Source: an uncultured Gammaproteobacteria bacterium
Lineage (GTDB): Bacteria > Pseudomonadota > Gammaproteobacteria > Xanthomonadales > SZUA-36
NCBI GenBank assembly: GCA_963766195.1
Contig: CAVXYY010000018.1
Location: 81,753-145,752, forward strand
Direction of reading: 5' to 3'
Length of the DNA stretch: 64,000 nt
Shown one piece after another: positions 1 through 64,000 of this stretch (positions are counted from its first letter, which is position 1; the number at the start of each line of letters is the position of its first letter). The position numbers and the translations under genes are program-made. The notes beneath the pieces were generated by a model that was not told where the DNA came from, did no database searches, and saw only the letters and a list, made by a program, of their open reading frames with translations.

Positions 1-808
1 CCTGCTGTGCGCCTATGCCTCGCACGGTGATACCCGGCACCCGCTCCTTTTTCCTTCCGATCCGCGCGAGTGCTTTGAAATGGCAGTGGCGGCTTTTGAC
101 CTGGCGGAACGGCTGCAAACCCCGGTTTTCATGCTGTCCGACCTGGATATCGGCATGAATGACTGGATGGTTCCCGAACTCAGTTGGGACGACAGCTACC
201 GCCATGACCGGGGAAAGGTTCTGGGTCCGGAGGATCTGGCAAAAATGGAACGTTTCGTCCGTTACCTGGATGTGGACGGTGACGGCATCACCTACCGTAC
301 CCTTCCGGGCGAAGACCCCAAGGGCGCCTATTTCGTGCGCGGGTCAGGCCACAACCGCTATGGCGCCTATACCGAAAATCCTGACGAATACCAGGACGTG
401 ATGGACCGCTTGCTGGTGAAATGGGAAACGGCGAAGACCCTGGTTCCCAACGCCCTGCTGAGCAAGGCTGAGCGACCGACAAACCTCGGTATCGTCGCTT
501 TTGGCAGTTCCGACGGCGCCGTCATCGAAGCACGTGACAGGCTGGCGGCGCAGGGCATTCACATGGATTACCTGCGAATCAGGGCCTTTCCATTCACTCA
601 GGAAGTGGTCGAATTCCTGCGCTCCCACGACACGAATTTCGTCGTGGAACAGAATCGTGACGGCCAGATGAAGGCACTTTTGATGTTGGAAGCCAATGAT
701 ATCGCCGACAGACTGGTTTCCATACGGCATTACAACGGGCTGCCCATACCCAGCGCATGTGTCGTGCAGGGTGTTATCGCTCACGTCCAAAAGGAGACAG
801 CAGCATGA
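1..808 (+). CDS. korA: 2-oxoacid:ferredoxin oxidoreductase alpha subunit, C-terminal part (5' end outside window)
   Basis: Frame 2 is open from nt 2 (LLCAYASHGDTRHPLLFPSDPRECFEMAVAAFDLAERLQTPV...), which is typical of KorA-type alpha subunits. The stop TGA at 806-808 overlaps the ATG of the beta-subunit gene (ATGA). Confidence 0.8.
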   Translation, partial: LLCAYASHGDTRHPLLFPSDPRECFEMAVAAFDLAERLQTPVFMLSDLDIGMNDWMVPELSWDDSYRHDRGKVLGPEDLAKMERFVRYLDVDGDGITYRTLPGEDPKGAYFVRGSGHNRYGAYTENPDEYQDVMDRLLVKWETAKTLVPNALLSKAERPTNLGIVAFGSSDGAVIEARDRLAAQGIHMDYLRIRAFPFTQEVVEFLRSHDTNFVVEQNRDGQMKALLMLEANDIADRLVSIRHYNGLPIPSACVVQGVIAHVQKETAA

Positions 809-1857
809 CGTACGCCAGGCCAAAAATTGATTTACCCGGCCAGAAAGTCAATGCGCTCGGGCTGGCCCAGCGGGATTACGAGGGCGCCTTGTCGACGTTG
901 TGCGCGGGCTGTGGCCACGATTCGATCACTGCTGCACTGGTTCAGGCCCTGTGGGAAATGTCGATCGCGCCCGAACAGCTGATCAAGATGTCGGGCATCG
1001 GTTGTTCGTCCAAGACCCCGGCCTATTTCGTCCATGGAGCGCACGGTTTCAATTCGGTTCACGGTCGTATGCCCTCGGTGGCCACCGGGGCGCTTGCAGG
1101 AAATCGCAACCTGATCGGAATTGGCGTGTCTGGTGACGGCGATTCCCTGTCGATCGGCTTTGGACAGTTTGGTCACGTGATCCGCCGGAACGTGAACATG
1201 CTCTACCTGATCGAGAACAACGGCGTTTACGGCCTGACCAAGGGGCAGTTTTCAGCATCAGCAGACGCCGGCAGTACGTCGAAAAAAGGCACGGTCAACC
1301 AGATGCAGAACATCAATACGGTCGCAACAGCCATATCCATGGGCGCCAGTTTTGTCGCCCGCAGTTTTTCCGGCGACCGCGAGCAACTGGTGCCGCTGAT
1401 CAAGGCTGCCATCGCACATCCCGGCTGCGCCGTGGTGGATGTGTTCTCTCCCTGTGTCACGTTCAACGATCACGAAGGCTCAACCAAGAGTTACGCCTAT
1501 ACCCGCGCGCATAAACACGCCGCCACGGAGACCGACCTGATTCCGCCACGCGCTGAAATCAAGGCCAGCTATTATGCGGGTGATGCGCACCCGGTCCGCT
1601 TGCACGACGGATCGACCATCCTGTTGAGAAAAGTCGATCCGGACTATGACCCGACGCGCCGGAACAATGCGCTGGGTTACCTCGAAAGGCAGCGTACCCG
1701 GGGCGAGATTGTCACCGGGCTCCTTTTCATCGACCAGAATGTACCGGATATGCACGAGCAGTCCCGCACGGTTGCTACGCCGCTGAAGGACCTGGAGTTT
1801 GAAAAGCTCATTCCAGGCAGCAAGGCGATGGCCGAACTGCAAAAAGCAATGCGTTGA
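805..1857 (+). CDS. korB: 2-oxoacid:ferredoxin oxidoreductase beta subunit (ThDP-binding)
   Basis: AAGGAG lies 8 nt upstream of the ATG at 805 (MTYARPK...). Contains the CAGCGHDSI and GDGDSLSIG ThDP-binding motifs and is translationally coupled to korA. The tracked ORF start at 757 is an upstream extension. Confidence 0.85.
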   Translation: MTYARPKIDLPGQKVNALGLAQRDYEGALSTLCAGCGHDSITAALVQALWEMSIAPEQLIKMSGIGCSSKTPAYFVHGAHGFNSVHGRMPSVATGALAGNRNLIGIGVSGDGDSLSIGFGQFGHVIRRNVNMLYLIENNGVYGLTKGQFSASADAGSTSKKGTVNQMQNINTVATAISMGASFVARSFSGDREQLVPLIKAAIAHPGCAVVDVFSPCVTFNDHEGSTKSYAYTRAHKHAATETDLIPPRAEIKASYYAGDAHPVRLHDGSTILLRKVDPDYDPTRRNNALGYLERQRTRGEIVTGLLFIDQNVPDMHEQSRTVATPLKDLEFEKLIPGSKAMAELQKAMR

Positions 1858-1952
1858 GAAGTGCTTGGCACTTAAGCACTTAGCCCTTAGTATTACTTGT
1901 TTGGGTCCGCGGTTTTTCCGTGATCCGACCAATGAAATCGTGAGGGTTCCCC

Positions 1953-3617
1953 ATGTGCTCGATATTCGGCGTCCTGGAAATACGCCAGGACCTCCAGACA
2001 GTGCGGAAGCTGGCGCTCCAGCAGTCACGCCTGCTGCGGCATCGCGGCCCCGACTGGAGCGGTGTTTATACGACTGACAAGGCGGTGCTGGCGCACGAGC
2101 GTTTGGCCATTGTCGACGTCAACACCGGCGCCCAGCCGATCCTGAGTGAAAGCGGCCGTCAGGCTCTGGCCGTCAACGGTGAAATCTACAACCACCTTCC
2201 GATCCGCGAAACGTTTGCCGGCCGGTATGCATTCCGCACCGAGTCGGATTGCGAAGTCATTCTGCCGCTGTATCTCGAGCACGGGACGGATTTCCTTGAA
2301 CAGCTGACTGGCATGTACGCTTTCTGCCTGTACGACGAGGACAAGGACTTCTGGATGATGGCGCGGGACCCGATTGGCATCATTCCGCTGTACTATGGCT
2401 ATGATGCAAACGGCCAGTTATTCGTTGCCTCCGAAATGAAGGCCCTGGTGGACGTGTGCAACCAGGTGCACGAGTTTCCGCCGGGACATTACTGGTGTTC
2501 CGGCCAGTCGGCACCCGAAAAGTGGTACCGGCGGGATTGGGAAGACTTTGACGCGGTCAAGGATGCTGTGACCGATCGGCAAGCCGTGCATGACGCCCTT
2601 GAAAGTGCCGTGGTCAGTCACCTGATGACGGACGTGCCGTACGGGGTTCTGCTTTCCGGCGGCCTGGACTCTTCCATCACCGCCGCCCTGGCCGCCAGGC
2701 ACGCCGCCATGCGCGTGGAAGACCATGAGCAGAGTCCGGCCTGGTGGCCGCGACTGCACTCGTTCGCTATCGGCCTGGAAGGTTCCCCTGACCTCGCTGC
2801 TGCGCAGAAAGCGGCCGAGCACATCGGCACGGTGCACCATGGCTTTATCTTTACCATCCAGGAAGGTCTTGATGCGCTGGAGGAGGTCATTTATCACCTG
2901 GAAACCTACGACGTGACGACCATCCGGGCGGCGACCCCGATGTTCCTGATGGCGCGCAAGATCCGGGCAATGGGCATCAAGATGGTGCTGTCGGGAGAAG
3001 GCGCCGACGAAATTTTCGGTGGCTACCTGTATTTCCACAAGGCGCCGAACGCACGTGCGTTTCACGAGGAAACAGTGCGTAAACTGTCCCGCTTGCACAG
3101 CTACGATTGCCTGCGCGCCAACAAGTCCATGTCAGCCTGGGGCGTGGAAGCCCGCGTGCCTTTCCTCGACAAGGAATTCCTCGATGTGGCCATGCGCATC
3201 AACCCGGCCGACAAGATGATTACCGAAGGAAAGATCGAGAAACAGATTTTGCGCGAAGCGTTCAGCTACCTGCTTCCGGAATCCATCGCCTGGCGGCAGA
3301 AGGAGCAGTTTTCCGACGGCGTGGGCTACGGCTGGATCGACGCAGTGAAAGATTTTACCAGGGAGCATGTCAGCGACGCCGAAATGTCCCGGGCGGCGGG
3401 GCGGTTTCCGTTCAACACTCCGGTTTCCAAGGAAGCATACTGGTTCAGGGAAGTGTTTGAAAAGCACTACCCGCTGGCCTCCGCAGCGCAGACGGTTCCC
3501 GGCGGGCCAACGGTTGCCTGCAGCACACCTGAAGCCGTACTGTGGGACAAGGAACTGCAGCAAATGAACGACCCGTCGGGCCGGGCCATGCGTGCTGTTC
3601 ACAAGGATGCATACTAG
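1953..3617 (+). CDS. asnB: Asparagine synthetase B (glutamine-hydrolysing)
   Basis: N-terminal MCSIFG places the Cys2 nucleophile correctly. The SGGLDSS PP-loop is present, the length is 554 aa, and GAGGG precedes the ATG. Confidence 0.93.
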   Translation: MCSIFGVLEIRQDLQTVRKLALQQSRLLRHRGPDWSGVYTTDKAVLAHERLAIVDVNTGAQPILSESGRQALAVNGEIYNHLPIRETFAGRYAFRTESDCEVILPLYLEHGTDFLEQLTGMYAFCLYDEDKDFWMMARDPIGIIPLYYGYDANGQLFVASEMKALVDVCNQVHEFPPGHYWCSGQSAPEKWYRRDWEDFDAVKDAVTDRQAVHDALESAVVSHLMTDVPYGVLLSGGLDSSITAALAARHAAMRVEDHEQSPAWWPRLHSFAIGLEGSPDLAAAQKAAEHIGTVHHGFIFTIQEGLDALEEVIYHLETYDVTTIRAATPMFLMARKIRAMGIKMVLSGEGADEIFGGYLYFHKAPNARAFHEETVRKLSRLHSYDCLRANKSMSAWGVEARVPFLDKEFLDVAMRINPADKMITEGKIEKQILREAFSYLLPESIAWRQKEQFSDGVGYGWIDAVKDFTREHVSDAEMSRAAGRFPFNTPVSKEAYWFREVFEKHYPLASAAQTVPGGPTVACSTPEAVLWDKELQQMNDPSGRAMRAVHKDAY

Positions 3618-3639
3618 TGTCCTGTAATTAGAGGGAGCT

Positions 3640-6126
3640 TTGTACGTGGGTGATATTCAACAAGGGGCCAGGAAACAACTGGTTCAGAAATTTGGCGGGA
3701 CCTCGCTGGCCGACCTGGTGGGGTTCGAAGCCAGCGCGGACGTGATCGGTCGTTACACGGATCAGTACCAGGTCATCGTCCTGCTGTCCGCTGTCAAGGG
3801 CGTGACGGACCTGCTGCTGGCTGCGATCGACACGGCCGTCGAGGGCGGAGACGGCGCAGCGCACCTTGAAGAAGCGATTGACCGCGAGCGGTCCATTGTC
3901 AGGGACATGGCGGCTAAAGGTATCGCAACCCCGTTGGGTAGCGCCTTCCTGGAAGAACAACACGCCGTGCTCTCGCGCCGCGTCGAGGGTATCAGGCTAT
4001 TGGGCCAGTGCCCGGATGAAACCCGTGCCAGGATCCTGGCCAGTGGCGAAGGTTTCAGCAGCCGCCTGATGGTGGACCTGTTAAACCACCAGGGCTTCAA
4101 GGCGCAATGGTCGGACACCGACGTGCTGCCCCTGGCCAACGAAAGCTGGCTGGATTCCCTGGTCGATATCGAGGCCGCCGCCCCGTTGCTGAAGGAGCGG
4201 TTCGCTGCCGCCAGCCAGGTCATCGTGTTGCCCGGTTTCTATGGCCGCAATGCCCGCGGCGACATCCAGCTGCTCGGACGCAACGGCACCGATTATTCGG
4301 CCGCGGCGATCGCCGCCGCGATCGAAGCTGGCCTGTGCCAGATATGGAAGGACGTGGACGGCTTCTTTACCGCGGACCCGCGCATTGTCAGCAATGCCCG
4401 TTGCCTCGACGAAGTCAGTTACGACGAAGCCATGGAGCTGACCTATTTTGGCGCCAAGGTGATCTCGGCCAAGGCGCTGGCGCCGCTGGCAGCCAATAAC
4501 ATACCGTGCGAAGTGCGCAATACCTACGACCCGTCCAAGCCCGGAACCCTGGTGCACAGTGAAGCCAAACGGTCCCACGTGGTTCGCGGCATCTCCCACC
4601 TGCAGGACGTTTCTTCGATCACCCTGCAGGGTGGCGGACTGCGGGGCAGGGTAGGTATTGCACGCCGCGTAATGGATGCTTTGGCCAGCGAATCGATTTC
4701 CATCCTGTTGATCGTGCAATCGTCATCCGAATACAGCATCACTCTGTGCGTGCGCCAGGCGGACGAGGCAAAAGCGCGAAAAGCGCTCGAGGAGGAATTT
4801 CACTTCGAGCGCCTGCACGGGCTGATCGAAGAAATCGGCGTGCAGAGCAACCGGGCCGTGGTTTCACTGGTCGGTGAGGGCATGAAGCACTACCGCGGTA
4901 TTGCCGCCCGGTTCCTGACGGCTATTTCCTCGGCTGGCGTGAACGTGGAAGTCATCGCCCAGGGTTCAACCGAGTGCGCGATCGCGGTAGTGGTTCGCGG
5001 CGAGGACGCCCAACCGGCGACGCGTGCATGCCATACGGCATTTTTCAGCCATTCTTCGCACATCGATGTGATCCTCATGGGCTGCGGCAACGTCGGTGCG
5101 GAGCTTCTCGACCAGTTCCAACGCCAGGCCAAAACCCTGGTTGACCATCACGTGGATCTGCGTGTCAGGGCGATTGCCAACAGCGAACGGCTGCTGGTCG
5201 CCAGTGATGTCGTGGATCTTTCCTGCTGGAAACAGGCATTGGAAACACAGGGCCAGCCCTGGACCATCCAGGACGTCATCGATATCCGTAAAAAGCTCGG
5301 CCTGCTCAGCCCGACCATCGTCGATTGCACTACGGATCAGAAGCTTGCGCTCGAATACGTCAATCTGCTGGATAACGGGTTCAACATCGTTGCTGCGAAC
5401 AAGAAAGCAAATACTTCCAGTTATGACTATTACGCGGCCATGCGGCAGGCCGAGCGCCGCAACTTCCGCAAATTCCTTTACGAAACAAACGTGGCAGCGG
5501 GCCTGCCCTTCATCGATACCCTGCAGGGCCTGATCCGTTCGGGTGATGAGTTGAGAACGTTCGAGGGCATTCTGTCCGGCTCGCTGTCGATGATTTTCGG
5601 CTTGCTGGAAGACGGCGTACCGTTGTCTTCCGCGGTGGCGAAAGCGATGGAGCTGGGTTACACGGAACCGGACCCGCGTGACGACCTGTCCGGCATGGAT
5701 GTGGCCAGAAAGCTGTTGATCATCGCCCGTGAAGTCGGGTTGAAACTCGAACTCGATGACATCGCCGTGGAGCCGGTGGTACCGATGGAAGTTGTCGGTC
5801 ACGTAGACCGGTCACAGTTGATTGACACGTTGCGGTCGCTGGATGAATCTTTTTCAGCGCGGATTGCACAGGCAGCCGGTAGTGACCGGGTGCTGCGTTA
5901 TGTCGCGCGGCTGGAAGAGGGAAATTGCCGGGTGTCGATCGAGGAAGTTCCCCGCAGCAAGCCCCTCGGCGCCGTTCGTGATGGCGAAAATGCGCTGGTC
6001 ATTCACACGCATTATTACCAGCCGATTCCAATGGTGCTGAGAGGATACGGCGCCGGCGCGGCGGTCACGGCGGCAGGGGTTTTCGGCGATCTGCTGAGAA
6101 CCGTCTGGCGCCCCCTGGATCGCTGA
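3640..6126 (+). CDS. thrA: Bifunctional aspartokinase / homoserine dehydrogenase
   Basis: KFGGTSLA kinase N-terminus, ACT region and C-terminal homoserine dehydrogenase domain, about 825 aa. The ORF opens with TTG at 3640. GTG at 3646 has better spacing to GAGGGAG (3631-3637), so the true start may be 3646. Confidence 0.93.
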   Translation: MYVGDIQQGARKQLVQKFGGTSLADLVGFEASADVIGRYTDQYQVIVLLSAVKGVTDLLLAAIDTAVEGGDGAAHLEEAIDRERSIVRDMAAKGIATPLGSAFLEEQHAVLSRRVEGIRLLGQCPDETRARILASGEGFSSRLMVDLLNHQGFKAQWSDTDVLPLANESWLDSLVDIEAAAPLLKERFAAASQVIVLPGFYGRNARGDIQLLGRNGTDYSAAAIAAAIEAGLCQIWKDVDGFFTADPRIVSNARCLDEVSYDEAMELTYFGAKVISAKALAPLAANNIPCEVRNTYDPSKPGTLVHSEAKRSHVVRGISHLQDVSSITLQGGGLRGRVGIARRVMDALASESISILLIVQSSSEYSITLCVRQADEAKARKALEEEFHFERLHGLIEEIGVQSNRAVVSLVGEGMKHYRGIAARFLTAISSAGVNVEVIAQGSTECAIAVVVRGEDAQPATRACHTAFFSHSSHIDVILMGCGNVGAELLDQFQRQAKTLVDHHVDLRVRAIANSERLLVASDVVDLSCWKQALETQGQPWTIQDVIDIRKKLGLLSPTIVDCTTDQKLALEYVNLLDNGFNIVAANKKANTSSYDYYAAMRQAERRNFRKFLYETNVAAGLPFIDTLQGLIRSGDELRTFEGILSGSLSMIFGLLEDGVPLSSAVAKAMELGYTEPDPRDDLSGMDVARKLLIIAREVGLKLELDDIAVEPVVPMEVVGHVDRSQLIDTLRSLDESFSARIAQAAGSDRVLRYVARLEEGNCRVSIEEVPRSKPLGAVRDGENALVIHTHYYQPIPMVLRGYGAGAAVTAAGVFGDLLRTVWRPLDR

Positions 6127-7106
6127 TGGTCAGTACCCTGTCGGTATACGCACCCGCCTCGATCGGCAACCTGTCGGTCGGTTTTGACTCGCTCGGATTG
6201 GCCCTTGCGCCGGTCGATGGTTCGCTGCTGGGTGACCGGATCCGGCTCCGGTCATTCACTGGCGACAAAGACGGGAGCGAGTGGAAGCTGGAACTGCAAG
6301 GGCCGTTTGCGGCGGATTTGCCGGCTGATCCGGAACAAAATGTCGTCATTTCCTGCTGCCGGGCCTTCCAGGATGCGGCGGCGGAAAAAGGCGTGGAAAT
6401 CCGTCCGCTGCGGATTCTGCTGGACAAGAGACTGCCGATAGGCAGCGGCCTGGGTTCGAGCGCGAGCTCGATCGTGGCCGCACTGGAGGCATTGAATCGC
6501 TGGCATGATCACTTGCTCAGCAGTCGGGAGCTTTTCCGCCTGATGGCCCGGATGGAAGGCGGCATCAGCGGTGAAATTCATCTCGATAATGTCGCACCCT
6601 GTTTATATGGCGGTTTGCGGCTTTGTCCGCCGGGGGACTACCGGGAATATCCTCTGCCCTGGCCTGCCGCCTGGCGCGCCGTGGTTTGCTGGCCCGGCAC
6701 CCAGCTCATCACGCGGGAAGCCCGGGCCGTGCTGCCGGAAAAAGTGCCCAGTAAACTGGCGGTGCGTTTCGGGGCGCAATTTGCCGAGTTTGTGCATGCC
6801 CTCCACACGGGAAACGTAAAACGCGCCGCCGAATGCGTGGTGGATCACATTGCCGAGCCACACCGGCGCAAATTGTTACCCGGTTTTGACGAAGCGAAAG
6901 CCGCCTTGAGCGGAATCGGCGCGCTGGCCGTGGGTATTTCCGGTTCCGGACCGACCATCTTCGCACTGGTGGATGACCCGGCGGTCGCCGCAAAAGCCGC
7001 AGCCTGGATGGCTGAAAACTACTGCAAAAATGAACAGGGTTTCGTGCACATTTGCCGGGCTGATCTTGGCGGAGCGCGCAGCATCAGGATGGAGGGGCCG
7101 GGTTAG
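6126..7106 (+). CDS. thrB: Homoserine kinase
   Basis: N-terminus VYAPASIGNLSVGFDSLG and the GHMP motif PIGSGLGSSASS. The ATG overlaps the thrA stop (TGATG). Confidence 0.92.
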   Translation: MVSTLSVYAPASIGNLSVGFDSLGLALAPVDGSLLGDRIRLRSFTGDKDGSEWKLELQGPFAADLPADPEQNVVISCCRAFQDAAAEKGVEIRPLRILLDKRLPIGSGLGSSASSIVAALEALNRWHDHLLSSRELFRLMARMEGGISGEIHLDNVAPCLYGGLRLCPPGDYREYPLPWPAAWRAVVCWPGTQLITREARAVLPEKVPSKLAVRFGAQFAEFVHALHTGNVKRAAECVVDHIAEPHRRKLLPGFDEAKAALSGIGALAVGISGSGPTIFALVDDPAVAAKAAAWMAENYCKNEQGFVHICRADLGGARSIRMEGPG

Positions 7107-8386
7107 TGCAATTGATCAACATCAAGCACAACAGCGAGCAAGTGAGCTTCCGGCAGGCCGTGCTGCAGGGCCTGGGGCGGGACCAGGGGTTGTTTTTCCC
7201 GCGGGAATTCACCGTGCTGCCTGATGCACCGGACCTGTTGCAGGAATCGTTTGTTCCCCGCAGCATCGCGGTCCTGGATCACCTGGTCGGTGATGAAATC
7301 GGTCACGCAGCGGTCCGGTCGATGGTTACTTCGGCGTTTGATTTTCCGGTGGCAGTGCCTGCGCTGGATGATCAGGTAAGTGCGCTGGAACTGTTTCACG
7401 GACCGTCACTGGCGTTCAAGGATTTTGGCGCCCGCTTCATGGCGCGCTGCCTGCTGGAGTTTCACGATGGCGGGCCGATGACGATTCTTACTGCCACCTC
7501 GGGTGATACCGGCGCGGCCGTCGCGCACGCTTTCTTCAACCAGCCGGGCATCCGCGTCGTCATTCTTTACCCCAGGGGGAAAATCTCGCCGCTGCAGGAA
7601 AAATTGTTCTGTACGCTGGGTGGGAATGTCACGACCATCGCGGTGGATTCGGATTTTGACACGTGCCAGCAACTGGTCAAGCGGTCCTTCGAAGACGAAG
7701 AACTCAAGCAGGACCTGGGACTCAATTCTGCCAACTCCATCAACATTGCCCGCCTGCTGGCCCAGGTTTGCTATTACTTCGAAGCAGGCGCCGCGGTGGC
7801 GGATGTTGGAAAAATGGTGCTCAGCGTGCCGAGTGGCAATTTCGGTAACGTCACGGCCGGCTTGATCGCCCGCCGGATCGGCCTCGGGTACAAACGGGTC
7901 ATCGCTGCAACCAACATCAACGATACGGTTCCCAGGTTCCTTGCCTCCGGCCGCTGGGACCCCAACCCCACCGTCGCCACGATCACCAATGCGATGGACG
8001 TTTCGCTGCCGAACAACTTCCCGCGCGTCCTGGAGCTTGGAGAGCGCCACGGACTGCCGCTGGAAACGCTGTTGTCATCGACCTCCCTGGATGATGACGA
8101 AACCGCCTCGGCAATCCGTGAACTGTATTCCATGGGTTACCTGGCTGACCCGCACTCGGCGCTGGCCTGGGCCGCCCTGGATGCTTCTTTGCAGGATGAC
8201 GAGGAAGGCGTTTTCCTGTGCACCGCTCACCCCGCCAAGTTTCTCGAAACCATGGAAGCAACGCTGGGAGTCCGGATCCCGATTCCACCGGAGTTAGCGG
8301 CGGTGCAGAATGAGGCGGTTTTGTCCAGCACCATCAGCGGGGATTTCGAGGCACTGAAACGGGAACTCGAACCGCTGCGGAAATAA
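7106..8386 (+). CDS. thrC: Threonine synthase
   Basis: The GTG start overlaps the thrB stop (TAGTG). Contains the PLP-lysine region PSLAFKDFG, is 426 aa long, and completes the thrABC order. Confidence 0.92.
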   Translation: MQLINIKHNSEQVSFRQAVLQGLGRDQGLFFPREFTVLPDAPDLLQESFVPRSIAVLDHLVGDEIGHAAVRSMVTSAFDFPVAVPALDDQVSALELFHGPSLAFKDFGARFMARCLLEFHDGGPMTILTATSGDTGAAVAHAFFNQPGIRVVILYPRGKISPLQEKLFCTLGGNVTTIAVDSDFDTCQQLVKRSFEDEELKQDLGLNSANSINIARLLAQVCYYFEAGAAVADVGKMVLSVPSGNFGNVTAGLIARRIGLGYKRVIAATNINDTVPRFLASGRWDPNPTVATITNAMDVSLPNNFPRVLELGERHGLPLETLLSSTSLDDDETASAIRELYSMGYLADPHSALAWAALDASLQDDEEGVFLCTAHPAKFLETMEATLGVRIPIPPELAAVQNEAVLSSTISGDFEALKRELEPLRK

Positions 8387-8418
8387 ACCCCGGTCGCAGC
8401 CATTTACGGGAGAGATCC

Positions 8419-10428
8419 ATGCGCCCTGTTCCATCCCCCAGGTTTGGCCCCGCCTTGCTGGTATCGACCTGGCTGGTTCTTTTTAGCGCCGGAGTATCGG
8501 CGGATGAGGTCCGCGCTTACGAATGGCTGACTGCTGGCAAGGTCTCCGGCCAGCTGGTTCTGACCTTGCGTGAAGATGGTGCCCGGTTATCCGATTTCGA
8601 ATTCAATGACCGCGGGCGCGGCCCGAAAATTCACGAACTGATCGAAACCGGTGAAAACGGCGCAGTAGTTTCGATGCAGATCAGTGGGAATTCCTACATG
8701 GGTGCGCCGGTGGATGAGCGTTTCCGCATTACGGACGGAATCGCGCGCTGGCAAAGTACCTTCGAAAAGGGCGAGGCGCCGGCGGGGCCGTTTTACTGGG
8801 CCAATGAAGGCACACCGGAACAACTGGCGCAGCTGGCACGCTCATTGCTGGCGTCGGACGCCGGGCAACAGGATCTGCTGCCGTCCGGCCATGCCTCCAT
8901 CCGGAAGGTCGCTGTACATGACAATGCCGTCCTCTATGCGATCTCCGGACTTGACCTGGTTCCTCAATATGTCTGGCTGGACCCGCAGGGTGAATTGTTC
9001 GCCATAGCCTTGGGCGGGATGGGCCTGGTGCGGCAAGGCTACCGGGAAATATTGCCCGATTTACAGCAGATCCAGGACGCGGAAGACAGGAACCGTCAAC
9101 GCGATCTGGCCCAATCCCTGACCCATGAATTGCCGGCCAACTGGATCATCCGCAACGTATCTGTCGTCGACGTTGAGAGCGGCACACTAAAGCCGCACCA
9201 GTTGGTTGCGGTGATTGACGGCCGGATTGCGCGCGTTGTCGATGACGAAGGGCTGGACTTGCCGGTTTACGGCGACCTGCAGCCGAAAATCATCGACGGC
9301 CAGGGTTTGACGCTGATTCCGGGCTTGTGGGATATGCACACCCATCTCACGATGGAAGACGGCTTGCTGCACATTGCCGCGGGCGTGACGAATGTGCGAG
9401 ACCTCGGCAATGATCCGCCCCGGCTGGTTGAAATCCGGGCCGCTTTCGATGCGGGCGAAGTTATCGGCCCGCGTTCGACGGCGGCAGGGTTTATCGACGG
9501 CAAAAGCCCTTACTCGGCGCCCACTCCCAACCTGGTGGAAAACCTGGAAGAGGCATTGGTCCTGGTCGATGAATTCGCTGCGGCGGGTGTTCCGCAGGTC
9601 AAGATCTATTCCTCTATGGATCCTGCCTGGGTGAAGCCGCTTGCGGACGAAATTCACCGCAAGGGCATGCGCCTTTCCGGCCACATCCCCTCGTACATGA
9701 GCGCTCAACAGGCGGTGACCGACGGCTTCGACGAGATTCAACATGTCAATATGCTGTTTCTGAATTTCCTGGCCGGTCCGGAAGACGATACCCGCACACC
9801 ACTCAGGTTCACGCTGGTGGCTGAAAATGCCGGCGGCATGGATCTTGATTCACCCCGGGTACAGGAGTTCATCGCCCTGTTGAAGGACCGGGGCGTCGTC
9901 GTTGATCCCACGGTTGCGGTTTTCGACAGCATGTTCCGTCACCGTTCAGGAGAACTTGATCCTTCGTACGCCATGATCGCAGACCATATGCCGCCCTCGG
10001 TCAGGCGCGGCATGCTGGCCGGCGAACTGGACATCAGCGACGCCAACGCTGCCGTCTACACCCGCTCGGCTGATGCCCTGCTGGAAATGATCGCGAAACT
10101 GCACGCCGCCGGTGTGCCGCTGGTCGCGGGCACGGATGGAATGGCGGGTTTTACGCTGCACCGTGAACTTGAGCTGTACCGCCAGGCTGGAATTCCTGAT
10201 GGCGACGTGCTGAAGATCGCCACGCTTGACGCCGCCGGGGTCGCTCGGAGGGCGGCAGACAGCGGGTCAATCAGCGCCGGCAAGGAGGCTGATTTCGTGT
10301 TGTTGGCCGGTAACCCGCTCGAAGACATCACCGCTGTCCGGAGGCCGGTTGCGGTGTTCAAAGGGGATCGTTGGTTCGATCCTGCACAGATTTACGAGGC
10401 GCTGGGTATTCGGCCGTTTACCCGCTGA
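8419..10428 (+). CDS. Exported amidohydrolase-family metallohydrolase with an extra ~270-aa N-terminal domain
   Basis: Signal-peptide-like N-terminus (LLVSTWLVLFSAGVSADE) and the metal-binding motif PGLWDMHTHL. The C-terminal GTDG...GKEADFVLL pattern fits the amidohydrolase superfamily. GGGAGAG RBS. Confidence 0.75.
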   Translation: MRPVPSPRFGPALLVSTWLVLFSAGVSADEVRAYEWLTAGKVSGQLVLTLREDGARLSDFEFNDRGRGPKIHELIETGENGAVVSMQISGNSYMGAPVDERFRITDGIARWQSTFEKGEAPAGPFYWANEGTPEQLAQLARSLLASDAGQQDLLPSGHASIRKVAVHDNAVLYAISGLDLVPQYVWLDPQGELFAIALGGMGLVRQGYREILPDLQQIQDAEDRNRQRDLAQSLTHELPANWIIRNVSVVDVESGTLKPHQLVAVIDGRIARVVDDEGLDLPVYGDLQPKIIDGQGLTLIPGLWDMHTHLTMEDGLLHIAAGVTNVRDLGNDPPRLVEIRAAFDAGEVIGPRSTAAGFIDGKSPYSAPTPNLVENLEEALVLVDEFAAAGVPQVKIYSSMDPAWVKPLADEIHRKGMRLSGHIPSYMSAQQAVTDGFDEIQHVNMLFLNFLAGPEDDTRTPLRFTLVAENAGGMDLDSPRVQEFIALLKDRGVVVDPTVAVFDSMFRHRSGELDPSYAMIADHMPPSVRRGMLAGELDISDANAAVYTRSADALLEMIAKLHAAGVPLVAGTDGMAGFTLHRELELYRQAGIPDGDVLKIATLDAAGVARRAADSGSISAGKEADFVLLAGNPLEDITAVRRPVAVFKGDRWFDPAQIYEALGIRPFTR

Positions 10429-10560
10429 CCGGCGGGGAGCGGGCCTTTACGGGCGCCGGTAAAGTTGCTGTCACGCCTGTGTATAATCAATCAGCCGTTC
10501 CTTGGAATGATGACAGGGAGTTTTAGCGCCTGAACAGGCGCAAAGGATGAGGAAAAACCA

Positions 10561-11787
10561 TTGAACCAGACAATCCCTACCGTTTCGCAAGCCCGCCTGG
10601 AACACCTGGTGCTGGAGGCGCAACGACGCGCACCGCTGGATGTGGCGCAGATATTGCTCGAGGAAAGTGATGAAACCGTGGGCGCGGTGTTGCAGCATTT
10701 ACACCCCGCGCCTGCTTACCGCATTCTTTTACGCTTCCCCAAGGACCGGCGTCACGCGATTGTTCCACTGGCCGGCGATCACGTGGGTGATCCGTGGAAA
10801 GAAGCCCAAAAGTTTGATGAAGATCACGTCGGGCGACTGATGGAACCCGTTGTCGCGTTGGTCGGACCGGATGAAACGGTCAGAATGGCGGTGGACAAAC
10901 TGCGTGAGTGGGTGCACGAAGCGTTGATTACCTATGCCTACGTGGTCGACGATGAGGATCACCTGCTCGGTGTCCTGGTGATGCGCGACCTGTTGCTGGC
11001 TGACCCGGACGACCTGCTGAAAAATGTCATGCTCACGGAGCCTTTTTCCCTGCGGCCGGACATGACGGTCGAGGATGCGATGAAGGAAGTGGTATACCGC
11101 CATTACCCGGTATACCCGGTTTGCGATGGGGACGGCCGCCTGGTCGGCATCGTCCAGGGCTACATGCTGTTCGAGCAGCAACACTTCGAAATCAGTGCGC
11201 AGGCCGGCCAGATGGTGGGTGTGGATAAAGAGGAGCATGCCACGACCGATTGGCATCGTTCATTCCGGATGCGCCATCCCTGGCTCGAGCTCAACCTCGT
11301 CACCGCCTTTGTCGCTGCATTCGTGGTCAGCCTGTTTGAAGACACCATTGCCCAGGTCGTGGTGTTGGCGGCATTCCTTCCGGTGCTGGCCGGCCAGTCG
11401 GGCAACACCGGCTGCCAGTCGCTGGCGGTCACCATTCGCGGAATGACGCTCAATGAGTTCAAGCCCGGCGTGTTTCACAAGGCGCTGATCAAGGAAACCC
11501 TGCTGGGTACTTTGAACGGAGCAGTCGTCGGCCTGGTGGCGGCCGCAGCCATGGTGGCCTATGCGATCTTCTCCGGCGCGGATCAGCCACTCATGCTGGG
11601 TCTCGTCGTCTTTCTCGCGATGACCGGCGCATGCGTAGCCAGCGGAATGACCGGGGTGCTGGTACCCATAACGCTGCAGAGGCTGGGCGCAGATCCTGCG
11701 ACTGCCTCCAGCATTTTCCTGACAACCGCTACCGACGTCGTGAGCATGGGGTTGTTCCTGTGGCTGGCCAATATACTGGTGCTTTGA
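10561..11787 (+). CDS. mgtE: Magnesium transporter MgtE
   Basis: A CBS pair (VDDEDHLLGVLVMRDLL; VCDGDGRLVGIV) is followed by the MgtE membrane domain (FLPVLAGQSGNTGCQSLAVTIRGM). The start is TTG in the tracked ORF, so the exact start is uncertain. Confidence 0.88.
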   Translation: MNQTIPTVSQARLEHLVLEAQRRAPLDVAQILLEESDETVGAVLQHLHPAPAYRILLRFPKDRRHAIVPLAGDHVGDPWKEAQKFDEDHVGRLMEPVVALVGPDETVRMAVDKLREWVHEALITYAYVVDDEDHLLGVLVMRDLLLADPDDLLKNVMLTEPFSLRPDMTVEDAMKEVVYRHYPVYPVCDGDGRLVGIVQGYMLFEQQHFEISAQAGQMVGVDKEEHATTDWHRSFRMRHPWLELNLVTAFVAAFVVSLFEDTIAQVVVLAAFLPVLAGQSGNTGCQSLAVTIRGMTLNEFKPGVFHKALIKETLLGTLNGAVVGLVAAAAMVAYAIFSGADQPLMLGLVVFLAMTGACVASGMTGVLVPITLQRLGADPATASSIFLTTATDVVSMGLFLWLANILVL

Positions 11788-11848
11788 TGAACAGCCACCG
11801 CCCTGTCGTGCCTGGACTTCCGGTTTTCCTGTTAAAGGCAGCAAGCTG

Positions 11849-13585
11849 ATGAGAAAAACCGCGGCCTGGCTGGTGCGCCAGGCACTCGAGCAGATCGGAG
11901 TCCGCTATACCTTCGGTATCCCGGGCGTGCATAACATCGAGCTCTATGACGAGCTGAATGAATCTGAAAGTATCCAGCCGCTGCTGGTGACGCACGAAGC
12001 CGGCGCGGCGTTCATGGCTGACGCCGTCAGCCGGGTTTCGAACCAGGTTGGCGTCCTGGTCGTTGTACCGGCGGCCGGCCTGACCCACGCGATGAGCGGG
12101 ATTGGTGAGGCGTTCCTTGACGGGATTCCGATGTTGGTCATTTCCGGGGGCGTCAGGAACGACCTGGAGCAAGGCTTCCAGTTACACGAACTCGACCAGC
12201 AGGCGCTGATGCGTCCCCTGACGAAGGCTACCTACCGGATAGAGAGCTACGACGAAGTCGTGGCAACGGTTTTCCGTGCTTACCTCAAGGCCATCGAGGG
12301 TGAACCGGGACCGGTATACATCGAATTGCCGGCCAATCTGCAATTGTTGAGCGGCGAGGTCGGTGACGTCCCTGCTTTCGAAAACCAAACCGGGCGACCC
12401 GCACTGGATGAGGAGGCCATCAAGGCGGCGGCCACGCTGCTGTCTTCGGCTCAGCGACCGGGAATATTCGTCGGTTGGGGCGCCCGCGAAGTGGCCGGGG
12501 AGATCCGCGTGATCGCTGAGCACCTGGGTGCTCCGGTGGCCACCACGCTGCAGGGATTGGCGGCGTTTCCAGCGGATCACCCGCTGCACACGGGCATGGG
12601 CTTTGGCCCCGCTTCCGTTCCTGCATCCGAGAATGCATTCAAGGATTGTGACGCCATGCTGGCGGTGGGAACACGTTTTGCGGAAATTTGTACCGGCAGT
12701 TTCGGTGCGATTCCGCCCAAAAACCTGGTCCATATCGACATCAATCCAGGTGCACTGGGACGAAACCACCCCACGGCAGTGCCGATTCACGCTGATTCCA
12801 GGGACGCCGTGCCCGCGCTCGCCCGCGCCTTGCTGGCATCAGGTCCGGCTCGCGACGGCGGAGCGATGAAGAACGCCATTGCCGCGGACAAGGCTGCATG
12901 GATGGACGGGTGGCTGGGGCATGACTCAGGAGATCGCGTCAATCCAGGCCTGTTTTTCAGCGCACTGCGCGCCCGGCTGGATCGGGACGCGATCATCGTG
13001 GCCGATGACGGCAATCACACGTTCCTGACAGCGGAATTGATGCCGATATACGAGGGCGGGAACTACCTTTCGCCCACGGATTTCAACTGCATGGGTTATT
13101 GCGTGCCCGGCAGTATCGGGGCAAAGCTGGTGCAGCCGGACCGGCAGGTCATCGGAATCGTTGGCGATGGCGCATTCCTGATGACCGGGTTGGAAACCAT
13201 TACCGCCGTCCGGAACAGTCTGGGCGTGGCCTGGTTCGTGTTCAACGATGGCGAGTTGTCGCAGATTGCCCAGGCCCAGGAGTTGCCGTACCAGCGCAAA
13301 ACCTGCACCGGGGTCGGCGCGTTGGACTACCGCATGTTCGCTGCTGCAACCGGGTGCGAGTTCGTGGCGATCGAAAACAACCAGGTGGTCGATGCCGGAA
13401 TCGAACGGGTGGTCGGCTTGATGGCGGAAAACCGTCCGGTAATCGTGGATGTGCGCATCGATTACTCCAGGCAAACCCGGTTCACGATCGGCGCGGTGAA
13501 AACCAACCTGAAGCGGTTCGACACGCGTAACAAGCTGAGGATCATCAGCCGGGCGCTGTGGCGCAAGCTGAAATACCGAAAATAA
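11849..13585 (+). CDS. Thiamine-diphosphate-dependent enzyme (acetolactate-synthase-like family), substrate unknown
   Basis: N-terminal IGVRYTFGIPGVHNIELYDEL, a central domain, and the ThDP motif GDGAFLM...NDGELS. Length 578 aa with an unusual basic C-terminal tail. Confidence 0.8.
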   Translation: MRKTAAWLVRQALEQIGVRYTFGIPGVHNIELYDELNESESIQPLLVTHEAGAAFMADAVSRVSNQVGVLVVVPAAGLTHAMSGIGEAFLDGIPMLVISGGVRNDLEQGFQLHELDQQALMRPLTKATYRIESYDEVVATVFRAYLKAIEGEPGPVYIELPANLQLLSGEVGDVPAFENQTGRPALDEEAIKAAATLLSSAQRPGIFVGWGAREVAGEIRVIAEHLGAPVATTLQGLAAFPADHPLHTGMGFGPASVPASENAFKDCDAMLAVGTRFAEICTGSFGAIPPKNLVHIDINPGALGRNHPTAVPIHADSRDAVPALARALLASGPARDGGAMKNAIAADKAAWMDGWLGHDSGDRVNPGLFFSALRARLDRDAIIVADDGNHTFLTAELMPIYEGGNYLSPTDFNCMGYCVPGSIGAKLVQPDRQVIGIVGDGAFLMTGLETITAVRNSLGVAWFVFNDGELSQIAQAQELPYQRKTCTGVGALDYRMFAAATGCEFVAIENNQVVDAGIERVVGLMAENRPVIVDVRIDYSRQTRFTIGAVKTNLKRFDTRNKLRIISRALWRKLKYRK

Positions 13586-13606
13586 AAAGGGGTCTGTCCC
13601 CTTTTT
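13584..13606. terminator. Bidirectional rho-independent terminator between convergent genes
   Basis: AAAAAGGGG-tctgt-CCCCTTTTT is a perfect 9-bp stem flanked by A and T runs. It sits between the stop at 13585 (+) and the stop at 13614 (-). Confidence 0.7.
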
Positions 13607-13613
13607 ATTCTTT

Positions 13614-14105
13614 TTATTGACCAAAACCCAGCTGAAACACGAAAATCCCGATCATCAGGAAGGCAATCGCCAATTTGGCCGCGGTCGCCAGGACCATGCC
13701 GATCCAGGCGCCGACACCGGCGCGGCCTGACTGAACCATGGTGCTGCCGCCGCTGAGTTCACCCAGCACGGCGCCGGCAAAGGGGCCCAGGAGCATTCCG
13801 GCGATACCAAAAAAGATCCCCACCACGGCCCCGATCGTGGCGCCCCAAAACGCGCGGGAACTGGCTCCCAGGTAGCGCGCCCCGGCAGCGGCGGCGAGGA
13901 AGTCAATGACCCAGGCAATGATGGCCAGCGTGGCGAGAATGCCGATCGTTGTCCAGCCGACAACCTCGAAATGACCGGCCCATGCGCCGATCAACAATCC
14001 CAGGAAAACCATCGGAACACCGGGAAGCGCGGGAACGACGGTTCCGGCCAGTCCCGCAATAACGATTATGCAGGCCAGGACCCACCATAGAATTGTCCAG
14101 TCCAT
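13614..14105 (-). CDS. DUF456-type small membrane protein
   Basis: Four to five glycine-rich TM helices (MDWTILWWVLACIIVIAGLAGTVVPALPGVPMV...). The start is taken at the Met preceded by AGGAA. The tracked ORF begins 6 codons upstream at 14123. Confidence 0.7.
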   Translation of the reverse strand: MDWTILWWVLACIIVIAGLAGTVVPALPGVPMVFLGLLIGAWAGHFEVVGWTTIGILATLAIIAWVIDFLAAAAGARYLGASSRAFWGATIGAVVGIFFGIAGMLLGPFAGAVLGELSGGSTMVQSGRAGVGAWIGMVLATAAKLAIAFLMIGIFVFQLGFGQ

Positions 14106-14193
14106 TGAGGTTCCTTTAAACAATTGACCTGTGACCTACATGATAGAACAAAAAACGCGCTAAATTAGCAGGAACGATCAGAGGTTCCCCAGG

Positions 14194-15318
14194 ATGGCCC
14201 TGCCCCGCACCGACCAGATGCAACTCGACCTGTTCTATGAGCAGTTGCAACAGGATGCTTCCAGGGAAATCGGTTACCCGGTTGCATTCGACTTTGACTA
14301 CAGCGCCCTGGTGCCTTTCCTGTCGTTCAGTCTGAACAATGCGGGTGATCCCTTCATGCCGATGACCTACCTGCTCAATTCCCACGACTTTGAGCGGGAA
14401 GTCGTTTCTTTCTATGCGCAACTGGCCCGGGCGCCGGCTGACCAATGGTGGGGTTACGTCACCAACGGCAGCACGGAAGGGAATTTATACGGGCTCTACC
14501 TGGCCCGGGAATTGCTGCCCGACGGTATCGTCTACTTCTCCCAGGATAGCCATTACAGTGTCGGTAAAAACCTGCACTTCCTGGGCATGCGCCATATCAT
14601 GATCCGCTCACAGCCGAACGGCGAGATCGACTACGAAGACCTGCGTGAAACGTTGCGCATCAGGCGGGATGCGCCACCCATCATTTTTGCCAATATCGGC
14701 ACTACGATGAAGGAAGCCCGCGACGATATACACCGGATTCGCTCGATTCTCGACGATCTGGCCATAGAAAATCGCTATATCCATTGCGATGCCGCGCTTT
14801 GTGGTGGTTATGCGGCGTTTCTCGATCCGCCGCCGGCCTGGGACTTCAAAGACGGGGCGGACAGCATTGCCATTTCGGGGCATAAATTCCTGGGTTCGCC
14901 CATCCCCTGTGGCATCGTGCTGGCCCGGCGTGCGCATGTCGAAAGGATCGGACACTCCGTCGCCTATATCGGCAGTATAGATACGACCATCAGCGGATCC
15001 CGGAATGGCTTTACTCCGCTGGTGCTGTGGTACGCCATCCGTTCGCTCGGGCTGGAAGGAATGCGGATTCGCACCAGCAATTCACTTTCCAATGCAGCTT
15101 ATGCCGAGGACCGGTTCAAAAGTGCCGGGATCGAAGCCTGGCGCAACCCGCAGGCGCTGACGGTCGTGTTTCCGGAACCCCCGGGCAAGGTTCGTGAAAA
15201 GTGGCAACTGGCCAGTGCAAACGGCCTCAGTCACCTGATCTGCATGCCCCATGTGCGCCGGGAGCAAATCGACGAATTGCTCTTCGACATTCAACAGGCC
15301 GGAGGAGATAGCGCATGA
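14194..15318 (+). CDS. hdc: PLP-dependent histidine decarboxylase (Gram-negative group II type)
   Basis: Colinear with my recollection of the Morganella/Klebsiella-type HDC: GYPVAFDFDYSAL, LLNSHDFEREV, WGYVTNGSTEGNLYG, QPNGEIDYEDL, IIFANIGTT, SGHKFLGSPIPCGIV, ISGSRNGFTPL. Length 374 aa. Confidence 0.88.
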   Translation: MALPRTDQMQLDLFYEQLQQDASREIGYPVAFDFDYSALVPFLSFSLNNAGDPFMPMTYLLNSHDFEREVVSFYAQLARAPADQWWGYVTNGSTEGNLYGLYLARELLPDGIVYFSQDSHYSVGKNLHFLGMRHIMIRSQPNGEIDYEDLRETLRIRRDAPPIIFANIGTTMKEARDDIHRIRSILDDLAIENRYIHCDAALCGGYAAFLDPPPAWDFKDGADSIAISGHKFLGSPIPCGIVLARRAHVERIGHSVAYIGSIDTTISGSRNGFTPLVLWYAIRSLGLEGMRIRTSNSLSNAAYAEDRFKSAGIEAWRNPQALTVVFPEPPGKVREKWQLASANGLSHLICMPHVRREQIDELLFDIQQAGGDSA

Positions 15319-15704
15319 AAGTGCTGAATATCATCCAGGAAGACCATCCGGGGCTGCTGGCGGAAGTGACCACGTTGCTGGAAAGCGAAAACATCACTGT
15401 AACGGATTTTTCGGGGACTTCGGTTGGCAACACCGCGGTTATCAGCCTCAGCATCGACCGGGACAAGGACGCTTTCCGCCTGTTGAGCGACGCCGGTTAC
15501 CGCGTGGTTGCCAGTGAACACCTGCTGGTGCGCCTGCGAAAGCATCCTGGCGCCCTGGCCGAATTGTCACGGCGCCTGGCGGAACAGGGGATCAACGTGC
15601 GCGGCATGCACATTGTCAATCGGGATGAAGACACCGCTGTCGTAGCGCTGGAAACCGCCGATCATGAAAAAGCCCGGGAGGTTTTGCAGGATTTCCTGGT
15701 GTAG
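15315..15704 (+). CDS. Tandem ACT-domain protein, translationally coupled to hdc
   Basis: Two ~60-aa beta-alpha-beta-beta-alpha-beta-like halves, each beginning with a hydrophobic strand plus GxLA (DHPGLLAEVT; KHPGALAELS). The ATG overlaps the hdc stop (ATGA). Confidence 0.7.
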   Translation: MKVLNIIQEDHPGLLAEVTTLLESENITVTDFSGTSVGNTAVISLSIDRDKDAFRLLSDAGYRVVASEHLLVRLRKHPGALAELSRRLAEQGINVRGMHIVNRDEDTAVVALETADHEKAREVLQDFLV

Positions 15705-15719
15705 AAGCGGAACGAACGC

Positions 15720-15779
15720 GGAGCGGCCCATGGCCGCGATTCTTCAGAGAAACCAGCATTCGCGGCCATGGGCCGCTCC
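15720..15779. repeat. Inverted pair of REP-like elements (GGAGCGGCCCATGGCCGCGAT)
   Basis: GGAGCGGCCCATGGCCGCGAT at 15720-15740 has its reverse complement at 15759-15779. The pair lies between the convergent ACT gene and ppk2. The same unit recurs at 17535 and 37533, with a variant at 43716. Confidence 0.75.
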
Positions 15780-15789
15780 AACAATGCGG

Positions 15790-16776
15790 TTACCCGTCCG
15801 GCCAGGCATCCAGATGCACATCCTTTCTGATGACCTGGGACGGGGAACCGACGATCAGTGGATCCGGCCCGGTTACGACATCAAGGTTTTTGTCCGGGTA
15901 GTCGAGGCGGCTCAGGAAATGCTGCATGCAGTTGAGCCGGGCCCGTTTCTTGTCATCCGACTTGATGATGGTCCAGGGGCAAGATGCTGTGTCGGTATAG
16001 AAGAACATGGCCTCCTTGGCCCGCGTGTACTCATGCCAAAGCCCGACGGAGGCCTTGTCCACCGGACTCAGTTTCCACTGTTTGAGCGGATCTTCCATGC
16101 GCGTGGCGAAGCGGTCGCGCTGCTCTTTGCGGGTCACCGAGAAGTAGTATTTGAACAAGCGGATACCGGAATTGACGAGCATGCGTTCAAATTCGGGGCA
16201 TTGCCGCATGAATTCGAGGTATTCGGTGGAGTCGCAAAACCCCATGACCCGCTCTACGCCCGCCCGGTTGTACCAGGACCGGTCGAGAAACAGGATCTCT
16301 CCCCGGGTCGGCAGATGAACCACGTAACGCTGGAAATACCATTGGCCTTTTTCGTGCTCCGTCGGCTTTTCGAGGGCGACAACCTTTGCCGCGCGCGGGT
16401 TAAGGTGCTCCATGAATCGCTTGATGGTCCCGCCTTTGCCGGCCGCGTCCCGGCCTTCGAAAATAATGACTACTTTCTGACCGGTCATTTTTACCCAGTT
16501 CTGCACCTTCAGGAGCTCAATCTGCAGTTGGGCTTTTTCCGTTTCGTACTTGTCGCGCGGAATCCGGTCGGTGTAGGGGTACTTGCCTTCTTTGAACAGC
16601 GCGCTGATAGCCCGCGGATCCTGGCGCAGCTGGGAAATCGTATCGGAATGATAGGTGCCGCCCATTGCATGGACCTGTTCGTGTTTTTCCGCGGCTGAGC
16701 CGGGGCTTGCCTTTTCTTCCGGCGAGCCAGAAGCGGCCGGTTTTTTCGAATCGACGATTTTCAGATCTGAACTCAT
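15790..16776 (-). CDS. ppk2: Polyphosphate kinase 2
   Basis: FEGRDAAGKGGTIKRFMEHLNPR (Walker A), QWYFQRYVVHLP and DRSWYNRAGVERVMGF are classic PPK2 motifs. Confidence 0.9.
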   Translation of the reverse strand: MSSDLKIVDSKKPAASGSPEEKASPGSAAEKHEQVHAMGGTYHSDTISQLRQDPRAISALFKEGKYPYTDRIPRDKYETEKAQLQIELLKVQNWVKMTGQKVVIIFEGRDAAGKGGTIKRFMEHLNPRAAKVVALEKPTEHEKGQWYFQRYVVHLPTRGEILFLDRSWYNRAGVERVMGFCDSTEYLEFMRQCPEFERMLVNSGIRLFKYYFSVTRKEQRDRFATRMEDPLKQWKLSPVDKASVGLWHEYTRAKEAMFFYTDTASCPWTIIKSDDKKRARLNCMQHFLSRLDYPDKNLDVVTGPDPLIVGSPSQVIRKDVHLDAWPDG

Positions 16777-17002
16777 CCAGGGAACCTCTGATCAATGATG
16801 TGCGGAGCGCTTTTCCACCGAAAAGACCGCAAAACAGCTATTGCGGGCCGAGCGCGGGCAACACGATAATCAAATGAAAACACACCCGTTAACGCTGATC
16901 AACACCAGCGCCATTCAGGGTGTGCTCTGTTTTCTGGCTTAATCGCATGGCCCGAACCAGGCTGTGCGCCCGATTCGGGTCAGAAACCGGCCTGCTACTT
17001 TG

Positions 17003-17464
17003 TCAGAACAGGGCCTTGATTTTCTGCAGCAGCTGCACCGCCTGCTTGCGGTCGGACGGGTTCAAACCATCGAACTTTTGTTTCAAAAATTCGATGTGCC
17101 GGGGGAATTGTTGCTGATAAACCCGTTTTCCCCGACGGGTAAGCACAACGATGGTTTTACGGCCGTCACCTTCAACCGTCCAGCGCTCAACCAGGCCCTT
17201 TTCTTCCAGCCGGTCGACTACACCCGTCAGGGTTCCTTTCGTGATCAGCGTGATGTCACCGATATCCTTGCAGGTCATGCCCTCCGACTCGCCCAGCGTG
17301 AATATCACGCGCGCCTGCGAAGGTGTCAGGCCTGATCCGGATACGCGCAAGCCTTCCGCATCGTACAAGGAAAAAGCCTGGTAAGCCCCGGCCAGTTCTT
17401 CGATCAGGGGGATAAAAGTCTGTGCCGAAGCACTCTGTGGGGTCAGTTTAGCCATTTGATGCAT
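17003..17464 (-). CDS. MarR-family transcriptional regulator
   Basis: 153 aa with a winged-helix core (LTPSQARVIFTLGESEGMTCKDIGDITLITKGTLTGVVDRLEEKGLVER...DGRKTIVVLT). Confidence 0.85.
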   Translation of the reverse strand: MHQMAKLTPQSASAQTFIPLIEELAGAYQAFSLYDAEGLRVSGSGLTPSQARVIFTLGESEGMTCKDIGDITLITKGTLTGVVDRLEEKGLVERWTVEGDGRKTIVVLTRRGKRVYQQQFPRHIEFLKQKFDGLNPSDRKQAVQLLQKIKALF

Positions 17465-17534
17465 CCTTTTGAATCAATACGTTCGCGTCAGTACATTATT
17501 ATAGTACTGACTGAAACATATATCAATGACTGTT

Positions 17535-17620
17535 GGAGCGGCCCATGGCCGCGATTGGTTTTGTAAGAGCGGATGGAAAGGAGCAGGCCGAGCCGGCGAT
17601 TTCGCGACCATGGGTCGCTT
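17535..17620. repeat. REP-like element plus a diverged inverted partner
   Basis: GGAGCGGCCCATGGCCGCGAT lies at 17535-17555. A diverged inverted copy (TCGCGACCATGGGTCGC) lies at about 17601-17617, and its two substitutions are complementary, so the palindrome is kept. Confidence 0.65.
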
Positions 17621-17634
17621 TTGCGTTTTAAAAA

Positions 17635-19068
17635 TCAGGCGCGCTTGAGCTGTGGCTGTGCCAGCTCCAGGTACTGGATGATCGAGAGGGCGGTTTCCCG
17701 GGCGTCTGCAATCGCGGTGACGACCAGGTCTGAGCCCCTGACCATGTCGCCGGCGGCAAAAATAGCCGGGTTGCTGGTCTGCCCCCGGAGCCGGGCCGTC
17801 ATGCTGACCAGGCCGCTGTCGTCGGTATCCACGCCAATGGACTGCAGCCACCGCGGCGGGCTTGGGCGGTAGCCGAACGCAAAAATCAGCGCTGTTGCCG
17901 GAATCACCTGTTCACTGCCGCTGATGACTTCAGGCCGGGCGCGGCCTCCCCCGGACGAAATCAGACGGGTCCTGGTGATTTCCAGTCCGGTCAGTTTGCG
18001 GTCTTCATGGATCAGCCGCTCCGGCTGCGAATTGAATTCAAACCGGACCCCTTCCTTCATGGCATGCTGGACTTCGCGCTGCGATCCCGGCATGTTTTTC
18101 TGGTCACGGCGGTATACACAATGCACCGAGGCGGCACCCTGGCGAATTGCCGTGCGAACGCAATCCATGGCTGTATCCCCTCCTCCCAGCACCAGTACCT
18201 GCTCGCCGGCCAGGTTGATGTGTTTGTATCCGGGTATTTCCATTCCATAAAGGTGCGCCGTTTGGCCGATCAGGTACTCCATGGCAGGGATGATTCCGCC
18301 CAGCTCCATACCTGGCAGGCTCGCCTCAACCGGCGTGTAGGTGCCGAGGCCGAAAAACAGCGCGTCATGCATTTTTTCGAGCTCATGCGCCTGGATGTCC
18401 CGGCCGATTTCACAATTCAGCTTGAAATGGACGCCGGCGCCTTCCAACACTTCCCGCCGCCGCCGCATCACCTGTAATTCGAGTTTGAAATCGGGGATTC
18501 CAAAACTGAGCAAGCCACCGATTTCAGGATAGCGGTCGTATACCGTCACGCTGATGCCATTACGGGTCAGGATATCGGCGCAGGCCAGGCCAGCCGGGCC
18601 GGCGCCAACAATACCGACGCTCCACGGTTTGGTCTGGACGCTGGAAAGGTCCGGCCGCCAGCCCTGTTTCAGCGCTTCGTCCACGATATAGCGCTCGATC
18701 GCACCAATCGTTACCGCGCCGAATCCTGTCTCCAGCGTGCAGGCCTGCTCACAGAGGCGATCCTGCGGGCAAATCCGGCCACAAACCTCGGGCAGACTGT
18801 TGGTTTCATGGCACAGGTCCGCAGCTTCCATGATGCGCCCTTCGCGGGCCAGTTTGAGCCAGTTCGGAATGTAGTTGTGCACCGGGCACTTCCACTCGCA
18901 ATAGGGGTTCCCGCAATCCAGGCACCGTTCAGCCTGGTTCGCGGCTTCATCCGCATCGAGGGGTTTGTAGATTTCCCGGAATTCCGTTTGGCGGACGCTC
19001 AGGGGGTAGACATCCGGATCCGCACGCGGACGCTCGAGGAAAGCAAAGTTGTCGGTTTTTCGCTTCAT
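17635..19068 (-). CDS. gltD: Glutamate synthase (NADPH) small subunit
   Basis: Fe-S cysteine motifs (CLDCGNPYCEWKCP; CGRICPQDRLCEQAC) and two dinucleotide folds (GIVGAGPAGLA; VLGGGDTAMDC). Length 477 aa. Confidence 0.93.
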   Translation of the reverse strand: MKRKTDNFAFLERPRADPDVYPLSVRQTEFREIYKPLDADEAANQAERCLDCGNPYCEWKCPVHNYIPNWLKLAREGRIMEAADLCHETNSLPEVCGRICPQDRLCEQACTLETGFGAVTIGAIERYIVDEALKQGWRPDLSSVQTKPWSVGIVGAGPAGLACADILTRNGISVTVYDRYPEIGGLLSFGIPDFKLELQVMRRRREVLEGAGVHFKLNCEIGRDIQAHELEKMHDALFFGLGTYTPVEASLPGMELGGIIPAMEYLIGQTAHLYGMEIPGYKHINLAGEQVLVLGGGDTAMDCVRTAIRQGAASVHCVYRRDQKNMPGSQREVQHAMKEGVRFEFNSQPERLIHEDRKLTGLEITRTRLISSGGGRARPEVISGSEQVIPATALIFAFGYRPSPPRWLQSIGVDTDDSGLVSMTARLRGQTSNPAIFAAGDMVRGSDLVVTAIADARETALSIIQYLELAQPQLKRA

Positions 19069-19080
19069 TCCGGGCTCTTC

Positions 19081-22000
19081 CTACGCCTTCACCAACCGGA
19101 GAGGAACATCCTGCTGGGATATTTCATTGCTCGCCGCCAGGTTCTTCGGAATGATGTAAACCCAGTGCGGCAGCATTAACTCCCAGGAATCCAGCACCCT
19201 GCGGCCCCATTCGCTGCCAGTCTGGGCCACGTGGGTGGAGATCAATCCCTTGAGGCGCCTGCGGGGGGCATCGAAGCGCTGATCCTCGAGTGGGGAAGAA
19301 ACCACGAACTCGGGATTGAGATGGCGCTCCGTTTGCCGGTTCGGATCGAGCAGGAACAGCTCGCCTCCGGTCATCCCCGCTGCAAGGTTGGGGCCGAAAG
19401 GACCCATGATGACGACCGTGCCTCCGGTCATGTACTCGCAGGCATGGTGGCCGGCGCCCTCGATCACGGCCCGGGCGCCGGAGTTGCGAACCGCAAACCG
19501 TTCACCGGCGTGTCCATTGGCAAAAAACTCACCCCCGGTGGCGCCGTACAGGCAGGCGTTTCCACAGATAACGTTGCGGCGGGCGAGTTCACGATCAGCA
19601 TCCGCGGTCGTCAGTACGATGCGCCCTCCGGACATGCCTTTTCCAACATAGTCATTGGCATCACCTTCCAGGTGGATGGAAATACCCGGCATGTTCCAGC
19701 AACCCAGGCTCTGACCCGCGGTGCCGGTCAAATTTACCCTCAGAGAATCTTCCGCCAGACCTTCCCGGCCATGCACGCGGGCGACTTCACCGGACAGGCT
19801 GGCGCCCACCGTGCGGTCATAGTTATGGATGCCGAAATGCCCGGACCATTTTTCCCTGCGCTCCACGGCATCTCGCGCGGCAGCGAGAATTTCCTGGTTG
19901 AGGCGGCCGGAATCAAACGGTGGATTGCTCTTGACCGTGCAATAAGGCTGGTTCCTGTTGCGCGTGGCGGCCGAGGCGAGGATGGCACTGAAGTCAAGCG
20001 CCTGCTGCTTTGCGGTGTTTCCGGGTAATTGTTCAAGCAAGTCACTGCGGCCAATGACATCGGTAAAATTCCGGAGTCCGAGGCTGGCGAGGATTTCCCG
20101 GACATCCCGCGCAATGAAGCGGAAATACTGCATGACGCGCTCGGGCAGGCCATGGAAGTGTTCGGCTCGCAGCTGTTTGTTCTGGGTTGCGATGCCGGTG
20201 GCGCAATTATTCAGGTGGCAGATGCGCAGGTACTTACAGCCAAGCGCGACCATCGGGCCGGTTCCGAATCCGAAACTTTCCGCCCCCAAAATACCCGCTT
20301 TAACGACGTCCAGGCCGGTTTTCAGGCCACCATCCACCTGCAGGCGAATTTTATGCCGCAGACCGTTTTCGACCAGCGCCTGGTGGGTTTCAGCAAGACC
20401 CAGCTCCCACGGCAAGCCGGCATATTTCACCGAACTCAGCGGGCTGGCGCCGGTCCCGCCATCATACCCGGCAATCGTGATGAGGTCCGCGTAAGCTTTT
20501 GCCACGCCCACGGCAATGGTTCCTACCCCCGCGCCGGAAACCAGCTTGACGGAGACCAGTGCCCGGGGATTGACCATTTTCAAATCGAAAATCAGCTGGG
20601 AAAGGTCCTCGATCGAATAGATGTCGTGATGCGGCGGCGGCGAAATCAACGTGACGCCGGGTGTCGAACAACGCAACGCGGCAATTTCCGCGGTCACCTT
20701 GTGGCCCGGCAGCTGCCCGCCCTCCCCGGGCTTGGCGCCCTGGGCAACCTTGATCTGCAGAACATCGGCGTTGACCAGGTAATGGGCATTGACGCCGAAA
20801 CGCCCCGAGGCGACCTGCTTGATCCGGGAATTCTTTTCCGTTTTGAAGCGTACCGGATCTTCCCCCCCCTCACCCGAATTCGAACGGCCGCCCAAGCGGT
20901 TCATCGCGATTGCCAGGGACTCGTGCGCCTCGGGCGAAAGCGCACCGATCGACATGGCGGCAGTGTCAAAGCGCGGAAACAGGTTGTCTTCACTTTCGAC
21001 CCGGCTGACCGGTAGTGGCTTATCTGATGGCTTGAGCGCCAGCAGGTCGCGAATGGCCAGGGCTGGCCGGTGATTGACACTGTCCGCAAATTTACGGTAG
21101 TCAGCCCACTCGCCGCTCGCCACCGCCTGCTGAAGCTGCATGACCACATCAGGGTTATAAGCGTGCTGTTCTCCGCCATGCATATAACGATAAATCCCGT
21201 CACGCGCTGGCCGTGTCTGTTCGGTCCAGGCCAGGTTGGCGACTTTGCGCAAATCACTCTCGAGCTCGGCGAAACCGGCGCCGGCAATCTTGGAGGTCAC
21301 CTTTGGACAGCAAAGTTCGATCACTTCCGGCGCCAGGCCGACGGCTTCGAACAACTGAGACCCGCGGTAGCTGGCCATCGTGCAGATGCCCATTTTGGAC
21401 AGGATTTTCAGCAGACCTTTGCGGATTCCACGGCGGTAATTTTTGCGCAACTCGATCGGATCACCCTCCAGCGCACCGGATTCCTGTTGCTGATTGATGG
21501 TCTGGAAAGCGAGATAGGGATAGATGGCCGTAGCGCCCAGACCGAGCAGCACCGCGTATTGGTGCGGATCCCGGGCGGAACCGGTTTCGATCAGGATGTT
21601 GGAGTTCGGCCGTTCGCTGGCCTTCAGCAGCGCCTGGTGGACCGCACCGACGGCCAGCGGCGCAGGAATTGGCAGCCGGTCGCGGGCGATATCCCGGTCG
21701 CTGAGCACGATAATGGTCGCACCACCCTGAATGGCGCTGACACAGCCTTCAACCAGCTTTTCAAGCGCTGCGCGAAGGTCGAGTGTGGCGGGTTCATAGT
21801 TGAGGCTGAATCGAACATTCCGGTAATACCGCTGGTCCAGGCCCAGCAGCGTCTGGTATTTAACATAATTCAACACCGGCCAGGGCAGCAGCACCCGGAA
21901 AGCATGTGAAGCTGTTTCGTTGAACACGTTGTGCTCACGGCCAATGCAGGTTTCCAGCGACATGACCGCCGATTCCCTCAGAGGATCGATCGGCGGGTTG

Positions 22001-23571
22001 GTGACCTGGGCGAAAGATTGCCGGAAATAATCGTAAATGGATCTGTTTCGCTCGGAAAGCACCGCCACGGGCGTGTCGTCGCCCATCGAACCCACCGGCT
22101 CCTGCGATTCCAGCGCCATCGGCATGATGATGGTTTCAATTTCCTCGGCGCCCAGGCCGAACATTTTCTGGTAAGCCGGTACCTGCTCCGAGGACTCACG
22201 CATGAACTTGCTGGCGGCCTTGCGTTCCTGGTCGTCGTTGTTCCAGACCCTAAGGACGTTTTCGGTCATCCACTCGCGGTAGGCGTGCCTTGCTTTCAGG
22301 CTGTCGTCAATGGCGTTGTTCTTCCAAAACCTGCCGGTCTCTGTGTCCACGGCGATCATTTCACCCGGCCCGAGGCGGCCCCGGCGCTTGATTCGCTCGG
22401 GTGGGCAATCCCAGACGCCGGTCTCCGAAGCGACGGTAAAAATGCCGTCATGCGTGATGCTGTAACGTGCCGGGCGCAGGCCGTTGCGGTCCATGTTGCA
22501 ACTGGCGATCGTGCCATTGGTGGAGACCACGCCGGCCGGGCCGTCCCAGGGCTCCTGGTGCATGGAATTGAATTCCAGGAACGCCTTCAGATCGGAATCC
22601 ATGTCATCACGGATCGCGGGCGGCAGCAGCAGGCGCATCGCGCGGAACACGTCCATGCCTCCCGCCAGGAAAACCTCGAGCAGATTATCCAGCGACGAGG
22701 AATCGGAGCCATCGCCGTTCACCAGGTGTGAGAGCTTTTCCAGGGCGGGCAGCAGGGGGGAGTAAAGTATCCCGGAACGGGCGTTAGCCCAGTCCCGGTT
22801 GGCGTTTACGCTGTTGATCTCACCGTTGTGGGCAAGATACCGGAACGGCTGAGCGTAATTCCAGCGCGGCAAAGTATTGGTTGAAAACCGCTGATGACAT
22901 ATGCCGATCGAGCTGGTCATGCGCTCATCGAGCAAGTCAGGGTAGAAATCACCCAGGTGCTCGGCCTGCACCAGGCCCTTGTAGACCATGGTCAGGTTGG
23001 AAAGCGTTACCACGTAATAATAGGGGTCCGGGTCCGGCAGCCTGCGTTCTTCTTCAAAAGCCAGTCGCCGGGCGGCGAATAGCTGGCGCTCGATGTCATG
23101 CGGCTGCCATCCCGCCGGTGCGTTGACGAAAACCTGGTAAATGGCCGGCATGCTTTCGAGTGCCTGCTCACCCACGACTTCCGGCCGGGTCGGGACTTCA
23201 CGCCAGCCCACCACGTCAAGTGCTGAACGAGCCAGGTGGCGGGTCAGAATCTGCTGTCCGCGCTCGATGAGCGCCGGGTCGGGGGTAAAAAATACCAGCC
23301 CTGAAGCAAACCGCTCCGCCAGCCTGAACCCGCATTCCCCCGCGACTTCACGCAGGAAAGGTTCCGGAAATTGCAGCATGATGCCGCAGCCATCTCCCGA
23401 CTTGCCATCCGCCGCAACGGCCCCCCTGTGGGTCAGGCGTGCCAGCGACTTCAACGTAGTCTGAACCAGCCAGTGGCTTTTTTCGCCGTCCATATGCGCC
23501 AGGAGTGCGAATCCGCAACTGTCCCTGAAATCTTTTACAGGGTCATGTAACTTGGCGATTTTACGAGACAA
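19081..23571 (-). CDS. gltB: Glutamate synthase (NADPH) large subunit
   Basis: Amidotransferase N-terminus CGFALLAHMDGEKSH, an FMN/Fe-S domain and a C-terminal GXGXG domain. The start is placed at TTG 23571 (MSRKIAKLHDP...), 6 nt after GGGAG, giving 1496 aa. The tracked ORF runs on to 23733 through an AT-rich non-coding-looking stretch. Confidence 0.93.
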   Translation of the reverse strand: MSRKIAKLHDPVKDFRDSCGFALLAHMDGEKSHWLVQTTLKSLARLTHRGAVAADGKSGDGCGIMLQFPEPFLREVAGECGFRLAERFASGLVFFTPDPALIERGQQILTRHLARSALDVVGWREVPTRPEVVGEQALESMPAIYQVFVNAPAGWQPHDIERQLFAARRLAFEEERRLPDPDPYYYVVTLSNLTMVYKGLVQAEHLGDFYPDLLDERMTSSIGICHQRFSTNTLPRWNYAQPFRYLAHNGEINSVNANRDWANARSGILYSPLLPALEKLSHLVNGDGSDSSSLDNLLEVFLAGGMDVFRAMRLLLPPAIRDDMDSDLKAFLEFNSMHQEPWDGPAGVVSTNGTIASCNMDRNGLRPARYSITHDGIFTVASETGVWDCPPERIKRRGRLGPGEMIAVDTETGRFWKNNAIDDSLKARHAYREWMTENVLRVWNNDDQERKAASKFMRESSEQVPAYQKMFGLGAEEIETIIMPMALESQEPVGSMGDDTPVAVLSERNRSIYDYFRQSFAQVTNPPIDPLRESAVMSLETCIGREHNVFNETASHAFRVLLPWPVLNYVKYQTLLGLDQRYYRNVRFSLNYEPATLDLRAALEKLVEGCVSAIQGGATIIVLSDRDIARDRLPIPAPLAVGAVHQALLKASERPNSNILIETGSARDPHQYAVLLGLGATAIYPYLAFQTINQQQESGALEGDPIELRKNYRRGIRKGLLKILSKMGICTMASYRGSQLFEAVGLAPEVIELCCPKVTSKIAGAGFAELESDLRKVANLAWTEQTRPARDGIYRYMHGGEQHAYNPDVVMQLQQAVASGEWADYRKFADSVNHRPALAIRDLLALKPSDKPLPVSRVESEDNLFPRFDTAAMSIGALSPEAHESLAIAMNRLGGRSNSGEGGEDPVRFKTEKNSRIKQVASGRFGVNAHYLVNADVLQIKVAQGAKPGEGGQLPGHKVTAEIAALRCSTPGVTLISPPPHHDIYSIEDLSQLIFDLKMVNPRALVSVKLVSGAGVGTIAVGVAKAYADLITIAGYDGGTGASPLSSVKYAGLPWELGLAETHQALVENGLRHKIRLQVDGGLKTGLDVVKAGILGAESFGFGTGPMVALGCKYLRICHLNNCATGIATQNKQLRAEHFHGLPERVMQYFRFIARDVREILASLGLRNFTDVIGRSDLLEQLPGNTAKQQALDFSAILASAATRNRNQPYCTVKSNPPFDSGRLNQEILAAARDAVERREKWSGHFGIHNYDRTVGASLSGEVARVHGREGLAEDSLRVNLTGTAGQSLGCWNMPGISIHLEGDANDYVGKGMSGGRIVLTTADADRELARRNVICGNACLYGATGGEFFANGHAGERFAVRNSGARAVIEGAGHHACEYMTGGTVVIMGPFGPNLAAGMTGGELFLLDPNRQTERHLNPEFVVSSPLEDQRFDAPRRRLKGLISTHVAQTGSEWGRRVLDSWELMLPHWVYIIPKNLAASNEISQQDVPLRLVKA

Positions 23572-23587
23572 ATCAGCTCCCGGGAGA

Positions 23588-23619
23588 CAAAAAACGAAAG
23601 GCGGGGCCGTCAGTCCCGC
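23588..23619 (-). promoter_or_regulatory. Possible leader hairpin plus U-run just upstream of gltB
   Basis: On the minus strand, GCGGG-actgacggc-CCCGC is followed by CTTTCGTTTTTTG. It ends about 17 nt before the gltB start. The stem is short (5-6 bp), so this call is weak. Confidence 0.25.
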
Positions 23620-23758
23620 AGCTTCCAATCTAGCCGAACGCCAATCATTGTGATATTTAATATTTTGAATATAATAATGCTTATTATTAATAATGAGGAT
23701 CCGTTCACGTGGGTAATTTGACCCGCGAAGCAAGACACCGTTTCCCTATAATGGGGAA

Positions 23759-25306
23759 ATGAGTCTTGCTGGAATGAGAAAATGGCTGCTACCGCTGGCC
23801 CTCGTGCTGGTGGGCGGGCTGGCTTATTTGACGTGGAATCACCTCGCGCCGCCCGCCGGGTCAGAACCCGGGAAAGAACCCGGGCTCGATAAACCAGAGC
23901 GCCCACAGATCTACCTGGGTCCCGCAAATTCGATTGCCGTGCTGCGGTTCACCGGTGATCCGGCAGGTCAGGAACCAGAATTCTGGTCTTTTGGTTTTTC
24001 CCGGGAGTTGTACCGCCTGGTTACCAGAGCGCCCGGGTTACAGGTCACCTCGCATAATTCCTCTTTTTTCTTCGAAAGCCAGTCCGTTCCTCTACCCATC
24101 ATTGCGGAGCGATTGCAGACGCGCTACCTGCTGTCGGGTGAAATACGGGTCTCCGGCGGGCAGATGCAGGTTAGTGCAAGCCTATTCGATGTCAAAAAGA
24201 AAGAGGATGCCTGGTCCCACAGTTTTGAAGGGAGTATTGGTGACGCCTTTATGATCCAGGATGAAATCCTGGCTGATGTCTTGGAAACCATTGCGCCACG
24301 ACGGCTGGACGAGATGCCGTATTCACGGCCGGTCAGCAGCGAAGCCTGGGCAGCCTACCTGGAAGGCCTTTACTACCGTGAACAGAAAACAAAGGCTGGT
24401 TTCGAGGCGGCTGAACAGGCTTTCCTGACGGCGATCGGGGTTGAACCGGACTTCGCGATGGCCCAGGTGGGGCTGGCCGCATTATGGCTGGAAATCAGCA
24501 GCTTCGGGGTGGGGGATGTGACCCGGGTTGAACAGGCGCGGCAGGCGCTGGATGCCGCACTCCTGTCCGAACCCGACTTGCCGGAGGCGCTCGGATTGCT
24601 GAGTTATATCCAACGGAACCTGGATTGGAATTGGACCGCGGCATTGGAAACGGCCAGGCAGGCAGTCCTTCTGAGTCCCGGCGACCCGGAATTGATGGGC
24701 ACCGCCAGCCTGGCGATGTTTTCCCTGGGGCAATTTGAAAAAGCCGGTGATTTGCTCGCTGCCTCTGCCGCTCAGGACCCTGTGAACCTGGTGCGGAGGC
24801 TGCAGCTGGGCTTGCTGCAGGAATTTTCCGGCCAATATGATGAAGCCCTGGGCAGTTATCGCCAGATCATTGGCCTGAACCCGGATTTTCCGGGCGTGCG
24901 AGCCTTCCGGGCGCGGGTGAAGATCATCCAGGACAAGCCGGAATCCGCTCTGAAAGAGAGCGAGTTGGAAGTAGACCCGTTCTGGAAGCGTTATTCATTG
25001 ATCCTCGCCTATTCAGCGCTGGGCCGGGATGATGAGGCGCTGCCGCTGCTGGATCAGATGATTGCCGCAGACGGGGAGCGTTCGGCCTACCAGGTTGCCG
25101 AGATCCTGTCGTTCCGCGGCGCCGTTGACCCCGCTTTTGAATGGCTGCAACGGGCCTACGAGCAGAAGGACGGCGGAATGAGCGAAGTGATCGGTAACTT
25201 TTTTCTCAACAATCTTCATGCCGACACCAGGTGGGCAGGCTTTTTGAACCAGATGGGCCTGCCAACCGGCGGGACCGGCCAGGCCACCGCAACGCCTTCT
25301 GATTGA
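23759..25306 (+). CDS. Membrane-anchored protein with a TolB-N-like domain and C-terminal TPR repeats
   Basis: One N-terminal TM segment (LLPLALVLVGGLAYL), then IAVLRFTG...FGFSRELYRLV...RYLLSGEIRVSGGQMQVSASLFD, then TPR-like repeats. It is a paralogue of the protein at 47468-49306. Confidence 0.7.
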   Translation: MSLAGMRKWLLPLALVLVGGLAYLTWNHLAPPAGSEPGKEPGLDKPERPQIYLGPANSIAVLRFTGDPAGQEPEFWSFGFSRELYRLVTRAPGLQVTSHNSSFFFESQSVPLPIIAERLQTRYLLSGEIRVSGGQMQVSASLFDVKKKEDAWSHSFEGSIGDAFMIQDEILADVLETIAPRRLDEMPYSRPVSSEAWAAYLEGLYYREQKTKAGFEAAEQAFLTAIGVEPDFAMAQVGLAALWLEISSFGVGDVTRVEQARQALDAALLSEPDLPEALGLLSYIQRNLDWNWTAALETARQAVLLSPGDPELMGTASLAMFSLGQFEKAGDLLAASAAQDPVNLVRRLQLGLLQEFSGQYDEALGSYRQIIGLNPDFPGVRAFRARVKIIQDKPESALKESELEVDPFWKRYSLILAYSALGRDDEALPLLDQMIAADGERSAYQVAEILSFRGAVDPAFEWLQRAYEQKDGGMSEVIGNFFLNNLHADTRWAGFLNQMGLPTGGTGQATATPSD

Positions 25307-25309
25307 TGG

Positions 25310-26455
25310 TCACAGAAGTCGTTTCCAGGCGCCGACCAGTTCATCAGCCGCCCGGTCAACGTGAATTTTCGTGGTGCCACGGCCGAGCGTCAGTCGAACG
25401 CTGCCCGCCGCTGATTCCAGCGGGATACCCATCGCCAGGATGACCGCGGACGCTGAGTCCTTTCCTTCGTGACAGGCAGAGCCAGTGGATGCGGCGACAG
25501 CCGGGCATTCCGCCAGCAGGGCATTGCCGGAAACCCCGGGAAAGCGGACGTTCAGCGTGTTGGGCAAACGATCGACGGGATGTCCGTTGAGGGCCAGGCC
25601 GGGAATCTGCCCGTTCAGACGGTCCCACAGGTGATCGCGCAGGGCGGTGATGCGCAAAGACTCCTTCGCCAGGTCCCGGTGTGCGATCGCGCAAGCCCGG
25701 CCCAGGCCGGCGATGGCGGCAACGTTTTCGGTGCCCGGGCGCAGGCCGCGTTCATGCCCGGCGCCCAGCAGCAAGGGTTCAATGCCGGTCCCGGAGCGAA
25801 CGAATAGTGCCCCGACGCCTTGCGGCGCGTAAAGCTTGTGCCCTGCAACCGACAACAGGTCCACCCCTTCGCGTCGCACGGATACGGCAACCTTGCCAAG
25901 AGACTGGGCTGCATCGGTATGCATCAGCGCGCCCGATGCATGGGCGATTCCGGCTATTTCACCAATGGCCTGCAGTGTGCCCGTTTCGCTGTTGGCATGC
26001 ATGACCGTGACCAGGAGGGTGTTCCCGCCAATGACCGAACGGATATCCGGCAGCTTCACGGCGCCCGCTTCATCCACGGCTACCCGGTCTACCTGGTACC
26101 CCTGGCCCTCGAGAAAAGCGCAGGGACCGGAGGTCGCCGGGTGCTCGATTACAGAGGTTACGATGTGCTGACGGCCGGGGTTTGCCGCGGCCACCCCCCG
26201 GATCGCCAGGTTGTTGGCTTCCGTCCCGCCCGAGGTGAAATAAATTTCCCTGGAATGACAATCGATCAGCCGGGCAAGTTGTTCGCGCGCCTGTTCCACG
26301 GCGTCGCGCATGGCCCGGCCATAGACGTGGGTGCTGGAAGGATTGCCATAGTGTTCCGACAGGTACGGCAGCATCGCTTCGAGCACTTCCGGCAACACCG
26401 GTGTGCTCGCATTGTGATCGAGATAGATGGGTTTGAGGAACCTCTGATCAGTCAT
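25310..26455 (-). CDS. Cysteine desulfurase (NifS/IscS-like class V aminotransferase)
   Basis: IYLDHNASTP, GNPSSTH, FTSGGTEANNLAIRG, the PLP lysine in SVAGHKLYAPQGVGALFVR, and the active-site loop ASTGSACHE. Confidence 0.88.
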   Translation of the reverse strand: MTDQRFLKPIYLDHNASTPVLPEVLEAMLPYLSEHYGNPSSTHVYGRAMRDAVEQAREQLARLIDCHSREIYFTSGGTEANNLAIRGVAAANPGRQHIVTSVIEHPATSGPCAFLEGQGYQVDRVAVDEAGAVKLPDIRSVIGGNTLLVTVMHANSETGTLQAIGEIAGIAHASGALMHTDAAQSLGKVAVSVRREGVDLLSVAGHKLYAPQGVGALFVRSGTGIEPLLLGAGHERGLRPGTENVAAIAGLGRACAIAHRDLAKESLRITALRDHLWDRLNGQIPGLALNGHPVDRLPNTLNVRFPGVSGNALLAECPAVAASTGSACHEGKDSASAVILAMGIPLESAAGSVRLTLGRGTTKIHVDRAADELVGAWKRLL

Positions 26456-26523
26456 CTCTCGATGATACGCTGAATAAGAGGGTTAATCCGGGTGCCTGCA
26501 GTGGTCCAAGCTCAGAGTTTGAA

Positions 26524-26916
26524 TCAGGCAGTCTCCAGGCCGGCACTATAGGCGGCAAGATCCTCCATCATCCGCGCGTGCAGGTTTTTGCCTTTCTTGC
26601 TGAGCGACAGGCGACGGACCCGGCGGTCTGATTCGTCGATCACCTGTTTGATCCACCCCCGGCCGCCGCGGGTTTCACCAAGCTGGGAAATCACCCGGGA
26701 TACCGTCTTGGCCGAAAGCCCGGTCAATTGGGCAACCTCGATCTGGGTCGCGCCATCGTTACTGGCGACGCACCAGAATACCGCGTAACTGGAAAGTGAC
26801 GCCTCGGTCTGTCCCAGCAGTTTCAGCGGTTGTGAAAAGGCCCTGGAAAACAGGCCGGTCAATGCCCGTTCAGAAATGACACTGCTGACGCTGATGGGTT
26901 GGTCATTGTTGTTCAT
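26524..26916 (-). CDS. MarR-like winged-helix regulator
   Basis: 130 aa with an HTH (ATQIEVAQLTGLSAKTVSRVISQL) and a wing (DESDRRVRRLSLSKKG). It lies between the photoreceptor-like regulator and the cysteine desulfurase on the same strand. Confidence 0.75.
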   Translation of the reverse strand: MNNNDQPISVSSVISERALTGLFSRAFSQPLKLLGQTEASLSSYAVFWCVASNDGATQIEVAQLTGLSAKTVSRVISQLGETRGGRGWIKQVIDESDRRVRRLSLSKKGKNLHARMMEDLAAYSAGLETA

Positions 26917-26977
26917 TAGATAATCTTAACATACGACAAAGCGAATCATTGACTGTACACGCCCGGCCATTACCGTT

Positions 26978-27892
26978 TTATGACAGCAGTTCATCCATCA
27001 TCTGCAGGCCGTGGTCAATGTCCCGGCCCAGGGCCACAGCACCAGCACGGTTGATGGCATCAAATCCGTATACGGACGAAAGCCCCCCGACCAGGACCGG
27101 CACGCCGGCCTCGCTGACCAGCGCGGGCAGGCTTCTGGAAAGCGTCTTCAAAGAGGGTTCGATCGCACCGGAAAGGAGGATAGCCGAGCAACCTTTCATT
27201 TTTGCTACCGACGCCAGCTCTTCGAGCGGCATGTTGGCTCCGAGTGGAATGATGCGATAACCCGCGGCATCAGCCGCCAGGGCAAACAGAAGTAATCCAA
27301 TCTCGTGGTATTCACACGGCAGCCCTGCCAGCAAAACCAGCGGCCCGCTGTTTATACGTGACCGGTGATGATAGCGGGCACCCAGTTTGTTGCGCAGGTA
27401 GAAAGAGAAAAAATGTTCCTCGGCGATACTGCCTTCCTGGTCTACCCAGCGCAATCCCAATTCAATCAAAAGCGGCGTCAGGAGATTTCGTGTAACCAGC
27501 CCGATCGGATACAGCGACAGCGCCTCGTTGTAAATCTCCTCCAGGCGTACCTCGTCGAACGCAATGATCGCAGCGATCATATTGTTGAGGTAATTCCTCC
27601 AGACATCCGGTTTGCTGTCCTGGCTGGCTGATAAATCGCTTTCCAGCATACCTGGGCTGATCTGGCTGATGCGAACCCCCTGCTGGGTCAGGGCCGTGAT
27701 GCGGTTGATCTGGTCGATGTGCTCACGGGTATACAGCCGGTGACCACTGTCCTTCCTGACCGGCTCTATCAGGCCGTGCCGGCGCTCCCACGCGCGCAGC
27801 GTGATAGCGCCTACACCGGTCAGTTTCGATACGGTGCCAATCGTGTACAGCTTTTCGTCAGGGTAATCCGTCTCGTTTGCTTGTGCGTTCAT
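26978..27892 (-). CDS. carH: MerR-family regulator with a B12-binding domain (CarH/LitR-type light-responsive repressor)
   Basis: MerR HTH (YTIGTVSKLTGVGAITLRAWERRHGLIEP...GHRLYT). W149-x9-E159-H160 (RWVDQEGSIAEEHFF, nt 27413-27448). E-x-H-x-x-G (CEYHEIGLL, nt 27296-27313) followed by a Rossmann-like B12 domain. Confidence 0.8.
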   Translation of the reverse strand: MNAQANETDYPDEKLYTIGTVSKLTGVGAITLRAWERRHGLIEPVRKDSGHRLYTREHIDQINRITALTQQGVRISQISPGMLESDLSASQDSKPDVWRNYLNNMIAAIIAFDEVRLEEIYNEALSLYPIGLVTRNLLTPLLIELGLRWVDQEGSIAEEHFFSFYLRNKLGARYHHRSRINSGPLVLLAGLPCEYHEIGLLLFALAADAAGYRIIPLGANMPLEELASVAKMKGCSAILLSGAIEPSLKTLSRSLPALVSEAGVPVLVGGLSSVYGFDAINRAGAVALGRDIDHGLQMMDELLS

Positions 27893-27939
27893 TAGTAATC
27901 TCGTGGGAATTAGCTTTTAAAGAAATAATGCATTTGTAA

Positions 27940-27970
27940 ATACTATACATTATATATACACGTTTGGCAA
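27940..27970 (-). promoter_or_regulatory. Putative sigma70 promoter of the carH-like gene overlapped by two tandem 11-bp repeats
   Basis: Minus strand: TTGCCA (27970-27965), 17-nt spacer, TATAGT (27947-27942). Plus-strand repeats ATACTATACAT (27940-27950) and TATATATACAC (27951-27961) cover the spacer and -10. Confidence 0.5.
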
Positions 27971-27997
27971 AATAATTAAATAAACACAAAATAATAC

Positions 27998-28036
27998 TTG
28001 CAATAACTATACAGTAACTGTACATTACTTCATGCT
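27998..28036 (+). promoter_or_regulatory. Putative sigma70 promoter of the 28150-37493 operon overlapped by tandem 11-bp direct repeats (candidate CarH operator)
   Basis: TTGCAA (27998-28003), 17-nt spacer, TACATT (28021-28026). Repeats TAACTATACAG (28004-28014), TAACTGTACAT (28015-28025) and degenerate TACTTCATGCT (28026-28036). The first two fit nAnnTnnACAn exactly. Confidence 0.55.
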
Positions 28037-28149
28037 CCAGTAACGAAGAACGTTGACGGAGCTGAATTTAAGGCGGTTTTTAGACTTTTTCGGACCAGCG
28101 ACCGCCGCAGATGACACAAAAATTGTACAAAACTTAATAGGAGATTCAC

Positions 28150-29268
28150 ATGATCAAGGTAAAGGCCGCTGTCTCAACAGCCCTATTGATGACCATGAGT
28201 TCGTCTGCGTTTGCTGCAGCCAAGGTTGCCGTAGCGCACTTTGCGCCGTTCGCCGATACTGTCGACGGAACGGCTGTAAACATTTCAGTAAACGGAACCC
28301 CGGTCGATGCATTGCAGGGAGTCAAGTTCAAGGACTTTACCGGTTATATCGATTTTGACGCCGGCACTTACACGATCGACGTGATCCCGGTGGGAGCAAC
28401 CGATCCGGCGATTACAGGTGAGTTCACCCTTACCGATGGAACCAGCTACACGGTTTATGCAGCAGGTGACGGCGTGAAGCAGGACCTGGAGTTGCGCGCG
28501 CTGGTTGATGACACAACCACGCCGGCAGCCGGGAACCTGAACATCCGGGTAGTCCACGCCGCGCCATTCGCAGCCGACCTGGCAGCCACCGAGGTTTCCA
28601 TCCGCACTGCTGACGGGATGCTGGTTAACAACCTGACAGGCGTGCCTTACAACGTCGACAGCGGCTTTTTCGAAATACCTGCCGGCACTTACGACCTCAA
28701 GGTCGCTTCCAATGATGGTTCAGTGAACTACATTGATCCCCTTCCGGCTGCTTTGCCGGCCGGCGCCAATGTAACCGTGTATGCGGTCGGTGATGGCATG
28801 AACCAGCCCCTCGGTATTATTGCTTTCCCGGTCGGAGAACTGGCAACGCGCACTCCGGTTGACAACTCGACCAATGGAACCTGGGAAATCATCGAAGGGT
28901 CCGGCACCGGTTTTATCTTCCAGCCGATCCCTGCGCAGAATCGCGCCACGGGTACCTGGTACACCTATGATGCAGACGGAAACCCGCTGTTCCTCTCATT
29001 TGACAGCTGCCTGGAGCAGGTCAATGAAATGGGCGACTTCGAATGTTCCACCCCAGGCGCCTTTGATGGAGAAATGGCTACCACTTCACTGTACCTGAGC
29101 ACCGGTGGCGGCCCGTCTGAAGACGATGTGGTTGAAACTGTTAAAATTGGTGAGATTGACTTCGAGTTCTCGGGCTGCCTTGATGCCATGGCCACCGTGC
29201 GACTGGACGGTGAACCGGCCGCGATGTACACGGCTGCGAATCTGACCGCGGCATTCTGCAACGACTAG
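28150..29268 (+). CDS. Exported DUF4397-repeat protein with a Cys-containing C-terminal domain of unknown function
   Basis: Signal peptide (ALLMTMSSSAFAA). Two DUF4397-like repeats (VAHFAPFADT...YTVYAAGDG; VVHAAPFAADL...VTVYAVGDG). The C-terminal segment carries NGTWEIIEGSGTGFIF...GTWYTYDADGNPLFL. AGGAG RBS. Confidence 0.75.
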   Translation: MIKVKAAVSTALLMTMSSSAFAAAKVAVAHFAPFADTVDGTAVNISVNGTPVDALQGVKFKDFTGYIDFDAGTYTIDVIPVGATDPAITGEFTLTDGTSYTVYAAGDGVKQDLELRALVDDTTTPAAGNLNIRVVHAAPFAADLAATEVSIRTADGMLVNNLTGVPYNVDSGFFEIPAGTYDLKVASNDGSVNYIDPLPAALPAGANVTVYAVGDGMNQPLGIIAFPVGELATRTPVDNSTNGTWEIIEGSGTGFIFQPIPAQNRATGTWYTYDADGNPLFLSFDSCLEQVNEMGDFECSTPGAFDGEMATTSLYLSTGGGPSEDDVVETVKIGEIDFEFSGCLDAMATVRLDGEPAAMYTAANLTAAFCND

Positions 29269-29299
29269 TCATACCTCTTTACCAAAACAGGACTTACTG

Positions 29300-30382
29300 A
29301 TGAGCACAGCCGCTATCAAAGCATCAAGTACCGTCCTTGACTGGACAGAACGCGGCCTGGTGCCGGACAGCGTATTACGCGCCGGCATCAGGCGGCTCTG
29401 CCGTCAACGACTGAAGGACATCAGGGCGGGAGATATCGAAACCTCCGGCCATATGACGGAAGCCTTTATCGATTACATGAACGGGTCGGAGATTGCCCTC
29501 GTACCCGAACTTGCCAATGAACAGCACTACGAACTTCCGCCGGAGTTTTTCAGCACCGTGCTGGGCCATCACGCCAAGTACAGCTGTTGTTACTGGGGCG
29601 ACGGGGTCCGGACACTGGATCACGCCGAGGCCGCCGCACTGGAGATCAGTTGTCAGCGGGCAGACATCCGGAACGGCATGGATGTGCTGGATCTCGGCTG
29701 CGGCTGGGGTTCTTTAAGCCTCTGGATTGCCGCGCATTTTCCGGCATGCAAGGTCACCTCGGTCTCAAATTCAAAACCGCAGGGTGAATACATCCGGAAA
29801 CTGGCCCGGGAACGCGGTCTGTCCAATATTGAAGTGCTGACCGCCGACATGAACAACTTCCAGGCACCCGGGCAGTATGACCGCATCGTGTCCGTTGAAA
29901 TGTTCGAGCACATGAGGAATTACCGCGAGTTGTTTGCTCGCCTCAGCCAGTGGCTCAAGCCGGATGGAAAATTCTTCATGCACATTTTCTGTCACCGGAA
30001 CACGCCCTACGAATTTCTGGATGAGGGGCCGTCCGACTGGATGGGCCGTCATTTCTTTTCCGGTGGAATCATGCCCAGCGATGATCTGCCGCTGCGCTTC
30101 CAGGAACGGCTGCACCTTTTGAGGCGCGACCGCTGGAGCGGAAATCATTACGAAAAAACCGCAAATGCCTGGTTGGCCAACATGGACAGCAGGAAAGACC
30201 GCATCATGCCGATGTTTGCCGAGACATACGGGGAGGCGGACGCCGAGCGCTGGTTCCAGCGCTGGCGCATTTTCTTCATGGCCTGTGCGGAGCTGTTTGC
30301 CTTTAACAATGGTGAAGAGTGGTTTGTCTCACACTACCTGTTCGGTCTGCCGAGTCACACAGGTGAAGGAGCGCAGCCGTGA
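29300..30382 (+). CDS. SAM-dependent methyltransferase of the cyclopropane-fatty-acyl-phospholipid-synthase family
   Basis: HYELPPEFF, the SAM motif VLDLGCGWGSLSLWIA and VSVEMFEHM. Length 360 aa. Confidence 0.85.
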   Translation: MSTAAIKASSTVLDWTERGLVPDSVLRAGIRRLCRQRLKDIRAGDIETSGHMTEAFIDYMNGSEIALVPELANEQHYELPPEFFSTVLGHHAKYSCCYWGDGVRTLDHAEAAALEISCQRADIRNGMDVLDLGCGWGSLSLWIAAHFPACKVTSVSNSKPQGEYIRKLARERGLSNIEVLTADMNNFQAPGQYDRIVSVEMFEHMRNYRELFARLSQWLKPDGKFFMHIFCHRNTPYEFLDEGPSDWMGRHFFSGGIMPSDDLPLRFQERLHLLRRDRWSGNHYEKTANAWLANMDSRKDRIMPMFAETYGEADAERWFQRWRIFFMACAELFAFNNGEEWFVSHYLFGLPSHTGEGAQP

Positions 30383-30990
30383 TCAGGGTGGTGGTCAACC
30401 TGGCGGCGTCTGAAGCCGGTTGGCTTGCCTGCGTTTCCGGGGCAGCCAACGGCATGCCCTGGGCCGGTCCGCTGGTCGTGCTGGCATTTGTAGCGACTCA
30501 TCTGTGGTTGTCGAAACGGCCGGGCCCTGAATTAACACTGGTCATTCTGGCGGTATTGATCGGCCTGGTTGCAGACAGCGCTTTGGTTGTTACAGGTCTT
30601 GTCAGTTATCCCTCCGGAACCTGGATCGAAGGATTTGCGCCGTACTGGATTCTTGCCATGTGGGCGATGTTTGCAACCACTCTGAACGTCTCGATGAGAT
30701 GGTTGCGCAACCGTAATGCCCTGGCCGCTGCGCTGGGGGCGGTCTTCGGACCGCTGGCTTACCTCGCGGGCCAGGAGTTTGGCGCGATCACGTTCAACCG
30801 GACGGCTATGGCGATCGCTGCGCTTGCCGTCATCTGGGCTGTGGCGATGCCGCTTCTCGTGGTGCTGGCCCGCCGGCTGGATGGCGTCAGTGAAAAGAGG
30901 CCTCCGGACTTTATCCTGCGTGACTGGAGGACATCACGGGCGCCGCAGGCGACTCGCCGGCCCCGGTTGGGGGAGTCTGGCAATGCCTGA
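30379..30990 (+). CDS. DUF2878-type membrane protein
   Basis: Five hydrophobic helices. The GTG start overlaps the preceding stop. The family name is recalled from its frequent position next to cfa-like genes and was not verified. Confidence 0.65.
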   Translation: MIRVVVNLAASEAGWLACVSGAANGMPWAGPLVVLAFVATHLWLSKRPGPELTLVILAVLIGLVADSALVVTGLVSYPSGTWIEGFAPYWILAMWAMFATTLNVSMRWLRNRNALAAALGAVFGPLAYLAGQEFGAITFNRTAMAIAALAVIWAVAMPLLVVLARRLDGVSEKRPPDFILRDWRTSRAPQATRRPRLGESGNA

Positions 30991-31795
30991 GTTGAGCGCC
31001 TGGTTCTGGTCATTGCTCGCTGTGCTGATGGTGTCAGTAGTGGCGTGGCTGGTCAGTGTTGTCCGCCGTGATGTGAGCATCGTCGATAGCTTGTGGTCCC
31101 TGATGATCCTGCTGTGCGCGCTGGTCTACGTGGTTCTGGCCGAGGACACCGGCCCGCGGACCGTGATGTTAATCGCCCTGCTGTCAGCGTGGGCAATACG
31201 GCTTTCGCTCCACATTACCCTGCGTAACCACGGCCAGCCCGAAGACCGGCGATACGCGGAAATTCGCCGCAACAACCAACCGTACTTCGAATGGAAAAGC
31301 CTGTATATCGTATTCCTTTTCCAGGGTTTTTTGGCCTGGGTGATCTGTCTGCCCGTCGTCGCGGCTGTCGGCGGCCAGACACCACCCGGGCCGCTTGATT
31401 ATGCCGGGATCGCGCTGTGGATGGCCGGCATGTTTTTTGAAGTCACGGGTGACTACCAACTGGCCCGTTTCCGCCGCAGTGAGCGGACCTCCGACGAGGT
31501 GCTGGATACCGGCCTGTGGCGCTACACGCGGCATCCGAACTACTTCGGCGAGGCCGTAATCTGGTGGGGTTTTTACCTGCTGGCGCTTTCGGCTGGAGCG
31601 TGGTGGACCATTTTTGCCCCGTTACTGATGACCTTCCTGTTGTTGAAGGTATCAGGTGTTGCCATGCTGGAAAAAGATATCGCAGGGCGCCGGCCTGCAT
31701 ACCGCGACTATATCAGGCGAACCAATGCCTTCTTTCCGGGCCGGCCGAAATATGAAGCGCACCAGCCCGGTTCACAACACACTGGCGGAGGTTAG
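30983..31795 (+). CDS. DUF1295 / steroid-5-alpha-reductase-like membrane protein
   Basis: The ATG at 30983 overlaps the upstream gene by 8 nt. Contains GLWRYTRHPNYFGEAVIWWGFYLLA near the C-terminus. The tracked ORF start at 30716 is an out-of-context extension. Confidence 0.8.
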   Translation: MPELSAWFWSLLAVLMVSVVAWLVSVVRRDVSIVDSLWSLMILLCALVYVVLAEDTGPRTVMLIALLSAWAIRLSLHITLRNHGQPEDRRYAEIRRNNQPYFEWKSLYIVFLFQGFLAWVICLPVVAAVGGQTPPGPLDYAGIALWMAGMFFEVTGDYQLARFRRSERTSDEVLDTGLWRYTRHPNYFGEAVIWWGFYLLALSAGAWWTIFAPLLMTFLLLKVSGVAMLEKDIAGRRPAYRDYIRRTNAFFPGRPKYEAHQPGSQHTGGG

Positions 31796-31799
31796 CAGG

Positions 31800-32495
31800 A
31801 TGGAATACAGAAGAAACAAGCTGATTGAAGTGCTGGTCGCCTCCGGCCTGTCGATCGTTATGCTACTCGCAGCCGGGCCATCGTTCGCAGAACCGGCCCC
31901 TGGCGACGACGGAGCCATGGGAAGCGCGTGGAAATTCCGGGTGTACCTGGATGACAAGGAAATCGGCTACCACCACTTTTACCTCGCAGAATCGGGAAAT
32001 ACCCGGCAACTCAAGAGCGTCGCCAACTTTGAATACAACCTGATGTTTGTCCGCCTGTTTCATTATGAGCATGAGAACAACGAGATCTGGAATGGCGATT
32101 GCCTTCAGAGCATCGATTCACAAACCGATTCCAATGGCAAGCCGTTCCGGGTTAACGGCCGCCGCGCTGCCGGTGAATTCCGGGTTTCGGCCAATGGCGG
32201 TGAGGAATCGCTGCCGGAGTGTGTCATGACGTTTGCTTACTGGAATCCCGCGTTTCTCGAGCAGTCATCTTTGCTCAACTCCCAGGACGGTGAATTCCTC
32301 GAGGTCGAGGTTTCCGAGCCTGTTTTCGAACAACTGGAAGTCGAAGGTGCACAACTTCCGTCCTATCGCTATCATCTGGCCGCCGGCGCACTTAAACTCG
32401 ATCTGTGGTACTCCACGGACAGCAATTGGCTGGCCCTTGAAAGCGAAGTGCGGGGTGGCCGCATGCTTCGATACGTGAGGTATGATGATGCTTAG
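31800..32495 (+). CDS. Exported beta-rich protein of unknown function
   Basis: ATG at 31800 after GGAGG. Signal peptide (LVASGLSIVMLLAAGPSFAEP). I cannot confidently name a family. Confidence 0.6.
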   Translation: MEYRRNKLIEVLVASGLSIVMLLAAGPSFAEPAPGDDGAMGSAWKFRVYLDDKEIGYHHFYLAESGNTRQLKSVANFEYNLMFVRLFHYEHENNEIWNGDCLQSIDSQTDSNGKPFRVNGRRAAGEFRVSANGGEESLPECVMTFAYWNPAFLEQSSLLNSQDGEFLEVEVSEPVFEQLEVEGAQLPSYRYHLAAGALKLDLWYSTDSNWLALESEVRGGRMLRYVRYDDA

Positions 32496-33012
32496 AAAAT
32501 CACTGTTGAGCCTGTCCGGAGCAGTCCTGCTGTCAGGCTGCCAGGCCAGTCTGCCCGCACTCGAAACCGTCGATTACGTGGATCTCGAGCGCTTCATGGG
32601 GGACTGGTACGTGATTGCGAATATCCCGACCTTCGTCGAGAAAGGGGCGCATAACGCGGTGGAATCCTATCGCCTGGATGAAGACGGCACCATTGCCACG
32701 ACGTTTACTTTTCGGAAGGATGCTTTCGACGGGCCGGAGAAACAGTACCATCCGCGGGGCTTCGTGCGAGACACCCAAAGCAACGCCGAATGGGGTATGC
32801 AATTTATCTGGCCGTTCAAGGGCGACTACCGGATCATTTACCTGGCGGACGACTACTCTGCCACCATCATCGGGCGAACGAAGCGGGATTACGTGTGGTT
32901 GATGGCCCGCTCACCCGAGATGAGCGCTGACGCCTACCGCGAGGCGGTGCAATTTATCGAACGCGCCGGATACGATACGGCTGATTTGCAACGTGTTCCG
33001 CAGAAGTGGTGA
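32482..33012 (+). CDS. blc: Bacterial lipocalin (outer-membrane lipoprotein Blc-like)
   Basis: Lipobox LLSGC, then the lipocalin signature LERFMGDWYVIANIP and YRIIYLADDYSATIIG...YVWLMARSP. Confidence 0.85.
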   Translation: MMMLRKSLLSLSGAVLLSGCQASLPALETVDYVDLERFMGDWYVIANIPTFVEKGAHNAVESYRLDEDGTIATTFTFRKDAFDGPEKQYHPRGFVRDTQSNAEWGMQFIWPFKGDYRIIYLADDYSATIIGRTKRDYVWLMARSPEMSADAYREAVQFIERAGYDTADLQRVPQKW

Positions 33013-33016
33013 CGCC

Positions 33017-34321
33017 TTGAAAATTGCAATCATCGGCACCGGGATTGCCGGAAACGTAGCCGCTTACCGCCTGGCGCAACAACATGACATCACGGTTTTC
33101 GAAGCCGATAGCCGTATCGGCGGCCACACCAACACGGTTGATGTCGTTGCCGCCGGCCAACGGTGGGCCGTGGACACCGGGTTCATCGTATTCAATAACG
33201 TCACTTACCCGAACTTCATTTCCCTGCTCGATGAACTGGGGGTTGATTCCCAGGACAGTGACATGAGTTTCAGTGTCCGCAATGAGCGCAATGGCCTGGA
33301 ATACAATGGAGCCTCGCTCAACGCCCTGTTCGCCCAGCGCACAAACCTGCTGAAGCCCTCCTTTTACCGGATGTTGGCGGATATCCTGCGCTTTAACCGG
33401 GAAGCGCCGGCGCTGCTTGACCAGCCGGGCAACCCGGTAACCCTGGGTGAATACCTGGATTCAAACGGTTACTCAAAAGGTTTTATTGACCACTATATCG
33501 TTCCCATGGGCGCGGCGATCTGGTCTGCTACCCCGGGTGGAATGCGGGCTGTTCCGGCGACGTTCTTCATCCGCTTTTTCCACAACCACGGTTTGCTGTC
33601 GGTTAATCAGCGTCCCGTATGGCGGGTGGTCAGGGGCGGCTCGCGGAGCTACGTGGAAAAACTGGTGGCCGGACACCGGGACCGGATTCGCCTCGATACA
33701 CCGGTAGAATGGATTCGCCGGCATCCCGGGTATGTTGAAGTCAAGGCCAGGGGTGCGGCGGTGGAGAAGTTTGACCGTATTTTCCTGGCTTGCCACAGCG
33801 ACCAGGCTCTGGAACTCCTCGCTGACCCGACTCCCGAGGAACGCGCCGTTCTGGGCGCTATCCGCTACCAGCAAAACGAGGCGGTCCTTCACACCGACCA
33901 GTCACTGATGCCAAAGCGGCGCCTGGCATGGGCGGCCTGGAATTACCATATTCCGCAAGGCGCCTCGGATCCGGAAGGCAAGGCCGCTCTGACCTACAAC
34001 ATGAATATCCTGCAAAGCCTTGCCGCGCCGGTGCAGTTTTGCGTCACGTTGAATTACACGGCGGCAATCGATCCGGGCAAGATCATCCAGACCTTCAACT
34101 ATACGCACCCGGTTTTCACCGAAAAAGCGGTTGCTGCCCAGCAACGTCACCGCGAAATCAACGGTGCGCGCCGGACCTATTTCTGTGGCGCCTACTGGCG
34201 CTATGGTTTTCATGAAGACGGCGTGGTCAGTGCGATTGCCGCACTGGATCATTTCAACGCAGACGGGGCCGGTTCTGAGAGTCTATATCATGAAGAGCGC
34301 GATTTACGCCGGGCGGGTTAG
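33017..34321 (+). CDS. FAD-dependent oxidoreductase (amine-oxidase / phytoene-desaturase-like)
   Basis: Dinucleotide fold KIAIIGTGIAGNVAAYRL...VFEA..RIGGHT. The start is taken at TTG 33017, 5 nt after the blc stop. GTG at 32993 is an alternative. Confidence 0.85.
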   Translation: MKIAIIGTGIAGNVAAYRLAQQHDITVFEADSRIGGHTNTVDVVAAGQRWAVDTGFIVFNNVTYPNFISLLDELGVDSQDSDMSFSVRNERNGLEYNGASLNALFAQRTNLLKPSFYRMLADILRFNREAPALLDQPGNPVTLGEYLDSNGYSKGFIDHYIVPMGAAIWSATPGGMRAVPATFFIRFFHNHGLLSVNQRPVWRVVRGGSRSYVEKLVAGHRDRIRLDTPVEWIRRHPGYVEVKARGAAVEKFDRIFLACHSDQALELLADPTPEERAVLGAIRYQQNEAVLHTDQSLMPKRRLAWAAWNYHIPQGASDPEGKAALTYNMNILQSLAAPVQFCVTLNYTAAIDPGKIIQTFNYTHPVFTEKAVAAQQRHREINGARRTYFCGAYWRYGFHEDGVVSAIAALDHFNADGAGSESLYHEERDLRRAG

Positions 34322-35066
34322 GCACCGGCGCATCAAGCCGGTCGCGCATGAGTTCAGCTACCGGATGTTCATGATGTATCTCGATCTGGCCGAGCTTCCG
34401 GAAGTTTTCCAGGGACGCTGGCTCTGGTCCTCTCGCAGGCCGGCACTGGCCCGGTTCCGTCGCGAAGACCACCTCGGTGATCCTGCCGTGCCACTTGCAG
34501 ACGCTGTCCGGGATCTTGTCCGCGTTAAAACAGGGCAACGCCCTTCCGGGCCGATCCGGTTACTGACCCAGTTGAGCTATTTTGGGTACGTTTTTAATCC
34601 GGTGAGCTTTTATTATTGTTATAACGCGGACGACACCGAATTGGAGACCATCGTGGCCGAGGTGAATAACACCCCCTGGGGTGAAAGGCACTGCTACGTG
34701 CTGTCACCGGACATGAATCAGGGTGTCGCCGGCCACAAGCGCTATTTTCCGCCGAAAGAGATGCACGTGTCGCCATTCATGCCAATGGACATCGACTATG
34801 ACTGGCGTTTCAATACACCCAATGAAGAATTAACGGCGCACATGGAGAATGCTCGCGAGGGGTGCAAGATATTTGACGCTACGATCGTGCTGCAGCGGGA
34901 GGAAATCAGTGGCCGCTCCCTGGCGCGCGTGCTATTTACTTTTCCCTTGATGACCGTAAAAATAATCCTGGCCATCCATTGGCAGGCTCTGAAGCTCTGG
35001 GGCAAGGGCGTCCCGGTGCATGATCATCCCGCTAAAGGCAAACCCGGACTGGAGAGTGCAGGATGA
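34290..35066 (+). CDS. DUF1365-family protein
   Basis: The ATG at 34290 gives MKSAIYAGRVRHRRIKPVAHEFSYRMFMMYLDLAEL, the typical DUF1365 N-terminus. It overlaps the oxidoreductase gene by 32 nt. Confidence 0.8.
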   Translation: MKSAIYAGRVRHRRIKPVAHEFSYRMFMMYLDLAELPEVFQGRWLWSSRRPALARFRREDHLGDPAVPLADAVRDLVRVKTGQRPSGPIRLLTQLSYFGYVFNPVSFYYCYNADDTELETIVAEVNNTPWGERHCYVLSPDMNQGVAGHKRYFPPKEMHVSPFMPMDIDYDWRFNTPNEELTAHMENAREGCKIFDATIVLQREEISGRSLARVLFTFPLMTVKIILAIHWQALKLWGKGVPVHDHPAKGKPGLESAG

Positions 35067-36325
35067 AGTCTGTTTCGCTTTCGTCGCCACGCCACCTTGC
35101 AGGCACCGTCAAGCCGACCATGCTGGATAACCTGGCCCGCCGTTCGGTGCGGCGGCAGCTTGAAAAACTGGACACCGGCTCACTCAGCCTGGTCGATGGG
35201 GCGCAGGAGCTTCGATTCGGGCCGGCCAACCCTTCCGGGGTCAGCGCGCACCTTCGGGTAAAAGATCCGAGGTTCTACAGCGAAATCGCATTCGGCGGGT
35301 CAATCGGTGGCGGTGAAGCCTACATGCACGGCTACTGGGACTGCGACGACCTGGTGTCCGTAGTCCGCCTGCTGTTACAAAACCGGCATGTGCTGGATGG
35401 CATGGAAAAAGGCATTGCTCGTGTGACCGAACCGCTGCAAAAACTGTTTCACTGGGTCAATCGAAATACGCACGAGGGAGCGCGCCGGAATATCTCTGCG
35501 CACTACGACCTGGGTAATGAATTCTTCGCCTTGTGGCTGGACGAAACAATGATGTATTCGGCAGCCATTTTCGAAAATCAGCAAACCAGTCTGCACGATG
35601 CTCAAATCGCGCGCATGAAGCATATCTGTGAGCGTTTACAGCTCAAGCCCGATGAGCACCTCGTGGAAATTGGCACGGGCTGGGGAAGTTTTGCCCTCTA
35701 TGCGGCGCAAAACTACGGTTGCCGGGTCACCACCACGACCATTTCGCGCGAACAGTACGAGAAAGCCAAAGAGCGGGTCGCGCAAGCCGGCCTGGAAGAC
35801 CGCATTTCTGTGCTGTTCGAGGATTTCCGGAATCTCGAAGGTCAATACGACAAGCTGGTTTCGATAGAAATGATCGAGGCAATCGATCATGCCTTGTTTG
35901 ATACGTATTTCAGCAAGTGCAGCCAATTGTTAAAAGCGGATGGCGTCATGCTGATCCAGGCGATCACCATCGCGGACCAGCGTTACGAGGAATATCGCAG
36001 ATCGATCGACTTCATCCAGCGCTACATATTCCCCGGCAGCGGGCTGCCGTCATCGGCCGTTATGACCGATTGCGTCGCCCGCATGACCGACATGCGCCTG
36101 CTGGGCATCGAAGACATTGGTCTGCACTACGCCACGACGCTGAACCACTGGCGCAAAAACTTTTTCGCGCAGATCGACGAGGTCAGGCAGCAGGGCTTTT
36201 CGGAAGCGTTTATCCGGATGTGGGAATACTATCTTTGCTATTGTGAAGGTGCTTTTCTGGAGCGCGCAATTTCCGATGTGCAGATCCTGTTCGCCAAGCC
36301 CGAAAGCCGGTTGAAAACCCTTTAG
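35063..36325 (+). CDS. cfa: Cyclopropane-fatty-acyl-phospholipid synthase
   Basis: HYDLGNEFFALWLD.TMMYSAAIF, the SAM motif LVEIGTGWGSFALYAA, and SIEMIEAI...YFSKC. Length 420 aa with an ATGA overlap upstream. Confidence 0.9.
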   Translation: MKSVSLSSPRHLAGTVKPTMLDNLARRSVRRQLEKLDTGSLSLVDGAQELRFGPANPSGVSAHLRVKDPRFYSEIAFGGSIGGGEAYMHGYWDCDDLVSVVRLLLQNRHVLDGMEKGIARVTEPLQKLFHWVNRNTHEGARRNISAHYDLGNEFFALWLDETMMYSAAIFENQQTSLHDAQIARMKHICERLQLKPDEHLVEIGTGWGSFALYAAQNYGCRVTTTTISREQYEKAKERVAQAGLEDRISVLFEDFRNLEGQYDKLVSIEMIEAIDHALFDTYFSKCSQLLKADGVMLIQAITIADQRYEEYRRSIDFIQRYIFPGSGLPSSAVMTDCVARMTDMRLLGIEDIGLHYATTLNHWRKNFFAQIDEVRQQGFSEAFIRMWEYYLCYCEGAFLERAISDVQILFAKPESRLKTL

Positions 36326-36335
36326 GAGAAGGCCC

Positions 36336-36842
36336 TTGAGTTCCCGCATGGTCGTCGTGAAGGACCGGATGCAATCCGGTTACCATTACCTGTGCACGGA
36401 ACCCGAGGGTCGGAACTTCCACCCGGAATTCAAACCGGAGCTGACCCCGGCGCAAATGCTCGAGATGGGCGTTTTCGGTGGAAAATACCTGACCGACTGC
36501 CAGCAGGAGTTTCCCGCTGAGTGGTTTCAGAAGGCCAAGCTGAGCCCGGAGAAAGCAAACCACCGCCTCAATTTCTTCGGGGTCCATGCCTCCAAGCCCC
36601 TGGCTTACTGGATCGAAAAAGGCTGGATCTGGCCGGAAGATCCGCGGGGCTGGTTTCAGTGGTACTGCCGTTATTACATGGGCCGCCGTTGTGACGACGA
36701 TGCCCGGCAGATCGGGCGCTGGAAAGCCATGACAAGGCACATTGCACAGCTTCGCAAGAACTGCATCAAGGGTGATTTGCTGTGCCGGCCCAGGCAACGC
36801 CAGGCCCTGCTCCACTGGGCCTACGATTCGCGCAAGTTTTGA
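36336..36842 (+). CDS. Trp/Cys-rich conserved hypothetical protein
   Basis: 168 aa (GVFGGKYLTDCQQEFPAEWF...DPRGWFQWYCRYYMGRR). TTG start 7 nt after AGGAG. Its codon usage resembles its neighbours, but I did not recognise a family. Confidence 0.6.
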   Translation: MSSRMVVVKDRMQSGYHYLCTEPEGRNFHPEFKPELTPAQMLEMGVFGGKYLTDCQQEFPAEWFQKAKLSPEKANHRLNFFGVHASKPLAYWIEKGWIWPEDPRGWFQWYCRYYMGRRCDDDARQIGRWKAMTRHIAQLRKNCIKGDLLCRPRQRQALLHWAYDSRKF

Positions 36843-36872
36843 TCAGCGCAACAAACTACCTGAGGTAAAAAA

Positions 36873-37493
36873 ATGAAGAAAGGGCTGATGGCTTTGGCTT
36901 TTGGAACGCTTGCAATTGTGGCTGAAAGACTTCCTGCAATTGAGGAAGCAGAGTACCTGGTCGTTCAGAAATCCGGGGATATCGAGCTGCGTGATTACTC
37001 GCCATCCATCGTGGCTGAAACGCTGGTCAAGGATGATTTTGAAGACGCCGGCAGCAAGGCGTTCAAAAAATTGTTCAAGTACATCTCAGGTGCAAACACG
37101 GCGCAGGACAAAATTGCGATGACCTCGCCGGTGGCACAGGAAAAACGCCCGGAAAAAATCGCAATGACCTCACCTGTCGGCCAGCGGGCGGCAACAGAGG
37201 GTTGGGCGGTGAGTTTCATGATGCCAGCGAGCTACACAATGGACACGATCCCCAGCCCAACAGACCCGCAGGTTGTGATCCGTGAAATTCCGGCCTATCG
37301 CGCGGCTGTTATTCAGTACTCGGGTCGCTGGACCGAAAAAAATTTCCAGGAACACCTCGCGCTTCTCCAGGACTGGATGGTGAAAAGTGAGATACGGGCA
37401 GCCGGAGAGCCGGTATGGGCCCGATACGATCCACCCTTCAAGCCTTGGTTCATGCGGCGCAACGAAATCCTGATTCCCGTTCAACAGCAGTGA
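36873..37493 (+). CDS. SOUL/HEBP-family haem-binding-like protein (exported)
   Basis: Signal peptide. YEVR-like start (EYLVVQKSGDIELRDY), FKKLFKYISGAN and a duplicated KIAMTSPV motif, with the C-terminal NEILIPV typical of SOUL proteins. Confidence 0.8.
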   Translation: MKKGLMALAFGTLAIVAERLPAIEEAEYLVVQKSGDIELRDYSPSIVAETLVKDDFEDAGSKAFKKLFKYISGANTAQDKIAMTSPVAQEKRPEKIAMTSPVGQRAATEGWAVSFMMPASYTMDTIPSPTDPQVVIREIPAYRAAVIQYSGRWTEKNFQEHLALLQDWMVKSEIRAAGEPVWARYDPPFKPWFMRRNEILIPVQQQ

Positions 37494-37532
37494 GACTCTG
37501 AAGCAGGCGCCGGCCTTGGTGGAGCGCCTGTA

Positions 37533-37553
37533 GGAGCGGCCCATGGCCGCGAT
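37533..37553 (+). repeat. REP-like element
   Basis: CCTGTA-GGAGCGGCCCATGGCCGCGAT lies 40 nt after the SOUL-gene stop and is identical to the units at 15720 and 17535. Confidence 0.7.
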
Positions 37554-37781
37554 TGAGAACTCCAAACCCGGTAAGAAACCGGGTGTCTGTCGGCGGGACA
37601 AGCGCGAGACTCCCTGGCCGCTTTTCAGCTGTTCCGGACAGCTAAAAGTCCCGACAACGGCCCCCGGTCAGTCACCTGTTCTTGTTGCCGCCGGTCAACA
37701 TTGCGCTCTATTTACAATATAGCGGACTTGTGACAATCTACTCGCGCGTTGGGCCCTGCGGCCCGGTCGAGGTTATCGGCG

Positions 37782-38033
37782 ATGCAAATCAAATTGGCGG
37801 TTTCCGTTCGCGGGCATCGGTTTTTTGGTGCCTTGGCGGGAATGCTTGCCTTGTTTTCCCTGGTCCCCTCACCCATTTTTGCCTCCGCAAAATCACCGGC
37901 TGACACCGTCCATCTGGTTCCCCCAAAAGCCAGACATCTCAGCGCTTCCCGGGGTATGTTCGAAACCGAATTTGAATACTCGTACGGCGCTGATTTGGCC
38001 GCCGGTAATTTCACCCCCGAGTTCCCCCACTGA
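37782..38033 (+). CDS. Possible 83-aa exported protein, or the N-terminal remnant of an outer-membrane protein
   Basis: ATG 9 nt after GAGG. Signal-peptide-like FFGALAGMLALFSLVPSPIFASA, ending in ...FETEFEYSYGADLAAGNFTPEFPH. There is no family match, and an antisense ORF of similar size exists. Confidence 0.25.
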   Translation: MQIKLAVSVRGHRFFGALAGMLALFSLVPSPIFASAKSPADTVHLVPPKARHLSASRGMFETEFEYSYGADLAAGNFTPEFPH

Positions 38034-38190
38034 TTGAACGCTGAATTTCTCGTCGCTGCCAGGCAGACGGCGTTACACCCATCCCGGCGACGACAGATCG
38101 AAACCGCGCCTTGTTCGGCGCGCCACCCTGACGGAACACCGCGTTTGCGTTCCGATCGAGGCCACCCCCTGACCGCTTGAGGATAAGTTC

Positions 38191-38853
38191 ATGAAGTTTC
38201 ATACGTTTGGCCAGACTACCCTGTTCACGATTTGCCTGACCCTGATCGGCCTTGCACCTCACCCGGCGCAAGCGCAGCCCGCTTCATCAGTTGCCTACTC
38301 GGCGGACTTCGTATTCGAAACTGCTGACATGGCGCAAACCGGCCGGATCTACGTGTCTGCGGGGAAGGAGCGGCGGGAGGCCCTGATGGAGGGAATCACC
38401 ATGATCACCATCCGCCGCGAGGACCTGGGCAAGACCTGGATGCTCATGCCCGATGAACAGATGTACATGGAATTCGGTCACGGCCAGAAAAACCCCTCCG
38501 GCATGACGGCCGACAACCCTGCCGATTATGACGTGCAGATGACTGAGGTGGGCCCCGAAGTACTGGACGGCCTGGAAACCATCAAGCAAAAAGTCATCAT
38601 GACCGCCAAGGACGGCAGCAAGATGGGTGGTTTCTGGTGGACGACCCCCGAGGGAATCACGATCAAGATGGATATGCTCGCCGTTGATGAAGGGGAAAAG
38701 ATGCGCCTCAAACAAGTGTTGAGCAACGTGGTGATTGGCGAACCCGAACCCGCCCTGTTCGAGATCCCGGCCGGCTACGAAAACATGATGATGGGCATGG
38801 GTATGGGCATGGGTATGGCGATGCAGATGCCCGGCCTGCCGAAGCGCAACTGA
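38191..38853 (+). CDS. Exported protein of unknown function with a C-terminal Met/Gly-rich tail
   Basis: Signal peptide (LFTICLTLIGLAPHPAQA). A beta-rich body, possibly LolA/DUF4412-like, which is a guess. Tail MMMGMGMGMGMAMQMPG. Confidence 0.7.
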   Translation: MKFHTFGQTTLFTICLTLIGLAPHPAQAQPASSVAYSADFVFETADMAQTGRIYVSAGKERREALMEGITMITIRREDLGKTWMLMPDEQMYMEFGHGQKNPSGMTADNPADYDVQMTEVGPEVLDGLETIKQKVIMTAKDGSKMGGFWWTTPEGITIKMDMLAVDEGEKMRLKQVLSNVVIGEPEPALFEIPAGYENMMMGMGMGMGMAMQMPGLPKRN

Positions 38854-38862
38854 GGCGGTAGC

Positions 38863-39762
38863 GTGATGCACAAGATGAGATTACCCCTGGCGCTCGGCCT
38901 GGCGCTGCTGGCCGCGACCCCGTTGTGGGCCGATGATGTTTGTTCACCTGAAGAACGCCGCGCTGGCGATGCCGCGTTGTCGCGCGCCCAGGCGGCTGAA
39001 AACTCGGGTGACCTGGTAACCGCGTTGAAACTGGCGAACAGTTACGAAGTAAAGGGCTGCGGCGATCAAAAGACCTCAGAAGCCCTGGTGCGGCGTGTCA
39101 ACGAGAAACTGGGCCGGAAGGCCGAGGCGGATGGTGACCTGAAAGCGGCATTCAACTACTTCAATGCGGGCGGCTTTCCCGATGACGCGCGCCGGGTCGG
39201 CCTCAAGCAGCTGGCCGCTGCGCCCGGAAATTTCCAGCTTTCTTCCGACCTGATGTCGTTCATGCAGGAAAACGGCTTTGCTGAAGGTGTTGCGGCAGTG
39301 CGTGAGAACGCGCGGCAGCAGGCTCAGGAGCTCTTGTCCGAGGAAGAGCGCACTTTTGCAGTACGGAATCCGCAAAAGGATCTGCTGGAGAAAGCGCAAA
39401 AATGGCTGCAGCTGGCCGGCGAGCCGGTGGCGCCGGTCGAAGCACGGGCCTTGCAGCGCGCGGATGGCTACCTGGCGCTGGACTACGCGTTTGCCTTGCA
39501 GCAGGCGATGGAGTACTACGAGCTTGCCGGTCGTGCAGACAAAATCGAAGCAGTGCGTGCCAAGGCGCGCCGGCTGGCCGATCAACTGGCCGGGGGTGAA
39601 AACTGGGCGGCCGCAGTCGAGCTGTACCAGATCGCGGGCGATTCGGAGCGGGCAGACGAATTGGTTGTCCGGCGCGAAGCCAGCGCGGCTGAAACGGAAG
39701 CAGCGCGCAAGGAGGAGTTCCAGAAGGAACAGGACGACCTGGAAAAGGAACTCGATTTTTAG
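38863..39762 (+). CDS. Exported alpha-helical repeat protein of unknown function
   Basis: Signal peptide (LPLALGLALLAATPLWA). Three x-Y-x-x-AG repeat motifs (FNYFNAGG, MEYYELAGR, VELYQIAGD) and an acidic coiled-coil C-terminus. The start is GTG 38863 or ATG 38866. Confidence 0.7.
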   Translation: MMHKMRLPLALGLALLAATPLWADDVCSPEERRAGDAALSRAQAAENSGDLVTALKLANSYEVKGCGDQKTSEALVRRVNEKLGRKAEADGDLKAAFNYFNAGGFPDDARRVGLKQLAAAPGNFQLSSDLMSFMQENGFAEGVAAVRENARQQAQELLSEEERTFAVRNPQKDLLEKAQKWLQLAGEPVAPVEARALQRADGYLALDYAFALQQAMEYYELAGRADKIEAVRAKARRLADQLAGGENWAAAVELYQIAGDSERADELVVRREASAAETEAARKEEFQKEQDDLEKELDF

Positions 39763-39873
39763 GCAAAGCACCGCCGTGTATTCCCCCGATTGCCCGGCGA
39801 ACACCGAGCATGAAAAAGCCAACCTGGCTTCGAGCCGGCGTTTTGGCAATTGTTGTAACCCGAGGATTTCAAA

Positions 39874-40530
39874 ATGAATTTCAGACTTTATGTTCCGAAC
39901 CGTTTCAGCCCAGCTATCGTGCTGCTGGCCGCCATCACCCTTCTGCCGTTGCAGGCTGCCGCAGACGACAAGGTGCCAGCCTCATTAGCTGCCCTGTTGC
40001 CCGCAGGGGCTGAGCTCACGTCCCAATCCTGGGGTGTTGACGAAGATGAAGAATTCGGAGACAGCTTCAATGGGGGCATGTACGCGGACTTTCCCGGCAA
40101 ATATCCATCCTGTTCCTGGAGCCTGTACAAGTCGAGGATAACGGTCGAAATCCAAGGCCGAAAGTTGGATAAAAACACATTTTGGCTGGAGAATGCCGCT
40201 GAAACCTATGAATCCGATTACGAAGCTTCTGGCCAATCGATGGCCGAAGACCTGGCCAGGTCATACAAAAACAATGACACTTTGAAGTCCATGGGCGCCG
40301 TGCAGGAAGAGCAGTTTCTCAGCGGCCGTATTGCCTATATCGAATGGACTGAAGACTGCGACCGACATCCCAACGGCACGAAAGCCAAGCTCAAGGGGAG
40401 CGCCCTCCGAGACGCCACCATCCTGACTTTTAACCTGGAGCTGAGCGCAACAGCTGCCGAGGCGCGCACGATGGCGCTCGAGATTCTCAGCAAGTTCGAG
40501 CAACTGGATATCAACGCGCTCTTCGAGTAA
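39874..40530 (+). CDS. Exported protein of unknown function
   Basis: Signal peptide (AIVLLAAITLLPLQAAA), 218 aa, no recognisable motif. Same strand and codon usage as its neighbours. Confidence 0.65.
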   Translation: MNFRLYVPNRFSPAIVLLAAITLLPLQAAADDKVPASLAALLPAGAELTSQSWGVDEDEEFGDSFNGGMYADFPGKYPSCSWSLYKSRITVEIQGRKLDKNTFWLENAAETYESDYEASGQSMAEDLARSYKNNDTLKSMGAVQEEQFLSGRIAYIEWTEDCDRHPNGTKAKLKGSALRDATILTFNLELSATAAEARTMALEILSKFEQLDINALFE

Positions 40531-40583
40531 CTACCGCCCGGCAAACGACCGCGATTCCCTTTGCCACATTGGACTGGTGCACC

Positions 40584-42725
40584 ATGAATAGCAAAATCAT
40601 AGCTGGCCCAAAACTGTTATCCGGCCTGGCATTAACCCTGGTGCTCACCGCCGGCTCTGCGACGGGAGCTGCAGACGAGACAGGAACGTTTTCCGGCACG
40701 GTGAAATTCAGCTCCACTCCCAGGACGGGCGAGGAGGGGATGGGGTTCACCATCACCGACGGCACTGCCACCGTGACCTGGACCCTGGTGGAAGAGTTAC
40801 CGGATGTGCGCACCTACACCGCCAGCGGCACCATCAGCGGCGGGCTGGCCCCGGAAATTGAATACGGTAACTGCAAGCCGGTGCCGGTAACGGGCGCGAT
40901 TGCCTCCGGGGACAAGCTCGTCGTTTACACCGAGCGAGCCAACTGGAATCCGGCCACTTACGCTTTCGCTCTCATGCTGGCCGATAACAACACCCCACTG
41001 ACCACCACTTGCACAGACGAAGATGGCGACGAATTTCCGGTAACTTTCCCGAACACCCTCATGGTATCTGTGGGCCACAATTGCCTGCCTGACCTGACAC
41101 CCAGGCCCGTTCCGTTCACTGATCCGGAAGTCCTGGAAGGCACCTTTGACTGCCCCGGCAACAATTTTTTTACCGGCATCAGTGCAAAGTGGAGCTTCAC
41201 CGGAAAGCTCGGGGATGTGATTCTCGAAATCACCCCCTCCGGGGGCTATAAAAAGTGGCGCCCGAGTGCCGATAGGGACGGCGGCGATGGTGAACCGGTG
41301 GAATTCACCGCCACGCTCAAGACCAAGGATGGTGGCGTGCCGGAACAGCGCATCAAGGAGCTGGAATGGGAGTTGATGGAAACTTCCGCCGAGCCGGGCT
41401 TCACCATCAACTGGCCCCAGGTACCCGATAAAAACGAGCCTGATTTGTATTTCAAAGACCAGCCTGCAACCACTCCAGGTGCGGTCCGCAGGGCGGTAGG
41501 CGAAACGGGACAGAAGGTTATCGTCACGTACTCTGACGACGGCAAGCTGAGCGACAGCATCGCCGTCCATCCGCGTGACTGGGGTGGCTGGAGCACACTG
41601 CAGGTGACTGCCGTGCTGAACGATGACCGGCGGGTCAGCGGCCGCCTGGCCGGTGCCTCGGAAGACGGGGTGCGCCTGCCCGACCGCGACCCGGGGCGCT
41701 ACATCGCGCGCTCCTGGCTCAGCGATAAGGGGATCAGCGATGGTGACCGTTCCGACCTGGAAGACCAGCCGAAGGGGGATTCGAACAAGGGGGATGGCCT
41801 GACCCTGTACGAGGAATACCGCGGCTTCTATGTCAACGGTGAACGGGTCGAGGGCGATCCCAAGCTCAAGGAGATGTTCATCGTGAACGAAGGCGAGGAA
41901 CCCGGTTCAGCCGGGACAGCGAACGGCGTCGCCGGGATCGCGCTTTTCCAGAAGCTCACCGGCCTGAAGGTGCACGGAACCTTCAAACGCGAGGAGATGG
42001 ACGCAGACCGGGTGGTGAACCACAACGCCAGCGCCAGAACCCCCCGGCTCGGGCCACAGCACGCGGTGCTGATCAAGGTCGATCCGGAGCTGGCGGGGCA
42101 AGCCAATGCGTTTACGCCCGATGATCGCCCGAAAACACCCGGCGGCGTCAAGTACGTGGGCCTGCCCATAGACATCCTCTCGCGTCCAACCATGAACCCT
42201 GGGGTCAGCTACGCCGCCATCACGGTGGCTCACGAACTGCTGCACGCGGTTAACGTTTACCACCATGGAGAGGGCGATGAGGTGGTGTCCTGGTCGCACG
42301 ACGCCGAAGGCAGATTGTTCGAGCAGAACACAGAAGAGCAGAAGGATGGCACCTATAAACTGGTCGGTAAACGTATTGAGATCCGAGCATTCCTGGAATC
42401 CGGCCAAGACGTCACCGCCAATGCCGATCCCGGTCTCCGCTTTCTCGGCCAGCGGCGTGGTCAGCACTCCGGGCATGAAAACTGCGTGATGCGCTACGAC
42501 CTTGCCCGTGCCTCGGTTTCAATCGCAAACCCCACCAGTTACCGCTATGTCTTCGGGGACACCAAGGATATGCAGGGCACCGGTCTGGACGATACTGCTC
42601 AAGGCACCGATTTCAATAAATTGGAAAGGGAACCACAATCGCGCTATGGGATGGCTGCACGGGGCCGGGGTAATTGCAAGGGCCAGATACTGGTCAACGA
42701 CATGGTTCCACCACCCGCGCGTTAA
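40584..42725 (+). CDS. Exported 713-aa protein with a C-terminal metzincin-like zinc-protease signature
   Basis: ATG at 40584 gives the signal peptide MNSKIIAGPKLLSGLALTLVLTAGSATGA. The N-terminal half is Cys-containing and beta-rich. HELLHAVNVYH lies at nt 42231-42263 and CVMRY at nt 42483-42497. Confidence 0.75.
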   Translation: MNSKIIAGPKLLSGLALTLVLTAGSATGAADETGTFSGTVKFSSTPRTGEEGMGFTITDGTATVTWTLVEELPDVRTYTASGTISGGLAPEIEYGNCKPVPVTGAIASGDKLVVYTERANWNPATYAFALMLADNNTPLTTTCTDEDGDEFPVTFPNTLMVSVGHNCLPDLTPRPVPFTDPEVLEGTFDCPGNNFFTGISAKWSFTGKLGDVILEITPSGGYKKWRPSADRDGGDGEPVEFTATLKTKDGGVPEQRIKELEWELMETSAEPGFTINWPQVPDKNEPDLYFKDQPATTPGAVRRAVGETGQKVIVTYSDDGKLSDSIAVHPRDWGGWSTLQVTAVLNDDRRVSGRLAGASEDGVRLPDRDPGRYIARSWLSDKGISDGDRSDLEDQPKGDSNKGDGLTLYEEYRGFYVNGERVEGDPKLKEMFIVNEGEEPGSAGTANGVAGIALFQKLTGLKVHGTFKREEMDADRVVNHNASARTPRLGPQHAVLIKVDPELAGQANAFTPDDRPKTPGGVKYVGLPIDILSRPTMNPGVSYAAITVAHELLHAVNVYHHGEGDEVVSWSHDAEGRLFEQNTEEQKDGTYKLVGKRIEIRAFLESGQDVTANADPGLRFLGQRRGQHSGHENCVMRYDLARASVSIANPTSYRYVFGDTKDMQGTGLDDTAQGTDFNKLEREPQSRYGMAARGRGNCKGQILVNDMVPPPAR

Positions 42726-42745
42726 TATCACAGGAGACCCTATCC

Positions 42746-43621
42746 ATGCTGCGACGTTACCTGGCCCAGATGCAGATTCCGCTGATCGTTTTGCTGCTGT
42801 TGGCAGCCTGCGGTGATGAACAGGCGCCCGTGGTCGTGACGACACCCGGGGCCGCCCCGTCTCCCGCTGCCGAAACTGCCGTAGCAGCAGACTTGGCAGA
42901 CACGCCCAACGCGCCATTCAGCCTGACCGTCTACGCCACTCTGGGCGCGGAACCCGTCATTCACCGGGGTGAGCCGTTGCTGGTCGAAGCGCTGCTGATC
43001 CTGACCGGGGACGAACCCACCCGGATCGCCCTGGCGGACGGCGCGCCGTGGACCCGCGCACTGTCGTTGACGCTCACGGACGGCAATGGAAAAGCGGTGG
43101 CGGCCGCATGGTCCGGCCTGGAGCAGGCCGGAACCGATCTGGAGTTCAGCGCTGACGCCATCGAAATCCGGGCTGTCGCGGCCTTGTCGCCCGGGGCGCT
43201 TGATGCCCTTGCGCCGGGTGACTACCGCCTGACTGCCGTCTTCGATACCCGGGACAGCGCCGCCACTGGCGCCTGGGCGGGTCGTCTGTCCGCCCCTGGC
43301 GCGCCAATCACGATCAGCGGCTCTGCGCGGGGAAGTAGCGAAGACGAGCAGATTTTCAGCCGGCGCTTGCTGGCCCGCTGGCAACAGCTGGACAACCAGC
43401 CGCAGGCCGCACTCGAAACACTGGACGCCGCGCTGCAACTATCGCCCGGGGATATCGGCACGATGTCGGACAAGGCGGAGGTGCTGGTCGAACTGCAGCG
43501 CAATGACGAGGCCATTGAACTGCTGCAGCAAGCCATCGCACAGTATGGTCAGCGCTACCCGAACGACAACCACCCGCCCCGCGAGTTGATTCATCGCCTG
43601 AATGAATTAAGCCCGTACTGA
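42746..43621 (+). CDS. Lipoprotein with C-terminal TPR-like repeats, function unknown
   Basis: AGGAG lies 9 nt before the ATG at 42746. Lipobox LLLLAAC. The C-terminal helical repeats read ...ALETLDAALQLSPGDIGTMSDKAEVLVELQRNDEAIELLQQAI. Confidence 0.7.
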   Translation: MLRRYLAQMQIPLIVLLLLAACGDEQAPVVVTTPGAAPSPAAETAVAADLADTPNAPFSLTVYATLGAEPVIHRGEPLLVEALLILTGDEPTRIALADGAPWTRALSLTLTDGNGKAVAAAWSGLEQAGTDLEFSADAIEIRAVAALSPGALDALAPGDYRLTAVFDTRDSAATGAWAGRLSAPGAPITISGSARGSSEDEQIFSRRLLARWQQLDNQPQAALETLDAALQLSPGDIGTMSDKAEVLVELQRNDEAIELLQQAIAQYGQRYPNDNHPPRELIHRLNELSPY

Positions 43622-43715
43622 ACGCCGGTAGGGACGTACCCGTTAAACTTGTGACCTGGCGCGCAATTTCTTAAGCGCGGATTACGTTCATGCCACAATC
43701 GAAATGCGAACCGGA

Positions 43716-43741
43716 ATCGCGGATAAATCCGCTCCTACAGG
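43716..43741 (-). repeat. REP-like element, loop variant
   Basis: The minus strand reads CCTGTAGGAGCGGATTTATCCGCGAT. The flanks match the other copies (CCTGTAGGAGCGG...CCGCGAT) but the central loop differs. It sits directly after the yqjG stop. Confidence 0.6.
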
Positions 43742-43743
43742 GG

Positions 43744-44715
43744 TCAACCCCGTCCGTGAGGCGCCCACAGGTCCAGCTTCGGGCCGGCCGGCACCACGCC
43801 GGTGGGGTTGATCATCGTATGGCTCACATAGTAGTGGTGCTTTATATGCTTCATGTCGATGGTTTCCGCCACGCCCTCGTGCTGGTAGAGGTCGCGGGTA
43901 TAGGCCCACAGGTTGGGGTAGTCTGAGAGCCGGCGGATGTTGCACTTGAAATGCCCTACGTAAACGGGATCGAAACGGATCAGTGTCGTGAACAAACGCC
44001 AGTCAGCTTCCGTCAGGCGGTCGCCAAACAGGTAACGTTTCGACGCGAGTCGGTGCTCCAGCCAGTCCAGGGTTTCAAACAGCGGTTCCACTGCTTCTTC
44101 GTAGGCCTCCTGGGACGTTGCGAAACCGGCCTTGTAAACGCCGTTGTTCACACAGCTGTAAATGCGTGAATTGATTTCATCGATCTGGTGGTGCAGGTCT
44201 TGCGGGTAGTAATCCCCCGGGGTTGCGCCGATGTCGTCGAATGCGCTGTTGAACATGCGGATGATTTCCGATGACTCGTTGGAAACAACCGTTCCTTCCT
44301 GTTTGTCCCACAAAACCGGAACGGTCACCCTGCCTGAATAGTCGGCATCCGCATGGGTATATACCTGGTGCATATATTGGGCGTTGAACAACGGGTCCGG
44401 AATCACGCCGTCGCCGTGCTGGAACGTCCAGCCGTGTTCGGCCATGTGCCAATGCACTACCGACAGGCTGATCATTTCCTCCAGGCCTTTGAGGTGGCGG
44501 AAGATCAGCGTCCGGTTAGCCCACGGGCAAGCCAGTGATACATAGAGGTGGTAGCGGTTCGGCTCTGCCTTGAAGCCGCCCCGGCCGCTGGGGCCGGGGC
44601 TGCCATCAGCAGTAACCCAGTTGCGAAACTTCGCGGCGCTGCGTACAAAGTGGCCCTTGTGGCCCTCGGTGTCATACCACTGGTCGACCCATTGGCCTTT
44701 AATCAAAAGTCCCAT
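43744..44715 (-). CDS. yqjG: Glutathionyl-hydroquinone reductase (Xi-class GST, YqjG/ECM4-like)
   Basis: RYHLYVSLACPWANRTLI carries the CPWA active site. Length 323 aa, with the C-terminal GST fold FDPVYVGHFKCN. Confidence 0.9.
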   Translation of the reverse strand: MGLLIKGQWVDQWYDTEGHKGHFVRSAAKFRNWVTADGSPGPSGRGGFKAEPNRYHLYVSLACPWANRTLIFRHLKGLEEMISLSVVHWHMAEHGWTFQHGDGVIPDPLFNAQYMHQVYTHADADYSGRVTVPVLWDKQEGTVVSNESSEIIRMFNSAFDDIGATPGDYYPQDLHHQIDEINSRIYSCVNNGVYKAGFATSQEAYEEAVEPLFETLDWLEHRLASKRYLFGDRLTEADWRLFTTLIRFDPVYVGHFKCNIRRLSDYPNLWAYTRDLYQHEGVAETIDMKHIKHHYYVSHTMINPTGVVPAGPKLDLWAPHGRG

Positions 44716-44736
44716 TTGATAGCTCCTCTGCTGTTT

Positions 44737-45594
44737 CTAGAAACGGTTGTGCCGGTAATCGTCGAAGGCCTGCATGATTTCCTCTTTCGTGTTCATGACG
44801 AAAGGGCCGCCACGGGCCACGGGCTCATGCAGTGGTTGGGCCGAGACCAGCAGAAAGCGGGCGCCCGCGGACGTACTCACTTCAATCGCGCTTCCCGGCC
44901 CCAAGATTCCCAGCGTTCGTCGTCCCAGGCGGGTGTGTTGCCCGCCTGTTTCGAGTTCGCCGTCGATGACGAAAAGGAAAGCGTTGTCGGTGGTGTTAAC
45001 CGCCTGTGTAAATGATTCCCCGGCCGGCAGCGATACGTCCAGGTAGGTCGGGTGGACAAATTCATTCCTCACGATCCCTTCTGTTCCTTCGCTGGTGGTT
45101 CCGGCAATCACCCGGACCTCGATGCCGTTGTCCCGCACTTCCAGCGGAGTCTGTGAAGGCGGGTATTCCTGGTAGCCGGGTTCCGACATCTTGGCCCGCG
45201 CGGGCAGGTTGACCCACAGCTGAAAGCCCATCAGCAGGCCATTTTCCTGTTCCGGCATTTCAGAGTGAATGATGCCTTTACCTGCAGTCATCCACTGCAC
45301 ACCACCCGGCTCGATCACGCCTTCGTTACCGGCGTTGTCCTTGTGCCGCATGCGGCCGGCCAACAGGTAGGTCACGGTTTCGAAACCGCGGTGCGGATGA
45401 CTCGGGAAACCGCCGATATAGTCCTGTGGCTGGTCGGATTCGAAGGCGTCCAGCAGCAGGAACGGATCCAGCATGTTGAGTTCCTGCGAGCCGATCACCC
45501 GGGTCATCCTGACGCCGTCACCATCGGTGGCCGGTACCCCGGGTGTCGTGGCGACAACTTCGCGAACGATGCTCTTTTCTTCAGACCTGTTCAT
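44737..45594 (-). CDS. Pirin-family protein
   Basis: FPSHPHRGFETVTYLLAG...H.D..GN.G.I..G.VQWMTAGKGIIHSE. The start is taken at the ATG 7 nt after GGAG; the tracked ORF extends 17 codons upstream. Confidence 0.9.
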   Translation of the reverse strand: MNRSEEKSIVREVVATTPGVPATDGDGVRMTRVIGSQELNMLDPFLLLDAFESDQPQDYIGGFPSHPHRGFETVTYLLAGRMRHKDNAGNEGVIEPGGVQWMTAGKGIIHSEMPEQENGLLMGFQLWVNLPARAKMSEPGYQEYPPSQTPLEVRDNGIEVRVIAGTTSEGTEGIVRNEFVHPTYLDVSLPAGESFTQAVNTTDNAFLFVIDGELETGGQHTRLGRRTLGILGPGSAIEVSTSAGARFLLVSAQPLHEPVARGGPFVMNTKEEIMQAFDDYRHNRF

Positions 45595-45595
45595 C

Positions 45596-45982
45596 TCAAC
45601 TCCGATTTCGGTTGTCGATCGACCAGGAGCCCGCGCCGAGCGCAACGATCATCAGGAAGCCGCCGGCAATCGCCAGGTTTTTCATGAACATGATCATCTG
45701 CATCTGGTCGCCGATATTGCCATGGAACAGGATGCCGGACAGCAGGGTGAAGCCGGCCAGCAGGAACGCAGCCAGCCGCGTATGCCAGCCGAGGATGATG
45801 GCCAGGCCGCCCAGCAGTTCGAGGGCGATGACAACAGGCAACAACATACCCGGAACGCCGGCGGATTCCATGTAAGCCTGGGTGCCGGCGAAGCTGCCCA
45901 GTTTGTTGATGCCTGACAGGACAAAAATCAGCGCAATAAGGATTCGGCCTGCCGGTGCTGCCAGTGATTGAAAGGTATTCAT
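45596..45982 (-). CDS. doxX: DoxX-family membrane protein
   Basis: 128 aa with four TM helices (GRILIALIFVLSGINKL...ALELLGGLAIILGWHTRLAA...FHGN). Confidence 0.85.
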   Translation of the reverse strand: MNTFQSLAAPAGRILIALIFVLSGINKLGSFAGTQAYMESAGVPGMLLPVVIALELLGGLAIILGWHTRLAAFLLAGFTLLSGILFHGNIGDQMQMIMFMKNLAIAGGFLMIVALGAGSWSIDNRNRS

Positions 45983-46086
45983 GTTTTTCTTTCTCCGTTG
46001 GGTTGATCTATGCCTGTCATATTAACTGTTGCCTGATTAGCTAAAAATATCAATAATTACAAAATATAGTTCTGAAAAAGAGAACA

Positions 46087-47007
46087 ATGAATCCATTCGA
46101 AGAGATGCGTAACTTTATCCGCGTGGTCGAAGCCGGCAGCATCAGCAAGGCTGCGGAACAGCTGGGTATGGCCAAGTCCGGCGTCAGTCGCCGCCTGGTC
46201 GACCTGGAATCCCGGCTGGGCGTGCGCCTGCTGAACCGCACCACCCGCCGGTCCAGTCTGACCGAAGCGGGGCAGGCGTATTACCAGGGCGCGGTAAAGT
46301 TGCTGACGGACATTTCAGAGTTGGACTCGGCTACGGCCGATTCCGGCGCCCTGCTCAAAGGGACTCTGCGTTTAGCGGTGCCGTTGTCGTTCGGGCTGAG
46401 CCACTTGTCACCGGCTATCGACGAATTCCTGAAAGCACACCGGGAACTGACCATCAATATCGACTTTTCAGACCGCCATGTCGACCTGGTTGGGCAAGGC
46501 GTTGACCTTGCCATCCGCATCGCTGACCTGCGCGATTCCAACCTGCAGGCAAGGAGAATTTGTCCGATCAGGTTACTTCTGTGCGCAAGCCCTGCTTACC
46601 TGGCGCAATACGGTGTGCCGGCCGTTCCGGAAGACCTGAAAAAGCAACGGATTTTGCAATACGATATCGGGAACGCACCGGTGCTCAGACTGCAGGATCA
46701 ACTGGGGGCGGAACACGTGGTTCAGGTTAGACCGGCCATCGTCGCCAACAACGGGGATTTTCTCCGCGACATGGCCATGGCGGGGCACGGAATCATTCTC
46801 ACGCCCTCCTTCATTGCCTGGCAGGCGCTGGCAGCCGGTGACCTGGTCTCAATCATGCCGGACTACTGCCCGCCGCAGCGCAGCGCATATGCGGTCTATC
46901 CCCGCAACCGTTACCTTTCCCGGCGTGCGCGGATGTTCATTGATTTCCTGGTCGAGCGGTTCGGGGAAAATCCCTATTGGGATCAGTTTTCCCGGCACGG
47001 GCAATGA
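46087..47007 (+). CDS. LysR-family transcriptional regulator
   Basis: N-terminal HTH (FIRVVEAGSISKAAEQLGMAKSGVSRRLVDLESRLGVRLLNRTTR) and a LysR substrate domain. It is divergent from doxX-pirin-yqjG. Confidence 0.9.
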   Translation: MNPFEEMRNFIRVVEAGSISKAAEQLGMAKSGVSRRLVDLESRLGVRLLNRTTRRSSLTEAGQAYYQGAVKLLTDISELDSATADSGALLKGTLRLAVPLSFGLSHLSPAIDEFLKAHRELTINIDFSDRHVDLVGQGVDLAIRIADLRDSNLQARRICPIRLLLCASPAYLAQYGVPAVPEDLKKQRILQYDIGNAPVLRLQDQLGAEHVVQVRPAIVANNGDFLRDMAMAGHGIILTPSFIAWQALAAGDLVSIMPDYCPPQRSAYAVYPRNRYLSRRARMFIDFLVERFGENPYWDQFSRHGQ

Positions 47008-47047
47008 AGTGAGACTCCTCTATAATGAGGTTGTCTCCGGGTTTGGA

Positions 47048-47452
47048 ATGGGTCAAATGAAACAGTTGATGATCACGTGTATCACCCTCGTTTTTGCTGG
47101 AACTGCGCTCAATGTGCAGGCCGGAGAACTCGTTCGTGAGTTTTCCGGGAGCCGCAGCACCGAAACCGCGGAATTTGACGTGAAAGCGCCCTGGCTGATC
47201 GACTGGCGGGTAAACAGTGATTTTCCGAGCGCAATGGGTATCGCCGTCACCCTGGCTTATGGAGTGACCGGGTATCATGCCGGAAATGTCTTCAAAACCA
47301 AGACCCCCGGCGACGGCTTGCGCCTGATTGAAGAAAGCGGCCGCTTTAAATTCAAGGTTGACTCGGCTATTGCGAACTGGACGATAAAAGTGATCCAGCT
47401 CACGCCGGAGGAAGCAAAGCAGTACACTCCCAAAAATACGCTCAATTACTGA
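47048..47452 (+). CDS. Small exported protein of unknown function
   Basis: Signal peptide MKQLMITCITLVFAGTALNVQA, with a start at 47048 or 47057. The upstream part of the tracked ORF (from 46814) overlaps the LysR gene and is rejected. Confidence 0.55.
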   Translation: MGQMKQLMITCITLVFAGTALNVQAGELVREFSGSRSTETAEFDVKAPWLIDWRVNSDFPSAMGIAVTLAYGVTGYHAGNVFKTKTPGDGLRLIEESGRFKFKVDSAIANWTIKVIQLTPEEAKQYTPKNTLNY

Positions 47453-47467
47453 GGCGCTGCATTCCGC

Positions 47468-49306
47468 ATGTCCTTCCTGAACGAACTAAAGCGCCGAAAT
47501 GTCGTCCGCATGGGCATGCTGTACGTGGTGGCCAGTTGGGTCTTGCTGCAGATATCGGATGTGATTTTCGAACCGCTGGGTGTCCCGCCCTGGGTGTTCC
47601 GGATGATGATGAGCCTGCTGGCGCTGGGGTTTCCTTTTGCCCTGGTTTTTGCGTGGATTTTTGAGCTGACCCCGGAAGGGCTGAAACGGGAGCGGGACAT
47701 AGACCGCAGCCAGTCCATCGTTCACCAAACCGGGCACAAGATGAACACGGTGATCGTGGTCTTGTTGGTGCTGGCGATCGGCGGACTGATTGCCGACCGT
47801 TTGATCCCGGAATCCGGCGCGCCTCCTATCGAAGTGGTTGCTGTACCCGGTGCGGTGAATTTACCGGCCGAGTCCGCGGATGATGCGCTCGCCGATGCCG
47901 CAAATGAAAATTCCATAGCGGTGCTGCCGTTTGTAAATATGAGCGGCGACCCGGAAAACGAGTATTTTTCCGATGGCCTGAGCGAGGAACTCCTCAACGC
48001 CCTGGTCAAGTTGGGCGGCCTTCAGGTGACCGGGCGCACGTCGTCATTCGCCTTCAAGGGCCAGAACCAGGATTTGCGTGAAATCGGCCGTTTGCTGAAC
48101 GTCTCCAGCGTGCTGGAAGGCAGCGTACGCAAGGCCGGCAACCGGGTGCGCATCACGGCCCAGTTGATCAAGGCGTCGGATGGCTACCACCTCTGGTCAG
48201 ATTCCTTTGATCGCGAACTGGATGACATCTTCAGCATCCAGGCAGAAATTGCCGGGCAGGTCAGCAAGGCGTTGCACTTGACGCTTCTAGGCGGCGATGA
48301 GCCGACACAGGCTGTAACGGTTCCCGCCAGCGAAAATGCGGAAGCCTACGAGGAATACCTGCGCGGGATGTATGTGCTGCAGCGTAACCCCGATAACGAG
48401 GCCGGGTTGGAGCAAGCCAAAAACCATTTCACGGCTGCTCTCGAAATTGATCCCGCGTATGTGGATGCGAACTGGGGGTTATTCCTGGTCTGGGACAGGA
48501 GCAACCGCAATGGCTTCATCCCGTACCAGGAATCCATTGAAATCATGAAAACTTATGCTGCGGAGCTGGAAAGGCTGGCTCCCGACAGCGAGCATGCATT
48601 GTTCGCGGTCGCCCGCATCGCAACCAATAATTACGACTACAGGCGGGCGGCCGAGTACCTGACGGAGGCTGCCCGGCTTTATCCCGGAAGTGCCAGTATC
48701 CAAACGGCCTACGCCTCGGCGCTGCTGCTTGCAAATCCGGCCAACCGTCCGGGCAGCTCGGCAGACGCCAGGGATGAGGCCGCGCAGGCCATTGAAAAAT
48801 CCATACGGCTGGACCCACTTTCACTGGGAGCACTACGTTTCAAGGCTCTCTGGCTGCTCCAGCAAGGTGACTGCAGCGAGCTGGAAAAAACACTCAAACG
48901 CGCTTTGGATCTGGAGCCGGAAGCCGGCCGGTTTCATTACGGGCTGGCCACTTGTATTTACGCCTACGAAGGGGACGTAAACCGGGCACTGACCATTATC
49001 GAACAGGAACCGCTGCAATACGCCCGAAACAGCCTGCTGGCCATATTGCATCACAAGTTGGGAAACCAGGATTTGGCGCAGCAGTACCTTGATGAACTGT
49101 ACCTGGAAAACAGTGATGCTGCGTCCTACCAATACGGCCAGATCCACGCGCAATGGGGGGAGACGGAAACAGCGCTGATCTGGCTCGAAAATGCACTGAA
49201 AATCCGCGATCCTGGGATCATCCTGTCCATCTGGGATCCGCTCCTCGATCCATTGCGTAGTGAACCGGAATTTCAGAAAATTCTTGAGGCGGCTGGTTAC
49301 AGGTAG
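47468..49306 (+). CDS. Membrane-anchored TolB-N-like / TPR protein
   Basis: N-terminal amphipathic and TM segments. SIAVLPFVNMSGDPENEYFSDGLSEELLNALVKLGGLQVTGRTSSF...VLEGSVRKAGNRVRITAQLI, then about 300 aa of TPR repeats. Confidence 0.75.
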   Translation: MSFLNELKRRNVVRMGMLYVVASWVLLQISDVIFEPLGVPPWVFRMMMSLLALGFPFALVFAWIFELTPEGLKRERDIDRSQSIVHQTGHKMNTVIVVLLVLAIGGLIADRLIPESGAPPIEVVAVPGAVNLPAESADDALADAANENSIAVLPFVNMSGDPENEYFSDGLSEELLNALVKLGGLQVTGRTSSFAFKGQNQDLREIGRLLNVSSVLEGSVRKAGNRVRITAQLIKASDGYHLWSDSFDRELDDIFSIQAEIAGQVSKALHLTLLGGDEPTQAVTVPASENAEAYEEYLRGMYVLQRNPDNEAGLEQAKNHFTAALEIDPAYVDANWGLFLVWDRSNRNGFIPYQESIEIMKTYAAELERLAPDSEHALFAVARIATNNYDYRRAAEYLTEAARLYPGSASIQTAYASALLLANPANRPGSSADARDEAAQAIEKSIRLDPLSLGALRFKALWLLQQGDCSELEKTLKRALDLEPEAGRFHYGLATCIYAYEGDVNRALTIIEQEPLQYARNSLLAILHHKLGNQDLAQQYLDELYLENSDAASYQYGQIHAQWGETETALIWLENALKIRDPGIILSIWDPLLDPLRSEPEFQKILEAAGYR

Positions 49307-49317
49307 GCTCAAATCCC

Positions 49318-49785
49318 ATGTCTATTCACATCCACAACGAAATTGAAATAGCCGCTTCAGCGAAGGACCTGTTCAACTACGTCACGCAACCGTGGTTGTG
49401 GCATGAATGGCACCCCAGTTCGAAATCCGCGAAATCCGCGCACAGTTTTCTTGCAGCTGGTGATGAATTCACCGAGTGGGTCGAGGTTCAGCCGCTGGCC
49501 CCGCTACCCCTGAGGATGAAGCGGAACGTAGCCTACACGGTCACGGAATCGGTGCCTTTTCATACCTGGGAAGCAGCAGGCGAGATGAAGGATGGCCGCA
49601 TCCGGATTCGCTATGATTTCGAGGAAAAAGGCGGCGTGACCTTTTTTGCCCGCAGCCTGGACCTCGATATTAGCGGTCTGACCCGGATCATGCTGCCCCT
49701 GCTGAAACCGAAGATGGAGAAACTTTCGATGTTCGCGCTGACCAATCTGAAAACGCTGATGAAGGCAGAACCCGTTGAACCTTGA
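49318..49785 (+). CDS. SRPBCC (START/polyketide-cyclase-like) family protein
   Basis: 155 aa. The pattern IEIAASAKDLFNYVTQPWLWHEWHP is typical of SRPBCC N-termini. Confidence 0.7.
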   Translation: MSIHIHNEIEIAASAKDLFNYVTQPWLWHEWHPSSKSAKSAHSFLAAGDEFTEWVEVQPLAPLPLRMKRNVAYTVTESVPFHTWEAAGEMKDGRIRIRYDFEEKGGVTFFARSLDLDISGLTRIMLPLLKPKMEKLSMFALTNLKTLMKAEPVEP

Positions 49786-50776
49786 CGCGGCGGTGCTCGG
49801 TGGCGGTTCCTGGGGCACGACCGTTGCCTCCCTGATTGCGCGCAACGCGCCGGTAATGCTGTGGGCGCGGGATCAGACCACGGTCGAGGAGGTCAACACC
49901 AGCCACAGCAACAGTAAGTACCTGCCGGGTGCCCGCCTCAATTCAAAGCTGCAGGCGACATCGTCAATAAAAGAAGCAGTCTCGCAGTGCGACGTGCTGG
50001 TGATGGGTGTCCCGTCACAACACTTCAGGAGTGTGCTGGAACAGGCCAGGGAACACATCAGGCCCTGGGTGCCGGTCATCAGCCTGACCAAGGGCCTGGA
50101 ACCGGCCACAAAAATGCGCATGACTGAAGTGATCCGGGAATTGCTGCCCGGGCACCCGGTCGGCGTGTTGACGGGCCCGAACCTGGCGCGTGAAATCATC
50201 GCGGGCCAGGCTGCCGCCGGCGTGATGGCCATGGAAGATGAAATCATCGTGCGCGAACTCCAGCAACTGTTTCACAGCGGCCTGTTCCGGGTGTACACCA
50301 ATACCGACCTGGTCGGCTGTGAACTCGGCGGTGTACTGAAAAACGTCATCGCGATCGCGGTCGGCATGGGTGATGGCCTGGGCGCCGGGGACAATACCCG
50401 CTCATCCCTGATCACGCGCGGGCTGGCCGAAATCAGCCGCCTTGGCGTTGCCATGGGCGGGCGGGCGGAAACCTTTTCCGGCCTGGCCGGCATGGGTGAC
50501 CTGATTGCCACCTGCACCAGTTCGCAGAGCCGGAACCATTATGTCGGCTATGAACTGGGCAAGGGCCGGCCGATTGAAGAAATCGTTGCGGAAATGGTCA
50601 TGGTCGCAGAAGGGGTTAAAAGTGCCCCGACCGTGGCGGCCCTCGGTGAGCAATACGGCATCGAAATGCCGATCACGGGTGATGTCCTGTCCGTACTGAG
50701 GGGTGAAAGAACACCGAGACAGACTTTTCGGGGTCTGCTGATGTCTTCCGTCGGCGCGGAATCCGAACCGGGTTGA
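49775..50776 (+). CDS. gpsA: NAD(P)H-dependent glycerol-3-phosphate dehydrogenase
   Basis: VLGGGSWGTTVA dinucleotide fold, LTKGLE and GVLKNVIAIAVGM. The TTG start overlaps the upstream gene by 11 nt. Confidence 0.92.
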   Translation: MNLDAAVLGGGSWGTTVASLIARNAPVMLWARDQTTVEEVNTSHSNSKYLPGARLNSKLQATSSIKEAVSQCDVLVMGVPSQHFRSVLEQAREHIRPWVPVISLTKGLEPATKMRMTEVIRELLPGHPVGVLTGPNLAREIIAGQAAAGVMAMEDEIIVRELQQLFHSGLFRVYTNTDLVGCELGGVLKNVIAIAVGMGDGLGAGDNTRSSLITRGLAEISRLGVAMGGRAETFSGLAGMGDLIATCTSSQSRNHYVGYELGKGRPIEEIVAEMVMVAEGVKSAPTVAALGEQYGIEMPITGDVLSVLRGERTPRQTFRGLLMSSVGAESEPG

Positions 50777-50814
50777 CGGTTAATGAAACCCACCGGTTGA
50801 GCCATGATTGAAAC

Positions 50815-51339
50815 ATGAAACAGCCCAAAGCAAAGGCGCAACGTCGCACCGTTTTTCCGACCATCGCTCAACTGGCGGAACTGCCCATCCAGTTCTCCGG
50901 GGCTATACCCCCCGAATGGGAAGACCGGAACGGACATGTCAATGTCCAGTTTTACGTCGCACTCTACGAGTTGGGTGGTTGGGTGATCTTTGAAGATTCG
51001 GGTATCGACGAAGACTGGTTCCAGCAGCGGGATCTCAGCGTGTTTGATCTTGAACACCACTTGCACTTCCGCGCAGAGGTCCTGGTGGGCGACGAAGTGG
51101 TAACCTATAACCGGTTGCTGAGCCGCAACGAAAAAAGCTTTCACGGTCTGTACTTCATCGTGAACCAGACCCGCGGCCGCCTGGCCGCAACCCTTGAATA
51201 CGTGTCCGCCTGTGTGGATATGTCAACGCGGCGTATCGCGCCGTTTCCGGAACAACTGGCCGGGGTGTTGGACAGCTTGCTCGAAAAACACCGGCAGCTC
51301 GGCTGGACCGCTCCGGATTGTGGACTGATGAATGTGTAG
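50815..51339 (+). CDS. Hotdog-fold thioesterase-like protein
   Basis: 174 aa. The [19 protein letters not shown] pattern is typical of 4HBT-type thioesterases. The assignment is at family level only. Confidence 0.65.
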
Positions 51340-51347
51340 GAACATCG

Positions 51348-52298
51348 ATGGAATACAAGGATTATTACGACATCATGGGCGTCAAGAAGGACGCGACGCA
51401 GGACGAGATCAAGCGCAGCTATCGCAAGCTGGCCCGCAAGTATCACCCGGATGTGAGCAAGGAAGCCAACGCCGAAGCGAAGTTCAAGGAGGTCGGTGAA
51501 GCCTACGAGGTTTTGAAAGACCCGGAAAAGCGGGTGGCTTACGATCAACTGGGTTCGCAATGGAAGGCCGGGCAGGATTTCCACCCGCCTCCGGGCTGGG
51601 ACGCCGGTTTTGAATTCAGCCAGGGTGGCGGAGGCCCGGACCTTGGCAGTTTCAGCGATTTCTTCGAGGCGCTTTACGGCCGGGCGGGCCACACGGCAGG
51701 CGGCCGCAGGCCGGGTAGTCGTGGTTTCCAGATGCGGGGCGAGGATCATCACGCCAAGGTCATGGTCAACCTGGAGGACAGTTACCATGGCGCCACGCGA
51801 TCGATCACGCTGCAGGTGTCCGGCCTGGACGAAAAAGGCCGGGTCGTGACCCGGCCCCGAACGCTCAACGTGCGGATTCCCAAGGGAATACGCCGGGGTC
51901 AACAAATTCGGCTGGCGGGCCAGGGTGGCAGTGGACACGGTGGTGGCGAAGCCGGTGATTTGTACCTCGAAGTGGATTTCAACCCGGGCAGCAACTATAC
52001 GGTCGAAGGCGCCGATGTGTACCTGGACCTGCCCCTGGCACCCTGGGAGGCGGCGCTTGGCGCCACCGTCAAAGCGCCGACCCCGGCGGGATCGGTCGAT
52101 CTGAAAATTCCGCCCGGCTCGCAGGCCGGAAAAAAACTGAGACTCAAGGGCCGTGGTATTCCGGCGCGTCAGCCAGGCGATCTGTACATCGTGTTGAAAA
52201 TCGTTCTGCCTGCCGCAAAAAACGAACAGCAGCGCCAGGTCTATGAGCAAATGAAGCAGCAGTTTTCATTCAATCCCCGCGCGGGAATGGAGGTTTAA
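51348..52298 (+). CDS. cbpA: Curved-DNA-binding protein CbpA (DnaJ homologue)
   Basis: J domain [36 protein letters not shown], then the DnaJ C-terminal domains without the zinc finger. It is followed by cbpM. Confidence 0.9.
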
Positions 52299-52301
52299 AC
52301 C

Positions 52302-52619
52302 ATGGCGCATTCAGAACCCTTGCGTGGGCAATTGATCGATGAAGAAACCCTGATCACGGTGGACGAACTTTGCCGTCACTGCAGGGTCGAGGTCACCGAA
52401 GTGGTCACCTTTGTGCAGGAAGGCATTCTCGACCCGGCAGACGACGTGGTGAAAGTGGAACGAGCCGACCGTTGGCAATTTCATATCAGCAGCGTCCAGC
52501 GCGTGCGAACCGTGGTTCACCTGCAGCGCGACCTGGGCGTCAACCTGGCTGGCGCGGCGCTGGCACTGGAACTGCTGGACCGGATTGCCGAGTTGGAACG
52601 TCTCAGGAGCGCATTTTAG
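52302..52619 (+). CDS. cbpM: Chaperone modulator CbpM (MerR-like)
   Basis: 105 aa, lying 3 nt after cbpA (VDELCRHCRVEVTEVVTFVQEGILDP; LGVNLAGAALALELLDRI). Confidence 0.85.
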   Translation: MAHSEPLRGQLIDEETLITVDELCRHCRVEVTEVVTFVQEGILDPADDVVKVERADRWQFHISSVQRVRTVVHLQRDLGVNLAGAALALELLDRIAELERLRSAF

Positions 52620-52661
52620 GAAGCCGAGTGCTGGTTTTAGCCGGGTACACTGCCCCACATC

Positions 52662-53552
52662 ATGCGCAAATTTGCCATCAAGCTTTTTCTGGTCCTGCTG
52701 ATCCCGGCGCTGGTTGCCTGCGGCTCATCCGGACAGTCCGGTTACCATGGCTACCTGTATTTCGCCAAGGGGGCATACCTGATGCGGTTCAGCCTTCGGG
52801 ATAGTGATTTATCCGTCGCTGCGGTCCTGGGGGAAAAAACCATTCGCGATGTCAGTTCTTTTGGCGAAAACAAGCTACTGATCGCAGAATCGGAGTCGGT
52901 TAACCGGCAGGAAGTTCATCGCATTTCCTGGGTGGATCTGAAGACTGGCCAGTTGTCGGCGTTGTATTCCGGGGTTATCGCACGATACCTGGCCAAGTCC
53001 GGTTTGCTGGTTTACGACGATGGTTTGAAATTATACGAAGTGGCGATCGCCGGCGACTCGAGCAGCGAAATCATCTTTTCCCACAGGATGAACCAGATTT
53101 CCTCGGTGATGGTGGTTTCAGACAACATCGTGTTGTTCGAAACGATCGAGGCCGGGCAGCCGGTCATTCGATCGTACGACGTGGTCACTGGCGCATTACA
53201 GACGCTGGATTCGTTATCCACGCTATGCCGGCTGGAGCACGCGGTCTGGATCGATGACTTCGAACAACTGGCCTGCAAGCAGCAGACGAAACAGGCCAGT
53301 GACGCGCATTATCTTCTGGTGAACCTGGATGGTGAACAGGGTGGCAGCCTGCCGCTGCCTGAGGGCAAACGGTTCGACGCACTGGCATACGTCAGTGGCC
53401 AGGGCGCCCTGATTCTGACCGAGAGCTGGCGCGGCCTGTTCGGCGGCGAAGAGCGGTCATCGGTCTGGGTTTATGACATCCACAGCGGAGAAAGCCACCG
53501 CCTGGCTAAAAATCAGAACCTCGGATCATCGGTGGTATACACCGACTACTGA
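52662..53552 (+). CDS. Lipoprotein of unknown function (beta-propeller-like)
   Basis: Lipobox LVAC followed by repeated beta-strand-rich segments. No family recognised. Confidence 0.6.
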   Translation: MRKFAIKLFLVLLIPALVACGSSGQSGYHGYLYFAKGAYLMRFSLRDSDLSVAAVLGEKTIRDVSSFGENKLLIAESESVNRQEVHRISWVDLKTGQLSALYSGVIARYLAKSGLLVYDDGLKLYEVAIAGDSSSEIIFSHRMNQISSVMVVSDNIVLFETIEAGQPVIRSYDVVTGALQTLDSLSTLCRLEHAVWIDDFEQLACKQQTKQASDAHYLLVNLDGEQGGSLPLPEGKRFDALAYVSGQGALILTESWRGLFGGEERSSVWVYDIHSGESHRLAKNQNLGSSVVYTDY

Positions 53553-55879
53553 CCAAAACCTTCCGGCAGCTTCATCCCGAGGTTCTCGAGCAAAAACGCC
53601 CAATTGTCGGAGTAATTTGCAATCAGTTTGTCGGTCGGCACCCCAGCGCCATGGCCGGCCCGCGTTTCGATCCTGATCAATACGGGGGCGTCGCCAGCCT
53701 GGGCTTCCTGCAACGCCGCCGTGTATTTAAAACTGTGTCCGGGAACCACGCGGTCATCCGTATCGGCAGTAGTCACCATGATGGCCGGATAGACGGTTCC
53801 TTCCCTGATATTGTGATAGGGAGAATATTTCAGCAGGGCTGCAAATTCTTCCGGGTTGTCGGATGAACCGTAATCGTCGGTCCAGAAACGCCCGGCCGTG
53901 AAATTATGGAAGCGCAGCATGTCCATCACGCCGACCGCGGGAATGGCCGCACCAAACAGGTCCGGCCGCTGGTTGACGACGGCACCTACCAGGAGTCCGC
54001 CGTTGCTGCCGCCAAAGATCGCCAGTTTTTCAGGACGGGTGTAGCCCTCGTTGACCAGGTATTCGGCCGCGGCGATAAAATCGTCGAATACATTTTGCTT
54101 GTTGAGCCTGGTGCCGGCCTGGTGCCATTCCTCGCCGTATTCGCCGCCACCGCGCAGGTTGGCAACGGCATAAATGCCACCCATGTCCATCCAGGTCACG
54201 CGGGTTGTCGAGTAGGAAGGCGTCATCGAGATGTTGAAACCGCCGTAACCGTAAAGCAGGGTCGGGGTGTTGCCGTCGGGCACAACGTCCTTGCGGTGCG
54301 AGATGAACATCGGCACGCGGGTTCCGTCTTTGGAGGTATAAAAAACCTGCTCCACGGTGTAGTCATCCGGGTTCATTGCAACGTCCGGCGCCCTGAAGAC
54401 CTCGACCGCACCGGTCGCGACATTCAGCCTGCTGATCGTGTTCGGGTAAATGAAGCTGGAGAATGCGAAGAACGTTTCTTCATCATCAAATTTGCCGCCA
54501 AAGCCCACGGCGGTTCCGATGCACGGCAAATCGACCGTACCCGTTTGATTTCCTTCCAGGTCCATTACCTTGACCACCGTTTTCGCGTCCTGCATGTAGC
54601 TAGCGATGATCTTTCCGCCCACCAGGTTCACATCATCCAGTACGTCGTCGGTCTGGGCGATGACTTCACGCCAGTGTTCGCGGGCGGGCTTGTTCGAGTT
54701 GATCACGATAAGGCGGTTTCGCGGAGCGCCTTCATTGGTGCGAAAATACAGGTCATCGCCGATGTTTCCGACCAGGCTGTAGTCATAGTCGAACCCTTCG
54801 ATAATCATGACCGGTTCGGCCGCAGGATCCGTGAGATCCTGGTGCACGATCGAGTAACGGCTATCCGTGCCCACGGAAATCGTTATCACCAGGTGTTTGC
54901 CGTCATCTGTGACCGTGCCGCCCATCAGCCAATCCGGTTGATCCGGCCTGGCGTATACGACCCGGTCCTGGTCCTGTGACGTACCCAGCTCATGGAAATA
55001 CAACACCATGTTCTTGTTCAGTGACTGGAATTTTTCTTCTTCTTTGGTGGCCGGAAACCGGCTGTAATAGAATCCGGAACTGTCTCCGGCCCATGAGAGA
55101 TTGGTGAATTTCAGCCAGTCCAGCTTGTCAGCCAGCTCTTCGCCGCTTTCGACATTCATCACCTTACCCACGCGCCAGTCCGAACCCCCGTCCTGCACCA
55201 GGTAAGCAACGTGCTTGCCGTCCGGGCTGGGGAAGTAAGACGCCAGCGCAACCGTGCCGTCTTCCGACCAGGTATTGGGATCGATCAACAGTTCCGGCTC
55301 GGCATCCAGGCCGGTCAGGGTGTAAATCACATCCTGATTCTGCAACCCGTTGTTATGGCTGTAAAAGTACCGGCCGTTTTCCTTGACGGGGAGGGAAAAA
55401 CGCTCGTAGTTCCAGAGTTCCTTCATCCGTGAGTGAATCGCGGGCCGTTCCTCGATGGTATCGAGATAGGCGAAAGTCACCTTGTTTTCGGCATCGACCC
55501 AACTGGCGACCGCCTCGCTTTCGCGCACGTCGTCTTCAAGCCAGCGGAAGGGATCGGCCACCTCGGTGCCATGATAGGTGTCGACGTGATCGACCTTGTC
55601 TGTTACCGGATAAATCAGCGCGACCGGTATATCTGCTACTTCTGTGACTTCAATGCTTTCAGAAACCGGTTCAGAGCACGCTGCCAGAAAAAGTGCCGCA
55701 AGCAGCGCCAGGAGCAGGCAGTTCCTTCTCGGCTTTCCCGGGCTCAGCCAGGTGGAGGTTGAAATAGGGGCACTAGCTGCTTCATGGATATCGGTGCATT
55801 GGGAGTGGGCCAAAGCCGTCAGGCTTGTCGTTCCCAGACGCGGACTCAGTGCAATCGCTTTCAGTGAAAGAGTTTTCAT
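53546..55879 (-). CDS. Prolyl oligopeptidase (S9A serine peptidase)
   Basis: N-terminal hallmarks YHGTEVADPFRWLED, a propeller region and the catalytic GGSNGGLLVGA. A lipobox (FLAAC) appears only at about residue 68 of the tracked ORF, so the true start is uncertain. Confidence 0.9.
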   Translation of the reverse strand: MKTLSLKAIALSPRLGTTSLTALAHSQCTDIHEAASAPISTSTWLSPGKPRRNCLLLALLAALFLAACSEPVSESIEVTEVADIPVALIYPVTDKVDHVDTYHGTEVADPFRWLEDDVRESEAVASWVDAENKVTFAYLDTIEERPAIHSRMKELWNYERFSLPVKENGRYFYSHNNGLQNQDVIYTLTGLDAEPELLIDPNTWSEDGTVALASYFPSPDGKHVAYLVQDGGSDWRVGKVMNVESGEELADKLDWLKFTNLSWAGDSSGFYYSRFPATKEEEKFQSLNKNMVLYFHELGTSQDQDRVVYARPDQPDWLMGGTVTDDGKHLVITISVGTDSRYSIVHQDLTDPAAEPVMIIEGFDYDYSLVGNIGDDLYFRTNEGAPRNRLIVINSNKPAREHWREVIAQTDDVLDDVNLVGGKIIASYMQDAKTVVKVMDLEGNQTGTVDLPCIGTAVGFGGKFDDEETFFAFSSFIYPNTISRLNVATGAVEVFRAPDVAMNPDDYTVEQVFYTSKDGTRVPMFISHRKDVVPDGNTPTLLYGYGGFNISMTPSYSTTRVTWMDMGGIYAVANLRGGGEYGEEWHQAGTRLNKQNVFDDFIAAAEYLVNEGYTRPEKLAIFGGSNGGLLVGAVVNQRPDLFGAAIPAVGVMDMLRFHNFTAGRFWTDDYGSSDNPEEFAALLKYSPYHNIREGTVYPAIMVTTADTDDRVVPGHSFKYTAALQEAQAGDAPVLIRIETRAGHGAGVPTDKLIANYSDNWAFLLENLGMKLPEGFGQ

Positions 55880-55950
55880 TGGGTGTTCCTGCCTTTTTCA
55901 GTAACTACACTAATCGGAAAAATATGCGCCAACAGAAAGCTTTAACCGGA
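55880..55950. other. Compositional and taxonomic breakpoint (GC-rich proteobacterial sequence to AT-rich Bacteroidota-like sequence)
   Basis: Base composition, third-codon-position preference and ribosome-binding-site usage all change here. The boundary can only be placed to within about 50-100 nt by eye. Confidence 0.6.
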
Positions 55951-56238
55951 AATTGAAGGCCGCATTGATGGCCCTCATCCGTTTGGATTTGCACCGATCC
56001 ATCATGAAACGGCGGCTTACATGATATTGCTGTGGAATCTTGGAGTCGTTGACGTAGAAAGGAGAAAGACGCCAACTGGCTCTATGCAGTAAGAGAATTT
56101 AGTCAGGAAGACAAAGTAAACTGGATCCTTTCACTGCCCGATGCCAGCGAACATTTACTTAAGGAAGGCAGTTTTATTTTTCCGGTAACGCAATGTGTAA
56201 CGATGATGGTAAAAGTAGGCGAAACAGAAAGTGGCTGA
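55924..56238 (+). pseudogene. Possible frame-shifted coding remnant
   Basis: Three consecutive short open frames read MRQQKALTGN*, then PEIEGRIDGPHPFGFAPIHHETAAYMILLWNLGVVDVERRK..., then ...KEKDANWLYAVREFSQEDKVNWILSLPDASEHLLKEGSFIFPVTQCVTMMVKVGETESG*. They look protein-like, but I cannot name a family. Confidence 0.2.
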
Positions 56239-56340
56239 GCCTCTTTTTGAAAAGAAAGAACTGGAAATAGCATTTGAAAAATGTATTCCTTTTGATTTTG
56301 TAAGAAGAAAGGCAAAGGATTTTATTTTATTAAAAGTAGA

Positions 56341-56364
56341 CTGTACAGTGTACGCTGTACAGTG
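56341..56364. repeat. Direct repeat CTGTACAGTG-tacg-CTGTACAGTG
   Basis: Two exact 10-bp copies lie 4 bp apart, each containing the palindrome TGTACA, within an AT-rich non-coding stretch. Confidence 0.5.
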
Positions 56365-56598
56365 AAAAAATAGTATTGCCCTTCGTTTACTACTTACATA
56401 TTATTGTTGTGGCATGTCGGTAGCTATGATTCCATTTGTATAGCAGTACGTTTACTGTGCTGTTATTTTTTTATCTTACTGATTCCCATTCAATTGCCTC
56501 AATGCCTGATGAAAGCCGGTGAATCATTTAAAATAAATACAACTTGAGCTTATGGGATCAACTGGAAGGTTTAGGTCAGCCATCGTTAGTTGGGATCT

Positions 56599-56631
56599 GA
56601 AAAACCCTGGCTCATATTGCATGAACCAGGG
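56599..56631 (-). terminator. Rho-independent terminator after the 56642-56929 gene
   Basis: The minus strand reads CCCTGGTTCA-tgcaata-TGAGCCAGGG (9/10 paired) followed by TTTTT. Confidence 0.6.
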
Positions 56632-56641
56632 CAGCATTTAT

Positions 56642-56929
56642 CTAGTCGACCAACTCTATCTCAATAGCCGAATGAACACGGATATTTTTATTCAACATTT
56701 TTGCCTCTTCAAAAACGGATTCAAGATATTTACCCATTTCCTTTAGTTCAACTACCCGTTGCCTGGAAAACAGATCCGGTTTTCCAAAACGTTCTTCGGA
56801 GCTCCAGTTACGCAGGTTATGAAAATTAATTTTACTGTGGATCATCTGCATAAGCATTTCTCTTATATCTCTTATTTCCACAGTGTCAAATGTACCTTCA
56901 ATAAGTTTTAATGTTTCAGTCTTTGTCAT
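56642..56929 (-). CDS. Small hypothetical protein, paralogue of 57141-57383
   Basis: 95 aa. Shares L-x-LIEG-x-F...E..DI...M....KI.FH and a C-terminal N-I-x-x-x-A-I-x motif with the 80-aa protein upstream. Confidence 0.5.
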   Translation of the reverse strand: MTKTETLKLIEGTFDTVEIRDIREMLMQMIHSKINFHNLRNWSSEERFGKPDLFSRQRVVELKEMGKYLESVFEEAKMLNKNIRVHSAIEIELVD

Positions 56930-57113
56930 AGCTATTTTGTTTTTTGTTATTATTGATTCCTGGAGTCCAGCACATACCGATTAAGGAGAGCAGGGCCAGG
57001 GAAGTAAAAAATTTATTTCCCAGTGCATCTGTTGTTGTATATGAATAAATAAATCCCATTACAAAAAGGATGGCACAGACCAATAGCAGGAAATTTTGTT
57101 TGAATCGTTGCAT
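56916..57113 (-). CDS. Small two-TM membrane protein (hypothetical)
   Basis: 65 aa with two hydrophobic segments (FLLLVCAILFVMGFIY; FFTSLALLSLIGMCW). It overlaps the downstream gene by 14 nt. Confidence 0.4.
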   Translation of the reverse strand: MQRFKQNFLLLVCAILFVMGFIYSYTTTDALGNKFFTSLALLSLIGMCWTPGINNNKKQNSYDKD

Positions 57114-57140
57114 GTTTTATTTTTTAATATTTAGGGAATA

Positions 57141-57383
57141 TCAATTCATCTGTATAGCGGCGTTGATATTTACTCCGGCCGTCTGGCTCTTCATGTGCTG
57201 CCTGAGTTGATCCAGTTCATGCTGCAGACTTTTTATCTTTTTTTCCCTCATTTTAATATCTTCCTGGTTATGGTTATTATTAATTTTCTCTTCGTGAAAC
57301 TTAATCTTTACCGCTACCATTTTTGAAATGATATCAATACTTTCAGCTGGTGTAAATTTTCCTTCAATTAATGTCAGGTTCAT
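57141..57383 (-). CDS. Small hypothetical protein, paralogue of 56642-56929
   Basis: 80 aa with an N-terminal LTLIEGKFTPAESIDIISKMVAVKIKFH and a central coiled-coil-like region. It lies 11 nt downstream of icd. Confidence 0.5.
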   Translation of the reverse strand: MNLTLIEGKFTPAESIDIISKMVAVKIKFHEEKINNNHNQEDIKMREKKIKSLQHELDQLRQHMKSQTAGVNINAAIQMN

Positions 57384-57394
57384 GGTTTATCAGT

Positions 57395-58831
57395 TTATTG
57401 GCCTTGCCCCAGTGAGAAAGCCGGTTTAGAATCAAATGCATAGAGGTTTTCTGTCTTTATGCTATCAATATCATTTTTGATTGCATTATCCAGTAACGCC
57501 ACAATGTGCTCTTTGGTAACAGGATGGCTATTCGCCTGCTTAAAGCGGCAACGCCAGTGATCGGTACAGAATGTTTCTTCAAAGCCATCGGGCCATACTT
57601 TGATACCCCGGTTAGTGATCATCGATAGTTGAATATCATTATTATCCAGTTTTTTTATCTTCTCCGCAATTTCATTGGGGTTATTACCAGTCCAGTGTAC
57701 AAACATATCAACACCTACCAATTCTTTTTTGGCAGCTTTCTTACGCTGATAGGCCGGTAACTTGATGGTACTATCTTTTTTATAGACAACTGGTTTAAGT
57801 GTTGCTGGTTGCTCATCCAGGTTGGCAATCACTGCCTGTGCAAACTCCTGAGTGCCTACGCATTTTTTACTGGTACCCTCTTTATAAATATCATTGGTAT
57901 GTATACCGTCTTCTATCGTCTTTAACCATGCGTTCTGTACTTTTTCTGCAACATCAGATTGACCGATATGGCTCAGCATCATAATAGCGCCTTGTAATAA
58001 GCCGGATGGGTTGGCTGAATTCTGTCCTGCTCTTTTAGGCGCCGATCCATGGATGGCTTCAAACATGGCGCAGGTTTCACCGATATTGGCGGAACCGGCA
58101 AGCCCTACTGATCCGGTGATCTGTGCAGCTACATCACTTAACACATCGCCATAGAGATTAGGCATTACGATAACATCAAAAGCTTCCGGTGTGTCGGCCA
58201 TTTTGGCTGCACCTATATCAATGATCCAGTGTTCGTTTTCTATTTCGGGGTATTCTACTGCAATTTCATCAAAGACCTGGTGAAACAAACCGTCTGTCTG
58301 TTTCATAATATTATCCTTGGTGAAGCATGTTACTTTTTTACGACCATGCTGGCGGGCATATTCAAACGCATAGCGGACGATCTTTTCGCATCCGGGCCGG
58401 CTGATGAGTTTAAGACATTGTACCACTTCATCTGTTTGCTGGTGTTCGATACCTGCATACAGATCTTCTTCATTCTCCCGAACAATTACAATATCCATTT
58501 CCGGATGTTTTGTTTTGACAAAAGGATGGAGGCTGATACAAGGACGGATATTGGCATACAAGCCCAGGAATTTACGGGTTGTAACATTCAGGCTTTTATA
58601 ACCACCGCCTTGTGGTGTGGTAATCGGTGCTTTTAAAAATACTTTGTTTCTGCGGATAACATCCCAGCTTTCTTTCGCTATACCGGAGGTATTACCAGCG
58701 AGGTAAACTTTCTCTCCTACTTCTATTTCTTCCACTTCAATTCTTGCTCCGGCAGCCATAATAATCTGCAGGGTGGCGTCCATTATTTCAGGACCGATAC
58801 CGTCGCCTTTGGCAACTGTGATTTTTTTCAT
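57395..58831 (-). CDS. icd: Isocitrate dehydrogenase, long form with a ~130-aa C-terminal extension
   Basis: KITVAKGDGIGPEI, SLNVTTRKFLGLYANIRP, ENEEDLYAG, MPNLYGDVLSD and HGSAP. Length 478 aa. No SD is present and codons are AT-rich. Confidence 0.85.
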   Translation of the reverse strand: MKKITVAKGDGIGPEIMDATLQIIMAAGARIEVEEIEVGEKVYLAGNTSGIAKESWDVIRRNKVFLKAPITTPQGGGYKSLNVTTRKFLGLYANIRPCISLHPFVKTKHPEMDIVIVRENEEDLYAGIEHQQTDEVVQCLKLISRPGCEKIVRYAFEYARQHGRKKVTCFTKDNIMKQTDGLFHQVFDEIAVEYPEIENEHWIIDIGAAKMADTPEAFDVIVMPNLYGDVLSDVAAQITGSVGLAGSANIGETCAMFEAIHGSAPKRAGQNSANPSGLLQGAIMMLSHIGQSDVAEKVQNAWLKTIEDGIHTNDIYKEGTSKKCVGTQEFAQAVIANLDEQPATLKPVVYKKDSTIKLPAYQRKKAAKKELVGVDMFVHWTGNNPNEIAEKIKKLDNNDIQLSMITNRGIKVWPDGFEETFCTDHWRCRFKQANSHPVTKEHIVALLDNAIKNDIDSIKTENLYAFDSKPAFSLGQGQ

Positions 58832-58890
58832 ACTGTTTGTTTTTTGTTTTACGGGGCAAAAATGAATGTTTTAATCCATAAGCTTTTATT

Positions 58891-58898
58891 TAACTTTG
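58891..58898 (+). promoter_or_regulatory. Bacteroidota-type -7 promoter motif TAnnTTTG
   Basis: TAACTTTG lies about 25 nt upstream of the LysR-gene ATG at 58923, and no Shine-Dalgarno sequence precedes the start. Confidence 0.4.
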
Positions 58899-58922
58899 CT
58901 ATGGTTATTATAAAAATTATTT

Positions 58923-59846
58923 ATGGATTATACCCTACACCAGTTACGCATCTTTCTGAAAATAGCCGAAACAGAAAGTATTACGAAGGCTGCGGAGGAA
59001 TTACATCTTACCCAGCCGGCTGTTTCCATTCAGCTAAAAAACTTACAAGATCAGTTTGATATCCCCTTAACAGAAGTAGTAAGTAAAAAACTTTACCTGA
59101 CCGATTTCGGTAAAGAGATTGCACAGTCAGCAGAGTTGGTGCTTAATGAAGTTTATGCGATAAACTATAAAACACAGCTTTACCGGCAACAGTTATCTGG
59201 CCGATTAAAACTATCTGTTGTTTCTACAGGTAAATATGTAATCCCCTATTTCCTTTCCGGATTCTTAAAACAACATCCTACAGTAGAATTGCAGATGGAT
59301 GTAACCAATAAAGCCCGGGTGGTAGAAAGTCTTGAAAAAAATGAAGTTGATTTTTCACTTGTTTCTGTACTGCCCCAAAAATTAAGGATACAAAAAATTG
59401 AATTGATGGAGAATAAAATCTTCCTCATAGCAAATGCAGACAGTAAAATACCGGATAAAAAAATTACTTTGAGAATGCTTGAATCCCTGCCACTGATCTT
59501 CCGTGAACAGGGCTCGGCTACCCGCAATGCCATGGAAAATTATTTACATAAAAATCAGTTAAGCGTTGAAAAAAAAATCGAGTTGTCTTCCAATGAAGCT
59601 GTTAAACAGGCTTTACTGGCAGGATTAGGTTATTCAATTATGCCGTTGATTGGCATAAAAAACGAACTGGGCAATAAACAATTACAAATAGTTCCTTTAA
59701 AAGGGTTGCCCATTAAAACCGCATGGAACATAATATCACTTCTTGACAAAAAAATGTCGCCGGTAGCAAATGCTTTTATGAAGTATTTAGCTAAAGAAAA
59801 AGATCAGATTATCAGCCGTCAATTTAACTGGTTGAAAAATTATTGA
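58923..59846 (+). CDS. LysR-family transcriptional regulator
   Basis: HTH LRIFLKIAETESITKAAEELHLTQPAVSIQLKNLQDQFDIPL plus a LysR substrate-binding domain. It is divergent from icd. Confidence 0.88.
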   Translation: MDYTLHQLRIFLKIAETESITKAAEELHLTQPAVSIQLKNLQDQFDIPLTEVVSKKLYLTDFGKEIAQSAELVLNEVYAINYKTQLYRQQLSGRLKLSVVSTGKYVIPYFLSGFLKQHPTVELQMDVTNKARVVESLEKNEVDFSLVSVLPQKLRIQKIELMENKIFLIANADSKIPDKKITLRMLESLPLIFREQGSATRNAMENYLHKNQLSVEKKIELSSNEAVKQALLAGLGYSIMPLIGIKNELGNKQLQIVPLKGLPIKTAWNIISLLDKKMSPVANAFMKYLAKEKDQIISRQFNWLKNY

Positions 59847-59891
59847 ATCATGATTATGTAGAAAAGTACTTTTTGTATAGGGGAAGGTTTT

Positions 59892-60626
59892 TTATAACTC
59901 ATGTTGAGATGAGAAATTTTCCCGATCGATCTCTTCATTGATCAGCCAGTATTCCAGTTCTTCTTTCTGCACCGATAACCAGGGTATCCATTGCTGTTGG
60001 TTCCGGTAATACACTTCGGTAGCATCTTTTCCTGCAAATAATTTGTAATCAAATTTAGCATCTGCTGTACTGAGATAACCGGTATAATAATAATCCAGTT
60101 GCTGCTGTAGTGCATAGCCGATCTTTAACAACACCAGGTATTTACCCAATTGCTGTTTTGCATAATCGGGATGATAATAATTCAATATTCCCGCCATCGT
60201 TTTCTCTCCCAAATCAAAAAAACCAGCGGCAATCAGTTTACCTTCTTCCCGTATAGTAATACAATGCGTATCATAAATGCTGTTCGTTGTTTCGCCCAGC
60301 AAACTATCCTGCAAGGTTTCGCTCAGTTCAAAGTCCATGGCTACTTTATATAATTGATAAAGCTCTTCCAATTCTTCCGTAATATTTCCCTCTACAAAAT
60401 CAACTGTATATTTTTTATTGGCGGTTAATAGTTGCTGTTGTTTTTTAGTAGCTTTGTATTTTGATAACGCCAGACGCAGCCAGAATACAGGCAGGAGGCG
60501 GTTATCTTTCAGAATTACATCTGTGGTAAAGATCATCTGCTGCATGCGGTACCAGCCATTGGCGAGGTAGTCGTCCAGTTTTTTACCCGCTAATTGTTCG
60601 GGATAATGTATGTCATAATATACCAT
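59892..60626 (-). CDS. Arginyl-tRNA-protein-transferase-like (ATE/Bpt C-terminal, GNAT-like) protein
   Basis: LDDYLANGWYRMQQ near the N-terminus and ...GILNYYHPDYAKQQLGKYLVLLKIGYALQQQLDYYYTGY resemble the ATE_N and ATE_C patterns. The assignment is tentative. Confidence 0.55.
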   Translation of the reverse strand: MVYYDIHYPEQLAGKKLDDYLANGWYRMQQMIFTTDVILKDNRLLPVFWLRLALSKYKATKKQQQLLTANKKYTVDFVEGNITEELEELYQLYKVAMDFELSETLQDSLLGETTNSIYDTHCITIREEGKLIAAGFFDLGEKTMAGILNYYHPDYAKQQLGKYLVLLKIGYALQQQLDYYYTGYLSTADAKFDYKLFAGKDATEVYYRNQQQWIPWLSVQKEELEYWLINEEIDRENFSSQHEL

Positions 60627-60655
60627 TGAGCGGCAAGATAAAGAAGACAGTTAGT

Positions 60656-61711
60656 TTATCCAGCTAAAAAAGTAATAGTAAATTCTGCAAAATCTCCTTC
60701 CTCGGATTCTGCTTTTAGTTCGCCCTGGTGTGCTTTAATAATATCATGGCTTAAAGACAGACCAAGCCCGGTTCCTTCCCCGGTAGGTTTGGTGGTAAAA
60801 AACGGCTGATAAATTTTATCCAGGTATTTTGGTGCAATACCTAATCCATTATCCCTGATTTTTACTTTTATAGCAGCGCCTTCTTTATATGTACTCACCG
60901 TTATTACTGGCTCATACCCTGGTTTATTTAATTTCGTCTTTTCACCTACAGAATAAAAGGCATTATTAAACAGATTCATAAGTACATGCCCCACATCCTG
61001 CGGCACTATGCTTATTTTATCAAGAAGCGGGTCTAAAGCGGTGGTAAGGGCCACATTAAATAATTTATGCTTTGTCCGGAAGCTATGATAGCTCAACTTT
61101 AAATATTCTTCGGCTAAAAAATTAATATCTGTAAGCTCTTTAATACCACTGCTGCTCCGGGCATGCTGCAGCATATTTTTTACAATGTTTTCTGCCCGTT
61201 TACCATGCCCGATTATTTTATGCAGGTTTTGAATAACATCATCTAACAACAAATTAACTTCCTCATTGTCTTTATCTGTCAATGTTTTGTTTGTCAATAT
61301 GTCTTTCATTTCAACTAACAACTCCGTATTTATTTCAGAAAAATTATTTACAAAATTTAACGGGTTTTGTATTTCATGTGCAATACCAGAAACCACTTCT
61401 CCGAGAGAAGCCATCTTTTCTTTTTGCACCAGTTGTAACTGGCTCGATTTAAGATCTGTTAACGCCAGCTGAAGACTTTCTTTTTGTTGCAGCAATTCTA
61501 CCGTTCTTTCCTTAACCCTGTCTTCGAGTAAACTATTTTGCACTTTCAGTTCCTGCTGCTGTTGCTCATGAATGGCCTGCAAATCTTTATGGTATTGTAA
61601 CTTCTTACGCTGGTTGGTGATGAACGCAATTAAAAAACTGCTGAACAAAACTACCATGGCAGAAATGCCAATAATTACCCTAGACTGTATACTGATGTCG
61701 AGCAGGTGCAT
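60656..61711 (-). CDS. Sensor histidine kinase (HisKA + HATPase_c)
   Basis: One TM segment and a coiled coil. H-box SGIAHEIQNPLNF, N-box LMNLFNNAFYS, and G-boxes RDNGLGI and GTGLGLSLS. Confidence 0.88.
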   Translation of the reverse strand: MHLLDISIQSRVIIGISAMVVLFSSFLIAFITNQRKKLQYHKDLQAIHEQQQQELKVQNSLLEDRVKERTVELLQQKESLQLALTDLKSSQLQLVQKEKMASLGEVVSGIAHEIQNPLNFVNNFSEINTELLVEMKDILTNKTLTDKDNEEVNLLLDDVIQNLHKIIGHGKRAENIVKNMLQHARSSSGIKELTDINFLAEEYLKLSYHSFRTKHKLFNVALTTALDPLLDKISIVPQDVGHVLMNLFNNAFYSVGEKTKLNKPGYEPVITVSTYKEGAAIKVKIRDNGLGIAPKYLDKIYQPFFTTKPTGEGTGLGLSLSHDIIKAHQGELKAESEEGDFAEFTITFLAG

Positions 61712-62360
61712 AAAAGGCTTTGGTTATAAAGATGCAAAATAAGATATAAGCAATATTATGAACGTCCCATATATTCAATGCAAGTTTTATATCGTGGTGT
61801 AACATAGGAACGTAAAATAAAAACACAAAAAAATTAATTACTACATAAATACTGAGCCCGGTAACCAACCAGAAATCGGCTCCGCTTGTAATATCATCTG
61901 CTTCATCTCTCAGCTTAGCAAGGTAATACTGCATACAAAAAATCAGCAACAGGTAAGATTCTGTAGCCAGTAAATTACCACTTAAATGATCGGGATTACC
62001 AAAATTTTCCACAAAACTGAAGTTGATGATTATTATCACCAGAGAAAAAAAAGGCAATATTTTCTTCAACAGGGTAAAAGAAGATTGCTTTAGCATTATA
62101 AAAAAGTAACAGAAACAGATAAACCGGATGATGGAGTGAGCATTGTATAAGGGTGTATTACTCTCCATCCATCCTGGCAAATATTCATAATATTCGCTGA
62201 TGATATCGCAAGTTAAATTGATGAATAAGGCAATAACCAGGTATATAATTATGGGTTTTAAAAACCTGGGTTGACGGGGTCTGAACAGTAAAATGCTCAG
62301 CGGTATCAGGGTTGCCCAAACCTCAGACCAATTCAGCAGTAATTTTAAAAAGCCACCCAT
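61680..62360 (-). CDS. Polytopic (6-7 TM) membrane protein, possibly the detached sensor module of the downstream kinase
   Basis: 226 aa and almost entirely hydrophobic helices. Its 3' end overlaps the kinase start by 32 nt in another frame. Confidence 0.55.
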   Translation of the reverse strand: MGGFLKLLLNWSEVWATLIPLSILLFRPRQPRFLKPIIIYLVIALFINLTCDIISEYYEYLPGWMESNTPLYNAHSIIRFICFCYFFIMLKQSSFTLLKKILPFFSLVIIIINFSFVENFGNPDHLSGNLLATESYLLLIFCMQYYLAKLRDEADDITSGADFWLVTGLSIYVVINFFVFLFYVPMLHHDIKLALNIWDVHNIAYILFCIFITKAFYAPARHQYTV

Positions 62361-62496
62361 TATTAAATAATTATTTACAAACCCTGTATGTGCCTATGTG
62401 GGAAAAAATTAACTGAATACTTATCAATAAATATAGTTTTGTCGGGTAGAAAATTACAGCTTATCTTTTATTGTTTAACCATTAAAAATAATAAGT

Positions 62497-63123
62497 ATGA
62501 GAAAGCTACCTTTTTTATCTGCGTCCGGATCCTGGCTGATACTAATGATCCTATTTTTTGCTTCCTGTAATGGGAATAAATCTTCAGAGTCTAACACTGA
62601 TAATGTCGATCCCACTATTATAACTCCAGAACCGGGGGATAGTAAAGCAGGTATTTTGACAGGAAGCCTCGATACATTGTGGATTGATGCTCCCTCTTTT
62701 TTAGCATTGGGAAATCCACCAATGCCAAGAAATTGGACCATTTTCAGGTTTTATATCGATAATTCAAATGCTTTAACCCTTGCAGGTTGGTCAGCTAATA
62801 ATGGCAATGGCCAGTTCCACCCTTCTGGCGGCACACCACCATCACCTAACCTTATATTATTAAAAGGCAATCCAAGTACAATTAACTATGCAGCTGGCGA
62901 TTACTTTGGTAATTTAATATTACGTCCGGCCCAGCTTAATAATATAAAATCGCTAATTAATTCTTCAAGTTCTAATTCTGTTTTGTTTGCACCATATATC
63001 GATAACCACCAGATTACTTATAATATTTTTCTTTCGGCCTCAAAAAATAAAAATGATGTTTCATCTAATTTAGTACCTACCGAGGAAGGTTTAAATCCAT
63101 CACCACCAAGGAATTCAAATTAG
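62497..63123 (+). CDS. Lipoprotein of unknown function
   Basis: Signal peptide with lipobox (LILMILFFASC), 208 aa, no recognisable family. Confidence 0.6.
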   Translation: MRKLPFLSASGSWLILMILFFASCNGNKSSESNTDNVDPTIITPEPGDSKAGILTGSLDTLWIDAPSFLALGNPPMPRNWTIFRFYIDNSNALTLAGWSANNGNGQFHPSGGTPPSPNLILLKGNPSTINYAAGDYFGNLILRPAQLNNIKSLINSSSSNSVLFAPYIDNHQITYNIFLSASKNKNDVSSNLVPTEEGLNPSPPRNSN

Positions 63124-63144
63124 TATATAATTGAAAATAAGAAC

Positions 63145-63199
63145 GGAGGTAAAATCGGTACTATTCAATTGGTAACTTTATTTTACCTCCTTTGTTTTA
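63145..63199 (+). terminator. Rho-independent terminator
   Basis: GGAGGTAAAAT (63145-63155) and ATTTTACCTCC (63180-63190) form a perfect 11-bp inverted repeat followed by TTTGTTTT. The loop is long (24 nt). Confidence 0.55.
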
Positions 63200-63229
63200 T
63201 ACCTATCCTGCCTATAACATCAAGCAACT

Positions 63230-63835
63230 ATGTCATCATCACCCTACCGCTATTTTATTCTCAATAAACCTTACAATATGGTATCTCAATTTGTAAGTAC
63301 CCATGCGGTAAACTTGCTGGGTAATATTGGTTTCGAATTCCCGGAAGGGATACATGCTATTGGCCGATTAGATAATCACTCCGAAGGATTATTGATTTTA
63401 ACGACGAATAAAAATATTACCCGATTATTATTTGAAGCAAAGGAGCCACATAAAAGAACGTATCTGGTACAGGTCAATCACACAGTAACAGATGAACGAT
63501 TACAATTGATAAGAGATGGAGTAAGATTCCGGATAAAGGGTAGTGGCTATTATACTTCTGCTCCCTGTAAAGCTGAAATAGTTTTAGACCCCAAAATTTC
63601 ATTTGCTGCTCCGTATGAAATGACAGAAAATATTTCCTACACCTGGCTGCGCATTTGTCTTACTGAAGGAAAATATCATCAGGTACGTAAAATGATGAGA
63701 GCTGTTCACCATCGATGTAAACGATTAATACGGGTAAGTATTGAAGACCTGACACTGGGCGACTTACAACCAGGTAGTATTAAAGAAATTGCAGAGAAAG
63801 ATTTTTTTTCACTGCTCAAAATAAAAGATAGTTAA
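63230..63835 (+). CDS. Pseudouridine synthase (RsuA/RluE-type, no S4 domain)
   Basis: YFILNKPYNMVSQF, the catalytic GRLDNHSEGLLILTTN, and KTYLVQV...GKYHQVRKMM. Confidence 0.85.
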   Translation: MSSSPYRYFILNKPYNMVSQFVSTHAVNLLGNIGFEFPEGIHAIGRLDNHSEGLLILTTNKNITRLLFEAKEPHKRTYLVQVNHTVTDERLQLIRDGVRFRIKGSGYYTSAPCKAEIVLDPKISFAAPYEMTENISYTWLRICLTEGKYHQVRKMMRAVHHRCKRLIRVSIEDLTLGDLQPGSIKEIAEKDFFSLLKIKDS

Positions 63836-64000
63836 GCGTCGTCAATTCTATTCTTTGAATATTCTTTTATCAGATTGGTACAATTACTTTCCAGTATATA
63901 AATTTCTGCTACTTCAAACTTGCATATACCAACGATTCAAATTTGGCTTTTACATCGTTATGACTGTTTGGTGTTTGCTGTGTCATAAAAAGACAAACCA

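What the first reader, a model, noticed from the sequence alone, without database searches (positions are those of the whole stretch)
27929..28036. Two back-to-back promoters, each overlaid by tandem 11-bp direct repeats resembling the CarH operator
**Plus strand.** TTGCAA-N17-TACATT (27998-28026) would drive the 11-gene operon.

**Minus strand.** TTGCCA-N17-TATAGT (27970-27942) would drive the regulator itself.

**Repeats over both promoters.** In both cases the spacer and -10 are covered by head-to-tail 11-bp units:
- TAACTATACAG / TAACTGTACAT / (TACTTCATGCT) over the plus-strand promoter
- ATACTATACAT / TATATATACAC over the minus-strand promoter

Three of the four strong units fit nAnnTnnACAn exactly. 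As I recall, that is the consensus of the 11-bp direct repeats bound by the Thermus CarH tetramer; this should be verified.

**Predicted behaviour.** Repression in the dark and simultaneous light induction of the regulator and the operon.

**Extra copy.** A further single copy-like unit (TGACTGTACAC, 26951-26961) lies between the regulator and the downstream MarR gene.
Basis: partly seen in the sequence, partly recalled or inferred. Interest (0 to 1): 0.6.

Follow-up and report, generated by a model that had tools for sequence, protein, structure and literature searches.

The report
B12 light-repressor operators on two promoters
A vitamin-B12-type light-sensing repressor gene sits back-to-back with an 11-gene membrane-lipid protection operon, and conserved docking sites for that repressor cover both promoters. 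This is a well-known kind of light switch, here in uncultured estuarine bacteria and controlling lipid genes rather than pigment genes.

Summary
All four 11-bp units and both promoter-like hexamer pairs are at the stated coordinates. Only the "extra copy" is off by one base (26950-26960).

The repeats are not chance:
- A simulation with the intergenic region's own composition gave two 11-bp-spaced TRTACR pairs in 0 of 20,000 trials.
- In 78 related upstream regions, hexamer pairs at exactly 11 bp occur 98 times against 0.045 expected.
- Non-palindromic hexamers point the same way 226 to 15.

Conservation also marks the promoters:
- Operon: TTGCAA-N17-TACATT.
- Regulator, minus strand: TTGCnA-N17-TATAGT.

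The regulator aligns full-length with Thermus CarH. It keeps Wx9EH and the lower-axial His motif.

Best reading: a class I (adenosyl-B12) CarH/LitR repressor occludes both promoters in the dark and releases them in light.

Neither is conserved.

New here: a conserved lone unit (28120-28130) just before the first gene's ribosome-binding site. It lies a fixed 105 bp (10 helical turns) from the promoter operator.

This is a new member of a known kind, of moderate interest. Binding, B12 dependence and light response are inferred, not shown.

The parts
26978..27892 (-). carH/litR-like regulator gene, 304 aa: MerR winged-helix head, four-helix-bundle domain and Rossmann B12-binding domain
   Evidence: Pfam MerR_1, B12-binding_2 and B12-binding. 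Residues 14-253 align to Thermus CarH 5C8D/3WHP, E about 1.6e-26. Wx9EH at 149-160; ExHxxG-x41-SxA-x25-GG from 194.
27940..27961 (+). Operator site 1: two tandem 11-bp direct repeats (ATACTATACAT, TATATATACAC). They lie over the -10 and spacer of the regulator's own promoter.
   Evidence: Sequence. Hexamer pair conserved at 11-bp spacing in 39 of 40 loci with >=60% identity. Consensus AatACTaTACattAt.TaTAC.
27942..27970 (-). Regulator promoter: -35 TTGCCA (27970-27965), 17-nt spacer, -10 TATAGT (27947-27942)
   Evidence: Promoter scan, 10 of 12. Both 'gcAA' (TTGC on the minus strand) and 'ACTaTA' are conserved at the same spacing in relatives.
27993..28003 (+). Possible degenerate third repeat (AATACTTGCAA) that contains the operon's -35 TTGCAA (27998-28003)
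   Evidence: It is in 11-bp register with site 2 and ends in GCA. The conservation of TTG could equally be due to the -35 alone. In Thermus, one repeat includes the -35 (PMC9304148).
28004..28025 (+). Operator site 2: two tandem 11-bp direct repeats (TAACTATACAG, TAACTGTACAT). They lie over the spacer and -10 of the operon promoter.
   Evidence: Sequence. The only exact nAnnTnnACAn x2 match in the window. Consensus TA.cTaTACA.aa.cTgTACA in 30 loci.
27998..28026 (+). Operon promoter: -35 TTGCAA, 17-nt spacer, -10 TACATT. Start predicted near 28032-28035.
   Evidence: The TTG of the -35 and the TT that completes TACATT are nearly invariant in 30 loci. The bases after the hexamers at site 1 are not. 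RNA contigs on the operon side begin at 28035 or later in 5 runs. However, position 28035 is polymorphic and a DNA contig also breaks there.
28120..28130 (+). Site 3: lone repeat unit AAATTGTACAA (hexamer 28124-28129), 10 nt before the Shine-Dalgarno GGAG (28140-28143) and 105 bp from the second hexamer of site 2
   Evidence: Consensus cTgTACAAAACtT, with the T of the next 11-bp unit also kept. The distance is exactly 105 bp in 14 loci whose leaders are only about 39% identical. No conserved RNA structure.
28150..37493 (+). Eleven-gene target operon: DUF4397, CFA-synthase-like, DUF2878, DUF1295, DUF6134, lipocalin, FAD oxidoreductase (UfaD-like), DUF1365 (UfaO-like), CFA synthase, an unknown 168-aa protein, SOUL
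   Evidence: Pfam. The FAD oxidoreductase, DUF1365 and CFA-synthase-like genes follow the order of R. sphaeroides RSP1091-1089 (PMC7380195). Linkage to carH is conserved in two gene arrangements.
26950..26960 (+). Probably not functional.
   Evidence: Kept in L007 only, already mutated in L006. Only 3 of 40 loci have any hexamer in this gap.

Best explanation
The 257-bp intergenic region holds two back-to-back sigma-70-type promoters. One drives a class I (adenosylcobalamin-type) CarH/LitR repressor gene. The other drives an 11-gene operon for photo-oxidative membrane-lipid protection, resembling the furan-fatty-acid/CFA cluster.

Each promoter is overlaid by two tandem 11-bp direct repeats with the core cTrTACA, both pairs in the same orientation on the plus strand.

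In the dark, B12-loaded CarH oligomers would sit on these repeats and cover the -10 and spacer of each promoter, shutting out RNA polymerase. Light would cleave the Co-C bond of the cofactor, the oligomer would fall apart, and both promoters would fire together.

A third, lone repeat just before the first gene's ribosome-binding site probably adds a further contact or a roadblock.

Shown here: the repeats, their conservation, spacing and orientation; the conserved promoter hexamers; the CarH sequence hallmarks; the conserved linkage of regulator and operon.

Inferred: binding by this protein, B12 dependence, oligomeric state, light release, and the exact transcription starts.
For: Regulator:
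- MerR + B12-binding_2 + B12-binding domains.
- Residues 14-253 align to Thermus CarH, E about 1.6e-26.
- Wx9EH, ExHxxG, GxxW and GxxxP are present, and W149, E159, H160 and H196 are invariant in 12 homologs.

Repeats:
- They fit the footprinted CarH repeat nnnnTnnACAn.
- 98 hexamer pairs at exactly 11 bp in 78 related upstream regions, against 0.045 in shuffles.
- The orientation of non-palindromic hexamers is 226 to 15. The repeats face the same way at two promoters that face opposite ways, so they are not promoter elements themselves.

Promoters:
- The -35 and -10 hexamers are conserved around both sites with 17-nt spacers.
- Published CarH operators likewise overlap the -35 or -10, and operators with two good repeats plus degenerate ones have been footprinted.

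Linkage and regulon:
- carH is linked to the CMAS/DUF2878/DUF4397 cluster in two different gene arrangements.
- LitR-family regulators are already known to control related light-protective genes. The Pseudomonas LitR regulon includes ufaM, and the V. cholerae MerR-like regulator acts in a blue-light response in which a cfa gene is induced.

Expression:
- Both transcription units appear in estuarine metatranscriptomes, and 9 of 10 runs have no RNA contig across 27895-28034.
- All 4 DNA runs cover that gap.
Against: - No binding, B12 or light data exist for this protein.
- Each site has only two good repeats, against three in Thermus and four in B. megaterium.
- The Rossmann motif reads SxA, not SxV/T. 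The window's protein has Cys193 where relatives have the Gly of GxxH. The His next to the capping Trp, the light-state ligand in Thermus, is absent.
- The plus-strand promoter is weak by consensus, 8 of 12.
- One RNA-run contig (X14, 27903-28036) crosses the supposedly silent gap.
- The RNA contig boundary at 28035 coincides with a C/T polymorphism where a DNA contig also breaks, so it is not a mapped start.
Confidence: 0.78

Rival explanations
1. The regulator binds these repeats but does not itself sense light through B12. It would behave like Myxococcus CarA or the Pseudomonas class II LitRs, as a constitutive repressor released by a partner such as a LOV protein, an antirepressor or a singlet-oxygen signal.
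For: Class II LitRs recognise the same TRTACA hexamer and control related genes, including ufaM. The window's protein deviates from the signature at GxxH (Cys193) and at SxV/T, and lacks the His next to the Trp.
Against: Class II LitRs lack the Rossmann B12 domain, and CarA lacks Wx9EH. Here both are present and invariant in homologs. The class II site is an inverted pair spaced N12; that spacing (18 bp start to start) occurs once in 78 regions, against 98 cases of 11 bp. No LOV or antirepressor gene lies next to the regulator.
Confidence: 0.1
2. The regulator works as a classical MerR-type activator. It would sit in the promoter spacer and remodel the DNA to switch transcription on, rather than blocking polymerase.
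For: The DNA-binding head belongs to the MerR family, and the repeats lie in the promoter spacers.
Against: MerR-type activation relies on over-long 19-20-bp spacers and a palindromic site (established knowledge of the family). Here both spacers are the optimal 17 nt, and the sites are direct repeats that also cover the -10. Characterised CarH/LitR proteins are repressors.
Confidence: 0.05
3. The repeats are bound by a different protein, such as the MarR-like regulator downstream, or they are structural or promoter elements with no link to the CarH-like protein.
For: No binding data exist. A MarR-like gene follows carH in many relatives. The region is AT-rich, and TATACA resembles a -10 hexamer.
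Against: The repeats match the footprinted CarH unit in sequence, period and tandem direct layout. They keep one orientation at two opposed promoters. They travel with carH in loci that lack the MarR gene and in the co-directional arrangement. MarR proteins typically bind palindromes (established knowledge).
Confidence: 0.05

Closest known systems
CarH / class I LitR of Thermus thermophilus (PDB 5C8D, 5C8E, 5C8F, 3WHP), Bacillus megaterium and Myxococcales
   Same: Same three-domain architecture. Wx9EH cap and lower-axial His. Operator of tandem 11-bp direct repeats (nAnnTnnACAn / nnnnTnnACAn) overlapping -35 or -10. The regulator's own promoter is included. Divergent gene layout as in Thermus.
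   Different: The target is a lipid-modifying operon, not carotenoid genes. Each operator has two good repeats rather than three or four. An extra lone repeat sits next to the ribosome-binding site at a fixed 105 bp. There is no His after the capping Trp. The host is an uncultured estuarine/sediment gammaproteobacterium (relatives are labelled Chromatiales or Lysobacterales MAGs).
Haliangium ochraceum, Sorangium and other myxobacterial CarH operators with one or two good repeats plus degenerate ones (PMC9304148)
   Same: [quoted passage not shown]
   Different: Those control carotenoid clusters. No phased distal lone repeat has been described.
Class II LitR of Pseudomonas (PplR1, PmlR2) with short LOV partners (PMC9758184)
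   Same: Same recognised hexamer T(G/A)TACA. Repressor logic. Sites at the -35 and between the start site and the start codon. The regulon includes furan-fatty-acid synthase UfaM and photoprotective genes.
   Different: Class II proteins lack the Rossmann B12 domain and need a LOV antirepressor. Their site is an inverted pair spaced N12, not direct repeats at an 11-bp period.
Singlet-oxygen sigma-E/ChrR regulon of Rhodobacter sphaeroides (RSP1091-1087, UfaD/UfaO) and the V. cholerae blue-light response (PMC7380195, PMC5241685)
   Same: Same kind of target genes (FAD desaturase-like, DUF1365, CFA-synthase-like) and the same presumed purpose, protecting membranes from photo-oxidation.
   Different: There the signal is singlet oxygen, sensed through an anti-sigma factor. 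Here the wiring points to direct light sensing by a B12 repressor.

Membership tests
CarH / class I LitR (AdoCbl photoreceptor repressors) | N-terminal MerR-type winged-helix DNA-binding domain | tested here: met
   Pfam MerR_1 at 9.9e-16, residues 16-79. Aligns to the Thermus CarH DNA-binding domain.
CarH / class I LitR (AdoCbl photoreceptor repressors) | [quoted passage not shown] | tested here: met
   W149-x9-E159-H160. Present in all 12 aligned homologs. Defined as essential in PMC8156234.
CarH / class I LitR (AdoCbl photoreceptor repressors) | ExHxxG with the lower-axial His | tested here: met
   E194-Y-H196-E-I-G199, aligned to Thermus ERHEIG. H196 is invariant.
CarH / class I LitR (AdoCbl photoreceptor repressors) | Rest of the classic B12 motif: x41-SxV/T-x22-27-GG | tested here: inconclusive
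   The spacings are exact (x41, x25) and GG269-270 is invariant. The triplet reads S-G-A, so the strict pattern fails.
CarH / class I LitR (AdoCbl photoreceptor repressors) | SignatureFinder light signature GxxW, EH, GxxH, GxxxP | tested here: inconclusive
   GxxW (146-149), EH and GxxxP (218-222) are met. GxxH is not met in the window's protein (Cys193) but is met in most relatives. Signature from PMC11796333.
CarH / class I LitR (AdoCbl photoreceptor repressors) | Operator of tandem 11-bp direct repeats nnnnTnnACAn overlapping the -35 or -10 | tested here: met
   Two pairs in register, conserved, in one orientation, over the -10 and spacer of both promoters.
CarH / class I LitR (AdoCbl photoreceptor repressors) | AdoCbl-dependent oligomerisation and DNA binding in the dark, lost on illumination | not testable with these tools
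   Needs purified protein, AdoCbl and light.
Class II LitR (Pseudomonas PplR/PmlR) | Retains only the four-helix bundle and has no Rossmann B12-binding domain | tested here: not met
   The Rossmann domain is present with the His ligand.
Class II LitR (Pseudomonas PplR/PmlR) | Binding site is an inverted pair, T(G/A)TACA-N12-TGTA(C/T)A | tested here: not met
   A start-to-start spacing of 18 occurs once, against 98 cases of 11. Non-palindromic hexamers are direct, 226 to 15.
Classical MerR-type activators | Palindromic operator inside an over-long 19-20-bp promoter spacer | tested here: not met
   Both spacers are 17 nt and the repeats are direct.

The most novel reading that the evidence does not exclude
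The lone repeat beside the ribosome-binding site is a working part of the switch. It would be held by the spare fourth DNA-binding domain of the tetramer on the promoter operator, or by a second oligomer, closing a small repression loop of about 10 helical turns that light would open. CarH repression would then involve DNA looping, which has not been described for this family. The fixed 105-bp spacing despite free sequence drift would be its footprint.
Probability: 0.2. Interest if true: 0.6.

Novelty: new member of a known kind. Interest (0 to 1): 0.4.

Why it matters
- **A non-pigment target.** It extends the B12 photoreceptor CarH, known almost only as a switch for carotenoid genes, to a conserved lipid-remodelling operon. 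That operon includes homologs of the furan-fatty-acid enzymes UfaD and UfaO and several domains of unknown function (DUF4397, DUF2878, DUF1295, DUF6134).
- **Abundance.** The arrangement is common in uncultured estuarine and sediment Gammaproteobacteria: 434 confirmed metagenome loci in one scan.
- **A functional lead.** It gives those unknown genes a testable 'light protection' label.
- **Direct light sensing.** In these bacteria, light itself, rather than singlet oxygen via sigma-E/ChrR, may trigger this regulon.
- **A compact operator set.** The set is well defined and could serve for binding studies or optogenetic parts.
- **The phased lone repeat.** This is a small, testable addition to CarH operator design.

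Tried and rejected
The window's other genes show no B12 genes.
- **Known RNA family in the intergenic region.** None found; only a chance-level PrfA hit, E = 0.45.
- **Conserved RNA structure in the constant-length leader.** None. RNAalifold gave 0 pairs on the MAFFT alignment and on the ungapped alignment, and the mean z-score is -0.9.
- **Mapping the transcription start from metatranscriptome contigs.** Only weakly informative. The boundary at 28035 coincides with a polymorphic site where a DNA contig also breaks, and one RNA-run contig crosses the gap.
Not conserved.
- **A second promoter at site 3.** Two RNA contigs start at 28124 and 28127, but there are no conserved -35/-10-like hexamers upstream.
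- **The TGTACA cluster at 56341-56362 as a further operator.** Its spacing is 14, not 11, it is a palindrome, and it lies in a gene-poor AT-rich island. It is left as a side note.
- **The primary Thermus and B. megaterium operator papers.** Not held in the library. Reviews were used instead.

Full report
**The observation**

- Plus strand: TTGCAA (27998-28003), 17 nt, TACATT (28021-28026).
- Minus strand: TTGCCA (27970-27965), 17 nt, TATAGT (27947-27942).

The four units are ATACTATACAT (27940-27950), TATATATACAC (27951-27961), TAACTATACAG (28004-28014) and TAACTGTACAT (28015-28025). Three fit nAnnTnnACAn. All four fit nnnnTnnACAn.

The 'extra copy' is at 26950-26960, one base left of the stated position.

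The repeat finder adds that the two sites are 27-nt direct copies of each other, 64 bp apart.

The promoter scan independently reports the minus-strand promoter at 10 of 12 matches. The plus-strand one has 8 of 12 and falls below that tool's threshold.

**Chance**

- The double nAnnTnnACAn pattern occurs once in the 64-kb window, against 0.06 expected.
- The looser TnnACA-N5-TnnACA occurs three times against 1.1 expected, twice here.
- The specific TRTACR-N5-TRTACR occurs only at these two places.
- The intergenic region is AT-rich (33% GC, against 56% for the window), so I simulated sequences with its own dinucleotide make-up. One pair arose in 0.14% of 20,000 trials, and two pairs never arose.

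**The regulator**

The 304-aa product of 26978-27892 (minus strand) has MerR, B12-binding_2 and B12-binding domains. Residues 14-253 align to Thermus thermophilus CarH (5C8D, 3WHP), E about 1.6e-26.

The literature defines CarH homologs by two motifs, Wx9EH and ExHx2G-x41-SxV/T-x22-27-GG (PMC8156234).
- Here W149-x9-E159-H160 is present.
- E194-x-H196-x-x-G199 is present, followed by x41-S-G-A-x25-GG. The spacings are exact, but the triplet has Ala where V/T is usual.

Of the SignatureFinder elements GxxW, EH, GxxH and GxxxP (PMC11796333), three are met. GxxH is not met in this protein (Cys193), although most relatives have Gly there. The His next to the capping Trp, which becomes a ligand in light-exposed Thermus CarH, is absent.

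The protein therefore belongs with class I (B12-type) LitR/CarH. It does not belong with the Pseudomonas class II proteins, which lack the Rossmann domain (PMC9758184).

**Comparative test**

I fetched 86 related loci:
- six from named MAGs, labelled Chromatiales, Lysobacterales or uncultured Gammaproteobacteria;
- 80 from metagenomes, out of 434 confirmed.

In 78 distinct upstream regions:
- TRTACR hexamers lie exactly 11 bp apart 98 times. Shuffles give 0.045 on average and never more than 1.
- 39 of 40 loci with at least 60% regulator identity have one such pair, and 30 have two.
- Non-palindromic hexamers point the same way as in the window 226 times, and the other way 15 times.

This orientation result is informative. 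The two promoters face opposite ways but the repeats do not, so the repeats are not simply promoter elements.

**What is conserved around the sites**

- **Site 2** has the consensus gcTTGcAaTA.cTaTACA.aa.cTgTACATT. The TTG of the -35 and the TT that completes TACATT are nearly invariant, while the bases between the hexamers drift.
- **Site 1** has the consensus AatACTaTACattAt.TaTAC.ta.tt.gcAA. On the minus strand this is TTGCnA, 17 nt, TAtAGT.

The unit on the other side, which contains the -35, is the better candidate for a degenerate repeat, but its conservation may be due to the -35 alone.

The 'extra copy' after the regulator gene is kept in one 90%-identical relative and lost in another. 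Only 3 of 40 loci have any hexamer there.

**A third site**

A lone unit (AAATTGTACAA, 28120-28130; hexamer 28124-28129) lies 10 nt before the Shine-Dalgarno of the first operon gene.
- Its consensus is cTgTACAAAACtT. The T that would start the next 11-bp unit is also kept.
- Its distance from the second hexamer of site 2 is exactly 105 bp in 14 loci whose leader sequences are only about 39% identical without gaps (minimum 19%). It is 104-108 bp in many more.
- The other true length classes are 51, 95/96 and 114/116 bp.
- All classes lie within 0.2 turn of whole numbers of helical turns at 10.5 bp per turn. They do not fit at 10.0 or 11.0 bp per turn.
- I found no conserved RNA structure in the leader and no Rfam match.

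A constraint on DNA geometry is therefore the more likely reason for the fixed length. This phasing test is post hoc and the loci are related to one another, so I rate it as suggestive only.

Pseudomonas PmlR2 also has a second site between the transcription start and the start codon.

**The target and its linkage**

The operon (28150-37493) encodes DUF4397, a CFA-synthase-like methyltransferase, DUF2878, DUF1295, DUF6134, a lipocalin, an FAD oxidoreductase, DUF1365, a CFA synthase, an unknown 168-aa protein and a SOUL protein.

The FAD oxidoreductase, DUF1365 and CFA-synthase-like genes follow the order of R. sphaeroides RSP1091 (UfaD), RSP1090 (UfaO, a DUF1365 protein) and RSP1089. That is the singlet-oxygen operon needed for furan fatty acids (PMC7380195).

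carH is linked to this cluster in two arrangements:
- divergent from DUF4397-CMAS, as in the window;
- co-directional, as the first gene before CMAS-DUF2878.

More distant relatives keep the pair at the operon promoter. On the regulator side they space further hexamers 22-23 bp apart, that is, every second unit.

**RNA evidence**

Ten estuarine metatranscriptomes hold parts of this locus, as assembled contigs only.
- Operon-side contigs begin at 28035, 28043, 28071, 28124 and 28127.
- Nine of the ten runs have nothing in 27895-28034.
- All four DNA runs cover that gap.

This fits a start just after the proposed -10, but it is not a mapped start:
- Position 28035 is a C/T polymorphism, and a DNA contig also ends at 28034, so the boundary may be an assembly break.
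- One RNA-run contig (X14) spans 27903-28036.

**Mechanism and rivals**

The best-supported mechanism is the established CarH mechanism. B12-loaded oligomers bind one face of tandem 11-bp repeats over the core promoter in the dark, and light releases them. Operators with only two good repeats plus degenerate ones have been footprinted.

- A classical MerR activator is unlikely, because both spacers are 17 nt and the sites are direct repeats.
- A class II-like, partner-dependent repressor is unlikely, because the B12 hallmarks are intact and the site layout differs.
- Binding by another protein is unlikely, because the repeats travel with carH through both gene arrangements.

**Verdict**

It is a new member of a known kind: a B12-type CarH switch, here on a lipid-protection operon in uncultured estuarine Gammaproteobacteria.

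**Limits**

I could not define the full regulon or check B12 supply.

Earlier notes of this scan (unverified AI notes) had already flagged the regulator's motifs and the operon. They also report CarH operators before DUF4397 genes in other phyla. I used these as leads only.

Noticed in passing
window 56340-56363 (within 55880-57394): A perfect-armed palindrome, ACTGTACAG-TGTACG-CTGTACAGT, lies in a 1.5-kb AT-rich, gene-poor stretch. It uses the same TGTACA core, but the cores are spaced 14 bp apart, not 11. Two small ORFs in the stretch (56642-56929 and 57141-57383, minus strand) look like paralogs of each other.
   Followed up: partly
window 28027-28123 and the matching leaders of L001, L006-L018, L026: The untranslated leader keeps an exact length (105 bp between the site 2 and site 3 hexamers) in 14 loci, while its sequence drifts to about 39% identity. 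No conserved RNA fold was found.
   Followed up: yes
L061, L063, L064, L067, L081, L084 (upstream of the regulator): In relatives with 50-54% identity, the regulator-side operator is two or three 'ttcTATACAaa' units spaced 22-23 bp apart (every second 11-bp unit). The operon promoter keeps a tight 11-bp pair.
   Followed up: partly
L004, L005, L048-L058, L066, L076, L078-L080, L083: A second gene arrangement exists: carH is the first gene of the CMAS-DUF2878 operon rather than divergent from it. There is no DUF4397 gene in between, and a repeat pair lies next to a TTGACA upstream.
   Followed up: partly
window 25310-26916, minus strand; L006, L008, L010, L013-L015: The order carH, MarR-like gene, class V aminotransferase (NifS-like) is conserved in many relatives, so these may form one light-controlled transcription unit.
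   Followed up: partly
window 27903-28036: One metatranscriptome contig (run X14) spans both operators and ends at 28036. It could be DNA carry-over, or a transcript that the two-promoter model does not predict.
   Followed up: no
window 28035: A C/T polymorphism among environmental strains, at which both DNA and RNA contigs break. It lies at the predicted transcription start.
   Followed up: partly
window 27314-27316 (codon of residue 193 of the regulator): The window's regulator has Cys where nearly all relatives have the Gly of the GxxH signature, three residues before the B12-ligand His.
   Followed up: no

Follow-up and report, generated by a model that had tools for sequence, protein, structure and literature searches.

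A putative CarH-controlled operon with candidate enzymes for furan fatty acid synthesis in an uncultured gammaproteobacterium

Eleven co-directional open reading frames (g01 to g11, plus strand, 28150-37493) in the 64,000-nucleotide stretch of DNA analysed here (the window) are separated by a 257-bp AT-rich spacer from a divergent carH/litR gene. With a probability of about 0.7, the locus is a CarH-controlled, light-derepressed membrane-protection operon making furan fatty acids. Sequence comparison gives a candidate for each of the four known furan-fatty-acid enzyme types, UfaM, UfaD, UfaO and FufM, and the locus has seven accessory genes besides, which code mostly for membrane or exported proteins. 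Gene content, family membership, regulator motifs, conservation of operators and regulon, and the absence of ChrR were computed directly.

Candidate enzymes of the furan-fatty-acid pathway

In Rhodobacter sphaeroides, RSP1091 encodes UfaD, of FAD-oxidoreductase type, RSP1090 the DUF1365 protein UfaO and RSP2144 UfaM, and all three belong to the sigmaE-ChrR regulon (PMC7380195; PMC3546557). The same papers confirm the identities of UfaD and UfaO that the first-pass annotation had given. Homology to the characterised proteins Q3J4I7 (UfaM), Q3IYV7 (UfaD) and Q3IYV8 (UfaO) was judged via Rhodobacterales proxies, in whose loci chrR-rpoE is divergent from FAD oxidoreductase-DUF1365(-CMAS) genes. 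g07 (33017..34321, plus strand; Pfam Amino_oxidase and NAD_binding_8) is a candidate UfaD-type FAD-dependent fatty-acyl desaturase. It shows 40-46% identity to the chrR-linked Rhodobacterales counterparts, is their only match in the genome, and has LkcE as its nearest solved structure. g08 (34290..35066, plus strand; Pfam 292.6 bits) is a candidate UfaO-type DUF1365 protein for O2-dependent furan-ring formation. DUF1365 occurs once in the genome, and g08 is the sole match of the Rhodobacterales chrR-linked DUF1365, with just 28-31% identity to these proxies and 34 of 60 invariant columns retained.

g09 (35063..36325, plus strand; 420 aa; Pfam CMAS 290 bits) had been taken for a canonical Cfa. 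This assignment was rejected, since g09 reaches 283.6 bits with the NCBIfam equivalog for E. coli Cfa (cut-off 400) and E. coli Cfa lies outside the clade (SH-aLRT 97) that g09 forms with the phrB-adjacent and chrR-operon methylases of Rhodobacterales. The former have the UfaM arrangement and the latter that of RSP1089; g09 is equally related to both types and has the H266Q active-site change in common with them. g09 is thus regarded, from its sequence, as a candidate UfaM-type fatty-acyl methylase. Its position after a ufaO-type gene is that of RPA2569 of R. palustris, which is sited after ufaD-ufaO and is a functional UfaM, while deletion of RSP1089, the methylase after ufaO in R. sphaeroides, leaves FuFA unaffected (PMC7380195). 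The parallel drawn earlier with the R. sphaeroides trio therefore stands for g07 and g08, whereas its UfaM-type member is g09 and not g02.

g02 (29300..30382, plus strand; 360 aa; Pfam CMAS family) is a CMAS-fold methyltransferase of the coclaurine-N-methyltransferase (CNMT)/LIME1/FufM-like subfamily. Its proposed role as UfaM had to be reversed: it is much closer to plant CNMT (PDB 6GKV, 246 bits) than to E. coli Cfa (115 bits), and its clade is separate (SH-aLRT 100). Comparison with FufM (characterised: Q6NBA4) was made through plant CNMT/LIME1, a step in which we take LIME1 to be CNMT-like. LIME1 and FufM share 37.9% identity (PMC10940516). These relationships make g02 a candidate furan-ring methylase that may convert 9M5-FuFA to 9D5-FuFA. 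In related loci g02 always adjoins DUF1295, with or without DUF2878. Here these partners are g03 (30379..30990, plus strand; Pfam 147 bits), a DUF2878 membrane protein with hydrophobic segments that is conserved beside g02, and g04 (30983..31795, plus strand; Pfam 225.9 bits), a polytopic DUF1295 membrane protein resembling steroid-5-alpha-reductase/PEMT/ICMT, with five hydrophobic segments and a Steroid_dh match at 7.8e-11.

It is possible, albeit unlikely, that regulation is as described here while the enzymes yield different products, for instance acyl chains with a mid-chain methyl branch, a methylene group, a cyclopropane ring or another oxygenated modification. g02, which retains the Cfa-like residues C-E-H-F-Y, could, together with its constant, reductase-like DUF1295 neighbour, carry out methylenation and reduction in analogy to tuberculostearate synthesis, and g09 could act like the non-essential RSP1089, to which it is as near as to UfaM. 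The Steroid_dh match and the low identity of g08 to its alphaproteobacterial counterparts point the same way, and a membrane fatty-acid desaturase inserted 5' of the FAD oxidoreductase in 24 of 51 related loci hints at substrate variation. Against this stand the function of RPA2569 in exactly the position of g09, the presence of the g07-g08 type of pair as a single copy in the genome, and the conservation of the UfaD-UfaO-methylase trio as a unit across phyla. Furan fatty acids are most likely the lipid product of the operon, with a protective role in the membrane.

Accessory genes

Four accessory proteins are, as judged from their sequences, exported or lipid-anchored, and Pfam together with the N-termini supports the earlier statement that several exported proteins are present. 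g01 (28150..29268, plus strand; Pfam 102.6 bits) encodes a DUF4397 protein with a signal-like N-terminal sequence and a predicted signal peptide. It is an addition confined to close relatives: it lies beside carH across the genus, and among the related loci it is found in L002, L013 and L035 only. g05 (31800..32495, plus strand; alternative start candidate at 31752), previously described as an exported unknown, could be assigned to a family, DUF6134 (Pfam 158.5 bits), and has a predicted signal peptide. g06 (32482..33012, plus strand; Pfam Lipocalin_2, 145 bits) is a Blc-like lipocalin lipoprotein with the lipobox LLSGC, scoring 76 bits against the NCBIfam Blc subfamily, below the cut-off of 267. 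g11 (36873..37493, plus strand; Pfam SOUL, 166.9 bits) belongs to the SOUL/HEBP family and has a signal-like segment at its N-terminus. g10 (36336..36842, plus strand), a 168-aa protein without match in Pfam or NCBIfam, belongs to a large unnamed family of at least 8000 homolog clusters, every one 168 aa long and 'hypothetical'. Its fold is predicted with confidence (pLDDT 96.3) and found no fold match in the PDB; g10 is a putative cytoplasmic protein of new fold. Most plausibly, the accessory genes serve in the envelope to handle or distribute lipids that have been modified or damaged, or else tetrapyrrole photosensitisers.

A predicted B12-dependent photoreceptor and its operators

The divergent gene (26978..27892, minus strand) encodes a predicted class I CarH/LitR photoreceptor-repressor of 304 aa, with a MerR helix-turn-helix and an AdoB12-binding region (Pfam MerR_1, B12-binding_2, B12-binding). 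Its best PDB matches are T. thermophilus LitR 3WHP and CarH 5C8D (E 1.5e-26, residues 14-253 aligned). The motifs RxWERR (RAWERRH, 33-39) and Wx9EH (W149-x9-E159-H160) are intact, as is the B12 motif ExHxxG-x41-SxA-x25-GG (E194-x-H196-x-x-G199-x41-SxA-x25-GG); the Rossmann-domain B12-binding match is weak (27.1 bits, Pfam cut-off 32.1). A cobalamin riboswitch and a PduO-type adenosyltransferase are present in the genome. Of 51 related loci from several phyla, 10 have a CarH-type gene with Wx9EH beside the cluster; it is divergent there or the first gene. carH is followed on its own strand by a MarR-like gene (26524-26916, minus strand) and a class-V aminotransferase/cysteine-desulfurase-like gene (25310-26455, minus strand), both identified by Pfam and possibly co-transcribed with carH. 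L002 and L031 share the aminotransferase-MarR-like-CarH synteny, of which L035 and the congeneric genomes have the MarR-like-CarH part.

Repeats in the spacer were first spotted by eye and then sought by pattern search. Putative operator A (27929..27961, plus strand) is made up of three 11-bp direct repeats, two of them full (TATACA at 27944 and 27955) and one degenerate. It is flanked by the predicted -35 (TTGCCA) and -10 (TATAGT) elements of the carH promoter, which the promoter scan placed on the minus strand at 27970..27942 (10/12 matches), and is conserved in L002, L031 and L035. Putative operator B (27993..28026, plus strand) comprises a degenerate repeat followed by TATACA (28008) and TGTACA (28019), 11 bp apart, over the operon promoter. 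The -35 of this promoter (TTGCAA, 27998-28003) falls within the degenerate repeat, and the last full repeat extends into the -10-like TACATT (28021-28026), with a 17-nt spacer between the two hexamers. In five aligned intergenic regions TTGCAWTAnnTRTACAnnnnnTRTACATT is invariant, while the spacers vary. Operator B matches the published CarH operator, composed of 5'-nnnnTnnACAn-3' repeats, including the location of the -35 inside one repeat (PMC9304148). A single TGTACAAAAC (28124..28133, plus strand), about 16 nt before the g01 ribosome-binding site, is conserved in the window, L002, L031, L035 and L013; it may offer CarH an additional contact or be an element of another kind.

Within the 64-kb window the tandem-repeat pattern matches twice (0 expected), each time in the 257-bp spacer. 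In the 3.9-Mb genome it has four matches against 0.8 expected, and four were reached in 0 of 40 shuffles; at most about one of the four could be a chance match. Further sites of the motif accompany folX-folE/glutathione peroxidase-SDR and a fasciclin gene. Each of 9 congeneric genomes contains the motif, as against 0 of 4 from other families, and 21 of 27 sites are at the three orthologous targets. The absence of a sigmaE/ChrR pair, earlier reported for the window, holds for ChrR across the 3.9-Mb, 92%-complete assembly, in which TIGR02451 had no match. Since the operator motif marks these further targets, CarH appears to have taken over a gene set that is under sigmaE-ChrR elsewhere. A photolyase or carotenoid gene associated with the regulon was not found, which is unusual among CarH/LitR regulons, nor was a photolyase gene found in the genome.

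We consider it improbable that the MerR/B12 protein is not a photoreceptor here, and that it instead reports cobalamin availability, redox or another signal, or acts jointly with a partner, in the way that class II LitR pairs with LOV, the operon then being a general envelope-stress or nutrient-linked unit. The sub-threshold B12-binding domain and the missing photolyase gene agree with such a role, and CarA-like and class II-V LitR relatives act without B12 photochemistry (PMC9304148; PMC9758184). However, the His ligand, the remaining B12 motif and the Trp of Wx9EH, which sets photoreceptor CarH apart from CarA (PMC9304148), are all intact; the alignment with CarH 5C8D runs end to end; the operators are built as tandem repeats in the CarH manner; and the regulon (gpx, folE/folX, SDR, fasciclin and ufa genes) matches published light/singlet-oxygen regulons. 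The wiring to a B12 photoreceptor suggested at first pass is thus well supported at the sequence level by CarH hallmarks, tandem operators and a genus-wide regulon, and we infer that the regulator binds B12 and responds to light.

The eleven genes as one transcription unit

The gene order, coordinates and tight gaps first recorded for the eleven genes were reproduced. From g01 to g11 the intergenic distances are 31, -4, -8, 4, -14, 4, -32, -4, 10 and 30 nt, and about 700 nt of non-coding DNA lie 3' of g11, the last gene. Terminator-like sites within the operon were not found above shuffle expectation. An eight-gene core recurs with its order preserved in dozens of genomes across several phyla, so the arrangement is not due to chance. 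These features suggest that g01-g11 are co-transcribed as one operon. It is doubtful that the genes form two or more modules (g01-g06 and g07-g11) transcribed independently, with CarH controlling the first alone: in other phyla the order of the modules does vary and they may stand on opposite strands, a possible internal promoter has been reported before RSP1089 (PMC7380195), and a promoter-like match lies at 32348-32375, though such matches are no commoner than in shuffled sequence, but all junctions fall between -32 and +31 nt, at least 6 of 10 are overlapping or 4 nt or shorter, no terminator-like site exceeds the shuffle expectation, and the eight-gene order is repeated gap-free in many relatives.

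Proposed mechanism and significance

In the dark, an AdoB12-bound CarH/LitR oligomer would sit on the tandem 11-bp TnnACA repeats. Because these cover the -35/-10 of the operon and carH's own promoter, sigma-70 RNA polymerase is proposed to be blocked at both. Once near-UV to green light breaks the Co-C bond in AdoB12, disassembly of the oligomer would let both promoters fire; light induction of the operon is predicted from these sequence features. g09 would then convert phospholipid cis-vaccenoyl chains to 11-methyl-12-trans-octadecenoate, which the flavoprotein g07 would desaturate to a conjugated diene. With an O atom from O2, g08 would close the furan ring to give 9M5-FuFA, and g02 may add a second methyl group to yield 9D5-FuFA. 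Furan fatty acids act in the membrane as scavengers of singlet oxygen and of radicals.

Placing this chemistry under light control is less novel than initially thought, as LitR-family control of phrB/ufaM/folE by non-B12 classes in Pseudomonas has already been published (PMC9758184); what remains of that claim is the B12 class of the regulator. Whereas R. sphaeroides uses the singlet-oxygen sigma factor system sigmaE-ChrR, the operon described here appears to be switched by a B12 light-sensing repressor. The novelty thus lies in a different, CarH-type regulator acting on an already known membrane-protection system.

Organization of the operon and its candidate furan fatty acid enzymes

The locus at 28150-37493 is best read as a light-derepressed operon for furan fatty acid (FuFA) synthesis under the control of a divergently encoded CarH-type regulator, with a probability of about 0.7; we infer B12 binding, the response to light, transcription as one unit and the nature of the products from sequence. 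Eleven open reading frames, all in the same direction, were assigned using Pfam and NCBIfam models. On the plus strand they encode a DUF4397 protein (g01, 28150-29268), a CMAS-fold methyltransferase of 360 aa (g02, 29300-30382), DUF2878 (g03, 30379-30990), DUF1295 (g04, 30983-31795) and DUF6134 (g05, 31800-32495) proteins, a Blc-like lipocalin (g06, 32482-33012), an FAD oxidoreductase with the amine-oxidase fold (g07, 33017-34321), a DUF1365 protein (g08, 34290-35066; 292.6 bits), a second CMAS protein of 420 aa (g09, 35063-36325), a 168-aa protein of no family (g10, 36336-36842) and a SOUL protein (g11, 36873-37493). Signal-peptide-like N-termini are present in g01, g05 and g11 and a lipobox in g06, and g03 and g04 are membrane proteins.

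The enzymes of the FuFA pathway have been described in R. sphaeroides, where UfaM, the cis-vaccenate 11-methylase, is RSP2144, UfaD, a fatty-acyl desaturase, is RSP1091 and UfaO, a DUF1365 protein, is RSP1090, while RSP1089 (CFA-like, after ufaO), RSP1088 and RSP1087 are all dispensable for FuFA (PMC7380195). In R. palustris the genes lie in the order ufaD-ufaO-ufaM (RPA2571-2569; PMC7380195), and the order ufaD-ufaO-methylase is shared with the present operon. Rhodobacterales proteins chosen by synteny were used as proxies for the characterised enzymes: for UfaD and UfaO, those from loci with chrR-rpoE divergent from FAD oxidoreductase-DUF1365(-CMAS), and for UfaM, the methylase directly 3' of a photolyase (cf. 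RSP2143-RSP2144). The sole match in the genome to the chrR-linked FAD oxidoreductases is g07 (41-42% identity), and the sole match to the DUF1365 proteins is g08 (28-31%), the pair being single-copy. In g07 the FAD/NAD(P)-binding amine-oxidase fold and the location of the gene directly 5' of the DUF1365 gene are as in UfaD, and g08 retains 34 of the 60 columns invariant among eleven Rhodobacterales DUF1365 sequences.

Both methylases were placed in a maximum-likelihood tree that comprised 62 proteins of the CMAS family. All the DUF1365-adjacent long methylases, g09 included, form one clade (SH-aLRT 97) with the phrB-adjacent and chrR-operon Rhodobacterales types; outside it are E. coli Cfa and one Rhodobacterales paralog that resembles Cfa. 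Against the NCBIfam Cfa equivalog g09 scores 283.6 bits (cut-off 400) and g02 156.7 bits. The bicarbonate site of E. coli Cfa consists of C139, E239, H266, I268 and Y317, and these residues were verified. Cfa-like proteins retain C-E-H-I-Y, whereas the whole clade of g09, UfaM and RSP1089 has Gln at 266 and Ser or Ala at 139, g09 itself reading A-E-Q-I-Y. Because of the clade, Gln 266 and the score under the cut-off, g09 is classed as a predicted UfaM-type enzyme and a housekeeping Cfa role is rejected. The tree with proxies does not decide between the two alphaproteobacterial paralogs (phrB-adjacent or chrR-operon) for it, and it is co-orthologous to both.

The short methylase, g02, belongs to a separate long-branched clade (SH-aLRT 100), and among solved structures it is best matched, over the full length, by the coclaurine (246 bits) and pavine (208 bits) N-methyltransferases of plants, compared with 115 bits for Cfa. 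On these grounds it was rejected as UfaM. Arabidopsis LIME1 is a protein of the coclaurine N-methyltransferase (CNMT) kind. It is 37.9% identical (PMC10940516) to R. palustris FufM (RPA0924), the second methylase of that organism, which is 26% identical to UfaM and makes the dimethyl furan acid (PMC7380195). Given the CNMT-like relatives and the LIME1-FufM identity, g02 is best read as a putative FufM-type enzyme. FufM is known from only some of the organisms that carry UfaM, UfaD and UfaO. With g07, g08, g09 and g02, this one operon has a candidate for each of the four FuFA enzymes known.

The first-pass annotation, made without database searches, had given the same eleven reading frames, and its coordinates stand. 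Its naming of UfaD and UfaO as the FAD-oxidoreductase and DUF1365 genes agrees with the published assignment (PMC7380195), and its exported unknown, g05, does carry a signal-like N-terminus and now has a family, DUF6134. Two labels had to be replaced: g09 had been called canonical Cfa, which its score, its place off the Cfa branch and the H266Q substitution contradict, and g02 had been put forward as the UfaM candidate, a role at odds with its separate clade and CNMT-type matches.

Compared with the pathway of C. sphaeroides and R. palustris, the same families are found here: an FAD oxidoreductase, a DUF1365 protein and two methylases that share the CMAS fold but belong to separate subfamilies. 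Identity to the proxies is modest (~42% for the UfaD type, ~30% for the UfaO type and ~35% for the UfaM type), seven extra genes (DUF4397, DUF2878, DUF1295, DUF6134, Blc, g10 and SOUL) accompany the four candidates, and the SDR lies outside the operon in a second CarH-marked locus. A less likely reading is that the operon makes different lipid products; set against it are the single copy of the g07-g08 pair in the genome, the place of the functional ufaM gene after ufaD-ufaO in R. palustris and the conservation of the trio across phyla. FuFA chemistry is more likely than not.

No Pfam or NCBIfam model matches g10, which is rich in Cys, Trp and Arg. Its very large, unnamed family numbers at least 8000 clusters when grouped at 90% identity; at the 50% level, 2353 representatives reach E<=1e-3. 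Conserved motifs include DPRGWFQWYCRYY and CRPRQRQALL. An AlphaFold model built with a 45-sequence alignment reached pLDDT 96.3; one built with only 9 sequences (pLDDT 39.7) was discarded. Foldseek returned no PDB match for the predicted fold and a single viral homolog, the unnamed protein A0A6B7ERE2 (TM 0.71). Homologs with 54-58% identity adjoin the FAD oxidoreductase-DUF1365 cluster in three Rhodobacterales loci (L091, L096 and L123), and g10 is linked to the cluster in Gamma- and Alphaproteobacteria alike.

A CarH-type regulator and its putative operators

An AT-rich spacer of 257 bp separates the operon from a divergent gene (carH, 26978-27892, minus strand) with MerR, B12-binding_2 and B12-binding domains. 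Residues 14-253 of its 304-aa product align with T. thermophilus LitR/CarH (3WHP, 5C8D; E 1.5e-26). The MerR-type helix-turn-helix (Pfam MerR_1, 58 bits) contains RAWERRH at residues 33-39. In the four-helix bundle (B12-binding_2, 39.6 bits) W149-x9-E159-H160 is intact and aligned to the 3WHP motif, and the B12 motif reads E194-Y-H-E-I-G-x41-S-G-A-x25-GG, with A where T or V is expected. Photoreceptor CarH has been told from the B12-independent CarA by motifs of this kind, an RxWERRY-like helix, Wx9EH and D/ExHx2G/P-x41-SxT/V-x22-27-GG (PMC9304148). With its helix-turn-helix, Wx9EH, B12 module and tandem 11-bp operator, the protein has the sequence features of class I LitR/CarH. The genome carries a cobalamin riboswitch and a PduO-type adenosyltransferase; no CobA/BtuR was found in it.

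The domain order, the RxWERR helix, Wx9EH, the His-ligand B12 motif and the divergent autoregulated arrangement are shared with class I LitR/CarH of Thermus thermophilus, Bacillus megaterium, Myxococcus xanthus and Streptomyces. The recognition helix ends in Y there and in H here. Carotenoid genes are the targets in those organisms, whereas membrane-lipid, folate/pterin and peroxidase genes are predicted here, and no crt or photolyase gene was seen in the present regulon.

Two putative operators lie in the spacer. Operator A (27944-27960; TATACA-TTATA-TATACA) is located between the -35 and -10 of the predicted minus-strand carH promoter. Operator B (27998-28026) reads TTGCAA(-35)-ATAAC-TATACA-GTAAC-TGTACA-TT, with a -10-like TACATT 17 nt past the -35. 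Against an expectation of none, the 64-kb window has two copies of the pattern TRTACA-N5-TRTACA, and both are in this spacer; the 3.9-Mb genome has four, against 0.8 expected from block shuffles (0 of 40 shuffles reach four). In an alignment of five orthologous spacers, whose genomes share 60-90% identity in the flanking proteins, exactly TTGCA, T-TAC(A) and the ribosome-binding-site positions were invariant, and the intervening spacers varied. The tandem 11-bp nnnnTnnACAn repeats overlap the -35 and are conserved genus-wide.

The 5' leader (28040-28120; GTTGACGGAGCTGAATTTAAGGCGG...ACCGCC) is conserved among the window and two related loci (L002, L035), and GGCGGT and ACCGCC in it could pair as a hairpin. 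A single TGTACAAAAC at 28124, 5' of the ribosome-binding site, is conserved as well. An Rfam search of 27700-28400 gave only a sub-threshold PrfA match (23 bits, gathering score 88), and no riboswitch is proposed. On the other side, 3' of carH and on the same strand, are a gene with weak similarity to MarR and one for a class-V aminotransferase that resembles cysteine desulfurase (25310-26916, minus strand). L002 and L031 retain this order after carH, and a MarR-like gene follows carH in congeneric genomes; the two may be part of an autoregulated carH transcript.

A less likely reading is that the regulator has a role other than photoreception. Its Pfam B12-binding match is weak (27.1 bits, under the cut-off of 32.1); the intact Wx9EH and the tandem-repeat design of the operators argue for the photoreceptor. 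Control of the operon by light through B12-bound CarH is quite probable, and more secure than the chemistry.

The predicted regulon and the absence of ChrR

The genome has two other sites with the operator motif. One (contig C14, 95262-97800) is situated between folX-folE on one strand and genes for an exported glutathione peroxidase and an SDR on the other; the second (contig C1, 482803-483481) is 60 nt 5' of a gene whose exported product has a fasciclin domain. Of 12 relatives searched, the eight congeneric genomes all carry the motif, at the same three targets, and the four that represent other families of the order lack it, with 0-2 matches for a reversed-pattern control. Orthologs of the three targets (carH/DUF4397, folX-folE/GSHPx(-SDR) and fasciclin) account for 21 of the 27 retrieved sites. 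Five further sites, in the congeneric genomes L299, L312, L301, L306 and L310, lie at UbiG-like, MiaE-like, COQ7-like di-iron hydroxylase, RND membrane-fusion and ABC ATPase genes; these genes may belong to the regulon in particular lineages, or the sites may match by chance.

The predicted CarH gene set appears to mirror two known regulons. The sigmaE-ChrR regulon (R. sphaeroides, Caulobacter, Vibrio, Shewanella RpoE2) overlaps strongly in its targets: ufa-type genes, periplasmic glutathione peroxidase, SDR and fasciclin. In Shewanella it includes pgpD, an SDR and cfa (PMC4336711), and in Qingshengfaniella (L082) SDR and fasciclin genes adjoin chrR. Class II LitR (PplR/PmlR with short LOV partners, in Pseudomonas putida and P. 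mendocina) and class III LitR (Burkholderia multivorans) are repressors that confer light induction on a phrB-SDR-FAD-oxidoreductase-ufaM cluster together with folE, folX and folM. The Pseudomonas light regulon comprises phrB, ufaM, folE, folX and folM (PMC9758184), and the class II/III content is nearly the same as that predicted here.

The three systems differ in their input. Class II/III regulators have no functional B12 domain and sense light via the LOV partner or an unknown mechanism, whereas the complete AdoB12 signature here would make a LOV partner unneeded. The sigmaE-ChrR input is a damage signal, whereas the input proposed for the present system is light itself, acting at sigma-70-like promoters under repressor operators, with no sigmaE-type promoter proposed. 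The first-pass annotation had seen no sigmaE/ChrR pair in the window, and this extends genome-wide: no match to TIGR02451, the ChrR model, was obtained in the 3.9-Mb assembly (91.7% complete), and the positive control matched in Caulobacter. No photolyase/cryptochrome gene was found in the genome either (tblastn with the cluster-linked photolyase, E<1e-5), which is unexpected for a light regulon; since the assembly is 91.7% complete, the gene may merely be missing from it.

Recurrence of the cluster in other genomes

A scan with the DUF1365 protein gave at least 80 loci, to which all window proteins were compared by tblastn. Among the DUF1365 matches listed, the closest loci belong to uncultured Gammaproteobacteria/'Lysobacterales' MAGs (89% identity). 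An eight-gene core, short methylase-DUF2878-DUF1295-DUF6134-Blc-FAD oxidoreductase-DUF1365-long methylase, keeps its order in Woeseiaceae, Methylophilaceae, Burkholderiales and other groups; DUF4397, g10 and SOUL occur in close relatives only. In Planctomycetota, Latescibacterota, Gemmatimonadota and others the halves (short methylase with DUF1295; FAD oxidoreductase with DUF1365 and long methylase) are rearranged. Two separate transcription units, a less likely reading that such rearrangement would permit, are set against ten successive junctions of 31, -4, -8, 4, -14, 4, -32, -4, 10 and 30 nt and the conserved order of the core.

Of the 51 related loci with sufficient flanks, 10 have a CarH-type gene no more than 2.5 kb from the cluster, either divergent or as the first gene of the operon. 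These include loci of Latescibacterota and Acidobacteriota, and Wx9EH is kept in all. In other loci ECF sigma factors, two-component systems or photolyases take the place of CarH.

A membrane fatty-acid desaturase of ~325 aa with HRYFSH... histidine boxes is encoded directly 5' of the FAD oxidoreductase in 24 of the 51 related clusters (L008, L020, L033 and L054 among them). The present operon is without it, and the genome has a separate CMAS and desaturase pair (contig C5, 500815-503322).

A clear intrinsic terminator was not found after the SOUL gene (37494-37560). Its stop codon is followed by two GC-rich hairpins that lack a T-run (z-score -1.08), CAGGCGCC...GGAGCGCCTG and GCGGCC-CAT-GGCCGC, and they look REP-like rather than intrinsic-terminator-like; ~700 nt of non-coding DNA lie downstream of them. 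At the far end of the window (56000-64000) the G+C content falls sharply from ~0.58 to ~0.36. The genes there look housekeeping (isocitrate dehydrogenase, LysR regulator, histidine kinase, pseudouridine synthase), and the stretch could be a chimeric join in the MAG assembly or a foreign island.

Discussion

In the dark, AdoB12-bound CarH would repress both the operon and the carH promoters, and light would free it from both. The operon would then turn vaccenoyl chains into mono- and dimethyl furan fatty acids, with the accessory envelope proteins produced alongside. A more far-reaching proposal, which we consider doubtful, is that the seven accessory genes and the four Ufa/Fuf-type enzymes form an extended light-induced pathway. 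It would make dimethyl FuFAs in the inner membrane and move them across the periplasm to the outer membrane, or clear oxidised lipids and free tetrapyrrole photosensitisers along that route, the B12-CarH regulon having replaced sigmaE-ChrR wholesale in this lineage, so that the cell would anticipate photo-oxidative damage from light instead of reacting to singlet oxygen.

LitR-family light control of ufaM clusters has already been published for the non-B12 classes II and III in Pseudomonas and Burkholderia (PMC9758184). The idea is thus not unprecedented, and both modules are known. No account of a class I, B12-dependent CarH that governs an operon of the FuFA type and a regulon resembling that of ChrR, with carotenoid genes absent, was found in the searchable literature.

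Furan fatty acids are membrane antioxidants. To our knowledge, the bacterial pathway for them has been worked out in two alphaproteobacteria only, under sigmaE-ChrR control. The short operator/promoter and its repressor are a candidate green/blue-light switch for Gram-negative hosts. The operon would tie DUF2878, DUF1295, DUF6134, DUF4397 and the g10 family to FuFA physiology, which offers a route to testing them, and the regulon would extend CarH-type regulation past carotenoids to lipid, pterin and peroxidase genes. Because the gene set sits behind a putative B12 photoreceptor, the trigger would move from the damage, singlet oxygen, to its cause, light.

Follow-up and report, generated by a model that had tools for sequence, protein, structure and literature searches.

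A putative metzincin-like peptidase gene and its conserved partner in a five-gene block of exported proteins

The metzincin consensus HEXXHXXGXXH supplies three histidine ligands and a catalytic glutamate, and a conserved Met-turn underlies the zinc site; the catalytic fold consists of a five-stranded sheet and an active-site helix, followed by a lower subdomain. AprI and Inh inhibit serralysins, the serralysin-Inh combination being a further precedent for an adjacent pair, and periplasmic immunity proteins protect the producers of exported bacteriolytic enzymes. In NlpI-Prc and BepA of E. coli, a periplasmic protease acts together with a TPR module, which anchors it to the outer membrane and hands substrates to it; this module is a separate lipoprotein of ~290 amino acids in NlpI and a fused domain in BepA.

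The KLIKK peptidases of Tannerella forsythia, which include the MMP-like karilysin, are co-transcribed with adjacent genes for lipoproteins, the potempins, and form stable complexes with them (PMC9890683). Potempins are beta-barrels of 98-132 amino acids that are encoded upstream of the peptidase, and inhibitors of this type are small OB-fold or eight-stranded beta-barrel proteins with loops in the active-site cleft (PMC9890683). An adjacent metzincin/lipoprotein inhibitor pair with a TIMP-like lipoprotein is also reported from Listeria (PMC8235301). Here, we compare these systems with a block of five genes in a window, meaning the whole stretch of 64,000 nucleotides of DNA that was analysed, from an uncultured gammaproteobacterium.

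Gene content and export signals of the block

A sequence-only reading of the window had placed five genes in a row on one strand, each with a signal peptide or lipobox, and these are present as follows:

38191-38853, + strand: G1, exported protein of 220 amino acids, assignable to the DUF4412 family, with a Met/Gly-rich tail
38863-39762, + strand: G2, exported protein of ~300 amino acids, putatively helical according to the sequence-only reading, conserved partner of G1 (the gene caller starts it at ATG 38866)
39874-40530, + strand: G3, exported protein of 218 amino acids with two invariant cysteines; accessory gene confined to the source clade
40584-42725, + strand: G4, secreted, putative metzincin-like zinc endopeptidase of 713 amino acids, from an unnamed family
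42746-43621, + strand: G5, lipoprotein partner of G4, 291 amino acids
42800..42811, + strand: G5 lipobox LAAC with Cys22, read from the translation

A second, independent contig, from a metagenome with a close strain, gave the same gene calls. The intergenic gaps from G1 to G5 are, in order, 9, 111, 53 and 20 nucleotides. Export signals were read straight from the translations and are of classical type in all five proteins, with the signal peptides MKFHTFGQTTLFTICLTLIGLAPHPAQA followed by Q in G1, MMHKMRLPLALGLALLAATPLWA followed by D in G2, a segment ending in AIVLLAAITLLPLQAAA followed by D in G3, and MNSKIIAGPKLLSGLALTLVLTAGSATGA followed by A in G4. With ~20% exported proteins, we estimate that roughly one run of five in a row occurs per genome by chance, and thus such a run alone is not rare.

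No homology among the five proteins was detected in an internal comparison, and none of them matched the PADLOC models for anti-phage defence. A scan of positions 37300-44000 against Rfam gave just a sub-threshold JUMPstart match, and promoter and terminator scans scored no better than shuffled sequence.

Domains and motifs of the G4 protein

The following segments were delineated in G4, with residue counts taken from 54 family members:

40677..41198, + strand: N-terminal beta-rich domain, amino acids 32-205, exchanged in comparison with other family members
41211..41678, + strand: conserved beta-sandwich, amino acids 210-365, pLDDT >90, with Foldseek matches to Ig-like, YcnI and adhesin domains; W225, P227 and G272 are conserved
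41679..42722, + strand: putative catalytic domain, amino acids 366-713, AF2 pLDDT 93, pTM 0.92
41790..41828, + strand: invariant GDGLTLYEEYRGF motif; G403, D404, G405, E411, Y412, R413 and G414 in 54/54
42231..42269, + strand: candidate zinc-binding motif HELLHAVNVYHHG; H550 in 54/54, E551 in 52/54, H554 in 53/54, H560 in 47/54, H561 in 54/54, G562 in 54/54
42483..42497, + strand: candidate Met-turn CVMRY; C634 in 53/54, M636 in 52/54, R637 in 51/54, Y638 in 53/54

Relatives of G4 were found in at least 169 species genomes (169 matched stretches), mostly from Acidobacteriota, Verrucomicrobiota, Planctomycetota and Myxococcota, and the best match in the species-representative genome set is 67% identical. 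Soil Acidobacteria and Verrucomicrobia carry multiple copies. The 63 homologs are without Pfam domains, every family member is annotated as a hypothetical protein, and a literature search found no paper describing the family. Signal-peptide-like N-termini are present in 47 of 54 members. Most homologs align to the C-terminal ~70% of G4 alone, and the N-terminal domain is 50% identical to the C-terminal domain of an Ig-like-domain protein from Gallionella (P0056).

Neither the single G4 sequence nor a 54-sequence profile found a significant match in Pfam, NCBIfam or PDB; the closest was a snake-venom metalloproteinase around HExxH (E 2.3), and none of the named peptidase families (M10, M12, M57, M66 and others) scored above threshold with the protein in the window. 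Among the 54 family members, sub-threshold Pfam matches to Reprolysin, M57 and M66 recur, the best being Peptidase_M57 (E 8.5e-4) and Reprolysin_5 (E 0.031). A Foldseek search with the full-length AF2 model (pLDDT 84.5) retrieved only Ig-like, YcnI and adhesin domains because the beta domains masked the catalytic domain, and amino acids 366-713 were then modelled alone. The best PDB match to this segment was 8b2q, the karilysin-potempin A complex (probability 0.99, E 4e-3, TM ~0.4-0.45), and the top matches comprised karilysin, MMP-1/3/8/9/12/13, ADAM33, fragilysin and archaemetzincin over ~146 aligned columns; these similarities are weak, with E values of at least 4e-3 and TM scores of 0.38-0.45. 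About 30 of the top matches are catalytic domains of MMP, ADAM or fragilysin (probability 0.9-0.99), and the top viral match is likewise an MMP.

The predicted order of elements in the catalytic domain, a strand, a helix, four strands and the HExxH helix, agrees with that of metzincins, as do the best structural matches. The resemblance to metzincins may extend to a further histidine six residues after the HExxH helix motif, H550, E551, H554 and H560 having the His/Glu spacing of the consensus, and to a conserved methionine ~75 residues downstream (M636, 75 residues past the zinc motif), a candidate Met-turn in a CxMRY sequence that resembles the SxMHY and SxMSY Met-turns of astacins and serralysins. 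The family differs from metzincins at the signature glycine, position 557, where the window protein, like 29 of 54 members, has asparagine (glycine in 19, another residue in 6), and in an extra invariant His-Gly after the third histidine, giving a near-invariant signature of HExxHxx[N/G]xxHHG. There are thereby two candidates for the third zinc histidine, H560 (47/54) versus the next residue, H561 (54/54). Further differences are a ~70-residue beta insertion between the zinc site and the Met-turn, and an invariant GDG...LYEEYRGF segment and conserved beta-sandwich upstream.

The earlier suggestion that the fourth gene is metzincin-like is supported: the motifs are near-invariant in 54 sequences, the model is confident, and the structural matches are of MMP type, if weak. 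The modelled fold and the motifs support an assignment of G4 as a metzincin-like zinc peptidase, and we infer that it is proteolytically active. If this is true, G4 would represent a new metzincin-clan family with an unusual zinc site and its own invariant upstream element.

The G5 partner and its linkage to G4

G5 consists of two parts downstream of its lipobox:

42821..43360, + strand: G5N, a new beta-rich domain and the conserved core of the partner, found in 69 loci with an iterated HMM and in 3 more by a six-frame search
43364..43576, + strand: TPR repeats (TPR_12, 36.3 bits, cutoff 30.1; TPR_19, 35.1 bits, cutoff 25)

Searches of Pfam and PDB with G5N gave chance-level or faint Ig-like matches only. 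The domain accompanies G4 in 72 of 86 loci. In the 69 loci found with the HMM, it shares the strand of G4 without exception; 66 copies are downstream of G4, most within tens of bases of its stop codon, and 7 are upstream. In an unbiased clustering of all neighbours, the G5 family was the only widely conserved neighbour family of G4 (68 loci), and further contexts of G4 agree with a conserved G4-G5 unit. G5N went undetected in approximately seven loci with ample flanks (L017, L019, L035, L043, L048, L053 and L070), and it was not found within the other G4 homologs P0001-P0063. The three loci added by the six-frame search include a planctomycete (L060) in which G4 and G5 form a true fusion, the halves being joined by a Gly/Ala-rich linker with no signal peptide inside the protein. 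The two genes are thus a conserved core pair, and the protease has a dedicated partner, as had been proposed, in the TPR lipoprotein G5. From the near-obligatory linkage and the one natural fusion, a physical complex is predicted, in which G5N would bind G4.

G5N is the only constant part of the partner. Proteobacterial, myxobacterial and several other orthologs have a lipobox as well, and those of Acidobacteria have a signal for signal peptidase I. In several phyla, the orthologs continue after G5N with a TPR segment, and the C-terminal modules vary between TPR, Big_3_5, He_PIG/ASH Ig domains and a dockerin-like tail. The partner comprises 170 amino acids plus extensions of up to 780 amino acids, and some family members of ~250 amino acids have little beyond G5N. 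Variable export signals and C-terminal modules around a constant G5N suggest a tether or adaptor, and a role as tether or regulator is inferred.

In the mechanism that we propose, G4 would be a Sec-exported zinc endopeptidase of three parts, of which the N-terminal beta domain varies, the beta-sandwich is conserved and the third is catalytic, and G5 its dedicated, co-expressed partner, binding the protease through G5N. The rest of G5 would fix the complex at the envelope and engage other proteins, here by a lipid anchor and TPR repeats and elsewhere by Ig-like repeats or a dockerin-like tail. G5 would act as a subunit for docking and regulation, serving as tether or adaptor and also timing the activity of the protease; a pure inhibitor is not favoured. 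Tentatively, and at less than even confidence, we interpret G4 and G5 as an undescribed, phylum-spanning, two-component extracytoplasmic protease, in which a new metzincin-like family is combined with G5N as a built-in latency or targeting subunit, and which may be a split, occasionally fused counterpart of envelope proteolysis by BepA and NlpI-Prc or contain a new class of protein inhibitor directed at metzincins.

The likeness to NlpI and BepA lies in the occurrence of both split and fused forms and, for NlpI, in a lipobox and TPR repeats scoring above the cutoffs. However, Prc and BepA are of the catalytic types S41 and M48, unlike G4, and nlpI and prc are not adjacent, unlike G4 and G5. 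The TPR stretch of G5 is also short (~70 residues), and the conserved part of G5 is a novel beta domain.

An alternative is that G5 binds G4 tightly as its cognate inhibitor or immunity protein and silences it in the periplasm or on the surface of the producer, G4 itself being a secreted protease for attack or nutrient acquisition. The known adjacent metzincin/lipoprotein pairs are protease-inhibitor pairs, which favours this explanation (PMC9890683; PMC8235301). As in the KLIKK/potempin systems, a secreted peptidase is encoded beside a lipoprotein, karilysin being the best structural match to G4, and as in a potempin-type pair the genes are adjacent and co-oriented, here with a 20-nucleotide gap, the lipobox LAAC and recurrence in 72 of 86 loci. 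The tight 1:1 coupling of the genes, a beta-rich G5N with few conserved residues of a structural-looking kind, a G4 without a conserved recognisable propeptide and with an N-terminal domain swapped between clades, and the multi-copy state of the family in soil Acidobacteria and Verrucomicrobia all point the same way. The comparison breaks down in several respects, however. G5 partners exceed the known small inhibitors in size and bear binding or localisation modules, G5 itself having 291 amino acids with G5N and TPR repeats, and G5 is encoded downstream, the opposite of the potempin order. G4 is without the type IX secretion C-terminal domain of KLIKK peptidases, the acidobacterial partners are not lipoproteins, and sequence searches with G5N showed no similarity to any known inhibitor family. 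The fusion in the planctomycete would be a permanently inhibited enzyme unless processed. On balance, we regard a pure inhibitor as a rather unlikely, if serious, alternative to the docking and regulatory subunit.

If the docking and regulatory reading is correct, G5N is a new partner domain whose linkage predicts a complex with the protease. The G4/G5 family is common in hard-to-culture soil and sediment phyla, and assigning it a function would allow hundreds of genes to be annotated; in Acidobacteriota, Verrucomicrobiota, Planctomycetota and Myxococcota, such systems have, to our knowledge, received hardly any study. The pair could reveal either a new scaffold of proteins that inhibit MMP-like enzymes or a new protease for envelope quality control or degradation.

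The G1-G2 pair, G3 and the upstream region

It had been noted that, apart from the fourth gene, the block matched no nameable family. This holds for G2, for which no named family was matched in Pfam or NCBIfam, and for G3, with no match in Pfam or PDB, but not for G1. G1 has 71 homologs (41-74% identity), most of which contain PF14371, the named though uncharacterised DUF4412; the score of G1 itself is 20.8 bits (cutoff 21.6), and membership is assigned by transitivity through the homologs. Proteins with DUF4412 are like G1 in size and exported location. A literature search found no paper mentioning the family, and we know of no description of its pairing with a G2-like protein of ~300 amino acids. 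A copper-binding role of the Met-rich tail of G1 was considered and rejected; the tail is poorly conserved, with at least five methionines in just 6 of 71 homologs. PDB searches with G1 and G2 also gave no match.

For G2, 82 representative clusters were obtained. Homologs of G1 and G2 were paired in all four contexts examined; the G1 homolog is always followed by a G2 homolog in three other genomes (L088, L089 and L090), where the adjacent homologs are 50-61% identical. In L089 and L090, the pair occurs without G3-G5. L088 is the sole other genome that keeps G1-G2 near G3-G4, with G1-G2 upstream, two extra genes between and a different genomic context. In the nearest relative (L001), G1-G2 is absent and G3-G4-G5 is intact. 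The junction there is consistent with a deletion of G1-G2, and the chimeric signal peptide of the G3 gene in L001 is best explained by a deletion at this site. G1-G2 is an independent pair that adjoins the cluster in the source lineage yet is dispensable to it, although the upstream position of G1-G2 in L088 as well suggests that a looser functional link may exist.

G3 homologs came to light in three closely related lineages only, namely L001 with two copies, L087 and L088, and two metagenome scans yielded no relatives. Genomes with a G4 that shares 53-67% identity with that of the window lack G3, which is a clade-specific accessory.

The sequence-only reading had seen in the five genes one dedicated envelope or extracellular machine, a protease with four cognate accessory proteins. 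The shared strand, the short gaps, the export of all products, the recurrence of G1-G2 upstream of G3-G4 in L088 in another genomic context, and a DNA homology to L001 that spans exactly the interval between two flanking REP-like elements are in line with such a machine. It fails on co-occurrence, however: no G1 or G2 homolog lies beside G4 in the first 86 related loci, G1-G2 stands alone in L089 and L090, L001 has G3-G5 intact with a deletion-type junction in place of G1-G2, and G3 is confined to its clade. We therefore consider a five-part machine highly improbable. It is somewhat more probable than the converse that the block is a composite, nested assembly of three layers, with G4 and its docking and regulatory subunit G5 as core, G3 as accessory and G1-G2 as independent pair. 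For the window, the apparent five-gene system is a nested assembly with a readable deletion history. As for G5 within the core, the least probable reading is that G4 would depend on it to fold or be secreted, G5 being a steric chaperone or export helper outside the working enzyme, comparable to lipase-specific foldases or TPR pilotins, which would fit a downstream, tightly coupled gene as in lipA-lif and the frequent service of TPR lipoproteins as chaperones or pilotins, but not the partners with Ig-like C-terminal domains or little beyond G5N in place of TPR repeats, nor the stable fusion in L060, which speaks for lasting association.

The upstream and flanking regions contain the following elements:

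37530..37553, + strand: REP-like palindrome, left, exact GTAGGAGCGG-N7-CCGCGAT, outside the left cluster boundary
37692..37781, + strand: conserved non-coding segment, a possible promoter or leader of the ancestral cluster, 82% nucleotide identity to L001 2836-2925
37782..38033, + strand: relic of a G3 paralog, 83 codons, with the signal peptide and first ~75 amino acids joined in frame to the last ~11
43716..43738, - strand: REP-like palindrome, right, variant with a 6-nucleotide loop, exact GTAGGAGCGG-N6-CCGCGAT, outside the right cluster boundary

The stretch before G1, described previously as ~700 nucleotides of non-coding DNA, is indeed 697 nucleotides long, but it holds the 83-codon relic. 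With the 233-amino-acid paralog from L001 as query in tblastn, the relic is 63% identical over amino acids 1-75 (E 7e-25), with the C-terminal GNFTPEFP directly after; judged from this alignment, it arose by an in-frame internal deletion in a G3 paralog. DNA homology to L001 begins at 37692 and stops at 43630, and the segment 2836-2925 in L001 sits immediately 5' of the intact G3 paralog there. No sigma-70 consensus above shuffled sequences was found in 37692..37781.

REP-like elements are present at both flanks, as had been observed, but they represent a generic repeat with more copies elsewhere in the window. A role as specific ends of a mobile element was rejected, the repeats being generic and L001 being without them. 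Further copies are located at 15717, 15759 and 17532, and the pattern has 6 matches as compared to 0.29 expected.

Gene block and predicted export signals

The real finding at this locus is a conserved two-gene module of an undescribed family, composed of a putative protease (G4) and an exported partner protein (G5). The observations of the sequence-only reading were largely correct, but its proposal that five genes encode one envelope or extracellular machine was not supported, and the core of the block is G4-G5. The five open reading frames were recovered at exactly the positions proposed there, and the same calls were made on L087, a JGI metagenome contig of independent origin that represents a close strain (G4 98.5% identical), with products of 220, 298, 218, 713 and 291 amino acids. 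The genes and surrounding elements are:

15717, 15759 and 17532 (15717-15782, 17532-17555), REP-like palindromes of the GTAGGAGCGGCCCATGGCCGCGAT type, an inverted pair among them
36873-37493, SOUL heme-binding-family gene upstream of the block
37530 (+ strand) and 43716 (- strand), REP-like palindromes
37782-38033, relic of a G3 paralog (G3'), 83 codons: signal peptide and first ~75 residues joined in frame to the last ~11
38191-38853, + strand, G1, exported protein
38863-39762, + strand, G2, exported protein
39874-40530, + strand, G3, exported protein
40584-42725, + strand, G4, metzincin-like protease candidate
42746-43621, + strand, G5 (291 aa): lipobox, ~180-aa beta-rich region (G5N), then TPR repeats above Pfam cutoffs

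The intergenic gaps from G1 to G5 are 9, 111, 53 and 20 nt, and Shine-Dalgarno-like GAGG/AGGAG boxes precede G1, G2, G3 and G5; for G4 such a box is not clear. The predicted export signals were borne out by reading the sequences: all five N-termini contain a basic n-region, a hydrophobic core of 10-15 residues and an AxA-type site, and G5 has the lipobox LAAC. By itself, a run of five exported genes is unremarkable, as we estimate that about one such run is expected per genome by chance if about one-fifth of the proteins are exported. The REP-like elements said to bracket the block are present, but they represent a generic repeat since there are further copies elsewhere in the window. The left neighbour, described as cytoplasmic like the right one, is not clearly so, because the SOUL gene starts with a signal-peptide-like segment (MKKGLMALAFGTLAIVA...). 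No known defence system or known RNA element was matched in the block.

The G4 family and its predicted fold

Searches with G4 (713 aa) against Pfam, NCBIfam and the PDB sequences gave no match. In total, 63 homologs were identified in a collection of 5.8 billion proteins, of which every named one is a "hypothetical protein" and none has a Pfam domain in the region shared with G4. A pattern scan of species-representative genomes recovered 169 matching stretches encoding G4 relatives, mostly from Bryobacterales and other Acidobacteriota, Opitutaceae and other Verrucomicrobiota, Planctomycetota and Myxococcota, and a few from Gammaproteobacteria. One homolog (35% identity) is located on L048, a contig binned as an archaeon (Thermoplasmata MAG DATEUK010000170), with no G5N nearby; this could be due to horizontal transfer or a binning error.

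Only the C-terminal ~70% of G4 is common to the family. Among 54 aligned sequences, the zinc-motif residues E551, H554 and H560 are conserved in 52, 53 and 47, respectively, and H550, H561 and G562 are invariant or near-invariant, as are GDG (403-405), E411-Y412-R413-G414, C634-x-M636-R637-Y638 and C698. At position 557, where metzincins have their Gly, 29 of these sequences carry N and 19 carry G. Signal-peptide-like N-termini were found in 47 of the 54, and sub-threshold matches to Reprolysin_2/3/4/5, Peptidase_M57 and M66 recur among individual members. Because the catalytic residues are strongly conserved, G4 is probably active as a peptidase. Also, in the family alignment A1, Arg replaces the catalytic Glu (E551 column) in two members and the second zinc His (H554 column) in one, and these proteins may be inactive pseudo-proteases.

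The AlphaFold2 model of full-length G4, based on the 54-sequence alignment, has a pLDDT of 84.5 and contains:

N-terminus, signal peptide
Residues 35-207, N-terminal beta domain (low confidence)
Residues 210-365, beta-sandwich (confident)
C-terminal domain (confident)

Foldseek recovered only Ig-like domains with the whole model. For residues 366-713 modelled alone (pLDDT 93, pTM 0.92), the best structural matches in the PDB were nearly all matrix-metalloproteinase catalytic domains; the matches include 8b2q (the karilysin-potempin A complex), MMP-13/3/9/1/8/12, ADAM33, fragilysin and archaemetzincin, with probabilities up to 0.99 over ~146 columns, weak E-values of at least 4e-3 and TM scores of 0.38-0.45. 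Likewise, the top BFVD match was an MMP. The predicted order of elements is a strand, a long helix, four strands and a helix bearing HExxH, which we take to be the order of the metzincin upper subdomain, and a beta insertion of ~70 residues precedes CxMRY in the model. The metzincin-like fold match and the conserved catalytic residues thus agree with the earlier description of the fourth gene product as protease-like, and we place G4 among the metzincin-like peptidases as a probable distant member without a name. Although G4 would work like a metzincin, its scores stay below all curated family thresholds and its Gly position does not match the metzincin signature, so we file it as a putative new family-level variant inside a known clan rather than under M10 or M12.

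Residues 32-205 of G4 (window 40677-41198) share 50% identity with the C-terminal domain of a Gallionella protein that has Ig-like domains (P0056), which suggests that the N-terminal domain is a shuffled, Cys-containing beta domain. It is not the usual N-terminal domain of the family, and most members are without it.

Pairing of G4 with G5 and possible roles of the partner

No family match was obtained for G5N, only faint Ig-like, invasin and macroglobulin hints. Close homologs to G5 are annotated solely as TPR proteins, and longer ones add a PF25900 (PAPPA) module. In the flanks of 86 loci bearing G4 homologs, an iterated HMM identified a G5N copy at 69 loci, in every case co-oriented with G4 (66 copies downstream, 7 upstream). 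In most loci the downstream copy begins no more than some tens of bases after the G4 stop codon, and the ORFs are separated by -3 to +30 nt. A six-frame search recovered G5N also in L012, L021 and L060, and most of the loci without it are truncated contigs; about seven others without it have ample flanks. When all neighbouring ORFs were clustered all-against-all, G5 was the sole widely shared family (68 loci); the next-largest cluster (14 loci) contains opposite-strand ORFs that are probably overlapping ORFs and not genes. G4 contexts fetched singly agree with the pairing. At another G4 locus, L002, the gene before G4 encodes an exported beta-propeller protein of the PQQ type.

In L060 (818-3646; Planctomycetia MAG SXIK01000094), G4, G5N, a TPR-like region and a dockerin-like tail are encoded by a single 942-aa ORF with a Gly/Ala/Gln-rich linker between G4 and G5N-TPR and no internal signal peptide, and this ORF is a genuine fusion and not simple read-through. 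The G5-type partner is predicted to be exported everywhere, but lipidated in some lineages only, with plain signal peptides in Acidobacteria. A short TPR segment follows G5N in several phyla, and the variable extensions beyond it include Big_3_5, He_PIG/ASH Ig-like domains or a dockerin-like tail.

The gene for a predicted Sec-exported metzincin-like enzyme is thus almost always coupled with, and once fused to, that for an exported G5N-based protein. We suggest that G5N would bind G4, that what varies in the partner (lipid anchor, TPR, Ig repeats, dockerin-like tail) would set the site and contacts of the complex, and that the partner would thereby tether and regulate the protease. Because of the modular, localisation-type extensions and the L060 fusion, we tentatively prefer this role, with slightly less than even confidence, over that of a pure inhibitor of G4, which we consider less likely. 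The inhibitor reading has the best precedents. Serralysin-Inh pairs are one such case. Potempin lipoproteins are encoded beside KLIKK peptidases, including the MMP-like karilysin (PMC9890683), and a metzincin/TIMP-like lipoprotein pair is reported from Listeria (PMC8235301). A chaperone or pilotin role ranks third, as a weaker reading. G4-G5 is similar to protease-inhibitor lipoprotein pairs and also to TPR-adaptor proteases (NlpI-Prc, BepA), but is a member of neither. A secreted protease with a cognate exported partner is a well-known general theme; what this locus would add is a new family of metzincin-like proteins together with a new partner domain, both open to testing. No description of the G4 family or of DUF4412 was found in the literature searched.

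G1-G2, G3 and the history of the locus

No homologs to G1 or G2 were identified in the flanks of the 86 G4 loci, and G3 was found in one of them only (L001), which leaves the five-gene machine unsupported. That no product besides G4 belongs to a nameable family holds for G2, G3 and G5N, but probably not for G1, which its homologs place in DUF4412 (PF14371 on most of 71 homologs; window G1 0.8 bits under the cutoff). Window G1 ends in a Met/Gly-rich C-terminal tail, MMMGMGMGMGMAMQM (38788-38853), where many G1 homologs run on into an acidic stretch and the conserved motif KKKGFGLG-LKDALD, which window G1 lacks. The relatives of G2 (82 representatives, about 300 aa) are unnamed, and G3 has no match outside three closely related loci.

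A G2 homolog follows a G1 homolog in all three other contexts examined (50-61% identity), and no G3-G5 genes were found near the pair in L089 and L090; G1-G2 is therefore a separate putative two-gene module. Its neighbourhood with G3-G4 recurs once, since L088 (G4 69% identical and truncated where the contig stops) has both in another genomic context, in the order G1-G2-[two paralogs]-G3-G4. The two paralogs (L088 7632-9820) are exported proteins of ~350 aa with a faint, sub-threshold NHL-repeat hint. Apart from their lying close together in two or three related genomes, nothing was found that ties G3 or G1-G2 mechanistically to the protease.

The history of the locus is legible as duplication, decay and deletion. 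In L001 (G4 76% identical), the order is G3'-G3-G4-G5; the G3' product is a paralog of 233 aa with 35% identity to G3. DNA homology to the window is confined to 37692-43630 (82-85%), beginning ~90 nt before G3' and ending 9 nt after the G5 stop codon. The genes on either side are unrelated between the two, so that the cluster appears to be a discrete unit in differing genomic contexts. REP-like elements are located just outside both homology limits in the window, and none are there in L001. The unusually long non-coding stretch reported upstream of the block is largely explained by the G3' relic inside it. This relic has 63% identity to G3' over its first 75 residues (E 7e-25) and has lost ~145 codons; it is also called as a gene on L087.

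At the 5' end of the L001 G3 gene (3781-3830), ~12 codons match the start of window G1 and then switch to window G3 in the signal-peptide region (38191-38226, then 39921 onward). The simplest reading would be a deletion in the L001 lineage that took out the counterpart of window ~38227-39920, with the body of G1, G2 and the 5' end of G3, and left a chimeric signal peptide. The alternative is the reverse event, an insertion by recombination. L088 supports G1-G2 as ancestral upstream neighbours. Under either reading, G3-G4-G5 persists without G1-G2 in L001.
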